The position numbers and the translations under genes were made by a program. From assembly GCF_006345805.1 (NCBI RefSeq), contig NC_043019.1:14941360-15005359 (forward strand): DNA of 64,000 nucleotides, written 5' to 3'. This stretch comes from Octopus sinensis (taxonomy: Eukaryota). Under the pieces are notes generated by a model. That model was not told the origin of the DNA, ran no database searches, and saw only the letters and a program-made list of their open reading frames with translations. Shown piece after piece: positions 1 to 64,000 of the stretch. Numbering within the stretch: the stretch's first letter is position 1; each line of letters starts with the position of its first letter.

Positions 1-409
1 TGGGAGGTACTAGAAGTTTTAGAGAGGAGGATTGGTGAGAGTATGAAGGCTGTAAGAAGGAGAGAGATTAAAATGGAGAGAGAGACTAAAATGGGGAGAG
101 AGAGAGAGAGAGAGTGTATGTCTTTAAAAGGAAAGAATTAAGACGCATACAGGCGTACGACTATCTCTCTCTCTCGGAAATTGAACTCACTTCCTCTAGT
201 CGAAGGACAAGCATTCTTAAACGCAAGACGATGTAATAACGATGTAATATTTTTATAATTTGGGAAGGGGGGGGTAACGTAAAAATACGTCACGTGATAA
301 TGTAATAATGTAAATATTTAAAATGTAATTACGAAAATATTCTACTTTATTTTATTGTATTTCATTCCGTTTCTTTGGAAAATTCGAAGACTTTCTGTTT
401 ATAAATAAA

Positions 410-705
410 GGGCAAATGACCATAGGATTGTACCTAGAAAGCTATCCTTCGAAACAAGTCCGGGCAAGGTGGTTTTATGGAAGACCAGCAGTCGTCCATG
501 GATACCACGCCACTGATGTTATCCAAGGGAAAGGCAAAGGGGCCGATACAGCTTGGCACCAGTGACGTCGCAACTCATTTCTACAGATGAGTGAACTGGA
601 GCAACGTGAAATAAAGTGTCTTGCTCAAGAACACAACACAGAGCTCGGTCCGGGAATCGAACTCACTATCTCATGATTGTGAGCCTGACACTAATCACTG
701 AGCCA
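410..705 (-). mobile_element. tRNA-derived SINE (family also at 14050-14382 and, partially, 6040-6200, 28200-28350, 37920-38050)
   Basis: The minus strand starts with a tRNA-like head (ggctcagtgattagtg...gttcgattcccggacc); the body is shared among the copies. Confidence 0.85.
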
Positions 706-3700
706 TGTATAAATTATTGGTTCTTACGTACGTTTTACCGTTCCGGTTATTTGAAGTTCAATACCATTGGACGTTTCAACTACAGATGCTTAACCGCAAT
801 TGGATCGTCAGGGAACGTTTTATTGGATTCTATTACATTCTGCGCTCATCAATTCTTCCCTACATATGGTCTGTATAACTAGTAACAGTGCTAAGTACAG
901 TAGCAGATTAACCACTATACTGGAAGCTATCCGGATAATGAGAATCTACGTGGAGCTCTAACTCAAATAGTGGTAGTTGCACATTTAACTGCATACAAGA
1001 TATAAATGTACTTGCGGGTTTTCTCTGCATACTGTTGAAAATGACCTCACTTTAGGTATGCATTCTCACACTGGGTGAAATGATAAGAGAATCCAGTGAA
1101 CGATTTATTTAAACAATCACCTGAGGAAGCGCATTGCACATCATGGATGCATGATAATGCTTACACAACATCTCACCAATGTACTAACGGTGTAAAATGT
1201 GTTGAAACAATTGTAGTGTTTTCACATAAGGAATGTCGTTCATTCTGTTTTCTATTATTTATCAATTTATATAAACTCTATACAAACTTAGTCTTTCACC
1301 TCCAATCACGCCTCTCACTCACATCATTATATCTCTATTCTCTATTTACATTTCCCCCAATCAAAATCTGTCGCCACCTCTCAATCTTACAACTTCTTCA
1401 TGTTTTCTATAATTCCCTCGTCCTTTAAACTTCATTTTCTGCTAGAAGACGTTTCTGCTGTAAGATGCAGTGCGCTCAGAGCTGAGCGCTTGTGCATCGT
1501 CAACTTTACAGCTTCCTCAGAGCTTCTAAAATGAAGTTCAAGTTTATTTGGGAAAACATTTATATATATATATCTAACTTCTTTACCACACATCCACACC
1601 TGCACCTAGTGAAAAGATCACCGACAAAAATATGCACAAGTACTAAACGTCGAGTGCATTGCAACTCATAGCAGAAACAGCTGCAAGCCATTGAGATTCA
1701 TGACACAATTTCTTGTTCCTTTGTTATTTAATTTAATATATACGCTCTATACTCGACAAACGCTTAATTTTGAAGCATATGTATACTAAGTTCTAATATC
1801 AGGTTATTGGTATCGCTTAGCTAGTTCCAAGTCACATCTATCATCTACTTAGCCTCCGCAATTAAGCAACAAGTCAAAACCCGCCCGCCCTCTCTGCATC
1901 GGTTTCACCTTCCTTCGGCCAACGTTTATAAATTCCAAGTTGTCACCAACCTCCTGTAATTAACGTTTCGTCGGCTTTCAATATACATACATATCTTTGT
2001 TCATATATAGATGCATGTAAATATATTTACATTCACATATACAAATTTTATATAGATACACACACAAGCATATGTCTACCTACACACATCTACACACACA
2101 AGCATATATATATATATATATATACACATACACACAAACATAAGCATATCATGCACACGCATATATCTACATACACATATCTATACACATATACACACAA
2201 GCATATGAATATATATGCTTACGTATATATATATCAATATACATGCATATAAACATGCATACACATACATGCATACACAGGACATGCACGCACACACACG
2301 TGCACACACACACATACGTGCACACAGACACGAGCACATACACACACGTGCACACACGTTCACACACATGAGCACACACATACGTGCACATACACACGTG
2401 CACACACACGTTCACACACACATACGTGCACACATGCTTGCATACACACACGCATGGATACGCACACACGTATTTCTCTAGTTCTCCCTCCTTATTAGTT
2501 TCCACCATTTTGTTACCGTCGTTCGGCTTCTCATGTTTGTCATTACTGTCACGCTCTACACACACACCACACACACACACACTATATCATATACACGCAT
2601 TTCAACACACACACGTTTGAATTTGCCATTCTCTACACGACTCGCACACCTCTTCCCTCACCCAAACACACGCAAATACGTGTGCATAACTATTAGATAT
2701 ACATAACAATACATCACCCCCCTCCACACACACTGTACCACCACTACCCTCACAGCACCTCCTCCTCCTCATCATCTTTACTGCTACCCCTACTCCCACC
2801 ACTTCCCCCCGTTCAATGGAGGCAACAAAGACCGTTCCATGTTCATTATGCGACACCCACACACATTTCATTGTTACCACCACCACCACCACCATCCTGG
2901 TCATCTTTATGAACACCCTCCCCTCCCCGACCTCATTGCCATCATCATCACCTCCACCATCAATAGAATCATCATCATCACCATAGCCATCGTGGGCCCG
3001 TCCAATCCCCTGTTTTACTCTATGCCATTCACTGTATATATAAAATTAAAATCTTACTGTATTTTTATATTATTAGGAATTTTATTTTTAAAAAAATCAA
3101 AATATTTTCTGTATTTCTGCAAGAGTATGACCGATTTATTGCACATTTTATCAAGAAAGGACCCCCAGTTATTACGTGGTTCTGGGTTCAGTCTCACTGC
3201 GTGGCACCTTGGACGAGTGTCTTCTATGGTCTCGGTCCAACCAAAGCCTTGTGAGTGGATTTGGTAGACGGAAACTAAAAAAGACACCCAGTGTGTGTCC
3301 TACCAACGCTTAACAAGCTGTGTTGGTGTGTTTACATCCCTGTAACTTAGCGGTTCAGCAAAACAGCCTGAGGAAATAAGCATTGCAATTTAATGGCTGA
3401 AACAAATAAAAATATATATATATATATATATATATATAAACATGTGACGGACCAGGCTATCATGTTGCACATCGCTGGTCACAATGCGATTTGTATCGTT
3501 TTACCCTTCGAATGATACCAACCCGCTGGCTTGGTGAGCAGGCCAACATTCTTCCCCTGATCGAAATGGGGACTGAAGCAACGTGAAATAAGGTGTATTG
3601 CTCGAAAACACAACGTCCCATCCGGCGTGGGAATGGAACCCATGATCCAGTGATCGTGAAGTGCAACAGCTTAATCACTTGACCACGCACCTTCACCACA

Positions 3701-3726
3701 CACACACACATTCATATATATATGTG

Positions 3727-3955
3727 AAGGCGGTGAGCTGGCAGAAACGTTAGCACGCCGGGCGAAATGCATAGCCGTATTTCGTCTGCCGTTACGTTCT
3801 GGGTTCAAATTCCGCCCTGGTCGACTTTGCCTTTCATCCTTTCGGGGTCGATAAATTAAGTACCAGTTACGCACTGGGGTCGATATAATCGACTTAATCA
3901 GTTTGTCTGTCCTTGTTTGTTCCCTCTGTGTTTGGCCCCTTGTGGGTAGTAAAGA
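3727..3955 (+). mobile_element. SINE with Nin/Deu-like central domain (many copies, e.g. 17090-17370 minus, 33760-34060, 43136-43347, 54425-54822)
   Basis: tRNA-like head plus gtcgactttgcctttcatcctttcggggtcgataaattaagtacc, resembling the Deu/Nin SINE core. Confidence 0.82.
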
Positions 3956-5012
3956 TATACATTCATGTATATATATTCTTGCATGTATATGTATACTGTA
4001 ACACATTTAAATCAAAGCCAAGAGATTGGCGAGTAGACAGATAAAAGCGCAAACACACGGACACACAGACACACAGACACACGGACACACAGACACACAC
4101 GCACCTTTATGCATGAACATGAAAAGAAAACAAAAAAAAAATTGTAAAAACTGTGCCATTTTTTGTGTTTCTTTAAAACAATGACAACGATTAAAAAATG
4201 CAAAGAATTCAATCCTGCATTCACGAGTTTTGTTCTGGGAACAATATGAACCACACGAGTGTTGAGACAATACCAATATGGACGATACGACTATTGTTTT
4301 TATTCAACATGGTCGTTGACACGTGGTTTTTTTTATGGTAATTTTCAGAAATGGCCGACATGTTTATTGTCGACCATTATTCAAGTATGGAAGACAACAA
4401 CGAATACTGGAATAATTTCAGCGAAGATGAAAACACGAAGGTTGTTTTTGTTTTTTGTACGAACATCATGTTATGGCTGCCTCATGTGTTTTGGCAGATT
4501 GTAAAATGGCCGATACGAATTAACGAACGTTTACAGCAGCCATATTGAAAACGTCATTTAATCTCTAAACATGTTATCCCGTATGTTTTCGTTTAGAGAT
4601 GTCTAATAAATATATATTTGAACGAAAATATATGTTCACTGTACTCTGAGGATATTTGTCACTTATTTCTAACCCAAAATACTTCGTTTATGATGTTATT
4701 CCTGTTTTCTATTATTAACTATCAGTAACCAGAATTTCTGTCTGTAACTTATTAATAAATTATAAACTAATCAAAACTAATTTGTGTACTTATTCTTCCT
4801 TATTAACAGATTCAAAGTAAATAATTAAAAATGATATTTTTTGCATGGAAATTGAAAAAAATGTTTATGTTAAGAGGTTACGTTCGAAAATTGTAGATGT
4901 GTGGTATGGATTTATTTTTTATTTATTGAGTCTAGAGCAAGGGACAATGTTCCTGCTCTTTCCAGGTCCTTCAAGACTAGTTAGCTTGAAGCCCTTAATG
5001 TTCTGTTTAGAC

Positions 5013-5343
5013 CAGGGGTTCTTAACCATTTTTGACCTATGGATCCTCTTTGATCACCGTTTAACTCTGGTGGATCCCATACCATTCGATGCTTAAAAGC
5101 TAGTTTTATATTTCTATTTTGTTTTTCACCTGTTTACTTGTATTGGCTTGCAATAGTAATTTCTGAAGAAGCATGTTCCAAGGACCGGGGACATGAACTA
5201 TGTAAAATTTTAGAGAAAAAACTCGTTTCTTGTAATAAATATATGTAAAGCAAAATGTTTTCATGGACCGTAGATCCCCAATATGCAATTTTGCTAGGCT
5301 GAACCGCCATAAATCTTATATGGACCTCAGCTGAGAAACACTG
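5013..5343. mobile_element. hAT (Charlie-like) MITE with 8-bp TSD
   Basis: Ends CAGGGGTTCTTAAC / cagctgagaaacactg; flanks GTTTAGAC (5005-5012) and GTTTGGAC (5344-5351). Confidence 0.8.
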
Positions 5344-5354
5344 GTTTGGACTCG

Positions 5355-5770
5355 CAGGTCAACAACTGCAGAAGGGATATGGGATGGGAGAAAATTCCAG
5401 AGAGACGATCTAGTGAGAAGATGGTATTAGCTATAGTGGTCAGTGCAAAGCTGAGGGGTTTTGATGCACCAAATGTGACGAGAGGTGGAAAGACGATTAG
5501 GACAGGAATGTCTGAGCGGTTGGGGTACAAAAACAACCGGCCCTGCAGAAGGGAGCCATTAGAGTTAGCCGTTGAAAAGAGAGAGGAAATAGCGCACTTG
5601 TGGGTCAGAGGTTGGAGGGCTTTAACTTGTGACCGAAATGCCAGAGTCTGGAGAAAGGTACACTGCCTATAATCTTTCCATGTCCCCCAGGACTGATAAG
5701 TTTGATGACATTAATGTCATGCTTAGACTGATACAGAACAACTGCAAGAGAGAAAATCCCAGCGGGACGG
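5355..5770 (-). mobile_element. Degenerate CR1/L2/Jockey-group LINE 3' fragment (copy 1)
   Basis: Minus-strand frames give LQPLTHK and an ...SLWNFLP-like segment; similar to the 6190-6430 copy. Confidence 0.6.
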
Positions 5771-5789
5771 CTTTTTGTCTTCTTGTCTT

Positions 5790-5995
5790 GCTTTGTGACG
5801 GCGTTCACCCAGGGCGGGTTGAGCCGGCTTCTTCTCTGATCCTGACGGCATCACGGTCCTGTGCGAGGTCACTGGAGATAGCGAGTCATTCGCGGCTCCA
5901 TCTGCGCAGACCGACCACCTGCGGACCTGAGATTTCGGAGAGGTCCTCCTTTATCGTCGTTGCCCAGGTCTTCAGCTGGCCTTATGTGGGGAAGG
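5790..5995 (-). mobile_element. RTE-clade LINE 3' terminal remnant
   Basis: The minus strand reads QLKTWATTIKEDLSEISGPQVVGLRRWSRE*LAISSDLAQDRD...AGSTRPG*, a typical RTE C-terminus. Confidence 0.75.
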
Positions 5996-6189
5996 ACTAG
6001 GCATAACGGTTAGTGCAGTGCTGAGAGGATTTGACGTAGAGGTGCGTGGTTAGGTTGTTGGACTCATGATCGTGAGATTGTGGTTTCGATTCCTCGACCG
6101 GGCGATGCATTGTTTTCTTGAGCAAAACACTTCATTTCACGTTGCTCCAGGTCACTAAAAAATGAGTAACCCTGCGATGGACCGGCACC

Positions 6190-6430
6190 CCGTCCAGGTG
6201 CGGATTTTATACGCCATGGAACGACTCGGAAATGTACCTTTTACATTGAGAGGATTTGATGTACCAAATATGACAAGAAGTGGAAGGATGAGTGGGACGG
6301 GGTCGTATCTGAGTGGGTGGGGGAGGGTACAAGGACAACCATCTCCGAAAAAGAGAGCCACTATAGTTAGAGATAGCCATAGAAAATTAAAGAGGGTAAA
6401 CGGTACACTTGTGGGCCAGAGGCTGGAGGA
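6190..6430 (-). mobile_element. Degenerate CR1/L2/Jockey-group LINE 3' fragment (copy 2)
   Basis: Minus-strand frames give VLQPLAHK...IFYGY...PPPPTQIRPRPTHP, resembling the LQPLSHRR...FYRY...PPPL.RPR.TR motif. Confidence 0.6.
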
Positions 6431-7349
6431 CTTCAGTTAGCGACCGAATTGCCAATCAGTTGAGTGTCTCTTCTCATGATGCAGATCAAGATGTTTTTGG
6501 GGGTTGCAGTAGTATTATCCTAGACGTAGGAGTAATACATCTCTATGGGGCCTCATTTGAAATTAGCAGCTCTTGGGAGTTGAATCATGCGATAAATGTT
6601 AACACGTTCGAATTTGACTAACTTTAACAATTTGAATAAATCCAAGCAAAATGGTGATATTTCACTAAAAACCAAGCATTGACCACAGGTCTGTAATTGT
6701 AAAGCTCTGACCTTTCAACGCGGAGAAAGTAGCGGCTCGGCCTCGAAAAACTCCCTGGTCTCCGAGCCATACGTAACTCTACTGAAAAAAAAGTTGTTCC
6801 AGAGATACTTTGGGGGAACCTCATTTCGGCCGCTGATATTTGATGTGGTTAGAAAGCTGCGGGTAAGGATCGTAAGACAGATTCCTTAAGCTGCACCAAA
6901 CGGCAGAAAATCTTGTGAGAAGGCCACGAGTGAGAAAACTGGATAATATCCAGTTTCAGTCGGCTACGCCTGGGAATCGATCAGGATAGTATAATGACGG
7001 TTGTATCTGGGACTTTTCCTCTACAACTCTTCAAAGAATAGGGGACGGCGAAAATGGATAAAAGAACGGGTGGATAGGCCAAACAATAAGAACAGTGGCT
7101 CTTTTTTTCTTAACTTCTCCGATAAGGAGCAACATGAACGCTCACGCATTCTTTCAATAAATCTCAGAATTGCTAAGATGAAAATTATTTACAAAAAAAT
7201 GTTGCAGCAGGAATAACAGGAAAAAGTAAATCATTGTCATTTTTCTCCAAGAGTGGAATGTCTCCCTTACACCATAATCAAGAAAAAAACGACAAATACC
7301 GTTTTTTATTGAATTAACATTATAGAAACATGTATTCAATCACACATTA

Positions 7350-7381
<32 letters not shown>

Positions 7382-7644
7382 ATATATATCGTTGGCATTT
7401 TGTTAAACTGTCGTATATCCAAAATTGGCCAAACGCGTTTTTTTTTCAAAATCTATTTTTGTTTGTAGTAACCGGATCTTTTGGTTAAACTATCGTATCT
7501 CCAGCTGCTTCAGGCGCCAAAATATCAAAAATTGTCAAAGTGTAATACAACAGTTTTGCTATGGAATGGTGAAACTATTTTCATTTTCTGAAAAAGCAGC
7601 GTTTTGGACTTACGACACTTTTGCATAATAGCAGCGACATTATA

Positions 7645-7785
7645 TAAGGTTGACCCAAAAGTTCGTAGAAAGTCTTGGAAAATAATGGTTTTTATTTTGA
7701 GGAATAATTTTTGTTGTTTTTGTTAGTACTTGGCGAGTAAAAATTCAATTTTCGCAAGTGTTTACGAACTTTTGGGACAACCTAA
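7645..7785. mobile_element. Tc1/mariner MITE
   Basis: TIRs aggttgacccaaaagttcgta / tacgaacttttgggacaacct in a TA context. Confidence 0.8.
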
Positions 7786-8009
7786 TATGTGTGTGTGTGT
7801 GTGTGTAGTATATATATATATATCTATATTTATGTTTTTGTGTGTGTGTGTGGTGTATATATATATATATATGTGTATGTGTGGTTGTGTGTATATATAT
7901 ATATGGTGTGTGTGTGTGTGTGTGTGATATATATATATATATATATATGTGTGTGTTGTGTGTATATATATATATGGTGTGTGTGTGTGGTTGGTGTATA
8001 TATATATGT

Positions 8010-8052
<43 letters not shown>

Positions 8053-8114
8053 GTGTGTGTGTGTTGTGTGTGTGTGTATATACACACACACACATACACA
8101 AGATGACTGACAGT

Positions 8115-8340
8115 CCGATGGCACGGGCTGGAATCAAAATACAGCCGCCGCCCCAGTGAACCCACCTTATTAATTGTCGACGGCCCAGCAAGTGCTGACC
8201 GTGATGGTAACGGGGAACCAGGGTTCGATTCTAGAGAGCGGGACTTGCGAAGCCGTTCTCTCATTCCAAAGAATGCAGCAGGCATGGAAATTACCCACTC
8301 CTGGTAAGGTGGGAGATTCGAAACGAAAGACAACGATGAA
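8115..8340 (+). pseudogene. Decayed 18S rRNA fragment (5' domain)
   Basis: ggtaacggggaaccagggttcgattctagagag...gcagcaggcatggaaattacccactcc aligns by eye to the conserved 18S GGTAACGGGGAATCAGGGTTCGATTCCGGAGAG...GCAGCAGGCGCGCAAATTACCCACTCC. It carries many substitutions and has no flanking rDNA. Confidence 0.88.
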
Positions 8341-8676
8341 GAACTCCATTGAAACTCTGGGCTCGATCAAAAATGTGTACACTTCAAATCACCACCATTT
8401 ATACTCAACAGTTACGTTACGATAAAGACGAGAAGTTTCAGAGAAGCCGACGAGGGCAACCAAGCTGAACTTCGAAAGGCTCTGCACCCCTCACTTCTTG
8501 TAAAAGTTTAGTGTGTATACACACACACACACCGTGCATAGCACAAACATTTGACCACTATCAACAAAACCTTTGCGCAAGAGAGTTCATGTATACATAC
8601 ACACACGCCGCGCGCGCGCGGTGTGTGTGGGTCGCTGGTGTGGTGTGTGTGTGTGTGTGTGTGTGTGTGTGGTGTG

Positions 8677-8731
<55 letters not shown>

Positions 8732-10028
8732 GCGTGGCGTATGTGTATGTATACAGTATATGTACATTATACATAACACCAGCGTGTGTAAGTATATATA
8801 TATATATAATATACGCGTGGCGTATGTGTATGTATATATGTACATGTACATTATACATACACACAGCGTGTGTATATATATATATTTTATCATAGGTAAT
8901 CAAACGATGGTAAGACTGAGGCACACACACACTGTATTCTTTTATCATTTTGTTTGACATTTGACTATGGCCATGCTGGAGCTCCGCTTTAAAGGGTTTT
9001 AGTCGAAGAAATCGACCCCAGGACTTACTCTTTGTAAGCCCAATGCTTATTCTATCGGTCTCTTTCGCCGAACCACTAAGTTACGGGGGACGTAAATGAA
9101 CCAGAGTGGATTGTCAAGCGATAGCGGGTGGTAAGGGGCAAACACAGACACACACAAATATATATAAGGCGGGGCTCCAGTATGACCGCAGTCAAATGAC
9201 AAACAAATAAAAGAATACGACGGGCTTCCTTCAGTTTCCATCTACCTAATCTACTCACAAGGCTTTGGTCGGCCCGTGGCTATAGTAGAAGACACCTGCC
9301 CAAGATGTCACGCAATGAAACCGAACTTAAAACCGTGTTGTTAGGAAGGTAGCTTCTTACCACACAGCCGCACACGACGGGGGTTCTTTTAATTTCCGTC
9401 TACCACATTCGGCCACGAGGCTTTGGTCGGTTCGAGGATAAAATAGAAGACACCCGGCCAAGGTATCACGGAGTGAGACCGAACTGGGAACCCTGTGGTT
9501 GGGAAGCAAACTTCTTACCACAGCCACGGCACCTTCCCATCCCAGGAACACACACTTCTCCCTTTCCCTCTCTCTTTCTTTCTATGTATCTACCTCCGTC
9601 TGCGTATTTATAATTATACAGACAAACATCAAATTAATTGGGACATAAATATTCTTTCTTTTACACAGGCGCAGGAGTGGCTGTGTGGTACAAAGCTTGC
9701 TCCCCAACCACATGGTTCTAGGTTCAGTCCCTCTGCGTGGCACCTTGGGAAAATGTCTTCTACTATAGCCTTATGAATGTATTTGGTTGATGGGAACTGA
9801 ATGAAGCCTGTCGTGTGTGTGTATATATATATATATACGCGTGTGTGTCCTCACCATCGCTTGACAACGATGTTGGTGTATTTACGTCCCCGTAACCTAG
9901 CGGTTCGGCAAAAGACACCGATAGAATACATACTGGTCTTACAAAGAATAAGTCTTGGGGTCGATATATATATATTCTTTTGTTTCAGTCATTTGACTGC
10001 GACAATGCTGGAGCCTGTCGTATATACA

Positions 10029-10066
<38 letters not shown>

Positions 10067-10941
10067 GGTCCATCACTACTAGACAACCGGTGTTGGTGTG
10101 TTTACATCCCGTAACTTAGCAGTTCGGTAAAAGACTGATAGAATGAGTATGCTGTTTAAGAAATAAGTTCTGGGGTCGATTTATTCGACTTAAAATTCGA
10201 GACGGGGTCCCAATATGACCGCAGTCTAATGACCAAAACAGGTAAAAGTTAAAAGCTTATAATTTAAAAAAAAAACGCAAAACAAAAACGAAAAACAACA
10301 ACAAAACACCTGTTTTTTTTTGTTTCGGACATGTTACTGTGAATCTAACAGTGTAATCGGATAAAATGTAAAAAAAAGCACAGTTAAAGTTAATTTAGGT
10401 AACCAAATACCAACACACTAACCTTGAATGTTTAGAATTCTCACAAAACTGAATAGAAGCGGTTAAATAGCGTTTGATGAACTCCGTAAAAACTGTTGGA
10501 GAAAATAAAAAAGTCAGATATTTTTACAGAGGTTCAGCGCTTGAATAACGAACCAGTTTAATGCGGTGACGTCGCTGAACAATAGAAGCTTTGTTGCTCC
10601 TCTACATACGACTGGTTATTTATCTTGTTGATCTGTATTGTTGAAATGTATGATATACAGAGCACGGCACACATACATACATACACAAGTCTATACGAAC
10701 ACAAACATACACACGCAATAGATATATATACGTTCAACGCATACACACACACATACACACATATTCAAACATACACGTTACGGCTTAGGTGGTCGAAACT
10801 TCGGAGTCACTGTCAACGCAGTTCTTGTTAGAGAATAATAAACTTGTACTGTACCAAATAAAGTAATCGTTCAATTAAATGTAAAATTGTTTTTATTATA
10901 ACATAAAAACACACACAATATATATGTGTGTGTGTGTGTGT

Positions 10942-11120
10942 CGCCATGATAGATCGTTAGCCACTATACATTTTTTCTCTCCTTGTTTTTTCTGTGTCCC
11001 TTTCTGTAGAAGAGCGTAGGCTCGAAACGTTAGGGACTTTTTCTATTCCTGAGCGTTATACTAATATATCTGTTTGTTTTGTACACCGCCTGTCTTCATT
11101 TTGTGTTTTTCGTGAACTCA
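10942..11120 (+). mobile_element. Penelope-like element terminal fragment with hammerhead-like motif (copy 1)
   Basis: gtccctttCTGTAGAagagcgtaggctcGAAACgttaggg; near-identical copies at 15860-16048 and 39158-39340. Confidence 0.65.
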
Positions 11121-12849
11121 CACACACACACACACATATATATATAAAGGGGTTTGTATGATTGTATATAGAGGGATATATATTATTCAAAGGAATTCAA
11201 CTCTGTTTTTTTTAATGTTTTATTTATATTCTTTATAATATTAATGTAGAATATAGAATATATAGATAAATAATATATATATTGTAAAATGAAATGAAGT
11301 ATTGATTGTGTATTGAATAGATGAAATATTGAATATCAAATATTAAGGGACTAGTATTACTTTCTGCATTAAGCAGTCTCAGGTTCCAGGATTGGACAGG
11401 AATGTTTCAACTGTTTCAAGAATATATATATATTTATATTATATATATATATATATATATATAGAATATAATATATATAACACACGTGTGTGTGTGACAA
11501 AATGGTGAAAAACGATGTATGTCTTGTGAATAGGGGGTTGAACTTAAACGGTAGCTAAGTCCAGAGGCTGAAATTAGTGGCAAACTCAACGCCAAATGCT
11601 AACGAATCATTGACTAATTTTACATTTCATTAACTTGATAGTATCAATGGGGCTGACTGGCAAAATCACCCTGAAGTATTTAGTTGCACACTAAATCGGG
11701 AGGTTCGGTTTTTCAAAAGGTGTGAAACTCCCTGTTAGCCACTATTTTTCCAAGGTCTACTCCGATCCGGAGTAGCTGGGACACGTTAAGGACCCAGCAA
11801 TGCATTAATTAGCATTCCTGCATCGTGAGGAGGCAGGAAATACATGGAGTTATCTGAGTTCGTGACCCTTGTTGCACCTGACCAATACGAGCTTGAAAGA
11901 TGTGGGAGTGGGCCTGGCTCTGCACGAACCATACCGATTGTGCAGATTTGTTCGGCAAACCAAAACATCGGCACCAACACCGCCACACTTTCTTCATAAG
12001 CCAAGCGGACAAAACTGAATTGAGGACAGTTAGGCTGTGCAGCTGTCACCTGGTGAACCCCCACCGTCATTCGTCGAAGCGACGAGAGTTCACCACAGCA
12101 CCACTACCACAGCACCACCACCACACCACTACCACCATCTTTAAGCCTTGAGTTCAAGTTCAACGGGGCCTTGTTATTTTCCGGGGTCAACAGATATCAA
12201 TTGAATGCCGAGATCGATATAATCGGCGGCCCTACTTCCAGAGGTGTAGCATGGAACGTGCAATATGTGCGAACCACACCGGGAAGCCGTTATATATCAC
12301 AGCATCGACCGGACTAACAAATATTGTTATACATCGCTGGTCACTATGCGCCGGCATCGTTATAGCTTTCGAATGATGCCACCCCACTGGCTAAGTGTGC
12401 AGGCCAACATATCCCTGATCGGAGGGCTATTTTGCAGCCGAGTTATTCTATTCTGCGGATGAAATCGCTGACACAAACTGACTGTACGATAACTTTATAA
12501 TGTCTGATAATCAATTAACTGCCAAATTTTTGTGAATTAATATTTTTTCGCTTTGCCAGGTGTCTTAAGATTTAAGATATGTAGTATTTAAATTTTCTTC
12601 ATATGTGAATTATAATTTGGAAATTATGATAAATTTTTCGAAAAGTACCAAATGGGGATCGCTGAAAAAAAAAAAAAAATCCTTTTCTATTCAATTGAAA
12701 TAATAAACATTTTAGCTTTTTTGAAACTATAGTATCAAATGTGAATGTGTATGAAATGATATAGATAGGAAATGTGAAACAAAATGTGTATGAATGATAT
12801 AGATAGGAAATGTGGAAAAAAATGTGAAAGAAGTTTCAAAACAGTCGAT

Positions 12850-12949
12850 NNNNNNNNNNNNNNNNNNNNNNNNNNNNNNNNNNNNNNNNNNNNNNNNNNN
12901 NNNNNNNNNNNNNNNNNNNNNNNNNNNNNNNNNNNNNNNNNNNNNNNNN
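12850..12949. other. Assembly gap (100 N)
   Basis: Run of N. Confidence 1.
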
Positions 12950-12959
12950 TTAGCCCCTT

Positions 12960-13410
12960 GTGGGTAGCAAGAAATAGGTATTTCGTCAGCCGCTACGTTC
13001 TGAGTTCAAATACCGCCAAGATCGACGTTGCCTTTCATCCTTTGGAGGTCGATAAATTAAGTACCAGTTGCGTACTGGAGTCGATCTCATCGACTGGCCC
13101 CCTCCCCCAAAATTTAGGTCCTTGTGCCTAGAGTGGAAAAAAATATTTAAACCTTTCGGGGTCGATAAATAAAATGCTATTTGCGTACTGGGATCGATCT
13201 AATCGACTGGCTCACTCCTCAAAATTTTCGGGCTCTGTACCTAGAGTAGAAAAGAATATTTAAACCTTTCGGGGTAGATAAATCAAGTACCAGTTGCGTA
13301 CTGGGGTCGATCTAATCGACTGGCCCCCTCCTCCAAAATTTCGGGCCTTGTGCTTAGAATAAAAAAAGAAATTTAAACTTTTCGGAGTCGATAAATTAAG
13401 TACCAGTTTA
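12960..13410 (+). repeat. Head-to-tail array of about 120-bp SINE 3' halves
   Basis: Three to four iterations of ctttcggggtcgataaat...gtcgatctaatcgactggccccctc...gggccttgtgcctagagtagaaaagaatatttaaac. Confidence 0.8.
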
Positions 13411-14605
13411 TCTTATTACATCGTATTCTGTTTCATTTTATTTTATTTTATTTTTCGAATCTATCTTAATCTTATTTCATTTCATTTTTTGTTTCTAATC
13501 TGTGATCATATTTTATATTCTTAGCTGTGCTATTTCATAACATCATAAACTACTCCAAGAGTTTACCCTCCTTCCCATTCGACCTTTCCTTAGCATATCG
13601 TTCCCGCCCATCGTTTCTCATTGTTAAGATTATGTAAGCAATAATTTTACAAGTAAATTTCTTTTTTCTTCTTCTTGCGATTCTGATAATTCGCCAGACG
13701 AAACAACAGTAAATCTTAATCTGGAGTTATCTCACCGGCATTGTTGAAATCATTTGTACATTTTGCTCCACGCCCATCATTAGGCCCCGGTTGAAAACCG
13801 CTGCATAGAACCTACTAATAAAATACATTGCAGTCTTTCTTTTGGTTCTTTATGTTGTGAGTTCAAATCCCACCTGGGTCAACTTTGACTTTCATTCTTC
13901 CGAGTCGTTGTTGTTTTGTTGTTGCTTAGCGCCAGTTCAAGCCTAACCGAGCAGATTTATAATCAAAGGGGTGCCAGCTAAAACCAATCTATTTTTATTT
14001 TTATTATATTTTATTTTATTTTCCTCTCACTTCAAAATAAAAGGAAAGAGTAAAGACCCTCTTCGGTGATGACTGACCATGGGATTGCACCTGGAAAGTT
14101 CCCCTCCGAGGCACGTGTATAGGCAGGGTTGTTTATGGAAGACCAGTAGTCACCCATGCATACCAGCCTCTCCGTGCCACCAGTGTTATCCAAGGGAAAG
14201 GCAAAGGGGCCGATACAGCTTGGCACCAGTGACGTCACAACTCATTTCTACTGCCGAGTGAACTGGAGCAACGTGGAATAAAGTGTCTCGCCCAAGAACT
14301 CAAGACAGCCCGATCCGGGATTCGAACTCACTACCTCATGTGTATTAGTCCGATGCTCTAACCACTGAGCCATGCGCCTTCACAATATAAACGTAATGGT
14401 TCAATATGAAACGTTGAATTGACGGATTTGTTAGAGAGTCGGGGGCCAAATGCCTCCCACCGCGGTATTTCTTGCAGCGTTTAAATGGTATTTGGTTTGC
14501 TTGTTTCTCGGTTGTAGAATGGTGACTGGGGAGGATGGGGTGGGGGAGAAGGGTGGAATATATTGCCTATCTGTCATTAACCTTACCTTATCACCCGACC
14601 TTTTA

Positions 14606-14650
14606 GAAGTTAAGACCTTTTAGAAGTTAAGACCTTTTAGCAGTTAAGTC
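14606..14650. repeat. 17-bp tandem repeat (gaccttttagaagttaa) x ~3
   Basis: Visible directly. Confidence 0.85.
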
Positions 14651-15716
14651 TTGGCACCGCATCTTAAACTAAAGGACATACGGGACAAACTGATATAAAA
14701 GAGATGGGGTGGAGGGGAACGAAATGTCTTTGAACTCAGATCTGTCTAATCACTGCTGACAGAAGGTGGAACGGTGAAAAATGCCATCGTCGTCATCGCC
14801 GTCATCATCGACGTCATAGTCGTCGTCATCATCATCATCATCATCATCGTCGTCATCATCATCATCATCATCATCGTCGTCGTCGTCGTCATCTTTTATC
14901 TGTTTCTTATCTGAACGCCATTCTCACATATCGTTTTTATCCTGGTACTTGCTTCAGTCACCACGGCCATGCTGGGGCACCGCCTTCAAAGAACTTTGTA
15001 GTTGAATGACTCGACCTCTGTATTTATTTGAAAAAAAAATTTTAAGCTTGGTACTCATTCTATCGGTGTCTTTTGACGAATCGCCAAGTTGCGGGGACGT
15101 AAACACACCAGCACCGATTGCAAAGCAATGGTGGAGGGACAAACACACACACGCAAACTCACACACGCGCACACACACAGACACACACACACACACACAT
15201 ATATATACACACACACATATATATGTCTTTTTTATATCCGTTTGTCCCGATGTCCTTTATTTTAAGATGTCATTCCAGAAGATCTTGCTGCTGTTTCTAA
15301 AAGGTCAAGCGATAAGACACAGTTAATGAAAGATAGGGGAATGCATCTCTCACACCTCGGCCCCTAGCCCATCACTCCACAAACCAACCAGCAAACCAAA
15401 TGCCATCGAAATTCTTAGAGTCTCACAATCAGTAAAAGATTTGTTTTCAGCAGTTGATCAATTATACCAAATATCACACACTTACACACACATACAAACA
15501 TACACGCACACACATACACATATACACACACTTACGCACGCACATACGCACACATACACGCACACACACGTACTCACCTTCATATTAACTATGAAATATA
15601 TGTATGTATTCATGTGTCTGTAAATACCCATATATATGTATGTATTTATGTATGTATATGTATGCTTGTGGTGTGTGAGTGTATATATATGTGGTGTGTA
15701 TGTATATATGTATGTA

Positions 15717-15749
<33 letters not shown>

Positions 15750-15859
15750 CTTATTATATATATTATATATATATATATATAACAGGGAGAAAGAAAGGAG
15801 CAGAGTCAGTGAGTGAGTGAGAGAAAGAGAGAGAGAATTATATATATATATATATATAG

Positions 15860-16048
15860 TCGCCATGATAGATCGTTAGCCACTACACACATTTTTTTTC
15901 TCTCCTTGTTTTTTTTTTTTGTCCCTTTCTGTAGAAGAGCGTAGGCTCGAAACATAAAAGACTTTTTCTATTCCTGAGCGTTATACTAATACATCTGTTT
16001 GTTTTCTACACCACCTGTCTTCGTCTTTTGTTTTTTTCGTAAACTCTC
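15860..16048 (+). mobile_element. Penelope-like element terminal fragment (copy 2)
   Basis: Same sequence family as 10942-11120. Confidence 0.65.
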
Positions 16049-16050
16049 CC

Positions 16051-16081
<31 letters not shown>

Positions 16082-16200
16082 CGTGTGTGTATGTATATGT
16101 ATGCATTTATATGTATGCACGTATGCGTGCGTGTATGCACGAATGTATATATTTATACATCCTTCTCTTTATCTAAACGCCAACTCTTTTTACTTTCCAG

Positions 16201-16308
16201 TCCAGTTACCTCGCCAGATCCAAACAACAGTCTTGGAGGACCAAAGGCAGTCTCAATGACTATTTCATGATTCCATATCAGTTCCCTTTCTACACGGCAT
16301 TTGTTGAG
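16201..16308 (+). CDS. DUF885 gene exon ([36 protein letters not shown])
   Basis: Acceptor tactttccag, donor GAG|gtaagt, 108 nt, phase 0-0. Confidence 0.9.
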
Positions 16309-16763
16309 GTAAGTCATTCTTCTACATAAACATCAGTGTGCCGTATATACGCTCTGGGTTCAAATCCAGCCGTTTGATCCACCGAGATTGCCTTTGTCTC
16401 TCACCAAACCGGGATGTGATAAATTATAATAATAACTCATGGACGGTGATTTGGGGGGAAATGATGAAGTATTAGCCAATGAAATCTGGCGGTAATTGTT
16501 CTGGATATTTACGTTCTGTGTTCAAATCTTATAGAGGTGGTGAAATTGCTGTTTAATGTTCTGAGGTCAGTAGAATAAAATAGCAGCTCAGACGCATGAA
16601 TTGGCCGCCTAAGGACATTTATCAGTGTCGGGGTTAAACAGCCTGGGGTACCATGTATACTCAGTCAACCATTGCGCAAAATTACTCTGCAGAAAACAAG
16701 AGTCTTAGTAGTCGACTGACACAATTAGCGGGCAAGCATGCGTATATATATATATATATATAT

Positions 16764-16803
<40 letters not shown>

Positions 16804-17898
16804 CTATATATATATATATATATAGATATATATATATAGTAGAAATATGTTACGAAAAGAAAATATAAAATACACGTGGATATGTAAGGGTAAAATAAGA
16901 AAAATCAACGAAAATGCACATTGCAAATAAAAAAAAAGGCTATTTATGACAGGTAACGACAAATATAAAATATATACATTTTGATTGACTGAGGTAGTAA
17001 TACGAGTCATATATATATATATAATATATATATATATACATACGTACTTATTTAATCAATCTCGAAAGGATATAAAAGCCAAAGTCGACCTCGGCGGAAT
17101 TTGAACTCAGAATGTAAAGACAGGCGAAATACCTATTTCTTTACTACCCACAAGGGGCTAAACACAGAGAGGACAAACAGGGACTGACAAACGGATTAAG
17201 TCGATTACATCGACCCCCGTATGCAACAAGTACTTAATTTATCAACCCCGAAAGGATGAAAGGCAAAGTCGACCTCGGCGGAATTTGAACTCAGACCGTA
17301 ACGGCAGACGAAATACCGCTAAACATTGTGCCCCACACAGTAACGATTCTGCCGGCTCATCGCCGTCCTTGAGTCGCTTATATTAAGACATAAACGTATG
17401 AACATTATTTACATTATTTACATTTGACGGATATTTGTCCTCATCTTGTTTTTTGTTAACACATATCCGTCAAATGTAAATAAAGTAAATAATGTAAACA
17501 ATTCCTCATCTCTTAAATGTAGAACTGTATAAACGTATGATTTCTATTTCAGGGTTGGGGCCTTTACTCGGAGTTCCTTGGAGAAGAGATGGGGATTTAC
17601 AAAACAGATTATGACCGGTAGGAATAAAAGGGTTCTTATTTCTGTCTTTTAACTTCCATCTTTTACTTGTTCTTTTGTCAATGGACTGAGGCCATGCTGG
17701 GGCACTGCTTGGAAATGTTTGCTCGAACAAAGCGACCCCAGTACTTATGGAGTTTTGTTTTTAAGTTTGGTATTTATTCTAAAGGTCTCTTTTTGCCGAA
17801 CTTCTAAGTTACAAGGACGTAAGCAAACACCGGTTGTCAAGCGGTGCGTGGAACAAAGACAAACATGCCACACACATCCACACATACACATACAAACA

Positions 17899-17933
<35 letters not shown>

Positions 17934-20695
17934 GACGGGCTTCCACACAGTCACCGTCTACCAAATTTACTCTTGAGGCATTAGTCTGCCAAGCTCTATA
18001 GTAGACGACACTTTCTGAGTGTGCCACGCAATGACATTGAACTCGGAACCACAAGAATACAAAATGAGCTCCTTAACCACGCAGCTACGTCTTCGCCTAT
18101 TAAGTACTGGAGTTAAGTTGTTAAAATAAAAAACCCTTCAAGGCAATGCCCCAGTATGGGCGCAGACCAATGAGTGAAACAAGTAAAAGATTTTAAAAAA
18201 TGGTTTATTTGGTTTGTTAAAAAACGAAAATCATGTTCTCATATTTCATTATAATTTTTTTGTTGTAGGATCGGTCGTTATGCGTTTGAGCTTTTGCGAG
18301 CTTATCGTCTGGTCATTGATACAGGAATCCATGCAAAACAGTGAGTATTCAAAGGTTTCCATCTCAGTTCCTTGGGATTTATAGGTTTAAAGAAGTCAGC
18401 TTGTGATAATAAATCGCAAGGACAGACATACATAAGCGCAGGAGTGGCTGTGTGGTAAGTAGCTTGCTTACCAACTACATGGTTCCGGGTTCAGTCCCAC
18501 TGCGTGGCACCTTGGGCAAGTGTTTTCTACTATAGCCTTGGACCGACCAGAGCCTTGTGAGTGGATTTGGTGGACAGAAACTGGAAGAAGCCCGTCGTAT
18601 ATATGTATATATTTATATGTGTGTGTGTGTGTGTGTGTCTGTGTGTGTGTGTATGTATGTATGTATGTATGTATATGTTTGTGTGTCTGTGTTTTTATAA
18701 AATAAAAAAATAAATAGGCGCATGTAGTTGGTAACCACATGGTTCCGGGTTCAGTCCCACTGCATGGCACCTTGGGCAAGTGTTTTCTACTATAGCCTCG
18801 GGCTGACTAAAGCCTTGTGAGTGAATTTGATTGACAGAACTGAAAGAAGCCCGTCGTATATATGTATATATGTATATATATATATATAATATCTATATAT
18901 ATATATATATAATATATATATGTACGTGGGTGTGTATGTTTGTGTGTCTGTGTTTGTCCCCTCACCATCACTTGAAAACCGATGTTGGTGTGTTTATTCC
19001 CCGTAACTTGGCGGTTTGGCAAAGGAGAGACCGATAGAATAAGTACTCGGCTTACGAGGAAGGGCGAATGGAAGCGCGTGTGTCGCGTTACTCTCGAGCA
19101 ACAATGCCGTCCAGGTTCGACCTCGAGCGACTGCATCACAACCAAGGCATTCTATAGGGGCTTAGCGATGGGGAGGTACGACGACGATCTCGGGGCGAAC
19201 TTGGGCGTCGACGAGGAATACCTGACCCGCTTGTGCAAGACAACTTTCGGGCCGGGACCTATGGACAACTTCCAGAGATCCCTGGCCTGTCAGTGCTACC
19301 GAGAAGCGCTACCCGTTCGGAATAAGCTCTGCAGACATGGCTCGAGAAACACGAGGCCGACCTGCCCGAGATGCGGTCAGAGCGACGAAACTGTCTCTCT
19401 CTCTCTTCCTCATCCACTTGTTCTTTTTCTTTTAACCTCTCAGAATGACTCGACAGCATGGAATCGATCTCCTGACCAACTTCACAGGCCTCAGTGAGAA
19501 GCAAGCATCAATTGAGATTGACCGCTACATTACCATCCCGGGTCAGGCCTGTGCTTATAAATTCGGAGAATTGAAGATTCGAGAACTGCGAAGTAAAGCT
19601 GAGAAAGCCTTAGGTACAGTGATGGATGCGTTCTTCCATATTTTTTCTTTACATTGTCGTTCATATTTTTAAGGGTGTTTTTGTTTAACCCACCACTAGG
19701 GTTTACAATGTTAATGGCCTTTATAATTTAGTTCCAGGTTAGTTCCCATCGACCAGATTTATGACCAAAGAGGTTCCAGCCTTGACGATCTCATCTGTGC
19801 GCGTGTGTGTGCGTGTGGTACTTTCAAATCATGACTTTTGAGAAAGCGAATGGACTATAAAATTGTTACGCATTTCCATATATCATGACAGTATTACATA
19901 ACATAGTTTGGATTACATAACATTATATGAAATATATAGAATAAAGGATATCGTCCGTTCACAGAAACAATTGTAGTGTCAATTTGATGTCTCCTTTTCT
20001 AATTTAAAACATTACTTTTATAATTCACTCAACTGAATCATACTTTGGAGTTCTGTCGGGCTCTGAAGACGGTGCTGTATTTCAAAAGGATGAAACGCTT
20101 GCATTGTTCTATTTAATGGAGCCGCCTGAAACGGCCGCATTGCATTAATACCATGACATCCTTGTTACTTATATACTGTAATCAAAAGACATATGATGAC
20201 ATGCCATAAATAAAATTACATATACCACAGATTATGAACATTAAAAAGATATTTAAAGCAAAATTTCTACATATCTATATATACATACATAGATACATAC
20301 ATACGTACATATATATATATATATATATACATACGTACATATCTCTCTATATATACATATATATCTCTCTCTGTACATATGAATGTATGTATATATAAGT
20401 ATATATATTTATTTATAATCATAGGTCGATCATGTGAACTTAACCCATGTATATTTTCAATGTCTTTTTTTATCTCCTTTTTTCTCTTCCCAGTTTATCC
20501 TAGTTTCTTTTATTAGTGTCTGAAGAAAGACTATATCCGAAACGTTAAAGCTTTTTATTCCTTCCTTGAGTGTCAGTCTGATAATATTCACTTTGAACGT
20601 CTCTTGTACGCATTTTCAATTGCTAGTTGCCTTCTATATACGTATATATGTGTGATGTGTGGGTATGTATACACACACACACACACACATATATA

Positions 20696-20739
<44 letters not shown>

Positions 20740-21059
20740 TACATACATACTTACATACATAATATATATATATACACACACACATATATATGCATACACA
20801 TATATATATATATACATAAATATATATGCATACATAAATATATGTTTTTTCCTCTTTTGTAGGTGATAAATTTGACTTGAAGGACTTCCACGCCGCTGTC
20901 CTGGAGAACGGACGTGTCCCTCTGGATATTCTGGAGCAAATAGTGGATAACATGATAGAAAGTAAAAAGGCACAGAAGAACCATGCCAGCACACTTAGTC
21001 AGATTCCGTCCTTGTTGTTTTTAGTCAGTTCACGTCTATTATACAGTTATTGTTATTGA
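16201..21059 (+). CDS. DUF885-family protein (PF05960, putative zinc metallopeptidase-like), last five coding exons, 5'-partial
   Basis: Exons 16201-16308, 17553-17617, 18269-18340, 19444-19613 and 20863-21059 splice GT-AG in frame (612 nt). They give ...[25 protein letters not shown]...[21 protein letters not shown]...[27 protein letters not shown]...[28 protein letters not shown], the characteristic DUF885 C-terminal motif series. Confidence 0.93.
17553..17617 (+). CDS. DUF885 gene exon ([21 protein letters not shown])
   Basis: Acceptor ctatttcag, donor CG|gtagga, 65 nt, phase 0-2; completes the EGW motif. Confidence 0.93.
18269..18340 (+). CDS. DUF885 gene exon ([23 protein letters not shown])
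   Basis: Acceptor ttgttgtag, donor CA|gtgagt, 72 nt, phase 2-2. Confidence 0.93.
18436..18600 (+). mobile_element. High-copy octopus tRNA-derived SINE (dozens of copies on both strands, e.g. 18715-18860, 22380-22510, 33530-33680, 52000-52390, 57700-58095)
   Basis: gcaggagtggctgtgtggtaagtagcttgc...ggttccgggttcagtcccactgcgtggcaccttgggcaag recurs across the window. Confidence 0.9.
19046..19405 (+). mobile_element. Tx1/L1-clade LINE ORF2 C-terminal fragment (zf-RVT-like zinc knuckle)
   Basis: Open, CpG-rich frame ...[24 protein letters not shown]...[13 protein letters not shown], matching the L1/Tx1 ORF2 C-terminal CxxC...ET motif. Confidence 0.8.
19444..19613 (+). CDS. DUF885 gene exon ([10 protein letters not shown]...[30 protein letters not shown])
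   Basis: Acceptor aacctctcag, donor G|gtacag, 170 nt, phase 2-1. Confidence 0.95.
20863..21059 (+). CDS. DUF885 gene terminal coding exon ([10 protein letters not shown]...LLYSYCY*)
   Basis: Acceptor cttttgtag; TGA at 21057-21059; AATAAA about 30 nt downstream (~21091). Confidence 0.94.
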
Positions 21060-21087
21060 TGTTCTTAGTTGTTTATTTGTCTATGAA

Positions 21088-21100
21088 ATAATAAAAAAAA
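21088..21100 (+). promoter_or_regulatory. Candidate polyadenylation signal of the DUF885 gene
   Basis: aataataaaa lies just after the stop codon. It runs into a genomic A-tract, so it could also be an internal-priming site. Confidence 0.4.
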
Positions 21101-23127
21101 AATTCTCTTTAAACTGAGTGTCCTGTTGCTGTGTTATCTCTTTTATATATTATGGACATTCATGTATTACATAAATGTACTGACACAGTCGGACTTGTTT
21201 TTAAGTGACTTAAACAGTGTTGAAAGTGGAGCAGCCATGAAAATGTTCTAGGGTCTCTAGGAAAGACAGATGATATTCTTAGGTCAGAAACCTTGCTGCA
21301 GAGAAGATTCTGGTAAAAGCATCCACGATTTAAATGGTCGTGATAATTTAGAATTTAGGCTCCCACCCAAGGACAACAAGGGCCCTTCTGACGAGCTTTC
21401 ATATAATTTCCGCCTACAAAATTTTTCTCACAGTTTGGCATATAAATATACATAGAATGTATGTAGAATTAATGAGACTTGTAAAATGTATCAACATATA
21501 GGCACATATATGTGGTAAGAATTTTGATTCCCTATACTATGGTTCCCAGGTTCAGTCCCACTGCAAGGCACCTTGGGCAAGTGTCTTCTACTATAGCCTC
21601 TGGCTTACCAAAACCTTGTCAGTTGATTTCGTAGACGGAAACTGAAAGAAGCTTGTTGTATACATACATACCTACATATATCACCGTGACCGACCAGGCT
21701 ATCAGATGTTGCTACACATCGCTGGTCACAATGCACTTCGCACTGTTTTAGCCTTCAAATGACACAACCCCACTGGCTAAGTGAGCAGGCCTCATATATA
21801 TATATATATATAGATAGATAAATAGATAGATGGGGTAGGGACAAACACAGATAGATGCATACATACACACATATATATGTGTGTAAGTGTGTGTGTGTAT
21901 GTATATATATATATATGTACGTATGTATGTATGTATATATATATATATTCTTTTATTTGTTTCAGCCATCTGACTGCAGCCATGCTGGAGCACCGCCTTT
22001 AGTTGAACAAATCGACCCCAGAACTTATTCTTTGTAAGCCTAGTACTTATTCTATCGGTCTCTTTTGCTGAACCACTAAGTTACCGGGATGTAAAGATAA
22101 CAGCATTAGTTGTCAAGCGATGGTGGGGGACAAACAGACACACAAATACACACACACACACACATATATATCTTCTTTCAGTTTATTTCTTTATAGCCCA
22201 CAAGGGGATAAATATAGAGGGGACAAACAAGGACAAAGGGATTGAGTCGATTACATCATCTTCAGTGCGTAACTGGTACTTAATTTATCGACCCCAAAAG
22301 GATGAAAGGCAAAGTCGACTTTGGTGGAATTTGAACTTTTGCCTGGCATGCAACGTTTCTGCCAGCTCGCCACCTTCTTTCAGTTTCTGTCTACCAAATC
22401 CACTCACAAGGTTTTGGTTGGCCTGAGGTTATAGTAGAAGACACTTGGCCAAGGTGCCATGCAGTGTGGGACTGAACCCAGAAGCATGTGGTTGGTAAAG
22501 CAAGCTACTTACCACACAGCCACTCCTGTGCATGCATATATATAATAGGGATTAAAAGAGCCAGGCTGATATCAATAGAAGATTCAGTTCTAAACAGATT
22601 TGGTTAACTATATTAAACAATCAGGCACCAGCAAATACACATCCGTAGATCTAAATATCCTTTACAATTTCAAGACATTCTTATAGAAAAATATCACCAA
22701 AATTAATATATCTGAAAATACCTGTTAACATGTTTTCCAGGTGATTCAAAATTTAACAAATTTTGGAAAATGTGATAATGTATTTTCTGATATAATAATT
22801 TCAATATTTTCAATATTCTCTACACCTTAATATGTTGATAGAACAGAAACAGTTGTCAGCTTTGTAAGGTAAATTCTACTATTAAAGACATGATCTTTTT
22901 CTATCCATAGCTTTGTTATATATAATTTAATCCATAGTCATTGGTTACAAAACAGCCATAGGTGAAACAAAATATATTTTGTCAGACTAATGTTTATGGT
23001 TTAAATATTTTATTCATTCTCAGACTTGTCTTTGAGTTCTTTATACTAAATGGTTGGACATAGATTCTTTTGAATTTGTCTCCCCTTGAATATGGGAATA
23101 TGTGCATCTTTGTGTCAAGAAAAAGTA

Positions 23128-23333
23128 CAAAAATCCTTCACCATATCGCGGTTCACCTATCGTGCACTCAGTGCATCGCGGGTTTTTCTGGCTAATATAT
23201 GTAAGTTTATTTCATGCCCTCCTCAGTATATTGCAGGTTTCTGCGGTGGATAGGTTTTTATACACTTGCAGATTCTAATTATTCCTATGGGAGGTTTTGG
23301 AACATAACACCCGCGATAGCCAAGGGATTACTG
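23128..23333. mobile_element. pogo/Tigger-like MITE
   Basis: Ends caaaaatccttcaccatatcgcgg / ccgcgatagccaagggattactg flanked by TA. Confidence 0.7.
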
Positions 23334-24965
23334 TATAACTTTGTGTTTATAAATCCCTCCCCACTGATTTCTTGACAACTGGTGTTGCTTTGTTAACATC
23401 CCCATAACTTGGCAGTTTAGCAAAAGGGGCCGATATAAAAGATATTGGAATTTAATTTTGACTAAACTTTACAAGGAAGTGCCCCAGCATGGTCGCAGTC
23501 CAGTGACCAGAAACAACTAGTTCCATAAATTACATTACGGCATTTCTGTCTTTGCCCTCAATGTCATATAAAAGAGGAGGTAACTCTATCAAAGGTGAAC
23601 TTTGACATGGCGTCTACTTCATAAGAAGGGACCAATAAAATGAAAACTTGTGGGTGGAGGTCAATGCTATTGACTAAAAACCCTGGAAGAGAGTGGTGGT
23701 GCTCCAGTATGGCCACAGTGCAATGACTGAAACTAAGAACAAAGAAAAAAAAATAGCAATGATATCATTTCAACCATTTTGTGGTGAGCAGAGGGAGTTG
23801 ATGCAATTATTATTAAAGACCCTAGATGGCATTGCTCCAGTATGGCCACAGTGCAGTGATTGAAACTCGGAACAAAAGAAAGCAATATCACCTCAACTAA
23901 CGATGTGTTTTTCTTTCTTTTCTTTTATTATTAATTAGTTTAATTAATTTATTTATTTGTTGATGCTTATGTCAGAACATTTGAAAGACATTGCAAGCGA
24001 GAGGCGTCATTCGTCATTCACATCGACTGACTCACAGTCGTGGGCGTGCATTTAGTTTGGTAAGCGTACGAAAATGCGAAAAAATCTGTCTCTGGCCTTT
24101 GTGTGTCGAGGGAGCAGTGTTTCTTCTTTGACTGCGAACGATGTGACAAGAGAAGATAACTCTAGTCAACACAACAACAATCAAAATATTCCAAATATGT
24201 CGGAGTCGAACGAGGGAGCCGGGTTTTTTTTTTTTTCTATTATGGCGGTAAACGATGAGGGATGTCTGTCAAAACTGCTAGAAACAGCAGCCAAATCTCC
24301 CTCGAAATCACAACATTCTCATGTCTGGAACAAAAGAAGAAGAAGAAAAAAAGCTCATATTAGAAAAATAGTCCTAAAATATGGGGAAGGGTGTAGAGGG
24401 GGGGAATTAGAATATCTTTAATCATCAATTGGAATCAAAGAACCGCAGGGAGCTAAGCAGCAGCAGCAACAACAACAACCTTCAAATTGAACAAATTTAA
24501 TAAAACAACAAAAATTCAATTTTTTAAAAAAATTGAAAACAAAAATAAACGAGATATTTTGTTTTGATTTGTTTATTTTTTTACTTGAAAATTACATATT
24601 TCTGTTATTTTTCTTTTTTGTTTGTTTTTTTTTTAATTTTTTTTCTGGTTGAAAAATAATAATAACAATTTATAAACATAGCCGGAAGGCCTCAAATTTG
24701 AGGGTTTGGGGGTTTTGGGGGTAACAGGAGTTGATCAGGATCGACTCCCATTTCCTGATTTGAACTTAATTTTATTAACACCACATAAAAGGCAAAGAAG
24801 ACTAAGATAGGGTTTCAAACCCAGAATGCCAAGGGTCCACGACAAAAGCATACCACAAAGCACTTTCTGAAATGCTTCAACAAGTTTATTAATAACAATA
24901 ATAATAATAATAACAAACATAATAATGAAAATAACTCTCATATAATAATAACAACAATAATAATG

Positions 24966-24996
<31 letters not shown>

Positions 24997-27294
24997 TGAC
25001 GATAATTTCAAATTTCAATTTCGGGGAGGGGATTAGTCAATTTCATTGACCCCAGTGTGCAACTGGTACTTATTTTATTGACCCCCACCGAAAAAAAAAA
25101 AAAAAAAAAAAAAGGAGGAAGAATGGCAAAGGTTGACCTCAGCAGGATTTGAACTCAGAACATAAAGACATATGAAATGCTGCAAAGCATTTTGCCTGAC
25201 ATGGCAACAATTCTGCCAGCTCGTCACAATAATAATGATAATAATAATAATCCTTTCTACTACAGGCACAAGGCCTGAAATTTTAATGGAGTGGAGGTGG
25301 GGGGTGCAGTCGATTAAATCGACTCCAGTATGCAACTGTTACTTAATTTATTGACACCAAAAGAAGGAAAAGTAAAAGCTGACCATAGCAGAATTTGAAC
25401 TCAGAACGTAGTGATGGGCGAAATACCGCTAAGCTTTTCACCTGGCGTGCTAACGATTCTGCCAGCTCGCTGCCTTAAAAATAATAATAATAATCCTTTC
25501 TACTCTAGGCACAAGGCCTGGAATTTGGGGGGAGGGGGTAAGTCGATTAGATCGACCCCAGTACCCAACTGGTACTTAATTTATCGACCCCGAAAGGATG
25601 AAAGGCAAAGTAGACCTCTTGCAGTCTTAATAATAATAACAATAATAATAATAATAATAATGTTTAAATAACAACAACAACAATAATAATAATAATAATG
25701 ATAATAAATAAGAATTTGTGTTAGTGTTTTTATCTCCACCTTCGGGGCCTAAATATTTGTGTTTTTATCAAGTCATTCAACAAGGTCTGCATATGTGAGT
25801 AGATATGAAAGAGAAAAAGCAAAGCTGTCCAGAAAGTTTGTTTGTATTATATCAAAAAATATGGTTTTGTTAGTACAGTTTTATGATTTCCTTTGCCTGA
25901 ATTAATTTACAAGGCTTGGGAGTTTCCACTCTGTCTTTACAATAGTTTCAGATGCTGGAATAAAAAAGCATAACGGAAGATGTTTTAAACAAAATATTTT
26001 CTCCAAAACTAAAATTTCAATCAGTTTGATGTCCTGACTGGTTTTGTCATGGGTGCTTTATTCTTGAATGTATACGGACACTGTTATAATTGGCAAAGTG
26101 GTTGGCAATTGGGAGATGGAGACCGATCAAAAAATAGTGCCGTCGTAAATACAAAAGTTGATAGGAAACATTTAACAGCAAGGATATGTATCAAGGTGAA
26201 GCTGGGGGGGGGGGGGGTAACCAAGGGGAGATAAACTGTTAAAACAACACCAACATCAACAACAATACACCCCCAACTCCCAACAATGTTAGATTTACAT
26301 GTGTGGTGTGTGTATATGTATATATGTACATTTATATATGTGTGTGTATGTATATCTGTGTGTATATGTGTATATGCATCTGTGTGTGTCTGTGTTATTT
26401 AACCAAATATTGTTGTATTATAGGAAAGTAATTTTTTATCGAATGGTTGATCAATTGATTTGAGCACAGCATTTTTCCTACACCTCCGTAGTCTTTTGCC
26501 TTGATGACTTCTCAGATTGTTCATCACTGGAAAGAAGGCTGCAAAGGTGTAGCAAAAATCAAAAACAAAAAAAAAACAGTAAATCCATTAGTAAAGAAGT
26601 AAACTACAACCAGTGCATGTGTTGCTATTAGTAGAACGACCCTCCCAAAATACAGCAACACACAGACATACACACACACACACCCACACCCATTCACACA
26701 TCTATACAGGTAATAACAAGGTTAGCCAGAAGAAATGTAAGGAATTGTTCCTTTGTTTATTTATATACAGGTACATAGCAAAATCTTTAAATTTTTTAAG
26801 GAATGAAATAAAATATAATAATAAAGTAATTAAAAAAAAAAAACATATTTTCATTTCTTAAATGAAATATCATAAATATTCTACTTTATTTTCATTTCAT
26901 TGGAAAATTTGAAGATTTTTATGTACTTACAGGTACACAACTAGTCTTAAATTCTAAATAAACCAATAGACAATTTCTTTTATTTCTCCTGACTAAAACA
27001 TACATTATCATATATATCAGAGAATATGGGTATTCTACATTGACTCACACATACGCAACACATGGAACTACAGTTCACTGATGCACTGTGTCACTATAGA
27101 CTCTTTCTACTTTTCTTCAAGTTTTTTATGTAGAATTGACTGACTTGAGGTCATGCTGAATAAAAGAAAAACAAAACAGCCATAGAGATCCTAGCTAGAT
27201 TAACTTTGGTTTTATATCTATTTAATGCTTATCAACTGAAAGCTATGATGTTGTGGCAATCATGCTTTTCTTAAGAGAAGAAAGCAATGCATAC

Positions 27295-27925
27295 AGAATT
27301 GGCTTCGACAAAGGTACCCTAAGCAATACTCTAAGCAAATATGTCGCAGACCCAGTTTATTGTGAAGAGACCACAAATCTACAGGGCTTATAGCAATATG
27401 TATGTATGTAGATATGTAGCAGGTGGAGAAGGATTGTGCACCAGGGGACATCTACTTTTGAGAAATCTTGAGTTGCACATGAGAAAGTAAAGACGGATGT
27501 CAGGAAGGGCATCGCTGTTACACTTCCAGATGGGAAGGGTCTCCCTATGATGCTGACATGCAGTGTCTGTGCAAGAGACCCTGCCTCAGCAAAGCTGGAC
27601 TCAAGAGTCATCTTCGTAGTCATAAAGCGAGAGAGATGAGTGACAACCTGGCCACTGGTGGTGGTGTAACACACCATACTAATCATATCTATCAGGCATG
27701 TGGAAGAGAGTGTAATTCGGCAGTAGGACTTAAACGACCTGCAAAGGTACATGAAGCCCAATTACAACTACAGCCGGCTATTACCAGTAAAGGTTTTAGC
27801 TGCCAATCCTGTACAAGACATTGTAGATCTTTAACAGGGCTAAAAAGTCACATTCGATCACAGCACCAGTAACAGTTAGGCTTCGTACAATGGCCATACT
27901 CGATAATGAGGGGGCAGCCATCATG
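27295..27925 (+). mobile_element. RTE-clade LINE 3' end with three C2H2-like zinc fingers (degenerate)
   Basis: WRRIVHQGTSTFEKS*VAHEKVK...CSVCAR/CLSKAGLKSHLRSH...QACGRECNSAVGLKRPAKVH...CQSCTRHCRSLTGLKSHIRSQH*; contains a stop and a frameshift. Confidence 0.78.
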
Positions 27926-28550
27926 CATGTAGATATGTATGTATCTGTCACATGGTGAGCTATCAGCAACTAAACTGGTAACCCCTACCAAGCATGCTTG
28001 GCAAGAGAGGGGGAGTTATGTTGGACACCCTTCAGGATGAAAAACAATGACCAGGGTTCCAGCTCATCCAGTCAAACGGAATAGCCCACTTGGGAAATTA
28101 ACAAGCAGGTGGCTGAATACTCCACAGTCAAGTATACCCTTAATGTAATTCTCATGGGGAAGCCAGTGTGACACAGAATGTGACAAGGCCGGCCCCTTTG
28201 TAATTACAGGTACAACTCATTTTTGCCAGCTGAGTGGACTGGAGCAACATGAAATAAAGTGTCTTGCTCAAGGACAGAATGCGTCATCGGGAATTGAACT
28301 CATGACCTTACGATTGTGAGTAAAACACTCCAACCACGGAGCCATGCGTCTTAATTTCCTCAAATATATAACTACATCGTGTATTGAGTACTTTTTCCTT
28401 CACTTGTAAACAGATTCATATTTACGAACACACATATATATACATATACACACTGACACTAGGAGGTGTACCTTCACACACACACACACTCTTGCACTGA
28501 TTGTTCTCTTCCCTTCATATTTAAAACAAAAATCATCAACAAAAAAAAAA

Positions 28551-28594
<44 letters not shown>

Positions 28595-29160
28595 TACCTA
28601 TATATATATATATATATATATATAACAATATAAAATATAGATTGGAACAGGTTATTTTGTTGTTGCTGTTGTTCTTAGAGGGTAAAGTGGATGATGGGAG
28701 AAACTGGTAGTTTAGGTTCCCTAGGATTAGGAGAGAGTTTTAGGGTAGCATCAGGCATTTGGGAGCTGCATCAGGAGTATACAAAATATAAGAATGGTTT
28801 GCAGAAGAAAAAATATCTTTGGCAAGAAAATAGAATTTAGTTGACAGTGCGGAGAAAGAAATTTAGTTATAAGAGAGCAGCAAATGATCAAAGTAGTGGA
28901 GAATACTCTTCAGTATGTGGTGGAGGAGTTTGTTTTGTTGTCGGCAGAGAGAGGCAACCTCTGTCTTTCTTTTTTTTTTTTTTTTGACTTAGGATTTATT
29001 ATAAACCTGCTGCCTTGGCCAGTGAGTTTCTTTTTTTAAAGCTGTCTACCGATGATGATGACATGGTTGATGGTGATGATGATGCTGCTTCTGAAATGAT
29101 AAAATAGAAAGGGTTTTTATACATACATGTATATATATTATATCACATATATATATACAT

Positions 29161-29340
29161 ATACGAGATGGTAACAAACAGTTCCAGGACTAGTTCTGTA
29201 GTGTAGCAACAGATGGCAGTACATGGTCGCGTGTGCAGTGAAAGCTAGCAGTGACCTTCCTGAGGCAGTGTACCGAGTGACATCGCTGTGTTTACTTCAG
29301 ATGATGTGAAATTTGTGTTGTTTGTTATCACATGTACTTT
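29161..29340 (+). mobile_element. Isolated 5' end of the same mariner family
   Basis: tacgagatggtaacaaacagttccaggactagttctgtag... is similar to the 29630 element start. Confidence 0.65.
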
Positions 29341-29380
29341 TTCATACCACCTCATATATATATATGTGTATATATATATA

Positions 29381-29432
<52 letters not shown>

Positions 29433-29629
29433 TATATACACACACAAATATATCTGCATACACACATGCAAATATGTATATATATAGTATATCTATATAT
29501 GCATATATGTACATATACAAATATACAAATATACACACACGAGCAAAACACTACATTTCATGTTGCTCCAGTCCTCATAACTGGCAAAAATTCTTGTGAC
29601 AGACCAACATCCCATCCACTGGGGAGTGG

Positions 29630-30390
29630 GGGGGGGTATCAAAAATTCCTAGACTAGTTCTGTAGCATGCCAACAGGTGGCAGCATACGGTTGCAGGTGC
29701 AGTGAGAGCTAGCAGTAACCATGAGGCAATGTTTACTTCACAAGTTGTGAAAATTGTGTCTTTGTGATCATGTGTATGCTGTAGTCTGCGATTTTTGTCA
29801 TGGACAGGAAGAGAGAGCCAAAGTGAAATTTTGCGTTAAACTTGGGAAGTCTGCTGCAGAGGCACTGAGCATGCTTCAGCAAGCTTACAGCAAAGAGTCG
29901 TATGCAGTGTGTTGAGTGGCATGGGTGCTTCAAAAGTAGAAGAACGCCCCTGGAAGACCTGCTATGAGTGTTACCACCAGAAGTGTGGCATTGTGGATGA
30001 AGACTTTGTCCCCCAGGGCCAGAGTGTCAATTTAGAGTTCTACTGTTTTGAAGCGTTTGAGGGAGGACATATGGCAAAAGCGAATGGATCTGTTGAGTGC
30101 GAAGAATTAGGTTCTTCATGATGACAATGCATCTTGCCACTGAGCTATCCTCACTCGTGAGTTTCTCACCAAAATCAACATGGTGTCAGGTCCACACCTG
30201 CCCTATTCACCAGACTTAGCACCTGTGGACTTTCCATCTCTCCCTCAAGATGAAAATGCAGCTCAAAGGTCACCGTCTTACCGCTGTTGTCAAGATACAG
30301 AGTGAAGTGCAGAAGATCCTTGACTCACTTACGGAAAATGAATTCCAGGTCAGATTCCAAAATTGGCAGGAATGCTGGGACCGGTGCATA
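29630..30390 (+). mobile_element. Internally deleted mariner transposon pseudogene
   Basis: A 5' TIR-like start, then VKFCVKLGKSAAEALSMLQQAY (HTH), GIV.E.FVPQGQSVN..FY, LHDDNASCH, PYSPDLAP.DF, KMKMQLKG.R; frameshifts and stops; the 3' end is lost in a microsatellite. Confidence 0.9.
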
Positions 30391-30399
30391 TATACACAC

Positions 30400-30440
<41 letters not shown>

Positions 30441-30529
30441 GAGGAGTGGTGGCGAGTGACAATTCTGTAAATGATAATAATAATTATAAGCTTAAGGTGA
30501 TCCCTGTGTACTGGCTACAGAAAATGGCC

Positions 30530-30806
30530 TAATATTGGGGCGTATAAATCCACGATGGAAAAAAGTGGGTGCTAGAACACACAAGAATCCTCAACACTTC
30601 TCCATTTAACACAGAAAATGGACTTGTTTGTTGGTTTAAAAACAATACCATGAAATTATAGCTCTTAAATCTAATGGGAAGGAGTGAGTGGGGAGGTTGG
30701 TGTATTCGGTTAGCACACTTTTCACGTAAATAAGAGATGTGGGTTCGATTCCCATGCGTACTAACACCCACTTTTTTCTGTCAAGGGCTTTTATGCCCCA
30801 ATATTA
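30530..30806. mobile_element. Tc1/mariner-type MITE with an internal tRNA-like (A box/B box) segment
   Basis: TIRs taatattggggcgtataaatcc / gggcttttatgccccaatatta; subterminal IRs aaaaaagtgggtg / cacccacttttt; internal ggtgtattcggttagcac...gtgggttcgattcccat. Confidence 0.7.
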
Positions 30807-30859
30807 GACTACTTTCTTTAGCTAATACATGGTCATTGTTTTAAGCTTATAATCATTAA

Positions 30860-30891
<32 letters not shown>

Positions 30892-31322
30892 GTTTTTTAT
30901 TGTTTTAATTTTCTTGGTCAGGTGACTGCCCATGCTGGGGCACTGTCAAGAGTCTCCTCTCTGTGTATAAATCTTTATACATTCTTATATATATATATAT
31001 ATATGGCGGTGCCCCAGCATGGCCACAGCTCATGAGCTGAAACTGGAAAAATCAAAATCAAAATCAAATCATATATTTTATATATATATATATATATATA
31101 TGCATACACACAAACACATGTATAGAATTATAAACAGAAGTTAATCTGACTTAATGGTGGTGTGTTTTCTTTATGTATTTAGAGCTGCATGGCTAAGAAA
31201 CCTGCTTCCCAACCATGTGGCCTTGGGTTCAGTTCCATTGCATAAAAAGCTTGTCTTCTACTACAGCCCTGGGCATCAAATCTTGTAAGTGGACTTGGCA
31301 GATGGAAACTGAAAGAAGCTTA

Positions 31323-31545
31323 TACAAGCAGGTGATGAAAAGTTCCTGGCTTTGGGTAAAAGAAAATAGAGGAAGATCAGTTAATTATGATTTTATTTAA
31401 CATATTCCCCTCTTGGATTCACATACTTATCACAGTGGTTGTTCAGTTTTTCTAAGCCCTGTAAAAGAACTTGGAAGGTTGGCCTTCCAGCCACGCCTTT
31501 CGCAATAACCTTTAAACCAGGGACTTTTCAGCAAGCCCCCATGTA
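31323..31545. mobile_element. Mariner-derived MITE (copy 1)
   Basis: Imperfect TIRs tacaagcaggtgatgaaaagttcctgg / ccagggacttttcagcaagcccccatgta with TA ends. Confidence 0.75.
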
Positions 31546-31568
31546 TATCTATATACATGCACAGATGG

Positions 31569-31601
<33 letters not shown>

Positions 31602-31677
31602 AGTGAGAGAGAGAGAAATAGATAGATAGAAAGGCAGATAGATAGATAGATAGAAAGGCAGATAGATAGATAGAAAG

Positions 31678-31708
<31 letters not shown>

Positions 31709-31710
<2 letters not shown>

Positions 31711-31932
31711 TGAGTGGGTGCTGAAAAGTTCCTAGTTTTGAGTAAAAGAAAATACAGGAGGATCATTTTAGTTATGATTTTATTCAATGTATTCTCCCCA
31801 CTCAGGTTCACACACTTATTGCAACGGCCCTTCAGTTTTTCTAAGCCCTGTAAAAGTACTTGGAAGGTTAAGCCGCCAACCTGGCCTTTTGTGTTACCCT
31901 TAAAACTAGGAACATTTCAGTGCCCCTTCATA
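31709..31932. mobile_element. Mariner-derived MITE (copy 2)
   Basis: Same internal sequence and TIRs as 31323-31545. Confidence 0.75.
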
Positions 31933-32423
31933 TGTGTGTGTGTGTGCATGTGTTTGTACTTTTGTCTTGATATTACGTAACACTTATTAACAAGGGTCAC
32001 AATCACACAAACTGCCTTGTTGATGTTCAGTCTTCCATGAGAAACATGTCTGGTCACTTGGAGAGAAGTGAAGGTTGGTGACAGGAGGTGCATCCAGCCA
32101 TGGAAATTCAGCCCCACGAAAAACCCCTCTTGACCAATGCAAGGATGGAAAAGTGGACAATAAAAACGATGATCTATTTTACACAAGAACAGGATAGAAA
32201 ATTTTAGCAATATTCCACCTCATTCTTTAAGAAAATTCAAAACTATTTTATATCTCTATACATAGTGGTGCAAGCATGGTTGTGTGGTAAGACGCTTGCT
32301 TCCCAGCCGCATGGTTCTGGGTTCAGTCCCACTGTGTGGCAGCTTTGGGCAAGCATCTTCTATAGCTTCGGGCTGACCTGGATTCGGTAGATGGAGACTG
32401 AAAGAATGAAAGATACCCATTGA

Positions 32424-32461
<38 letters not shown>

Positions 32462-33493
32462 ACTAATTTATAATTATATAAATAATTATATTAAAGGGTT
32501 CGAACTGACCACACCAACATGCTAGAAATAGATGCCAAATGGCTGGCCACTTCATAAAATCATTTCTATATAAAGAAAATGTGTGTGTGTGTGTGTGTAT
32601 GTGTGTGTGTATGTGTGTGTGTGTATGCTGGCAATGAGCTAGATGGTTCAACCGGAGCTGGCAAGCTAGAAGGCTGCACCAGACTCCAGTCTGCCTTGAC
32701 AGCCTACTTTCTAGGGTTGGATGCCCTTCCTGACGCCAACCACTCCGAGAGTGTAAACAGGTGCTTTTACGTGCCACCAGCACGGCAAAATTAAAATATA
32801 AGAGAAAGCAGAAGAAGAAAATAGAATTCACGAGATTCTTTATTAATTATTACAATCAGTTCAACCCATTGTGCATCATGCATCAGTGGCTTGCAGGTGA
32901 GACGCTGCACAAACAGTTGTGGTGCATCACTGGTGCAGGTGAGTCTTGTCAGGTGACTTTGCTTTTTAATCTCTGTTTCGCTTATTTCAACTAGAGCTTA
33001 CTTTGGTTGTTGTCGGTAGCCACTTGTGTGCATGACAAACTTGAGTTAAAAGGAAGGAAGAACACTTCTCGTATAAGTAACAAACTGACTTACAAAGAAT
33101 CAAAAAATAATTCAAGCATCAAAATGAATCGGTGAATCAAAGAATATGCCCAACACTGATGACGAAATGTAATAGAATAGAATCATGAAACAAGAAAAAT
33201 CGCCAAAGATAGAACAAAATACAAAACACAATTCGACATTCAAACTGCCTCGAGGTACCTCTTACTACAAGGTGTATTCTTTTGCTCTCTTGCTCTTTTA
33301 CTTGTTTCAGTCATTTGACTGTGGCCATGCTGGAGCACCGCCTTTAGTCGAGCAAACCGACCCCAGGACTTATTCTTTGCAAGCCTGGTACTTATTCTAT
33401 GAGTCTCTTTTGCCGAACTGCTAAGTTACGGGGACGTAAACACACCAGCATCGGTTGTCAAGCGATGTTGGGGGGACAGACACAGACACACAA

Positions 33494-33525
<32 letters not shown>

Positions 33526-34324
33526 GACGGGCTTCTTTCAGTTTCCATCTACCAAATCCACTCACAAGGCTTTGGTCGGCCCGAGGCTATAGTAGAAGCT
33601 ACTTGCCCAAGGTGCCATGCAGTGGACTGAACCTGGAACCGTGTGGTTCGTAAGCAAGCTATTTACCACACAGCCACTCCTATACACAAGTTCAAAATTA
33701 TTCTGTGAGTGTGTGTGTGCGTTTGTCCCTCGCCCACTGTGTTGGTGTGTTTATGAGTTCAAATTCCGCCGAGGTCGACTTTGCCTTTCATCCTTTTGGG
33801 GTCAATTAAATAAGTACCAGTTACGCACTGGGGTTGATATAATCGACTTAATTCGTTTGTCTGTCCCTTCTGTGTTTAGCCCCTGTGGGTAGTAAAGAAA
33901 TAGGTATTTCGTCTGTCGCTACGTTATAAGTTCAAATTCCGCCGAGGTCGACTTTGCCTTTCATCCTTTTGGGGTCAATTAAATAAGTACCAGTTGCATA
34001 CTGGGGTCGATATAATCGACTTAATCCGTTTGTCTGTCCTTGTGGGCAATAAAGAAACATATGTTCCTGTAACTTAGAGGCTCAGCAAAACTAACTGATG
34101 GAATAAGTACCAGGTTTTAAAAAAATAAGTCCTAGGGGTTGATTCGTTCGACTAACAATTCTTTGAGGTGATGCCCCAGTATGGCCACAGTGAAATAACT
34201 GAAACAAGCAAAAGATAAAAAAAAAGAGCCCGTTCCACCCGTTGTGATAACTGAGCCACACACTCAGGAGCCGTTCGATATTAAGCACCAAAGTAGATTT
34301 CTAGAAACAATTAATGGCGTCATC

Positions 34325-34560
34325 ATCATCATCACCATCATCGTTTAACGTCTGCTTTCCATGCTAGCATGGGTTGGACGATTTTGACTGAGGGCTGGCG
34401 AACCAGACGGCCGCACCAGGCTCCAATCTTGATCTGACAGAGTTTCTACAGCTGGATGCCCTTCCTAACGCCAACCACTCTGAGAGTGTAGTGGGTGTTT
34501 TTTACGTGCAACCGGCACAGGGCCAGTCAGGCAGTACTGGCAATGACCTTGCTCGAATCT
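34325..34560 (-). mobile_element. SINE with an RTE-like (gat)n tail (copies at 36420-36790, 38950-39140, 40700-40970, 41200-41520, 44460-44900, 56225-56490)
   Basis: Shared gctggatgcccttcctaacgccaaccactc core ending in a (cat)n microsatellite. Confidence 0.82.
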
Positions 34561-35469
34561 TTTTACACTTGACCTAATACTGTCTTCAATTGTCACATTC
34601 TGTTCCCACTGTGGGGTGTTGCAAGCTTGAATATCTGCATACAATATCTACATATACATGATAAATGATATCATAGGCATATCCCTGCATACAAACAACA
34701 CACATACAGTAAGCCATATCAAAGGTGTTATATCAAAGCATACAACAGATCATCATCATCATCGTCATCATCATCAAGCGTCTCGTTTTTTTTGCCATGT
34801 TGGCATGGTTTCAGTGGCTGAAGCATAGTCAGGAAACAAGAGGACTGAGCCAAGCCCCAATGCCTGCATCAGCATGAGTCCTATGGCTGGATGCCCTTCC
34901 TAATGCCAACCACTCTCCAGAGTGTACCAGGGGCTTACCATGTGGAACTGGCACTAGTGGATTTCACCGGCACATGTAACTTGCAAGACAAGACCCACTC
35001 CCAGGGTTGGGACACAGAGTATCGAAGGGAGTGGCTTTATGCCAGGCTGTATGAGGCTAAACTATGAGAGGGACAGGAACAGGGGTCTCCCTGTGGAGGC
35101 AGGTGGTCAAGGTGTGTCATAGGAAGTACCCACAAATAAATACAAAGGAAGTGCCACAGAGGATAGGATAGGAGGGGTACGTAGGTATGTAAGCTTGCAA
35201 GAGGGTAAAAGGTGGAAACCAAGGGACTGAGGTGAATACAGTAAATGGTGGGCACAGGATTTTGTCTTGGAAGGTACTTGGTGACTCTGCCTGTGATGGT
35301 GCCAAGTAAAAAGCACCCAATACACTCTGTAAAGGGGTCGGTGCTGGAAGAGCACCCAGCCGTAGAAACCATCTTAAAAGAGACAAAAGGGTCCGGTGTG
35401 GCTCCCACCCTGATCAGCTTCTGTCAAACCATATGCCTCATGCCAGCATAGGAAAAAGACATCAATGGA

Positions 35470-35680
35470 AGGAAGAGGAGGAGGAGAAGAAAAAGAAGAA
35501 GAAAAGAAGAAGGAGGAGAAGAGGATAAGAAGAAAAGAAGGAGGAGGAGGAGAAGAAGGAAAAGAAAAATAGATGAAGAAGAAGAAGAAGAGGAAGAAGA
35601 AAAAGAAGAAGAAAGAAGAAAAGAAGGGGGAAGAAAAAGAAGGAGAAGAAGGAGGAGGAGGAAAAGAAGAAGAAGAAGAG
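35470..35680. repeat. (GAA/GGA)n purine microsatellite
   Basis: Visible directly, immediately after ACP6 exon 10. Confidence 0.95.
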
Positions 35681-35691
35681 GTATAACTTAC

Positions 35692-35827
35692 GTGAGAATT
35701 TCCGACATATTTCAGAAGAGTTACACAGTTTGTCATGTGTCTCTTTGTCAGTTGCCATGCAGGACAATCCCTTAACAAACTTGTCATAAGGGGTATAGAT
35801 TTCATCACAGCCACGGGATATTACATC
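35692..35827 (-). CDS. ACP6: ACP6 coding exon 10 ([45 protein letters not shown])
   Basis: Acceptor ctatttcag; the GC....P...F...L C-terminal pattern of acid phosphatases; probable donor C|gtaagt at 35691. Confidence 0.88.
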
Positions 35828-38443
35828 CTGAAATAGTTTAGAAAAAAAGGAGAAAAAGGTGGGGTCTGTAGTGGTGTTTAGAGTAATCGTATATTATCTT
35901 GTCAATGTGTGTGTTACTCTGTGTATGTGTGTGCATTTCTGTATATAGATGTAGGCATAGCTGTGGTAAGAAGCTTGCTTCCCAACCATATGGTTATGGG
36001 TTCAGTCCCACTGCATGGCACCTTGGCCAAGTGTCTTCTACTATAACTTCAGGCCGACCGAGACTTTGTGAGTGGATTTGGTAAACGGAAACTGAAAGAA
36101 GTCTATCACATATATGTGTGCATGTGTGTGTGTGTGTGTGTGTAGACATTTATGTGTGTGTGTTTGTCACCCACCACTGCTTGACAACCGGTGTTGGAGT
36201 GCTTACATACTCATAACTTAGCAGTTTGGCAAAAGAGACTGATAGAATGGATACCAGGCTTAAAAAAATAAAGATTCTCCTGTTGATTTGTTTGAGTGAA
36301 ATCCTTCTAGGAAAACGAAACGCAGGAGGGGAGTGTGTGGTGTTGTGACTGGCATCCATTGCTAGTAGAGCGCTAAGAGTACCATACGAGTGAGATCGTT
36401 GCCAGAGCAACAAGCTGGCCTTCGTGCCGATGGCACGTTAAACACACCATTCAAGCGTGATCGTTACTGCATCGCCTACTAGCACTTGTGTTGGTGGTAC
36501 GTGAAAAAACATTCGAGCGAGATTGTTACCAGTGCTGCTGGACTGGCTCCTGTGCAGGTGACACGTAAAAAGCACCATTTGGGCGTGGCCGTTGCCAGTA
36601 CCACCAAACTGGCCCTCATGCCAGTGGCACGTAAAAGCACCCACTACACTCTTGGAGTGGTTGGCGTTAGGAAGGGCATCCAGCTGTAGAAACTCTACCA
36701 GATTAGATTAGAGTCTGGTTTGCCAGACCTCAGTCAAATCGTCCAACCCATGCTAGCATGGAAAGCGGACGTTAAATGATGTTAAATGATGATGTATCTG
36801 ACTCATACACTGTTCCCTTTCCAGACATTTGTACATTACTGCATATGCTTTATACGCACTTTTGACAAATTGTGGTGCACCTGAGCATTGTATACAATAA
36901 TTTCATTATTATTATTATTATTATTTTATTATCAATATGGCTGAGAGAGATACAATACCTTATTGAGGTAGGAGACCTTCACAAATTTGTGCGACTTCTT
37001 GTCTTCGTACAGTTCTATCCTCAAGTCAGCAGCGAAGGGGGGCCACTTGTAGTCAAATATGTCAAAGGCACCGAGTATTGCACAGAGTGAGGAGTCGTGA
37101 CAGGAGTATAAATACAGCTTGTAGCTAGAAAGGCAGGAAAATACAAAAGACATCTTATGACTTGGTATACATTAAGTACATAGATAGACAGCTTGTAGGT
37201 GGATATATAAAGTATAAATACAGACTGGTTGTACATAGATATAAAAATAGTATTTAATTATAAAAACATAATAGGATTTTTTTATGCTTTCATTACCGTA
37301 TTTATTTTGAGAAGCTCTGTCAGGTTTCTTTCAATTACTTGAAGTATAACAAAGAATTTCTGCGATGGACTGGCGTCCTGTCCAGCTGGGGAACACATAT
37401 ACCATAGAAACCGGACCCATGAGCCTGGCTAGGCTTTAAAAAAGGGCGCATATAACAAAGAATTTAGTAAAATAACTTGGTTATCATTCAGCTGGTGTTA
37501 GGAACGTAAATTGCGACTAAGTTTTGGTGGAAGATTTTTATTCAAAACTTACGAAGGCAAGACATTTGTATTCAGAGCCAGAGCTGATTTCAGCCGGGTT
37601 GGTAATGAAAGGGTTAAGCATTGAATGTTTGTGAGGATTTAGTTAAGGAAAATAGGATTCGAAGGGGTCCGGTCCATAGGCAAAATACAGTTGAGGGCCA
37701 CTGACTTAGCAGATAGTAAAAGAATCAATTCATTGACAAGTATCTCTATATTCCAATGTTGACTTTTCCAATGATATTTCACTGATACAACATAAGTCAA
37801 GCCAAGTTACCTTCATGAATTGTTCTGACTGACAAGGACCTGTTTCCTGGTTTCCATAACATGTATATTCCCCATTTTGATGGGATGCTGGTCAGTCCAT
37901 CACAGAATTGCTCCTTTTTGCCAGGTGAGTGGACTGAAGCAACATGAAATGAAGTGTTTTGCTCAAGAACAGAATGCACCACCCGGTCCAAGAATCGAAA
38001 CCACAACCTTACGATCATGAGTCCAGCACCCTAACCACTAAGCCACATAGCTCCACCCTTATAAGTAGTAAATCCTGGGTTCTGAGTTTGCTTTCTTGGA
38101 TACACTTTAAGGACAACCTAACACCTGAATCTTCGGTTCGTTCCACCCACCGGAATGGGGAAAACCTTGACTAAAACTGCTTAGGAATGTCTACCTTGGA
38201 TGAACACATATACCTTCTGAACTAACTAAATACACATCAAAGGGCATTAGAACGTTTATCTAGCAGAAACGTGTGTCGGATTGGAATTTAATGAAAATAA
38301 TACTGTAATAAACACATTTCAAAGATGTAAAACCCTCTATTCTTCTGCTGTCATGGTTATAGATATATATTAATATATATTTTCCATGCAAGAATTATTT
38401 CCCTTGGACACCATTGTGACTCCCAAATAGTGTTAGAAGATAC

Positions 38444-38474
<31 letters not shown>

Positions 38475-38785
38475 TATACAGTGGTGGACAGGCATGATTG
38501 CCAGCTTGCCCCTTGGCAAGTGGGCCAGTGAGCCATTAGAATCCATATATGGTGGTGGTGGTGGGGGGTCCATGTTACTATCTAAGGGGCCCATCCTCTC
38601 AGGTTTGAGAATTTTTTATTCATTCCTAGAAGAATGCATTAATTATTTCAGCCTGGCTGTGTCTGCAGACAGTTGAAAGGAATACTTTTAACAAAAACAA
38701 AAAAAAAATAATAAATGATAGCATTGTAGTTGTGGGTTGGGCCCCCTTAGCCTCCTGGCAACCAATATTTTTAGACCCAGTCCGC

Positions 38786-38826
<41 letters not shown>

Positions 38827-39335
38827 GTGGTCAAACATGCCACCATATAAGGGTGAAGCAAAATGATTAGGAAAAGGTTAAAATTATACTGAAATATTTC
38901 TCATTTCAAATGGTAGACATGATAACTTGCATAAAAGAATTTCTGGCCCTCATGCCGGTGGCACGTAAAAAGCATCCACTACACTCTCGGAGTGGTTGGT
39001 GTCAGGAAGGGCATCCAGTTGTAGAAACTCTGCCAGATAAGATTGGAGCCTGGTGCAACCATCTGGTTCGCCAGTCCTCAGTCAAATCGTTCAACCCATG
39101 CTAGCATGGAAAGCAGACGTTAAACGATGATGATGATGATGATATATATATATATGATTGATCGTTAGCCACTACACACATTTTTTTCTCTCCTTGTTTT
39201 TTTCTGTGTCCCTTTCTGTAGAAGAGCGTAGGCTCGAAACGTAAAAGACTTTTTCTATTCCTGAGCGTTATACTAATACATCTGTTTGATTTGTACACCA
39301 CCTGTCTTTGTATTTTGTTTTTTTTTGTGAACTCT

Positions 39336-39372
<37 letters not shown>

Positions 39373-42300
39373 TTATTTAGATATACAAAAAAATATGCAT
39401 TGCTTTTCTGAAGAAGAAAATCAAACATGGATGCACAATGGGAACTAATAGAAAATGAACTCACTTTGAATCCTTTGAATCAGGACCCAGGTGTTGCAGG
39501 AAAAGGTCGATAGCTTTGCCACAGGAAAGAACAGTTGCTATTCGACGATCATCTCTGAAGTTGCATACGAAAAAACACAATCGAGAAAATTGGTTAGAAA
39601 TCAGCTCTCAAAGAGTTTGCACACAGAAATACAATGCAGAAGACAAGCTAGGAAGAATTCTTTGATTTGGTTACATGTAAAATATACAATATGAAAGTCT
39701 AATTAGCAACATGTTCTTAATGAGGTTCCATATCCCGTTTATTTTCTACCTTTTGTTTCGGTCATTGGAGCACCACCTTGAAGAGTTTCAGTCGAATAAA
39801 TCGACCCCGGGGCTTACTTTTTTTTTTTTCTCAAGCCTGGTATTTACTCTATCAGTCTCTTTTCTGAACTGTTAAGTTACAAGCAAATAAACACGCCGAC
39901 ACTGGTTGTCAAGCAGTGGCAGATGACAAACACAAACATGCACGCACACAACAGGCTTCTTTCAGTTTCCATCTACCAAATCCATTACAAGGCATTGAGC
40001 AGCCCAAGGCTATAGTAGAAGACACTTGCCCAAGGTGCCACACAGTGGGACTGAACCTGGAACAATGTGGCTGTGAAGTAACCACATGGTAGTGGTGGTG
40101 GTGTGTTGGTAATAGTAGTAGTAGTAGTGTAATGAGATTAAGTGAAAGCCAACTTACTTTTCGAGTCCGCAGAGAGATTTATAGAGCAATGTTGTGGCGT
40201 GTTTCTCTATGACACTCATGAATGGTTCCAGCTGGTTGGGGATCGGAAGACCGTGGACCTGTTGCAGGAGACAGAAATATTAGTAACATGGAGTAAACGG
40301 TCCAGACTATCAGATATAGAAGCATGTGCATGTGCATGGTACATGGCTGTGCATCGCTGCACCGGAATATAGAGTTTGCTTTGTTACCTTTAGCACACGG
40401 TGCCAACCAAATTCTATCTCATTTTGAGAGACTTTAGAGTGACCGATATCTTGTGAGGGATCTATTTTTTATCTTTTACTTGTTTCAGTCATTAGACTAC
40501 GGCTATGCTGGAGCACTGCATTCAAGACTTTGTAGCCGAATGACTTAACCTCTGTGCATATTTTTATTCTTTCTAAGCATGGTCTCTTTTGGTCTCTTGC
40601 TGAACCACAAAGTTAAAGGGATGTAAACACACCAACACTGGTTGCCAAGAGCTGGTGGAGGACAAACACAATGACACACACTTTGTATATATCTCATCAT
40701 TCATTTGTTTAACATCTGCTTTCCATGCTAGCATGGGTTGGACAATTTGACTGAGGTCTGGTGAACCAGATGGCTGCACCAGACTCCAATCTGATCTGGC
40801 AGAGTTTCTACAGTTAGATGCCCTTCCTAACACCAACCACTCCGAGAGTGTAGTGGGTGCTTTTACGTGCCACTGGCATGAGCACCAATCAAGCGACACT
40901 GGCAGCATCCATGCTCAAATGGTGCTTTTTATGTGCCACCTGCACAGGAGCCAGTCCAGCGGCACTGGCAGCGACCTTGCTCATATATACACACAACAGG
41001 CATCTTTCCGTTTCTGACTACCAAATCTACTCACAAGACTGGTCAGCCTGAGGCTATAGTAGACACACCCACACCAGTTATCAAGTGGCTGTGGTGGTGG
41101 TGGGGCAAACACAAATATAACACACACATACATATGTGTGTATGTGTGTATATATATATTTCATAAACATCAAAATAAAGATTCAAATGGAAATTGTAGT
41201 TAAGACACCCATGCCAGTGACACGTAAAAAGCACCGTCCGAACTTGGCAGATGCCAGTGCCTCCTGACTGGTGTCCGAGTCGGTGACATGTAAAAAGCAC
41301 CAACCGATCGTGGCCGTTTGCCAGCCGCCTCTGGCCCCTGTGCCGGTGGCATGTAAAAAACACCCACTACACTCATGGAGTGGTTGGCGTTAGGAAGGGC
41401 ATCCAGCTGTAGAAACACTGGCAAATCAGACTGGAGCCTGGTGCAGCCATCTGGCTTACCAGACCCTGGTTGAACCGTCCAACCCATGCTGGCATGGAAA
41501 ACAGACGTTAAATGATGATGATAATGATATATATATATATGTATATACACACACACACACATATATACAAAAGAGTCTTAGAGTTTCCATCAACCAAATC
41601 CACTCACAAGGCTTCATTTGGATTTAGGCTATAGTAAGAGACACTTGCCCAAGGTGCTATGCAGTGGGACTGAACCTGGAACCATGAGGTTGGGAAGTCA
41701 ACTTCTTACCACACAGCCACACATTAAAACATTTCCACTTGCCTTGTGGATGTTACACGAACGTGTAGAAAGCACCGACCATTCACAATTTATAAGCAAG
41801 AGCACTGAGAGAGTGCAAACCTCCGCCAAGGCAACACCAATATCCTCTCAACAATTATATAGAAATGATTCTTTAAAATGAGAATATCTGAAAGAAACTC
41901 GACTAATCTGAGAAAAGAGAATACTAAAAATGAACCCAACCACTCACAAAAATTAAGTAGAAAACAGGAAAAACAATCCAGAATCCTTGTCTGGTACCGG
42001 ATCGATCCCCACATCTAATCAGTTTGTGCCAGTCAGGAGGCAAAACATTCCTGAAAGTTTGATCAGAATCCATCCAGCGGTTCTTGAGATATCTCGTCCA
42101 CGGACAAACAAAGAAACAATTGCAACTGAAAACAATACCTCCACCTTTGCTAAGGCGGAGGTGATAAAGAGGATGTGATTTCAAAGAAATTTAGATGCCT
42201 AGTAGTTGGGAAAAGGTAAAAAAAAAAAAAGAAGAAAAATCAAATGCAGGTATGTTATAACCAATAAAAGGGAAGACAGGTGTTTGACGAAGTTGATTTA

Positions 42301-44311
42301 ACGAACCTTTCTTGCAACTAAGTCGTCTCGGGCTTCGATCCACTTAATTCGTTCTTTAGTGTTGAAAGAGTCAATACCTGCCAAAATAGTCAGAATATGT
42401 TAAGAGGACAACAATTAACCAGAGCAAACAAAACAAAACAAACATGTCAAAAGAATAAAATGGATCTCCATCAGTTACGACAACGAGGGTTCCAGTTGAT
42501 CCGATCAATGGAAGAGTCTGCATGGCACCTTGGGCAAGTGTCTTCTACTATAGCCTTGGGCTGACCAAAGCCTTGTGAGTGGATTTCATAGATGGAAACT
42601 GAAAGAAGCCTGCCGTATACTCATCTTCTATGTACTTTATCTTGAGCATGATGACACAGCCACTGAAGTCACAGTTCAGTGATGTTACAATTCAGTGATG
42701 ACACAGTTCAGTGATGTCAGGTGGGTGTCACGGGTCAGCAATGACACTGGTCAGTGATGTCACAATTCAGTGATGTCACACATTGGCATTGTCACATTCA
42801 TGATGTCACAGTCATTGATGTAACAGTGATGTTACAGTTTTGTGGTGGTGGTAGTAGTAGTGATGGTAGTGGTGGTGGTAGGAGTAGTAATAGTAGTAGT
42901 AGTAATGGTAGTGGTGGTAGTGGTTGTAGTAATAGTAGTAGTAGTATTGATGGTAGTGGTGGTGGTTATAGTAGTAGTGGAAGAGGTGGTGGTACTAGTG
43001 GTTATAGTAGTAGTGGTGGTGAGAGTAGTAGTAATAGTAGTGATGGTAGTGGCACTGGTTATAGTAGTAGTGTTGGTGGTAGTAGTAGGAGTAGCAGCAG
43101 CAGTAGTATTAGTGGTAGTAGTAGTAGTAGTAGAAGGCCGCGAGCTGGCAGAAACGTTAGCACGCCGGGCGAAATGCGTAGCCGTATTTCGTCTGCCGTT
43201 ACGTTCTGGGTTCAAATTCCGCCGAGGTCGACTTTGCCTTTCATCCTTTCGGGGTCGATAGATTAAGTACCAGTTACGTACTGGGGTCGATGTAATCGAC
43301 TTAATCCGTTTGTCCGTCCTTGTTTGTCCCCCTCTGCGTTTAGCCCCTTGTGGATAGTAAAGAAATAGGTAGTAGTAGTAGTTTTAGTAGTAAGCATGTA
43401 GAGGTGATGGTGATAGTAGCAGTAGTAGTTTAGCCTTCCAGGTCTTCCAAAAAACTGAAGCAACACAGACTGCGCAAACAACCACAACAAAAGCCACAAA
43501 ACAAACAATATGCACAACAACAACAGCAACAAGAACAAGACGTAAAGGGTCGCCCTCTGCGCTTTCTTCTTTCTTACCGAGAACCTTTTCAATCTTGAGC
43601 CTGTCGTACAACATGTCACTCTGGCAGTAGGCGACCTTCTGTGCCAACATGTGGTAATGTAGCAGGTTGGGGCACAACGAGGGCTTCGGGATCAACACCT
43701 CGTTGTTGTCACTGGCCACGGGAATACTGATGGGAGCTGAAACAAGACAACAGACATAAAGGGATTACTTACAAGGTACTGGTGGTGGAGATGGTGGTGG
43801 TAGTTGAAAATAGGTACTGAACTGTAGAAGAGGTGGTGGTAATGGTGATGGCATTAATAATAATAATAATAGTAATAATAATAGCAATAATAATAATAAT
43901 TATGGCTATAATCCTAATGATGATAATTGGTTAAATAAATATATTCACCTGTCAAACTACCTGATATTTTATGATATATATAGTATCGTATATGTGTGTG
44001 CGTGTGTGTTTCTCCCCCCACCATTGCTTGACAATTGATGCTGCTGCTGTGTTTACATTCCCATAACTTTGTGGTTTGGCAAAAGAAACTGATAGAATAC
44101 TAGGCTTACAAACAATAAATCCTGTGGTCGATTTTTTCGACCAAAGGTGGTGCTCCAGCATGGCCCCAGTCACATGACCGAAACAAGTAAAACAATAAAA
44201 AAAACTATGCCATTTTAATCCCGGGCAAGGCCGGGTATCTCTGCTAGTGTATGTATATATATATATATATATATTTAGATATACATATATATATACATAT
44301 ACATATGCTAG

Positions 44312-44363
<52 letters not shown>

Positions 44364-47300
44364 TACATATATATATACATACTTACACATATATATACAT
44401 ACACATACTTACACATATATATACATACACATATATATAGATTTATCATCATCCTCATCATTTAACATGCATGCACGATTAAGACGGTTGACAGGAGCCA
44501 GCCAAGTAGAAGACTACCCTAGGTTACTGTGTCTGTTTTGGAAGGGTTTTTACGGCTGGATGCCCTTCCTAACCCCAACCTCACTGCAGAGTGGACTCAG
44601 TGCTTTTTACGTGACACTAGGACAGGTGAGGTTAGTTTCGGCATGATTTTGACAGCTGGATGTCCTTCCCAATGCCAACCACTTCACAGTGCGGACTGGA
44701 TGCTTTTTACATGGCACCAGCATTGGTCAGGGTCACCAAGTAACGTGCAAGACAAGGGGATTCTGAGAGGGGCAGGGGGCACTTGAGGAGGGGAACTTGT
44801 GTCAGAGGATGAAAAGTTAGAGTGAGACAGAGAGGCAAAAACAGGTGTCTTGCCATAAGAGGGAGGGGGGCATTGGAGGTGGTGTCTTGCCATAACGGAA
44901 GGAGCAGCAGTGGAAGATGGTAAAAGGTTAGCGCATGACTGAGAAATAAAGAGTCATTCTCAACCTGTCGATGGATGGACAGATTGATCGATTGATTAAT
45001 TCATCAATGGTCGATCCGAGGACATAGCAAAAGACATGCAGTGGAACTGAACCCAGAACCACATCGTTGGGAAGTAAGCTTCTTGCCACACAGCCACACT
45101 TGCGCCAATCACTTGAGTATGTCTGCATCAGTCAGAGCCGTGATGGTATCTTGTGCCACAGTCCCATTCGATTCCTTGTGGAGGCCCATGGCCTAGCGGT
45201 TAGAGCAGCGGACTCGCGGTCGAGGGATTATGGGTTCGAATCTCAGACCGGGCGATGTGTGTGTTTATGAGCGAAACACCTAAGCTCCACGTGGATCCGG
45301 CAGAAGGTAATGGCGAATTTTTGCTGACTCTTTTGCCACAACTTTCTCTCACTCTTTCCTCCTGCATCTTGCAGCTCACCTGCGATGGACCGGTATCCTG
45401 TCCAGGTGGGGAAACTTATACGCCAAGGAAACCAGCCCTTATGGAAACCAGGCGTGGCTCGAGAAGGAACAAACAACAACATTCATTTCGTTTCACTACA
45501 CCAAGAAGATATCAAGAGAAAACTGGAACCTACCAACTTTCCTTATTTCTATTGGTCCGTACAAACCAGAAAGAACTGAGCAGAGGGACTTGATGGTTCT
45601 GGTGATGTTTGTTGATTTTAGACTGAAGAAAATGAGAAAAAGAGAAACAAAAGACAAGCATTAAAATTATTATCATTCATCAATGGTTGGCAGCAAATTG
45701 GCTGAGTCGTTAGAAGGTTGGCAGCAATGCCTTGTGCTATTCATTACAACACTCTCCATTCCAAGTTCAAATCCCAAGGAGGTCAAGATTGCCTTTTAAA
45801 GGCCAGTAAACAAAGTGGTGTTTAAGTATAGCAGAGGAGGTGGCCATATCTTTACCTTTCTCTTTCTCAATCTATCTGTCTGTCTGCCTACCTGTCTATG
45901 TCTATCTATCTAACTGTCTGTCTGTCTGTCCCTCCATACATCTATCTATCTGTTCACCTATCTATCCGACTGTCTCCCTGCCTACCTGTCTATATACCTG
46001 TTTATTTATCTACTTGTTTATCTACCTGTCTCTGTATCTATCTATCTATTTACCTGTCTGTCGGTCCGTCTGTCAATCTATCTATCTATCTGTCTACCTA
46101 CCTATCTATCTGTCTACCTATCTATCTATCTATCTACCTACCTACCTACCTACCTATCTACCTGTCTATCTATCTATCTTTACTGATCTCTCTCTCTCTC
46201 TCGGATTAGTCATTCTCAATTGGGGTCCATCTAAGAATTTACTGTTAAACTTTATGTGCTATTTACTGGTTAAACCTCCACAATAAAAAAAACCATATCT
46301 TACCAATTCTTTATACAATTCCTAACAACATTCAATCATAAAAATATAATGGGATTTTTTTAAACAATGGTTGGCTTTGGGGGTCCCGTAGAATAAAACC
46401 ATCATCGTCATTTAATGTCTGTTTCCCATGCTGGTATGGATCAAACAGTTTGACAGGAACATGCAGCCCAGTCCGGGAATCGAACTCACAACCTCACAAT
46501 CGTAAACTCGACACTCTAACTACTGAGCCATGCGCCTTCACACACACACACACACACACACACACAACACTATTTGCGTGGCAAGATGCCCTTCCTGATG
46601 CCAACCTCCACCTGTTTTCTTCTTCTGGGGTGGATAAAATGAATCACCAGCAAAGCAATGTCCCCCTCCTTCTGCAACTACAGCAAGACACCTGTATCGG
46701 TCTCCTGACACAGATCCACATCCCCTCAAGACTACTGCCCCCACTCCCAGTTGAGGAGGGTCTGTTGTCTTGCAAGGTACTCGGTGATCTTGTCAGTGCT
46801 GGTGCCACGTGAAAGGCACTGCTGCCAGTGCCACCTAAAAATGCACCGAGTACACTTTGTAAAGTGGTTGGCATTAGGAAGGGCATCCAGCCATAGAAAC
46901 CATGCCAAAGCAGACTCTAGTGCGAGTGAAAGTGATTCAGAAAACGATTATAATATTTTTTATTATAAATGATCTCGACATTTTTTTTTTTTACTTTAAA
47001 TAAAATATTCTTTACATTCTACTGTTGTTTTATTGCCCTTTATTTACGAATATTAAATAGGTAAAATATTTTATAGGTAAAATATTTTTTCTGGGAACGA
47101 ATTACGATTTATAAGATTGCTTTTACCTTACGAGTTTTCGCTTTAAAACTGTTTCTGTGTCCCAAATTCACTCACAAGGCTTTGACCGGCCCAAGGCTGT
47201 AGTAGAAGACACTTGCCCATGGTGCCAAGCGATAGAACTGAACCAGGAACCATGTGTTTGGGGAGCAAGCTTCTTACCACGCCTGAGGCTAGATACATAT

Positions 47301-50300
47301 TTATAACACCACAGGCAGTTTGGATAGGAATCGATTTAGTATGATCGAACGGTATTTATTTTATTATGCTAATGTTGGTATTTGGGACCCAGATATCATT
47401 AAGCAAGCAAGATAAATCTCCCTCTGTCATTTGAGGGAAATTTGGCTGCTATATCTAAGGGGTCACGAGTCCATACAGAGCCTCCATTTATCGTTGGATC
47501 GTTTGTAAGGTTAGTTGAAAGAACAAAAAACCACGACTGCAAGAAGCTAAGAAAGTGCGCAGACGACGAGGATGGAATTAGCAAGTGTGTGCAAGGGAGG
47601 TAACTTAGACATGTAGATGGGCGATCTTTGCTGACAAGTGTCCGGTGTACGTCGAAGGATAATAATAATAATGAAATGATTGTATACGGTGCTCAGGTGC
47701 ACCACAACTTGTCAGAAAGTGTGTATAAAGTGTATGCAGTAATGTACAAATGTCTGGAAAGCGAACAATGTATGAGTCAGATACATGCTTGTGTGTGTAT
47801 AGAGGGGAGTAAATCAGGTGTAGTGTTGGCGAATCTCGGAAAGCATGGAAGTTTTGAAGGATGCAGTGCTCCGACAACTAACAACTGATGCCGGCAGTTT
47901 GTTCCATGCTTCAGCAACTCTCAGCGTGAAAAAATGTTTCCTAAAGTCATGGGAGCTGTGCTGTTTTCTGACTTTGTAAATATGTCCACGGGTGCTAGAC
48001 GGGTGGAGTTTGAAAAGGTGCTCAGAGTTATGGTACCCGAAGCAGATGGGGACCAAAATAAGGTGGATCATAATGAGATCAGAGGTGGGCAAGTACGGGA
48101 AGTATTCCAAGCTTACATTCTGACGGTACTACTCGAGAACAGTCGTCCCGGTGCGTGCACTCGTGCAAGCTAGTCATGACTAGTCGATCCCTACTTTGTG
48201 TTTTATTTACTTTGTTTAACAAAAGTTATTTACTTTATGTAAAAAAAAATTATTTATTCTGAGTTTTAATTACTTTGCTAGGTAGTCGTTGTAGGATCGA
48301 CTAGTCATGACTAGCTAGCGCTGATGCGCGACTACGTGCACCGGGACCACTGTTCTCAAGTAGTACCCATTCTGACAGCAGTATTGTATTACGCCTGTGA
48401 GTAAAGTACTTCTTTCACAAAAAATATGGTAGAAAGAATCTATGGTGATGTTATGGTTGACACTGGGAATTGGAAAGTCTTAGCAGTTCCAAAGTGGAAA
48501 TAAGTTTTATAATCAAGGAAAAGGAAACTCTAACCCTTCAAGCAGAATCATTTGTTTATTAAGGGATATTTTATGATGGTAGGAATGAATATACCGGAAA
48601 CAGAATGAGAGAAAATCTGAGAAATTCCAAATTGCACTTTCGTCCTGATCTGAGTTTTTTTTTTAATAGACACCATGAAGTTAAAATATTTCAGTATTAT
48701 GAAAAGAACCATCGGATCTTTTCGGTTTGAGCGGCAGTTTTTAAAAATAATTTCCACATAACTAAACACTGGTGGAATTTAGACCAACCATTATCATTAT
48801 CATCATTTAACATACCCTTTCCTGTTTTTTTTTTTTTATTTTGTTCCTTCTCGAGCCACGCCTGGCTCATAGGGCCGGTTTCCTTGGCGTATAGGTTCCC
48901 CACCTGGACGGGACGCCGGTCCGTCGCAGGTGAGCTGCAAGATGCAGGAGGAAAGAGTGAGAGAAAGTTGTGGCAAAAGAGTCAGCAGAAGTTCGCCATT
49001 ACCTTCTGGTGGAGCCAAGTGGGGCTTAGGTGTTTCGCTCATAAACACATACATCGCCTGGTCTGAGATTCGAACCTGCAATCCCTTGACTGCGAGTCCG
49101 CTGCTCTAACCACTAGGCCATGTGCTGCCACATTCTCTTTTCCGTACTTGCATAGGTCACACAGAAATTTGTTGGGGAGTGGGGGGGGGGGGAATTCAGC
49201 AGCTGGGTGCTCTTCCTATCACCAACCCTCACCTGCTTCCCCAGCAAAATAATATTACTTCCATAGCTAGATATGCTTCCAATACCTCACAGCTTTGAAA
49301 TTTCTCTGATGTGATTGTTTATTATTAAAACGACATTGTAAGATAGGTGTGAGAAGCTAGATGTAGGTAGAATAGTTTGGTTGGTTTAAATGCTAAAGGG
49401 TTGAAAATATGCGTGTCTGTGGAGTACTCAGCCACTTGCACATTAATTTCACAAGCAGGCTGTTCCGTTGAATGAATCAAATGGAACCCTTCTCGTCATA
49501 AATGATGGAGTACCATTAAAGATGCTTCGCAGGAACATTAAACCAACCCACAGCATCATACCGGTATATCATTTCACACATTGTCTCCACCTGTCTTTGA
49601 GAAGAAGGACTTTAGCAGGATTTGACTGGCCTGACAAAAAAAAAATTTCTTAATAAAATTTAAAAGAAAAACAGAAAGATATGATTTTTTTTACATTCTG
49701 CGAAGTACCAGTCAAACGTATAAACAACATATATTATAAGAAAAAACACATATTACTTACAAAATTTCTTCATTCTTCAGTTCACTGCTGATCAACTTGT
49801 GTTTCTCAATGTAATCTTTACGCAGGGACAAACCTAGGCTGTAAGTCTGGTAATGACCAAGGGATGTCAGCTGTGCACTAATAGCACCACCCTAAACAAA
49901 AACATCAATTTCTTTAATATATGTATTTTTTTAATAATATACTGTTAATATCAGGAAATCAATATTAGGAAATTCTTTAGAAAGATATATACGTGTGTAA
50001 AATAATTGTTGTATTAAAAATATATGTAAATATGTATAAGTATAAATATATAATGTATATGACAGTTTAAAAGTTTTGAATTAAGTATTTAAAGCATCTT
50101 ACAATCGTTTCACAGAAGTGCTGTCCCTGAAATGAAATCCTATATTGATAAGCATTTATAGACAACTCTTCTGCTCTTCAGAGGTATAAAATTTGAATTT
50201 TGTATAACATATCAAATGGTAATTAAAAAAAAAAAATTGAAGTAAAACTGTAAAATGGTATTTGTTTGAAATATAAATTAAAAATTATAAATTACTGCTT

Positions 50301-51363
50301 TTGTTGAGTCTTTAAATCCATCTATGCTTCCTTGGTTAGTCTTCTGTAATAATCCATAATATTCATATGTAAAATCCGTTTGTATTCCAAATATAGTTCA
50401 TATACTTAGATAATATAGAATAATGGAATCTTGTATTGATAAACATTTATAAATAACTCTTCTTCTCCTCAGTAATATCAAATGTGAAATTTGTATATAC
50501 TTTAGTATGAGAATCTTGAAATTCATATGTCTTCTTGGTGATTCCTCTGTAGCAATCCATAATAGTTTTGTATAAAATCCATTATACTGTCCGGTAATCC
50601 AAATATAGTCATATACTTGTATTAAATATTTCAGTGTTATGACCTCAACTTCTTTAATAACATGCAACATTTGAAAGTTTGAGGGTTAGGGAGTGAACAT
50701 GGTGTATTATTACCCGGGCACAGCAACACCTTAAACAAAGAAATCAAGCACTTAACCTTTTTTGTCTGTCCTTGTATCTGCCCTGGCCATCCATGTGATA
50801 TACAGGACATTTCCTGGACATACATGCTTCATATACGGTGTATGGATGCTAGGGAAACTTGGGAACTGTAGACAGTGTGTGTGTGTGCACATGTGCTGAC
50901 CTTCTGTAGCCTCACCACCTGTTCCCCTCTGAGTGAAACACTGTGCGATCTTTTACCTCTTACTTGCTTCAACCATTAGACTGTGGCCATGGTTCTGCAA
51001 ATCCACGAAGCGGGTCGAAGCTGATCTCGCAGTGTGGAAGACAAAGCATCTAATATTTCTGAGTAGATTCTTCATCAAAGACAGGGAGGTTTCCAAATGG
51101 CGATGAATAAAACCGACTGTGAGTAACGATTGAGGTGAGGCAGATATTCGGTCTACTGGTTAGTTATACAACTCTGTCACTCGTATCAGTCATTCGACTG
51201 GGGACTGTGGCCATGCTGGATCACCTCCTTGAAGAATACTCCAGTAGTAATATTTTTTAAAACCTAGTACTTATTCTCTTGGTTTCTTTTGCTGATCCAC
51301 TAAGCTACAGGGATGTAAACACACCTACACTGGTTCTGAAGTGGTGGTACGGGACAAACACAT

Positions 51364-51398
<35 letters not shown>

Positions 51399-53734
51399 GA
51401 AATTCCGCCGAGGTCGACTTTGCCTTTCATCCTTTCAGGGGCGATAAATAAAGTACCAGTTTCACACTGGGGTTGATGTAATCGACTTAATCCCTTTGCC
51501 TGTCCTTGTTTGTTCCCTCTATGTTTAGCTCCTTGTGGGCAATAAAGAAATATATATATATATACAGCAGGCTTCTTTCAGTTTCTATCAACCAAATCCA
51601 CTCACAAGACTTTGGACAGCTCGTGGATGTAGACGAAAACACTTGCCCAAGGTGCCCCGCAGTGGGGCTGAACCCGGAACCATGATGATGAGAAGCAAAC
51701 TTCTTACCATGCAGCCGCACCCGCGACCTAAATATTTGTTGAGGAACTTCTCGCAAAACATCTGAGCAAGTTCATGGAAAGTGTTTTGTAAGTGAAGCAC
51801 AAAGGTTTATTGAGGAAAAGAGGAAACAGTCACTCCACTCACAAACAAAGCACATATTGAGTGCCCCGGCCCTTGTAGTGTTCAACTATACTGTGAAATG
51901 CTTATGATGCCTAGTAACAACTATTGAGAGAGAAACAGTTATCAGTGAGGGATGAGAATCACCAGATAGGTCTTAATATATTATACTTCTATGTTGCTTG
52001 CAGTGGCTGTGTGGTAAGTAGCTTGCTTACCAACCACATGGTTCCAGGTTCATTCCCACTGTGTGGCACCTTGGCCAAGTGTCTTCTAATATAGCCTCGG
52101 GCCGACCAAAGCCTTGTGAGTAGATTTGGTAGACGGAAACTGAAAGAAACCCGTCGTATATATGTATATATATATATGTATGTGTGTGTATATGTTTGTC
52201 TGTGTTTGTCCCCGCAACATCACTTGACAACCGATGGCGGTGTGTTTACGTCCTCATAACTTAGTGGTTTGGCCAAAGAGACCGATAGAATAAGTACTAG
52301 GCTTACAAAGAATAAGTCCTGGGGTCAATTTCTTCGACTAAAAGTCAGTGCTCCAGCATGGCCACAGTCAAATGACTGAAACAAGTAAAAGAGTTAACCC
52401 TTTTGATACCAACCTGGTTGAAACCACTTCTAACACTTGTACAAATGTCTTGTTTTCATAAGTTTTGAATTGAAATCTTCCACCAAACCTTAGTCACAAT
52501 TTATGTTCCTAACCCTAGCTGAATGATAACTAAGTCATTTTACTAAATTCTTTGTTAGATTCAAAATTAATTGAAAGAAACACAGAGCATCTCAACAGAA
52601 ACATGGTAACAAAGGGTTAACAGCTACTGAGAACAAAAACGTTATCAGTAAGGAACAAGAATCACCAGATAGGTCTTTATATAATATCTTATATTTCTAC
52701 GATGCTATGGTAACAGTTTATCTTGCAGGCTGTAGTCATGTGACAGCTTTGTTTACACAGTAACTTGTGAATCATGTCCTAGATAATAAAATGTGTGAAA
52801 GGAGGTGAGGCTTATAGTTATATAGTCCTGAGTTAACCCCGTTTGTAGAAGATCCTGTGACCAAAGGTCTCCGAAATGGGGCTATCTTTCTTTTGTTTGT
52901 AATTAAGAAGTTTGGTTTTTAACATGGTTTCGGGTTCAGTCCCACTGCACAGCACACCTTGGGCAAGCGACTGCTAAAACAACCCCTAAGAGAAGCCTTG
53001 TGAGCTGATTTGGATGGCAGAAACTGTGGGGAAGCCTGTCGTAGATGTGTGTGTGTGTGTGTGTGTAGGATATGCATGTGTTTGCATTTGTGTTTGTCCC
53101 CTTTCTCTGCAATTTGACAACCAGAGTTGGTTTGTTTACATCTCCATGACTAGGTTCAGCAAAAGAGACTGATATAATATGTAATACACTTCAAAGAAAA
53201 TAGTATTGGAGCTGTGTTGTAGTGCTTATATAATAAGCTTATTATATATATATATATATATATAATATATGTATATACATATATATATATAGACACATGC
53301 ATACATGTGTGTATATAAGTATATATATACTTACACACACACATACACATACACTATATGTCCATTCAGTTGGGAGTGGCGGGTTCTAGTCTTGTGAGAT
53401 ATTCAGTGACCTCACTGGTGCGGATGTCACAAAATAATGCAGCCAGTACAGTTTGTAAAGTGGTTGGCATTAGGAAGGGCATCCAGCCACAGAATCCATA
53501 CCAGAGGAAACAGCTGAGCTCGGTAGAGAGCTATGGCTCTTCAGATCTTGATATAACGTTCAACCCATCCCACTGGGGATTAATGGGCATTGAAAAATAA
53601 AATGTGCATGCATGCATGCACGTATGTATATATGTGTGTGTATATCTACATCTCTATATGCATATATGTATATATATATATTTATATATATATATATATA
53701 TATACATATATGTGTGTGTATGTATATATATATA

Positions 53735-53765
<31 letters not shown>

Positions 53766-56700
53766 CATATATATATACATACAAGTATGTGTATATATAT
53801 ATATATGGATGTGTGTGTATGTGTGTGGAAAGGAGTTTCCTTCCCTACCACATGGTTCCGGGTTCAGTGAAACACATTTTTTAAAGGATGATGTCCCAGA
53901 CGGCTAACGACCTCATATTTAGTTTAAAGTCTTTAGATCTAACGACTATTAACACCTGAGTCATTACTGATTATCTCTACGACACCCAATGCTGCTTGCT
54001 GTTTCTGGTTCCACCATGCTATCATCAGGAGGAAGAAGTGAGTCCTCAATGCCAGCAGACCATTCCTGAATGCCCATTTTCTGAATTCTTTGCTGCTTTT
54101 GAAATGTCTGTCATTTTTACAACAAAACCTTAATGGCTTCCCTCGTTGACCTGGCTCTGCATTGCAACTCTTTCCAGTCCCTTTGTTGAGATTACCAACT
54201 TCCAAACTGTCGTTCATGGGATTTACTCTTCTCACATAAAGTACTTCAATGGTTTGGTTGATCAGATACACTCGTGGCCGGGTGGTAAGAAGTTTGCTTC
54301 CCAACCACATGGTTCGGTGGTTCAGTCCCACGGCATAGCATGGTGGGTATCTTCCAGTAAAGCCTCAAGCCAACCAAATTGTTCCTAGTGGATTTAGAAG
54401 GTGGAAACTGCATATGTGCCAAGGTGGAGAGCTGGCAGAAATGTTAGCACGCCGGGCGAAATGCTTAGCAGTATTGCGTCTGCCGTTACATTCTGTGTTC
54501 AAATTCCGCCGAGGTTGACTTTGCCTTTCATCCTTACGGGGTCGATAAATTAAGTACCAGTTACATACTGGGGTCAATATAATTGACTTATTCCGTTTGT
54601 GTGTCCTTTTTTGTCCCTTCTGTGTTTAGCTCCTTGTGGGTAGTAAAGAAATAGTTATTTCGTCCGCCGTTACGTTCTGAGGTCAACTTTGCCTTTCATC
54701 CTTTCAGGGTCGATAAATTAAGTACCAGTTACGTACTGGGGTCAATATAATTGACTTATTCCGTTTGTCTGTCCTTTTTTGTCCCTTCTGTGTTTAGCCC
54801 CTTGTGGGTAGTAAAGAAATAGGAAACTGCATGTGTGTCTTAGTGTCTGTGTTTGTCCCCAGCCACTGCCTGACAACCGGTGTTGGTACATTTATGTCCC
54901 TGTACCTTAGCAGTTAAAAAAAAAAGGAACCTGTTAAAATAAGTACCAGGCTCAAAAAAAATAAGCAATAAATATTGGAGTTGATGCATTTAACCAAAAT
55001 TCCTCAAAGCAAAATTACCCCATTGCCCACACCCCAAGGATTGGCCTGCAAGGGTCCTGTGCCAGTGCTGCTTTAAAAACGCTCATGTTGGTGCCACGCT
55101 GAATCACTCGTGCCAGTGCCACTTTGGGAGCATGCAGCACACATGGTGAAGCTGTTGGCGTTAGGAAGAGCATCGAGCCATAGAAATCAAGCTGAATCAG
55201 AATGGAACCAGGTGCAGTTCTCCGGCTTGCCAGCGCTGGCCAAACTGACCAACCCATGCCAGCATGGAAAGCGGACGTTAAACAACAATGACGATGATCA
55301 TGATGATATATATATATATATACGTGTGCCAAATCTACTCACAAAGCTTTGGTCAGCTTGAGGCTATAGTAGAAGACACTTGCCCAAGGTGTCACACAGT
55401 GGGACTGAACCTGGAAACGTGTGGTTGGGAAGCAAGCTTCTTACCACACAGCCAGACAGATAGATGGATAGATAGATAGACAGACAGATAGAAATATAGA
55501 GAGATAAGTAGATAGATAGATAGAGATGAAAATATATATATGATGGGCTTCTTTCAGTTTTCATCTACCAAATCCACTTACAAAGCTTTGTTCGGCCTAG
55601 GCTAAAGCAGAAAACACTTGCCCAAGGTGCCGTGCAGTGGAACTGAACCTGGAACCATGTGGTTGGAAAGCAAACTTCTTACCACGCAGCCACGTCTGCA
55701 CCTACACTAAGTCGCACTTGCAATCTGCACAGGTGCAATTACCTACTTCCTCTAACACAATTAGCAACCGCATTATTCCAGACACCTGCATTGTTAATTA
55801 CACAGTGCATGACGAAGCTGTCGCTACTAATTACAAATACAATCTATCTAACGAGCTTCCAGGCAATTTGCTTCTGACAACTCGTTTTCATTTACAAAGC
55901 TCCGTTTGACCTGAGGTTATAGCACTTCGATAGACGGGATATAGATCCTTCCCGTGTCATAAACTCTTAGGGGCTTGTTTCCCGGTTTCCACAGTGGAGA
56001 TATTCACCCCCGGATAGGACGCCTACCCATCACAGGATTACTCACTTTTGGCTGTTGAATGATCAGGAGCAAGATGAAGTGGAGAGTTTTGCTCAAGGAA
56101 AATAACACATCACTAAGCAACGTGCCTCCACCTAGAAGACACTTACCCATAATGCACTGCAGGAAGACAATGAGAGGTGGGAGGGGCTTGTCATTGTACC
56201 AAACCCGCAACCCCTGCCATTCAACATCATCATCATCATCGTTTAACGTCTGTTTTTCGCGCTAGCACGGGTTGGACGGTTCGACCGGGGTCTGGGGAGC
56301 CAGGGGCTGCCCCAGGCTCCAGTCTGATCTGGCAGTGTTTCTACAGCTGGATGCCCTTCCTAACACCAACCACTCTGCGAGTGTAGTGGGTGCTTTTTAC
56401 GTGCCACCTGCACAGGTGCCAGAGGGGTCTGGCATCGGCCACGATCGGTTGGTGCTTTTTTATGTGCCACCGGCACAGAAGCCAGTCAAATATTTACACG
56501 GTACTCACCTTTAGTATAACTGGTCTGTAAGAGGCTTCGGTAGCAGAATAAGGCTGCGGGCCACCGTTCGCCTCGTCCACCACATTGTAGTCAAACTCAG
56601 CAAACGGCATTCCGGTCATGAATAAGTTGGTTGTGTAAGAGGCCTGCAGAAAATAAATTTAGATATATATATAAATATATAAATATATATATAAGCATAT

Positions 56701-58169
56701 GTGTATACATACATATACACACACTGACATAGACATATTCATGCACACATATACATTCAGATATACACACATTCACATACATACTTCTATGCACAAACAT
56801 ATATACATAATTGTCTAACTCACGCCAGCATAGAAAATGGACATTGATGATGTCACAGAAGTGTGACGGAAGAACTCTGGCTGAAATATGATTAATATAT
56901 ATACATACATACATATATAAATTATATATATATATATGTATATATATTTGATGATGATAAATTCTTTCTATCTACAACAGGTACAAGACCTGAAATTTTG
57001 CAGGGGGGGGGGCACTAGTCACTTACATCGACCCCAGTGCTCAACTGGTACTTATTTCATCAGCCCTGAAGAGACAAGTGGCACAGCCGACCTCAGCAGA
57101 ATTTGAACTCAGAATGTGAAAAACAGCCAAAACGCTTAATGGCATTTTGTCCAGCGTGTTAATGATTCCACCAGCTCACCACCCCAGGCGGTCATAATAA
57201 TAATAATAATGATCCTTTCTACTGGAAGCACAACAACTCAAATTTGGGGGAAGGGATTCATCGCCTCCCCCAAGATTGCTGCCCTAGTGGCAAAATTTGA
57301 AACCGTTATCATTATTATTATTCTTTCTTCTTTGCACCCTTTTGAAGCCTAGCCAGGCTCATGGGCCCAGTTTCCCAGTTTTTGTGGCGCATGTGTTCCC
57401 CACCAGCTGGACGGGAGGGCAGTCCATTGCGGTGTTACTCAAGAAACAGGAAGAGTGAGTGAGAGAAAGTTGGGGCGAAAGAGTACAACAGGGGTTGCCA
57501 CCAGCCCCTACTGGAGCCTCGTGGAGCTTTTAGGTGTTTCCGCTCAATAAACACACACAACGCCCAGTCTGGGAATCGAAACTGCGATCCTCCAACTGCG
57601 AGTCCACTGCCCTAACCACTGGGCCATTGCGCCTCCATTATTATTATTATTATTATTGATTTCTTGTTGTTGTTATTACTTATGATGTCTGTTTCCTCAT
57701 ACTCTTACTCTTTTACTCGTTTCAGTCATTTGACTGCGGCCATGCTGGAGCACCGCCTTTAATCGAGCAACTCGATCCCGGGACTTATTCTTTTGTAAGC
57801 CCAGTACTTATTCTATCAGTCCCTTTTGCCGAACCGCTAAGTAACGGGGACATAAACACACCAGCATCGGTTGTCAAGCAATGCTAGGGGGACAAACACA
57901 CAAACACACACACTCATATATATATATACATATATACGACGGGCTTCTTTCAGTTTCCGTCTACCAAATCCACTCACAGGGCTTTGGTTGGCCCGAGGCT
58001 ATAGTAGAAGACACTTGCCCAAGGTGCCATGCAGTGGGACTGAACCCGGAACCATGTGTTTGGTAAACAAGCTACTTACCACACAGCCACTCCTGCGCCT
58101 TCACATTTCTACATAAACCTCCCTTTCTCTATTATTATTGCAGAAATTTTTATTATTATTCTTAGTATC

Positions 58170-58201
<32 letters not shown>

Positions 58202-58661
58202 TATTACCATCATTTTGCTTCCCCCACACACACACCACCACAAGCACCACCCTCCACCCTTTCAGCTAGTTTGTCACCATAAACCAGGCCCTGCTAACAT
58301 TAGCTCGGCTGACAATTTCCTGCAGATACAAAAGATAGACCTTCGAACAGCCTAACGTCCTTGGCTGGTTGTTGTTTGAGCAGGGGGGAGATAGGTGAGC
58401 ATAATGCGTTTATAAAGCTGTCATATTTTCATTACTAAACCACTGAACACACAAAGGCTTGTTGACTATCTCCATGCAAGACATACAGTCTTCAATGGCA
58501 GGTAATGGTGTTTATTCATCCACTGTTTCATTCAGTCACTCAAAACCTAATATATGCACTAATACGTACACTGTATGTATGTATGTATATATATATGTAT
58601 GTATGTATGTATGAATGTGTATGTGTGTATATATATATATGTATGTATGTATGAATGTGTA

Positions 58662-58711
<50 letters not shown>

Positions 58712-58725
58712 TGTGTATGAGTATA

Positions 58726-58758
<33 letters not shown>

Positions 58759-58761
58759 GTA

Positions 58762-58800
<39 letters not shown>

Positions 58801-59128
58801 ATATATATGTATATATGAATGTGTATGTATATATATATATGAATGTGTATGTGTATAAGTGTGTGCATATATATATATATATGTGTGTGTGTGTGTATGT
58901 ATGTATATATATATATATGTATGAATGCATGTGTGTGTGTGTATATGTACATATATATATATATATATTATATATATATATATATATATACATATATTAC
59001 ACAGCTTCATACTACAGTTTGCTCAATGACACAGATCTTTCCAACCATCATTGCAAAGGGAAAATGAAAGTGAAAGTAATAACTATAAAAAAAAACAACA
59101 CCAAATTTTCCATCAACGCACATACATC

Positions 59129-59166
<38 letters not shown>

Positions 59167-62100
59167 TATATATATATATATATATTCAAATGTGTTTGTG
59201 TGTGTGTGCATGTGTGCATAATGCCTGTTCTTGTCTAGGTTCGTGAGTGCCTCAGATGAATGCCAGCCACATGGAATTTCATTATGTTTTAGATAAAATT
59301 TTTTAGAAAGATAATGATGTTCTTCATCAAAAGGTCCAGGAATTTCTGGTCTCTTCAGCCGAATTCTTGCATTCAAACAGACGAGAGGATAATTATCGGA
59401 GTCAAGTTTTAGAAAAATCTACAACAAAATAAATTGATACAGAGCCTAAAAATCCCAGAGCCCATGGTCATTACCTTCAAAACGTCTGCCCCTATGCAGA
59501 TACATAGTAGTTGTAATCCTTTCTACTATAGGCACAAGGCCAGGAATTCTGAGGGGAGAGGGACAATTGATCACATCAACCCCAGTATCTGACTGGTACT
59601 TAATTTATGAACCACAAAAGGATCAAAGGCAAAGTCGACCTCAGAACATAGCAACAGATGAAATACGGCTAAGCACTTCGCCCAGCTTCCTAACGTTTCT
59701 TATTTCTTTATTGCCCACAAGAGGCTAAACATAGAGGGGACAAACAAGGACACATATATTAATTTTATATTTTGGCACAAGGCCAGCAATTTCAGGGAAA
59801 AGCGTATAGAAAGGTAGGGGGGCATAAGAGGGGTATAAAAAGCATCAGATGTTGTGTGCAAGAGAGAAGAATGTGCTGGTATGGTCATGTGATGCGTATG
59901 GATGAGGACAGATGTGTAAAGGAGTGCTGAGCTTTAACTGTGGAGGGTACCTGTGGAAGGGGTAGAGCCAGGTAGATGTGGGACAAAGTGGTGAAAATGG
60001 ATCTTTGGAGACTGGGCCTCACTGAAGGGACAAGGGACTGGGAGATGTGATGATTTGCTGTATTTGGTATGTCAAGCTACATAAAATAATAATAATAAGT
60101 AATAAATAATAATAAAATGCCCTGATGCAGTACCAGGCAGTGGCTCTCATGGCTTTTGATCTTAACTGATTGGAAGTGTTATCATGTACATTGTTTTGTC
60201 TTGGTATAAAAGATGGGCTACAGCAAATATTCTGCTCAATACCACAGTATTGCTTTTCAGTTGCTTGACCTTAACCAGTTGAGCATGCCCCTTAGTGGCT
60301 GATGATATGTGCATCTATGATCACAAGCAGATGTAGTGGGGGGCGGGGCATCATAGCCATGTGTTGAGAAGGATTCTTTGGGGTTTGAATAATTCACCTC
60401 TGGAAACATGGGTGGTTCTTTCAACATCCTTAAACAACCCTTATTCAGGGACCTTTTGAGCGGGATGGGTTACTCGACCAGAAGAAAATTCTAACTGGTC
60501 ATGCGCTGTTTATCTTGATATGAGATCACCATGTCGCGCACATATGGTTGTGATGCATGTGCCTAGTGTACCCTTATCAGACGGGTAGTCATGATGGGTA
60601 TACTGGGCTTCGTATATTTTACCCCAGTATCACTTTGATAGCACACACTGCTCTGTCATTCAATAATAATAATAATAATAATAATTATAATAATAATAAT
60701 AATATTGGTTTCCAATTTTGGCACAAGGCCAGCAATTTGGGGGGATGGAGTAAGTCAGTTACATGTTAGACAGGTCCTTATTTTATGGCCCCTCCCTCCA
60801 AAAGGATGAAATACATATTCAACCTCCGCAGAATTTGATCTCAGAACGTAAAGACATGAAATGCCACCAAGCATTTTTACCTGGTGTACTAACGATTCTG
60901 CCAGTGCACCACCTTGGTTAACGAGGATATCATGAATAGAGGTGGGGCGTGGGCAGATTTTGATGATAGTAGCGATGTTAATGGTGGTGGTGGTGATGGT
61001 GATGGCAATGTTGATGTTGAATGTTGGTGGTGGCGGAGCTGCTGATTGTGGTGGTGGTGGTGGTGATGATGGTATTGTTCTTGATGATGGTGAGCAGGAT
61101 TATGGAGAGATAGTGGTGTTGATAGCGGCAATGCTGTTGCTGATAATGATGGTGTTATCGGTGATGGTGGCAGGGTCGATGACGGCATTGTTGCTGATGG
61201 TGGTGCGTATGGACATGACACAGATATTGATGAGGGCTTTTTTTTTCTTCTCTCATTATTGTGGATTAGCTCCTATCTGTTGTTATCAGCCGCTATGAAT
61301 GTGGTAACACACCTCTCTCTCTACTTCAGTCTCTCTCTCTTTCTCCCTCTCACACACACATGCCCACAACATAAGCACTAGCCAATGAGATAATCATCAA
61401 GGCGGTCAACCCAACTGCTAGAAACAGCAGCCTAACCTCCCCCCCCCAAATCATATATCGCATCACACCATCTTGTATTGAGAGAGGTGGGCATTGACAC
61501 TGTAGTCCTAGATAAACTATGACTGAACAGAAGACGTAGTGGTCACGTGTGGAAGGCTTAGATCATAGGTTCTGCTTCAGTACATCATTACCCTAATGAC
61601 TATATAGTCCAATAAATAAAATTAGATAGAAACACAAGAATACGATGATGTTAACGATGATGATGATGATGATAAAGGAGCGAAGAGGGGGGATGAAATT
61701 AGGCATATGCCATTGTTGTTGATGATGATGATGATGATGCTGATGATGGTGTATAGCCCTCAGTCATCCCTGCTCTAGTCGAATCCCACCCCCACTCCCC
61801 CGATTCTCATGCTGCTTAAAGTCTGTCCGTTTCAGTCGTGGCCATCCAGCCGGTCTTTTGTAAATTATCCAATATGCCAGCTGCCTACTACTACTACTAC
61901 TACTACTTACCTCCTCCTCCTCCTCCTCCTCTGAAATTGCTGGCCTTGATCCAAAAATTTGAAACCATTATTGTCATTATTATTATAATTATTATAATTA
62001 TTATTCCTCGTCCTGATTTCGAAATCCGCCGAGGTCGACTTTGCCCGTCATCCTTTCGAGGGGGTCGATAAATCAAGTACCAGTGAAACACCGGGGGCGA

Positions 62101-63821
62101 CATAATCGACCACGCCCTCAAACCAAATTGCAGGCCTCGTGCTTTTACTAGAAAAGATTATAAACATTAACCATTATGAATTATTGCTACTACTACTACT
62201 ACTACACCCCTCCCTCGAAATTGCTGGCCTTGTGCCAAAACTTGGAATCTTTATTTATTTAGGACTGAATGTAGTAAAATCAGTAGGTTTTGTGATTTGA
62301 GGGAGGTTCAGCTGCTATATCTAATACGTCACTTCGTTGCCATGTTGTCAGTACAAATGACAGTCGTTTGTTTACAGATCTCCCTTTTTTTGTCGTCGTG
62401 GTAATTGTGGGCCTTCTAAGGGACGTGGGTCAAGAACCCCTTCTCTCTATTCCACATTCTAATTTTTTTCAATTCCAGTTTAGGGGGAAAATAAATAATA
62501 ATAATAATAATAAAAATTGAATTAATAACGCCAAAGAATCTCGTAATATCGACAGACGTGTCTGACGATGTTATGTTACGCAACTCGATTCAAATCTTCG
62601 AAATACTTTGTAGAAATGATAAATCAACACCCGGTATATATCTTTCTAGAAATCTACCATTTTATCGATCACTACAACTGTTAACACCAACACTACTACG
62701 CTCGCCTTACGGAAAGAAAAAGAAATGGCAAAGCCAAGTTGGCCACGGCGTGATTTGAACTCGAAACGTAAGGGGACGTAACTACATGGCATCAGGCTAC
62801 AAGTCCGACGCTCTGTCGGTTCTGCCAATCCAATGATCCTTCCCAATCCATTGATGATGTAGAACACGAAAAATAAGTAGGAGTACACACACACACACGT
62901 ATATATGATGATGATGATAATAATAATAATGATGATTTCTTTATTAACCACAAGGGTTAACATTAAGGAAAACATTACGGGCAGTGCATGACAAAATAAA
63001 GAATGTGTAGTAATAATAATAATAATAATAATAAGAGGACAAACCTGTTCGATGTTGGGAATAGTCAGAATGGGGGTTCGTGCTCCGTGTCGGAAAATGA
63101 CAAGGGCCTTCTTGAGGACAAGTCCTGGAGGGGGGCATTGTTGCGACTTTTCAGCAGTACCATGGGTGATGCAGTTTTTGGTGGGGCCTTGTTTGGTAGT
63201 TTTAGAAACATCAGTCTCGCAACAGGTAGGTAACTTTCCAGCTAACTTTGATTTAGTCAACGGCTTTTGGTCCTCGCTGATTTGGCTGCTCGACTCCACT
63301 TTGAACCTACACAGCAAGCGGGAGATACAGGCAACGAGAGGGTTCTCCTTGCGTGGGACTAGGTCCTCTTCGGATAAGTCTGGCCCATAGCATAACTGTT
63401 CTGGTAAATTTGGTTCTGTGGAGGGTGAATCTAGTTCTGTGGGGAGTAAATTTGTTTCTGTGGAGGGTAAGTTTGGTTCTGTGGGAGCTAAGTTTGGTTT
63501 TGTGTCGGGTTTGCTTGGCTCTGTAGGGGATGGCTTTGGTACTGTGGAGGTTAACTTTGGTTCTGCGGAGGATAAAACTGGTTCCTTCTCTTGTTTATTT
63601 GAGGCCATCAGTGTGATACTAGTACTACCAAGCATCACTAACGACACACCAGTGAGCACTACACCACCTCGACTTCCACGGCCACCACCTCCACTGCTAC
63701 TACTACTACTACTACCACTACTACCACCACCACCGCCGCCACCTCCTCTACTACTACTACTACAATAGTCTCTACTGTAGACCACACTAAACCGCCACAA
63801 TCTTCTTCCTAAACGATTCAT
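35692..63821 (-). CDS. ACP6: Lysophosphatidic acid phosphatase type 6 (histidine acid phosphatase), spliced gene; 10 coding exons identified, terminal exon not resolved
   Basis: Exons 63821-63045, 56643-56509, 49891-49761, 45622-45534, 43736-43578, 42377-42307, 40258-40158, 39554-39465, 37124-36959 and 35827-35692 are joined by GT-AG introns with consistent phases (1855 nt, 618 codons plus 1 nt). The protein has the RHGARTP nucleophile motif and the SCHD proton-donor motif. [17 protein letters not shown] closely matches vertebrate ACP6 as I recall it (FDHKWPPFAVDLTMELY). Confidence 0.95.
36959..37124 (-). CDS. ACP6: ACP6 coding exon 9 ([55 protein letters not shown])
   Basis: Acceptor ctttctag, donor AAG|gtattg, 166 nt, phase 2-0; contains the catalytic HD. 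Confidence 0.96.
37283..37617. mobile_element. Second copy of the piggyBac-type MITE (opposite orientation), interrupted by a truncated SINE
   Basis: Reverse-complement similarity to 52398-52616; ends aaagggttaa; 91-bp insert at 37360-37450. Confidence 0.75.
39158..39340 (+). mobile_element. Penelope-like element terminal fragment (copy 3)
   Basis: Same sequence family; best-preserved motif at 39208-39249. Confidence 0.65.
39465..39554 (-). CDS. ACP6: ACP6 coding exon 8 ([29 protein letters not shown])
   Basis: Acceptor caacttcag, donor gtgagt, 90 nt, phase 2-2. Confidence 0.88.
40158..40258 (-). CDS. ACP6: ACP6 coding exon 7 ([33 protein letters not shown])
   Basis: Acceptor ctgcaacag, donor gtaagt, 101 nt, phase 0-2. 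Confidence 0.9.
42307..42377 (-). CDS. ACP6: ACP6 coding exon 6 ([24 protein letters not shown])
   Basis: Acceptor ttttggcag, donor AAG|gttcgt, 71 nt, phase 1-0; bridges exons 5 and 7 in frame. Confidence 0.88.
42650..42840. repeat. About 15-bp minisatellite (ttcagtgatgtcaca)n followed by a (GTA/GTG)n tract to 43135
   Basis: Degenerate tandem units visible directly. Confidence 0.8.
43578..43736 (-). CDS. ACP6: ACP6 coding exon 5 ([53 protein letters not shown])
   Basis: Acceptor cttgtttcag, donor G|gtaaga, 159 nt, phase 1-1; EVL.P...C motif. Confidence 0.9.
45180..45478 (+). mobile_element. Full-length tRNA-derived SINE (inverted partner at 48845-49130)
   Basis: Head ggcctagcggttagagcagcggactcg...ggttcgaatctcag, body and (aac)n tail. 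Confidence 0.88.
45534..45622 (-). CDS. ACP6: ACP6 coding exon 4 ([29 protein letters not shown])
   Basis: Acceptor ttttcttcag, donor G|gtaggt, 89 nt, phase 2-1; ST...RT..S....L.GLY motif. Confidence 0.93.
47810..48035 (-). mobile_element. CR1-type LINE 3' end
   Basis: [50 protein letters not shown]...SFKTSM matches the CR1 TRGH..K / F+..RV...WN.LP motifs. Confidence 0.88.
48125..48367. mobile_element. Mutator (MULE)-like non-autonomous foldback element with 9-bp TSD
   Basis: Perfect direct repeat CATTCTGAC at 48116-48124 and 48368-48376; TIRs of about 75 bp (first 30 nt differ at 2 positions). Confidence 0.85.
48845..49130 (-). mobile_element. Full-length tRNA-derived SINE, same family as 45180-45478 in the opposite orientation
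   Basis: The reverse complement aligns over about 290 nt with few mismatches. Confidence 0.88.
49761..49891 (-). CDS. ACP6: ACP6 coding exon 3 ([44 protein letters not shown])
   Basis: Acceptor tttgtttag, donor gtaagt, 131 nt, phase 0-2; carries the QLT..G....LG..LR..Y signature of histidine phosphatases. Confidence 0.94.
52398..52616. mobile_element. piggyBac-type MITE
   Basis: TTAA-CCCTTT...AAAGGG-TTAA termini. Confidence 0.82.
56509..56643 (-). CDS. ACP6: ACP6 coding exon 2 ([45 protein letters not shown])
   Basis: Acceptor ttttctgcag, donor AAG|gtgagt, 135 nt, phase 0-0; homologous to ACP6 FDY...GGPKPYS...LK. Confidence 0.93.
58560..59220. repeat. Compound (TA)n/(TG)n/(TATG)n microsatellite, representative of many such tracts in the window
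   Basis: Visible directly; similar tracts at 2040-2600, 7790-8100, 8620-8890, 15450-15860, 20640-20840, 29340-29530, 44250-44440 and 53600-53830. Confidence 0.98.
59840..60075 (+). mobile_element. RTE-clade LINE 3' coding remnant
   Basis: [46 protein letters not shown] matches the RTE WYGHV.R / GRGRP..TW motifs, with stops. Confidence 0.85.
60115..60660. mobile_element. Interspersed retroelement-like repeat remnant (family not assigned)
   Basis: Non-coding block bounded by (aat)n tracts, resembling a high-copy cephalopod repeat; recognised from memory only. Confidence 0.45.
63045..63821 (-). CDS. ACP6: ACP6 coding exon 1 (259 codons: presequence-like N-terminus, Gly/Ser tract, hydrophobic segment, 7-aa repeats, RHGARTP)
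   Basis: ATG at 63821; the open frame runs to ...[19 protein letters not shown], then a CAG|GTTTGT donor in phase 0. Confidence 0.9.
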
Positions 63822-64000
63822 TGTGTATGTATCTATGTATACGTGTGTGTATATATGTGTGTATATCTACGCGTGTATATAGATGTGAGCACGTGTGTAT
63901 GTGTGTGTATATAAATATATATTCTTTTCTCTGCTGTGTGTATATTTGTTTTAGAGCGTCCTTGTCTGCGTCCACCTTATCGTATTGTGTGTGTGTGTGT

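Follow-up and report, generated by a model that had tools for sequence, protein, structure and literature searches.

The interval from 16201 to 21059 of the window, the whole 64,000-nucleotide stretch of Octopus sinensis chromosome CM016881.1 analysed here, is the 3′ end of the O. sinensis orthologue of a 617-residue, secretory-type DUF885 protein. Of its roughly 17-18 coding exons the window carries the final five, which encode residues 415-617. The locus is already annotated by NCBI (LOC115223697, 181 aa) and is an ordinary gene, yet an uncharacterised one. The evidence as a whole is best explained by a gene for a secretory, probably lipid-anchored DUF885 protein that a gap has truncated in the assembly, a reading that we regard as quite probable.

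All five exons lie on the forward strand, with AG before each and GT after every internal one, and splice in frame into 612 nt encoding 203 aa that end in SRLLYSYCY, just as the sequence-only reading had described. Exon 1 (16201-16308; residues 415-450, SSYLARSK...YTAFVE) starts immediately after HEAVPGHHFQ, which is encoded by the preceding exon, outside the window; it is 100% identical to O. vulgaris L005 79610-79717, and Argonauta has the same 108-nt exon. Exon 2 (17553-17617) completes the invariant EGW..Y.E motif, present as AFVEGWGLYSE (16297-17573) across the exon 1/2 junction, and exon 3 (18269-18340) carries the invariant R..R.LV.DTG.H block, with RLVIDTGIH at 18306-18332. Exon 4 (19444-19613) holds a 13-residue motif (19523-19561), one N-glycosylation sequon, NFT (19478-19486), and two octopod-specific Trp replacements (W to M and W to I), and ends in AEKALG. 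The terminal exon of the long form (20863-21059) finishes the DUF885 domain with FDLKDFH (20871-20891), continues into a 32-aa tail and closes with a TGA stop; a polyadenylation signal, AATAAA (21090-21095), lies 31 nt 3′ of this stop, and O. bimaculoides has a similar A-rich stretch after its own stop. The 203 aa match Pfam PF05960 (DUF885) far beyond chance (E 1.4e-60; 206.9 bits against a cut-off of 32.4), in line with the family assignment made from the sequence, with residues 29-165 aligned to profile positions 394-531 of 532, the C-terminal quarter only.

That this is a genuine, spliced and expressed nuclear animal gene, as had been claimed, is borne out by exon conservation and by cDNA. 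Exon lengths and GT-AG sites are identical in O. bimaculoides, O. vulgaris and Argonauta hians, and the NCBI proteins are 100% (O. sinensis) and about 93% (O. bimaculoides) identical to the 203-aa translation. The O. bimaculoides protein "UCP" (XP_014790670.1), about 93% identical, is a direct orthologue for which Sanger cDNA from hepatopancreas has been published (PMC6011040, Table 3); this cDNA agrees with the spliced sequence of O. bimaculoides at 327 of 332 positions and confirms junctions 1, 2 and 3, leaving the fourth unspanned.

The sequence-only reading had held that absence of the HExxPGH exon would refute it. Regular-expression, tblastn and HMM searches indeed find no HExxPGHH in the window, and this is an assembly artefact: the exon is missing because of a contig break, marked by a 100-N gap (12850-12949) that cuts the gene. 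Collinearity with the O. vulgaris locus begins at 12950, the first base past the gap, and the 12,849 nt upstream of the gap show none. Position 12950 corresponds to L005 75275, 947 bp downstream of the O. vulgaris HExxPGHH exon (L005 74257-74328), and it is this break, about 1 kb downstream of HEAVPGHH, that makes the gene appear as a stump of 181-203 aa. The O. vulgaris orthologue CAI9739243.1 (617 aa, two differences in the 203 aa) runs from a signal peptide through a complete DUF885 domain, which contains HEAVPGHH, to the same tail, and both it and a 593-aa protein of that species span profile positions 16-531. The motif is present in the Argonauta orthologue as well, and from these two we infer that O. 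sinensis has the corresponding exon. The first coding exons of O. sinensis, with the signal peptide, are found on VCDQ01004698.1, an unplaced scaffold, where they carry a separate annotation (LOC115231234), so that the signal peptide anticipated earlier is found in both species. The sequence-only reading overlooked that its 203 aa are residues 415-617 only and that the exon with the catalytic motif lies outside the window.

The NCBI annotation would instead make the locus a 5′-truncated gene that stands on its own, or a decaying relic, coding for no more than 181-224 aa from the C-terminal lobe of DUF885, with neither catalytic motif nor signal peptide. Gnomon does model 181 aa in O. sinensis, from an internal Met at 16267, and 181 or 224 aa in O. 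bimaculoides; the HExxPGHH exon is not found in the 16 kb upstream, conserved Trp residues are lost, and dN/dS between these two species is 0.66. The last value comes from only 24 substitutions and is not, alone, distinguishable from neutrality, whereas dN/dS is 0.18 against O. vulgaris and, against Argonauta, 0.08 in the domain and 0.30 in the tail. Divergence is lower in exons than in introns (1.0% versus 4.8% from O. vulgaris; 4.1% versus 8.2% from O. bimaculoides), and the Trp replacements are common to Argonauta, hence old and maintained. N gaps fall in both assemblies exactly where the missing exons belong, collinearity with the gap-free O. vulgaris gene restarts at the first post-gap base, the O. 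bimaculoides upstream exons are intact and canonically spliced up to its N gaps, and the N-terminus of the 224-aa model is mere read-through of the acceptor region. We thus consider a truncated gene or relic very improbable; octopods have an intact gene that is under purifying selection.

Direct acquisition from bacteria by octopus or cephalopods was proposed in 2018 for UCP (Liu et al., PMC6011040), which was nested there among bacterial homologues. DUF885 is a mostly bacterial family, listed as a horizontal-transfer candidate in Dictyostelium, and the 203-aa fragment is 55-63% identical to bacterial or metagenomic proteins and 47-58% to molluscs. The high identity to bacteria reflects a strongly conserved C-terminal lobe and a long cephalopod branch, and the proposal was built on the truncated 181-aa model, here part of the gene for a 617-aa protein, compared with bacteria, protozoa, fungi, plants and seven vertebrates, with no invertebrate outgroups. 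Yet full-length homologues occur in bivalves, gastropods, a nemertean, a brachiopod, hemichordates, cnidarians and chelicerates. Neighbour-joining places cephalopods inside a lophotrochozoan clade (87% bootstrap) and animals apart from the sampled bacteria (100%), the gene has about 17-18 spliceosomal introns, and synteny with a His_Phos_2 neighbour is kept in three Octopus species. Octopus-specific horizontal transfer is therefore not supported, and direct acquisition by the lineage strikes us as exceedingly remote; the gene, whose presence in animals may stem from ancient transfer or from differential loss, already existed in the lophotrochozoan ancestor at the latest, and its protein clusters with the DUF885 proteins of other animals.

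The lophotrochozoan clade (Ruditapes LOC132748243, Crassostrea LOC111133419, Haliotis, Nucella, Lingula LOC106176736, Argonauta and O. vulgaris CAI9739243.1 among its members) shares with the octopus protein a signal peptide, a DUF885 domain and a 40-50-aa extension with a hydrophobic end; octopods differ in their long branch, and Octopus has the weakest tail. A second animal clade, paralogous at 56% bootstrap, includes Aplysia, Biomphalaria, Elysia, Ptychodera, Actinostola and Limulus/Tachypleus. Together with the venom-associated DUF885 protein of the spider Physocyclus (PMC7682650), it has the same domain, HE[GA]xPGHH, EGW and animal origin. The second-clade members examined are probably cytosolic, because most lack signal peptide and tail and have few sequons. 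Many bacterial DUF885 proteins are extracytoplasmic lipoproteins, lipid-anchored at the N-terminus (Lutibacter N-termini end in ..ISC). Unlike these, the octopus gene has a eukaryotic signal peptide, about 7 N-glycosylation sequons and an intron-rich structure, with a C-terminal hydrophobic tail in place of the bacterial N-terminal lipobox.

The tail (20961-21056, 32 aa) is part of the coding sequence, as had been suggested: its frame is open in O. bimaculoides, O. vulgaris and Argonauta, and bivalves, abalone, whelks, a brachiopod and others have equivalents. On the basis of hydrophobicity and a rule-based comparison with relatives, it is a candidate GPI-attachment signal, with small residues (NHAS, 20979-20990) followed by a hydrophobic end (21009-21056). 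Signal-peptide-like N-termini (MLRFFQTALVLLFTTTAFIKG/TED) were found, and a protein with a signal peptide and a bare hydrophobic C-terminus has the classical layout of a GPI precursor. DPEP1 (membrane dipeptidase) and CPM (carboxypeptidase M) are lipid-anchored enzymes facing the extracellular space; these GPI-anchored ectopeptidases offer an analogy of topology only and are not homologous. Nearly all lophotrochozoan clade members combine signal peptide, sequons (8.0 per protein, versus 2.8 in the other animal clade and 1.6 in bacteria) and a GPI-signal-like hydrophobic tail, and a crude GPI rule set is passed by 25 of 29, compared with 1 of 15 in the other animal clade and none of 46 bacteria. 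The octopus tail, conserved yet borderline as a candidate signal, has the lowest hydrophobicity in its clade: the best Kyte-Doolittle window of 10 residues scores 1.99, just below an arbitrary cut-off of 2.0. An Arg lies inside the hydrophobic stretch, and the tail also contains several Ser and Tyr.

The protein could be secretory without the tail being a GPI signal, either as a soluble secreted enzyme of the kind found in digestive gland, saliva or venom or held by the tail, which would serve at the C-terminus as a short peptide for membrane attachment or retention. A borderline, Arg-containing tail fits this, as do the hepatopancreas source of the cDNA, a secretory digestive organ, the animal DUF885 proteins in a spider venom proteome and snail venom-gland data, and a Dreissena relative with a true transmembrane segment and charged cytoplasmic tail. 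A tail-less isoform, moreover, is annotated in O. vulgaris (CAI9739242.1) and encodable in the O. sinensis window: an internal donor (GAAA/GTAAAA, 20961-20962) in the last exon, spliced to an alternative 3′ coding exon at 22842-22867 on the same strand ((K)QKQLSAL and a stop; poly(A) signal at 22881), gives exactly the C-terminus of the 593-aa O. vulgaris isoform, MIEKQKQLSAL. This form is presumably soluble. O. bimaculoides has AT in place of the donor GT, however, and Argonauta lacks it. From Argonauta to Octopus the frame of the tail stays open and its order of small residues, spacer and hydrophobic end is preserved, a layout that recurs, with no polar C-terminal end, in those 25 clade members. 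We therefore hold a non-GPI tail to be possible but doubtful, and for GPI anchoring itself, with the domain on the cell surface, we put the chances at about even.

Bacterial DUF885 structures, 3O0Y (a Colwellia lipoprotein), 3IUK (Arthrobacter) and 3U24 (a Shewanella lipoprotein), belong to the same family by HMM (3O0Y at E 1.8e-37 with the window fragment and 9e-132 with the family profile), at 21-24% overall identity to the octopus protein. An AF2 model of the octopus orthologue (pLDDT 90.8) has their fold (TM 0.82, 0.76 and 0.66, respectively), all invariant motifs being common to both. Resemblance to M32 (Taq-type) carboxypeptidases and M2 peptidases (ACE) is an analogy through a large, all-helical, two-lobed, zinc-hydrolase-like fold (PMC7682650; a weak Foldseek match): unlike these peptidases, the octopus protein has no canonical HExxH and no significant sequence or strong fold match (ACE at E 0.02-0.04, TM 0.25-0.28), and we do not claim its membership in M32, M2 or the DPEP1 or CPM families. 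The domain might instead be another metal-dependent hydrolase or a non-catalytic binding protein. The spacing of HExxPGHH differs from that of HExxH, with a Pro-Gly break parting its halves in the model, a family-profile search of the PDB matched no peptidase, and in the literature on the family we found no DUF885 protein with demonstrated activity and no biochemical study. Against this, Pfam assigns DUF885 to the Peptidase_MA clan (PMC12572635), FFAS ties the spider protein to M32 carboxypeptidases (PMC7682650), and the invariant H, E, H, H, E, Y, R constellation is as expected of a metallohydrolase site. A non-peptidase domain seems to us a minority prospect, and a metal-dependent hydrolytic site, probably that of a peptidase, is a proposal that we would back and doubt in equal measure.

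The octopus protein retains all invariant DUF885 motif residues. Of 95 positions conserved in the family, octopods have nonetheless replaced 17-20, where the mean elsewhere is 3.4; among those replaced are two near-invariant Trp and one invariant Pro (W497M, W527I/V, P353E). The Trp of RYITWPGQ is 86% conserved and that after DTGxH..x 100% conserved among 90 non-cephalopod relatives; at these two places O. sinensis has Ile and Met, and Argonauta Val and Met. The substitution noticed earlier in YITIPG is thus real, but the RAYRL position, thought to be commonly Cys, is no more than a variable column, in which relatives have C, V, S or N.

We posit that the protein would enter the ER through its N-terminal signal peptide and be N-glycosylated, and that its tail, with small residues, a spacer, a hydrophobic end and no polar terminus, would be swapped for a GPI anchor, placing the DUF885 domain, all-helical and similar to M32 carboxypeptidases, on the outside of the plasma membrane. 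There H405, E406, H411 and H412 from the upstream exon, E450 of EGW and other invariant polar residues encoded in the window would form the metal-dependent hydrolytic site, while use of the alternative 3′ exon could yield a tail-less secreted form in O. vulgaris and O. sinensis. Because octopods have changed near-invariant Trp and invariant Pro residues, any activity of their protein may be altered. The gene is a member of an old lophotrochozoan clade and no recent bacterial acquisition.

Spliced from window 15800-21500, the exons at 16201-16308, 17553-17617, 18269-18340 and 19444-19613, each preceded by AG and followed by GT, and the last coding exon at 20863-21059, preceded by AG, total 612 nt and encode 203 aa without an internal stop. 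All motifs quoted in the sequence-only reading are in place, which together with the splice sites bears out its in-frame five-exon model. Its assignment to DUF885 also holds: the translation matches the Pfam PF05960 HMM with an E value of 1.4e-60 and 206.9 bits, against a gathering cut-off of 32.4. This match covers profile positions 394-531 of 532 only, and the 203 aa therefore represent the last quarter of the domain, not a whole protein. The window corresponds to CM016881.1:14941360-15005359, and its translation is 100% identical to XP_029650231.2, the 181-aa O. sinensis "uncharacterized protein LOC115223697", a model that begins at an internal Met at window 16267. The O. bimaculoides models measure 181 aa (XP_014790670.1) and 224 aa (XP_014790670.2); the longer one owes its added N-terminus merely to translation running through the acceptor region. 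These five exons form the 3' end of an ordinary gene, already annotated and of uncharacterised function; what is new is a repaired gene model, a rebuttal of octopus-specific horizontal transfer, a clade defined by a signal peptide and a GPI-like tail, and a set of octopod-specific substitutions.

Neither an HExxPGHH exon nor any other upstream DUF885 exon was found in the 64-kb window, positions 1-16200 included, by six-frame regular-expression search (up to two substitutions), a custom N-terminal HMM, or tblastn with 10 and then 125 homologues and with the O. vulgaris and Argonauta proteins; the ORFs listed in 1-16200 are low-complexity and repeat ORFs only. A 5'-truncated relic, the reading that we first adopted, was dropped in light of upstream exons in O. 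bimaculoides, N gaps and collinearity with O. vulgaris. O. bimaculoides has, 8.6-9.9 kb upstream of its counterpart of the 16201 exon, two intact DUF885 exons with canonical splice sites, which encode EYLPATRED...RIKKRVKA and IMNKQNFKGS...LQNA and are followed by N gaps (2896-3013 and 4646-7625 of the O. bimaculoides region). Our first two protein searches, with queries of ~200 aa, returned no match longer than ~360 aa, and cephalopods were represented by truncated models only; the search appears to prefer matches of similar length. Full-length proteins came up with a 369-aa chimeric probe that joined the O. bimaculoides upstream exons to a bivalve middle and to the 203 aa of the window: CAI9739242.1 (593 aa) and CAI9739243.1 (617 aa) from O. 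vulgaris, and one of 615 aa from Argonauta hians. CAI9739243.1 is 99% identical to the window translation, with 2 mismatches over 203 residues, has a signal-peptide-like N-terminus and ends in the same tail; its HEAVPGHH (residues 405-412) is directly followed by SSYLARSK..., with which the exon at 16201 opens. The DUF885 match of O. vulgaris spans profile positions 16-531 (E 1.4e-112, 378.5 bits, for the 593-aa isoform in a region common to the 617-aa form). The sequence-only interpretation is partly supported, the DUF885 gene being expressed and spliced. The HExxPGHH motif is found in the orthologues, as HEAVPGHH in O. vulgaris and HEGIPGHH in Argonauta.

The gap-free O. vulgaris locus (L005), at OX597836.1:6358410-6449417, explains the missing exon. 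There the coding sequence extends across ~81 kb in ~17-18 exons; exact look-up placed the 617-aa isoform and not the 593-aa one. The HExxPGHH exon occupies L005 74257-74328, and 5.3 kb separate it from the downstream orthologue of the 16201 exon. Collinear alignment of the window with L005 begins only at 12950, the first base past a 100-N gap (12850-12949), which aligns with L005 75275. Since that position is 947 bp downstream of the O. vulgaris HExxPGHH exon, the contig break accounts for the motif's absence from the window. Window 1-12849 shows no similarity to the upstream 75-kb part of the O. vulgaris locus or to the O. bimaculoides upstream region, and represents either a scaffold join that skips the true neighbour contigs or a large lineage-specific insertion. 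O. sinensis exons for residues 1 to ~180, including MLRFFQTALVLLFTTTAFIKG followed by TED, reside on an unplaced 42-kb scaffold, VCDQ01004698.1, where they are annotated separately as the partial LOC115231234. Together with the O. bimaculoides exons, the O. vulgaris proteins and the collinearity, these exons identify the apparent stump as an assembly and annotation artefact. Exons for residues ~180-414 were not located in O. sinensis, and its HExxPGHH exon is unsequenced or unplaced; the label of the Argonauta protein names a third O. sinensis locus, LOC115219656, which may be the missing middle fragment on another scaffold. The exon for the signal peptide maps to L005 34303-34368 in O. vulgaris and to 11771-11836 of the O. 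sinensis region that holds the first exons (L004). In O. vulgaris it has no adjacent ATG, which places the start codon on a further upstream micro-exon, and the first three residues of the O. vulgaris and O. sinensis models differ (MTT and MLR, respectively).

Transcription and constraint both support a functional gene. A 331-bp product, amplified from hepatopancreas cDNA with primers placed in the counterparts of exons 16201-16308 and 19444-19613, has been Sanger-sequenced (Liu et al. 2018, PMC6011040). We find that it agrees with the spliced O. bimaculoides exons in 327 of 332 positions and spans three junctions that are absent from genomic DNA, which confirms both expression and the predicted splicing. 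Argonauta shares the exon lengths of 108, 65, 72 and 170 nt and the splice sites. Between O. sinensis and Argonauta, dN/dS is 0.08 over 171 domain codons (with dS saturated) and 0.30 in the tail. Against O. vulgaris it is 0.18, with divergence of 1.0% in exons and 4.8% in introns; against O. bimaculoides it is 0.66, a value from 7 synonymous and 17 non-synonymous changes that are too few to interpret, with divergence of 4.1% in exons and 8.2% in introns.

The intron that separates the 16201 exon from the 17553 exon contains a near-perfect hairpin of ~94 nt (17402-17495), which has an RNA minimum free energy of -42.6 kcal/mol (z = -9.7) when a 121-nt stretch is folded, occupies the same place in O. 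bimaculoides and has no counterpart at the Argonauta locus. Its arms recur once more ahead of the first exons of the gene (L004 5334-5456 in O. sinensis, L005 28944-29066 in O. vulgaris), which makes a unique regulatory hairpin unlikely, and the element is probably a small MITE-like inverted repeat. A segment of ~0.8 kb in the intron before the 19444 exon (18576-19394), present in O. sinensis and O. vulgaris and missing from O. bimaculoides, probably represents a LINE 3' end; a GC-rich open frame at 18982-19497 runs into the acceptor of the 19444 exon and gives a sub-threshold zf-RVT match (E 0.07). Two copies of a SINE-like repeat flank this region (~18440-18570 and ~18730-18860). Dispersed repeats of ~230-420 bp with 84-93% identity occur at 17044-17359, 33281-34043, 52000-52394, 54421-54823 and 57702-58100, several copies lying in the window and others in the O. 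vulgaris and O. bimaculoides loci, and the introns also contain long microsatellites of (TA)n, (CA)n and (CATA)n. From 24308 onward the minus strand carries a His_Phos_2 gene with a product of ~650 aa, a tail-to-tail arrangement that is conserved across O. sinensis, O. bimaculoides and O. vulgaris. An Rfam tRNA match at 30691-30763 (+) in the neighbouring gene's intron (34.1 bits, E 0.002), not called by ARAGORN, is probably a tRNA-derived repeat or pseudo-tRNA.

The O. bimaculoides orthologue is among 12 "HGT genes" of that species published on trees without any invertebrate (PMC6011040), and with the 203-aa fragment bacterial proteins do reach identities as high as molluscan ones. Full-length DUF885 homologues, in turn, are found in Lophotrochozoa, Cnidaria, Chelicerata and Hemichordata. 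In a neighbour-joining tree of 92 full-length sequences over 562 columns, a lophotrochozoan clade (bivalves, Haliotis, Nucella, Solemya, Lingula and Lineus) contains both cephalopods with 87% bootstrap, the two cephalopods grouping together on a long branch with 100%. Cnidarians, a horseshoe crab, a hemichordate and heterobranch gastropods form a second animal clade (56%); the third group consists of bacteria, sampled as the closest ones only, and metagenomes, and is split from the animals with 100% bootstrap. We therefore reject an octopus-specific bacterial transfer: animal homologues are widespread, and the cephalopods fall inside the lophotrochozoan clade and apart from the sampled bacteria. 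Judged on full-length sequences and with animals sampled, the gene clearly belongs to an old lophotrochozoan clade, and the published bacteria-to-octopus claim was built on a truncated model and on trees that lack invertebrate outgroups. Animal DUF885 genes as a whole may go back either to an ancient transfer, as proposed for Dictyostelium, or to vertical descent with loss.

An AlphaFold2 model of the O. vulgaris orthologue, built from a 60-sequence alignment, is nearly all-helical and confident (pLDDT 90.8, pTM 0.90). The only convincing Foldseek matches in the PDB are three DUF885 structural-genomics entries, 3O0Y (E 5e-26, TM 0.82), 3IUK (TM 0.76) and 3U24 (TM 0.66). As for the likeness to peptidases raised earlier from sequence motifs, the comparison recovers the DUF885 fold but aligns angiotensin-converting-enzyme entries (ACE; N-domain and full-length, E 0.02-0.04, probability 0.72-0.80) with a TM of just 0.25-0.28, and a family profile search finds no peptidase relatives in the PDB at E of 10 or less. 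In the motif H-E-x-x-P-G-H-H the model helix ends at 406, breaks at Pro-Gly and resumes from 411, which differs from a canonical HExxH zinc-binding helix. Previous work assigned DUF885 an M32-carboxypeptidase-like fold by FFAS (PMC7682650) and placed it in the Pfam clan Peptidase_MA (PMC12572635); we found no biochemical characterisation of DUF885 in the literature. Given HExxPGHH with its helix break and no HExxH, a zinc metallopeptidase is a reasonable, putative mechanism for the octopus protein, which we do not class as a gluzincin.

The putative active-site and lobe motifs have been kept. In the numbering of the 617-aa orthologue, these include H405, E406, P409, G410, H411, H412, Q414, E450, G451, W452, Y455, E457, R482, R485, D489, T490, G491, H493, E520, R523, Y524, Q530, A531, Y534, K535, R545, F556 and H562. 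The window part retains every column invariant in the 60-sequence alignment and 53 of the 58 conserved at 85% or more, with the C-terminal-lobe invariants EGW.LY.E, R..RLV.DTG.H, E..RY...PGQA..YK, R, F and FH. Non-cephalopod relatives (90 sequences) define 95 columns conserved at 85% or more; 78 of these are retained in O. vulgaris and 75 in Argonauta, and the other sequences depart at a mean of 3.4 and at most 9. Changes common to both octopods include W497 to M and P353 to E, both at positions invariant elsewhere, as well as W527 to I or V and A502 to G; the loss of aromatics remarked on at first sight is thus confirmed in O. vulgaris and Argonauta. This pattern shows that the octopod substitutions are old and maintained, with no sign of decay.

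The two ends of the protein suggest a secretory route. A signal peptide, as the sequence-only reading anticipated for the full transcript, is present by inspection and hydrophobicity in O. sinensis LOC115231234 (MLRFFQTALVLLFTTTAFIKG followed by TEDTSS) and in O. vulgaris, whose N-terminus reaches a maximum 10-residue KD of 2.16, clade members being similar. The Octopus tail has a candidate omega site at A-S-T followed by a hydrophobic end and is homologous to that of Argonauta, ...SANNGVNSLTHTHTLPQTLFSLVLASLIQFYGY. Its best 10-residue KD is 1.99 in O. sinensis and 2.03 in O. bimaculoides, with 2.69 in Argonauta; four textbook GPI signals give 1.9-2.9. A crude, home-made rule set (small omega, omega+1 and omega+2, a polar spacer, a hydrophobic end of ~12-20 residues and no polar tail) is passed by 25 of 29 members of the lophotrochozoan clade, 1 of 15 of the second animal clade and 0 of 46 bacteria. 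N-x-S/T sequons number 8.0, 2.8 and 1.6 per protein in these groups, in the same order. A hydrophobic N-terminus marks nearly all complete lophotrochozoan models, is mostly absent from the second clade and is present in bacteria, lipoprotein-like where examined; a C-terminal extension of 40-50 aa with small residues and a bare hydrophobic end typifies lophotrochozoans, is mostly lacking in the second clade and is lacking in bacteria. The tail is conserved as a feature among relatives, given the 25 of 29 passes and its dN/dS against Argonauta. The Octopus tail is the least hydrophobic of the clade, contains one Arg and sits exactly at an arbitrary threshold; hence we put GPI anchoring of the Octopus protein at about even, and would rate it higher for the lophotrochozoan clade as a whole. 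Bacterial DUF885 relatives are often N-terminally lipidated lipoproteins (by the PDB names of 3O0Y and 3U24 and the N-termini of Lutibacter proteins), so that a lipid-anchored extracytoplasmic location may be a recurring DUF885 theme.

The 593-aa O. vulgaris isoform lacks the tail and ends in ...MIEKQKQLSAL. Its C-terminus is reproduced exactly in the window by a donor between 20961 and 20962 (GAAA/GTAAAA) within the last exon, spliced to an alternative terminal coding exon at 22842-22867 that is followed by a poly(A) signal at 22881; the AATAAA of the tail-bearing form is at 21090. The donor GT is AT in O. bimaculoides, where the counterpart of the 22842-22867 exon lies in an N gap, and is absent in Argonauta. 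Because the donor is not conserved in these two, the soluble isoform is either young or an annotation product. A joint scenario, which we regard as doubtful in its entirety, would have lophotrochozoans possess undescribed GPI-anchored, glycosylated DUF885 ecto-hydrolases, a eukaryotic, C-terminally lipid-anchored counterpart of N-terminally lipidated bacterial lipoproteins; octopods would have remodelled the C-terminal lobe by replacing two near-invariant Trp and an invariant Pro; and the O. vulgaris/O. sinensis lineage would have gained an alternative 3' exon that switches between anchored and secreted forms in the digestive gland.

The octopus DUF885 gene is no new kind of system, and the practical value of the finding is mainly corrective: LOC115223697, LOC115231234 and LOC106884006 in O. 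sinensis and O. bimaculoides are gap-split pieces of the gene for one 617-aa protein. DUF885 is a large family, numbering thousands of proteins in bacteria and several hundred in animals; three crystal structures have been solved, and no activity is known. The lophotrochozoan clade, with its signal peptide, glycosylation sites, GPI-like tail and digestive-gland expression, points to a concrete place in the cell and supplies a protein that can be expressed in order to assign a function to this family.
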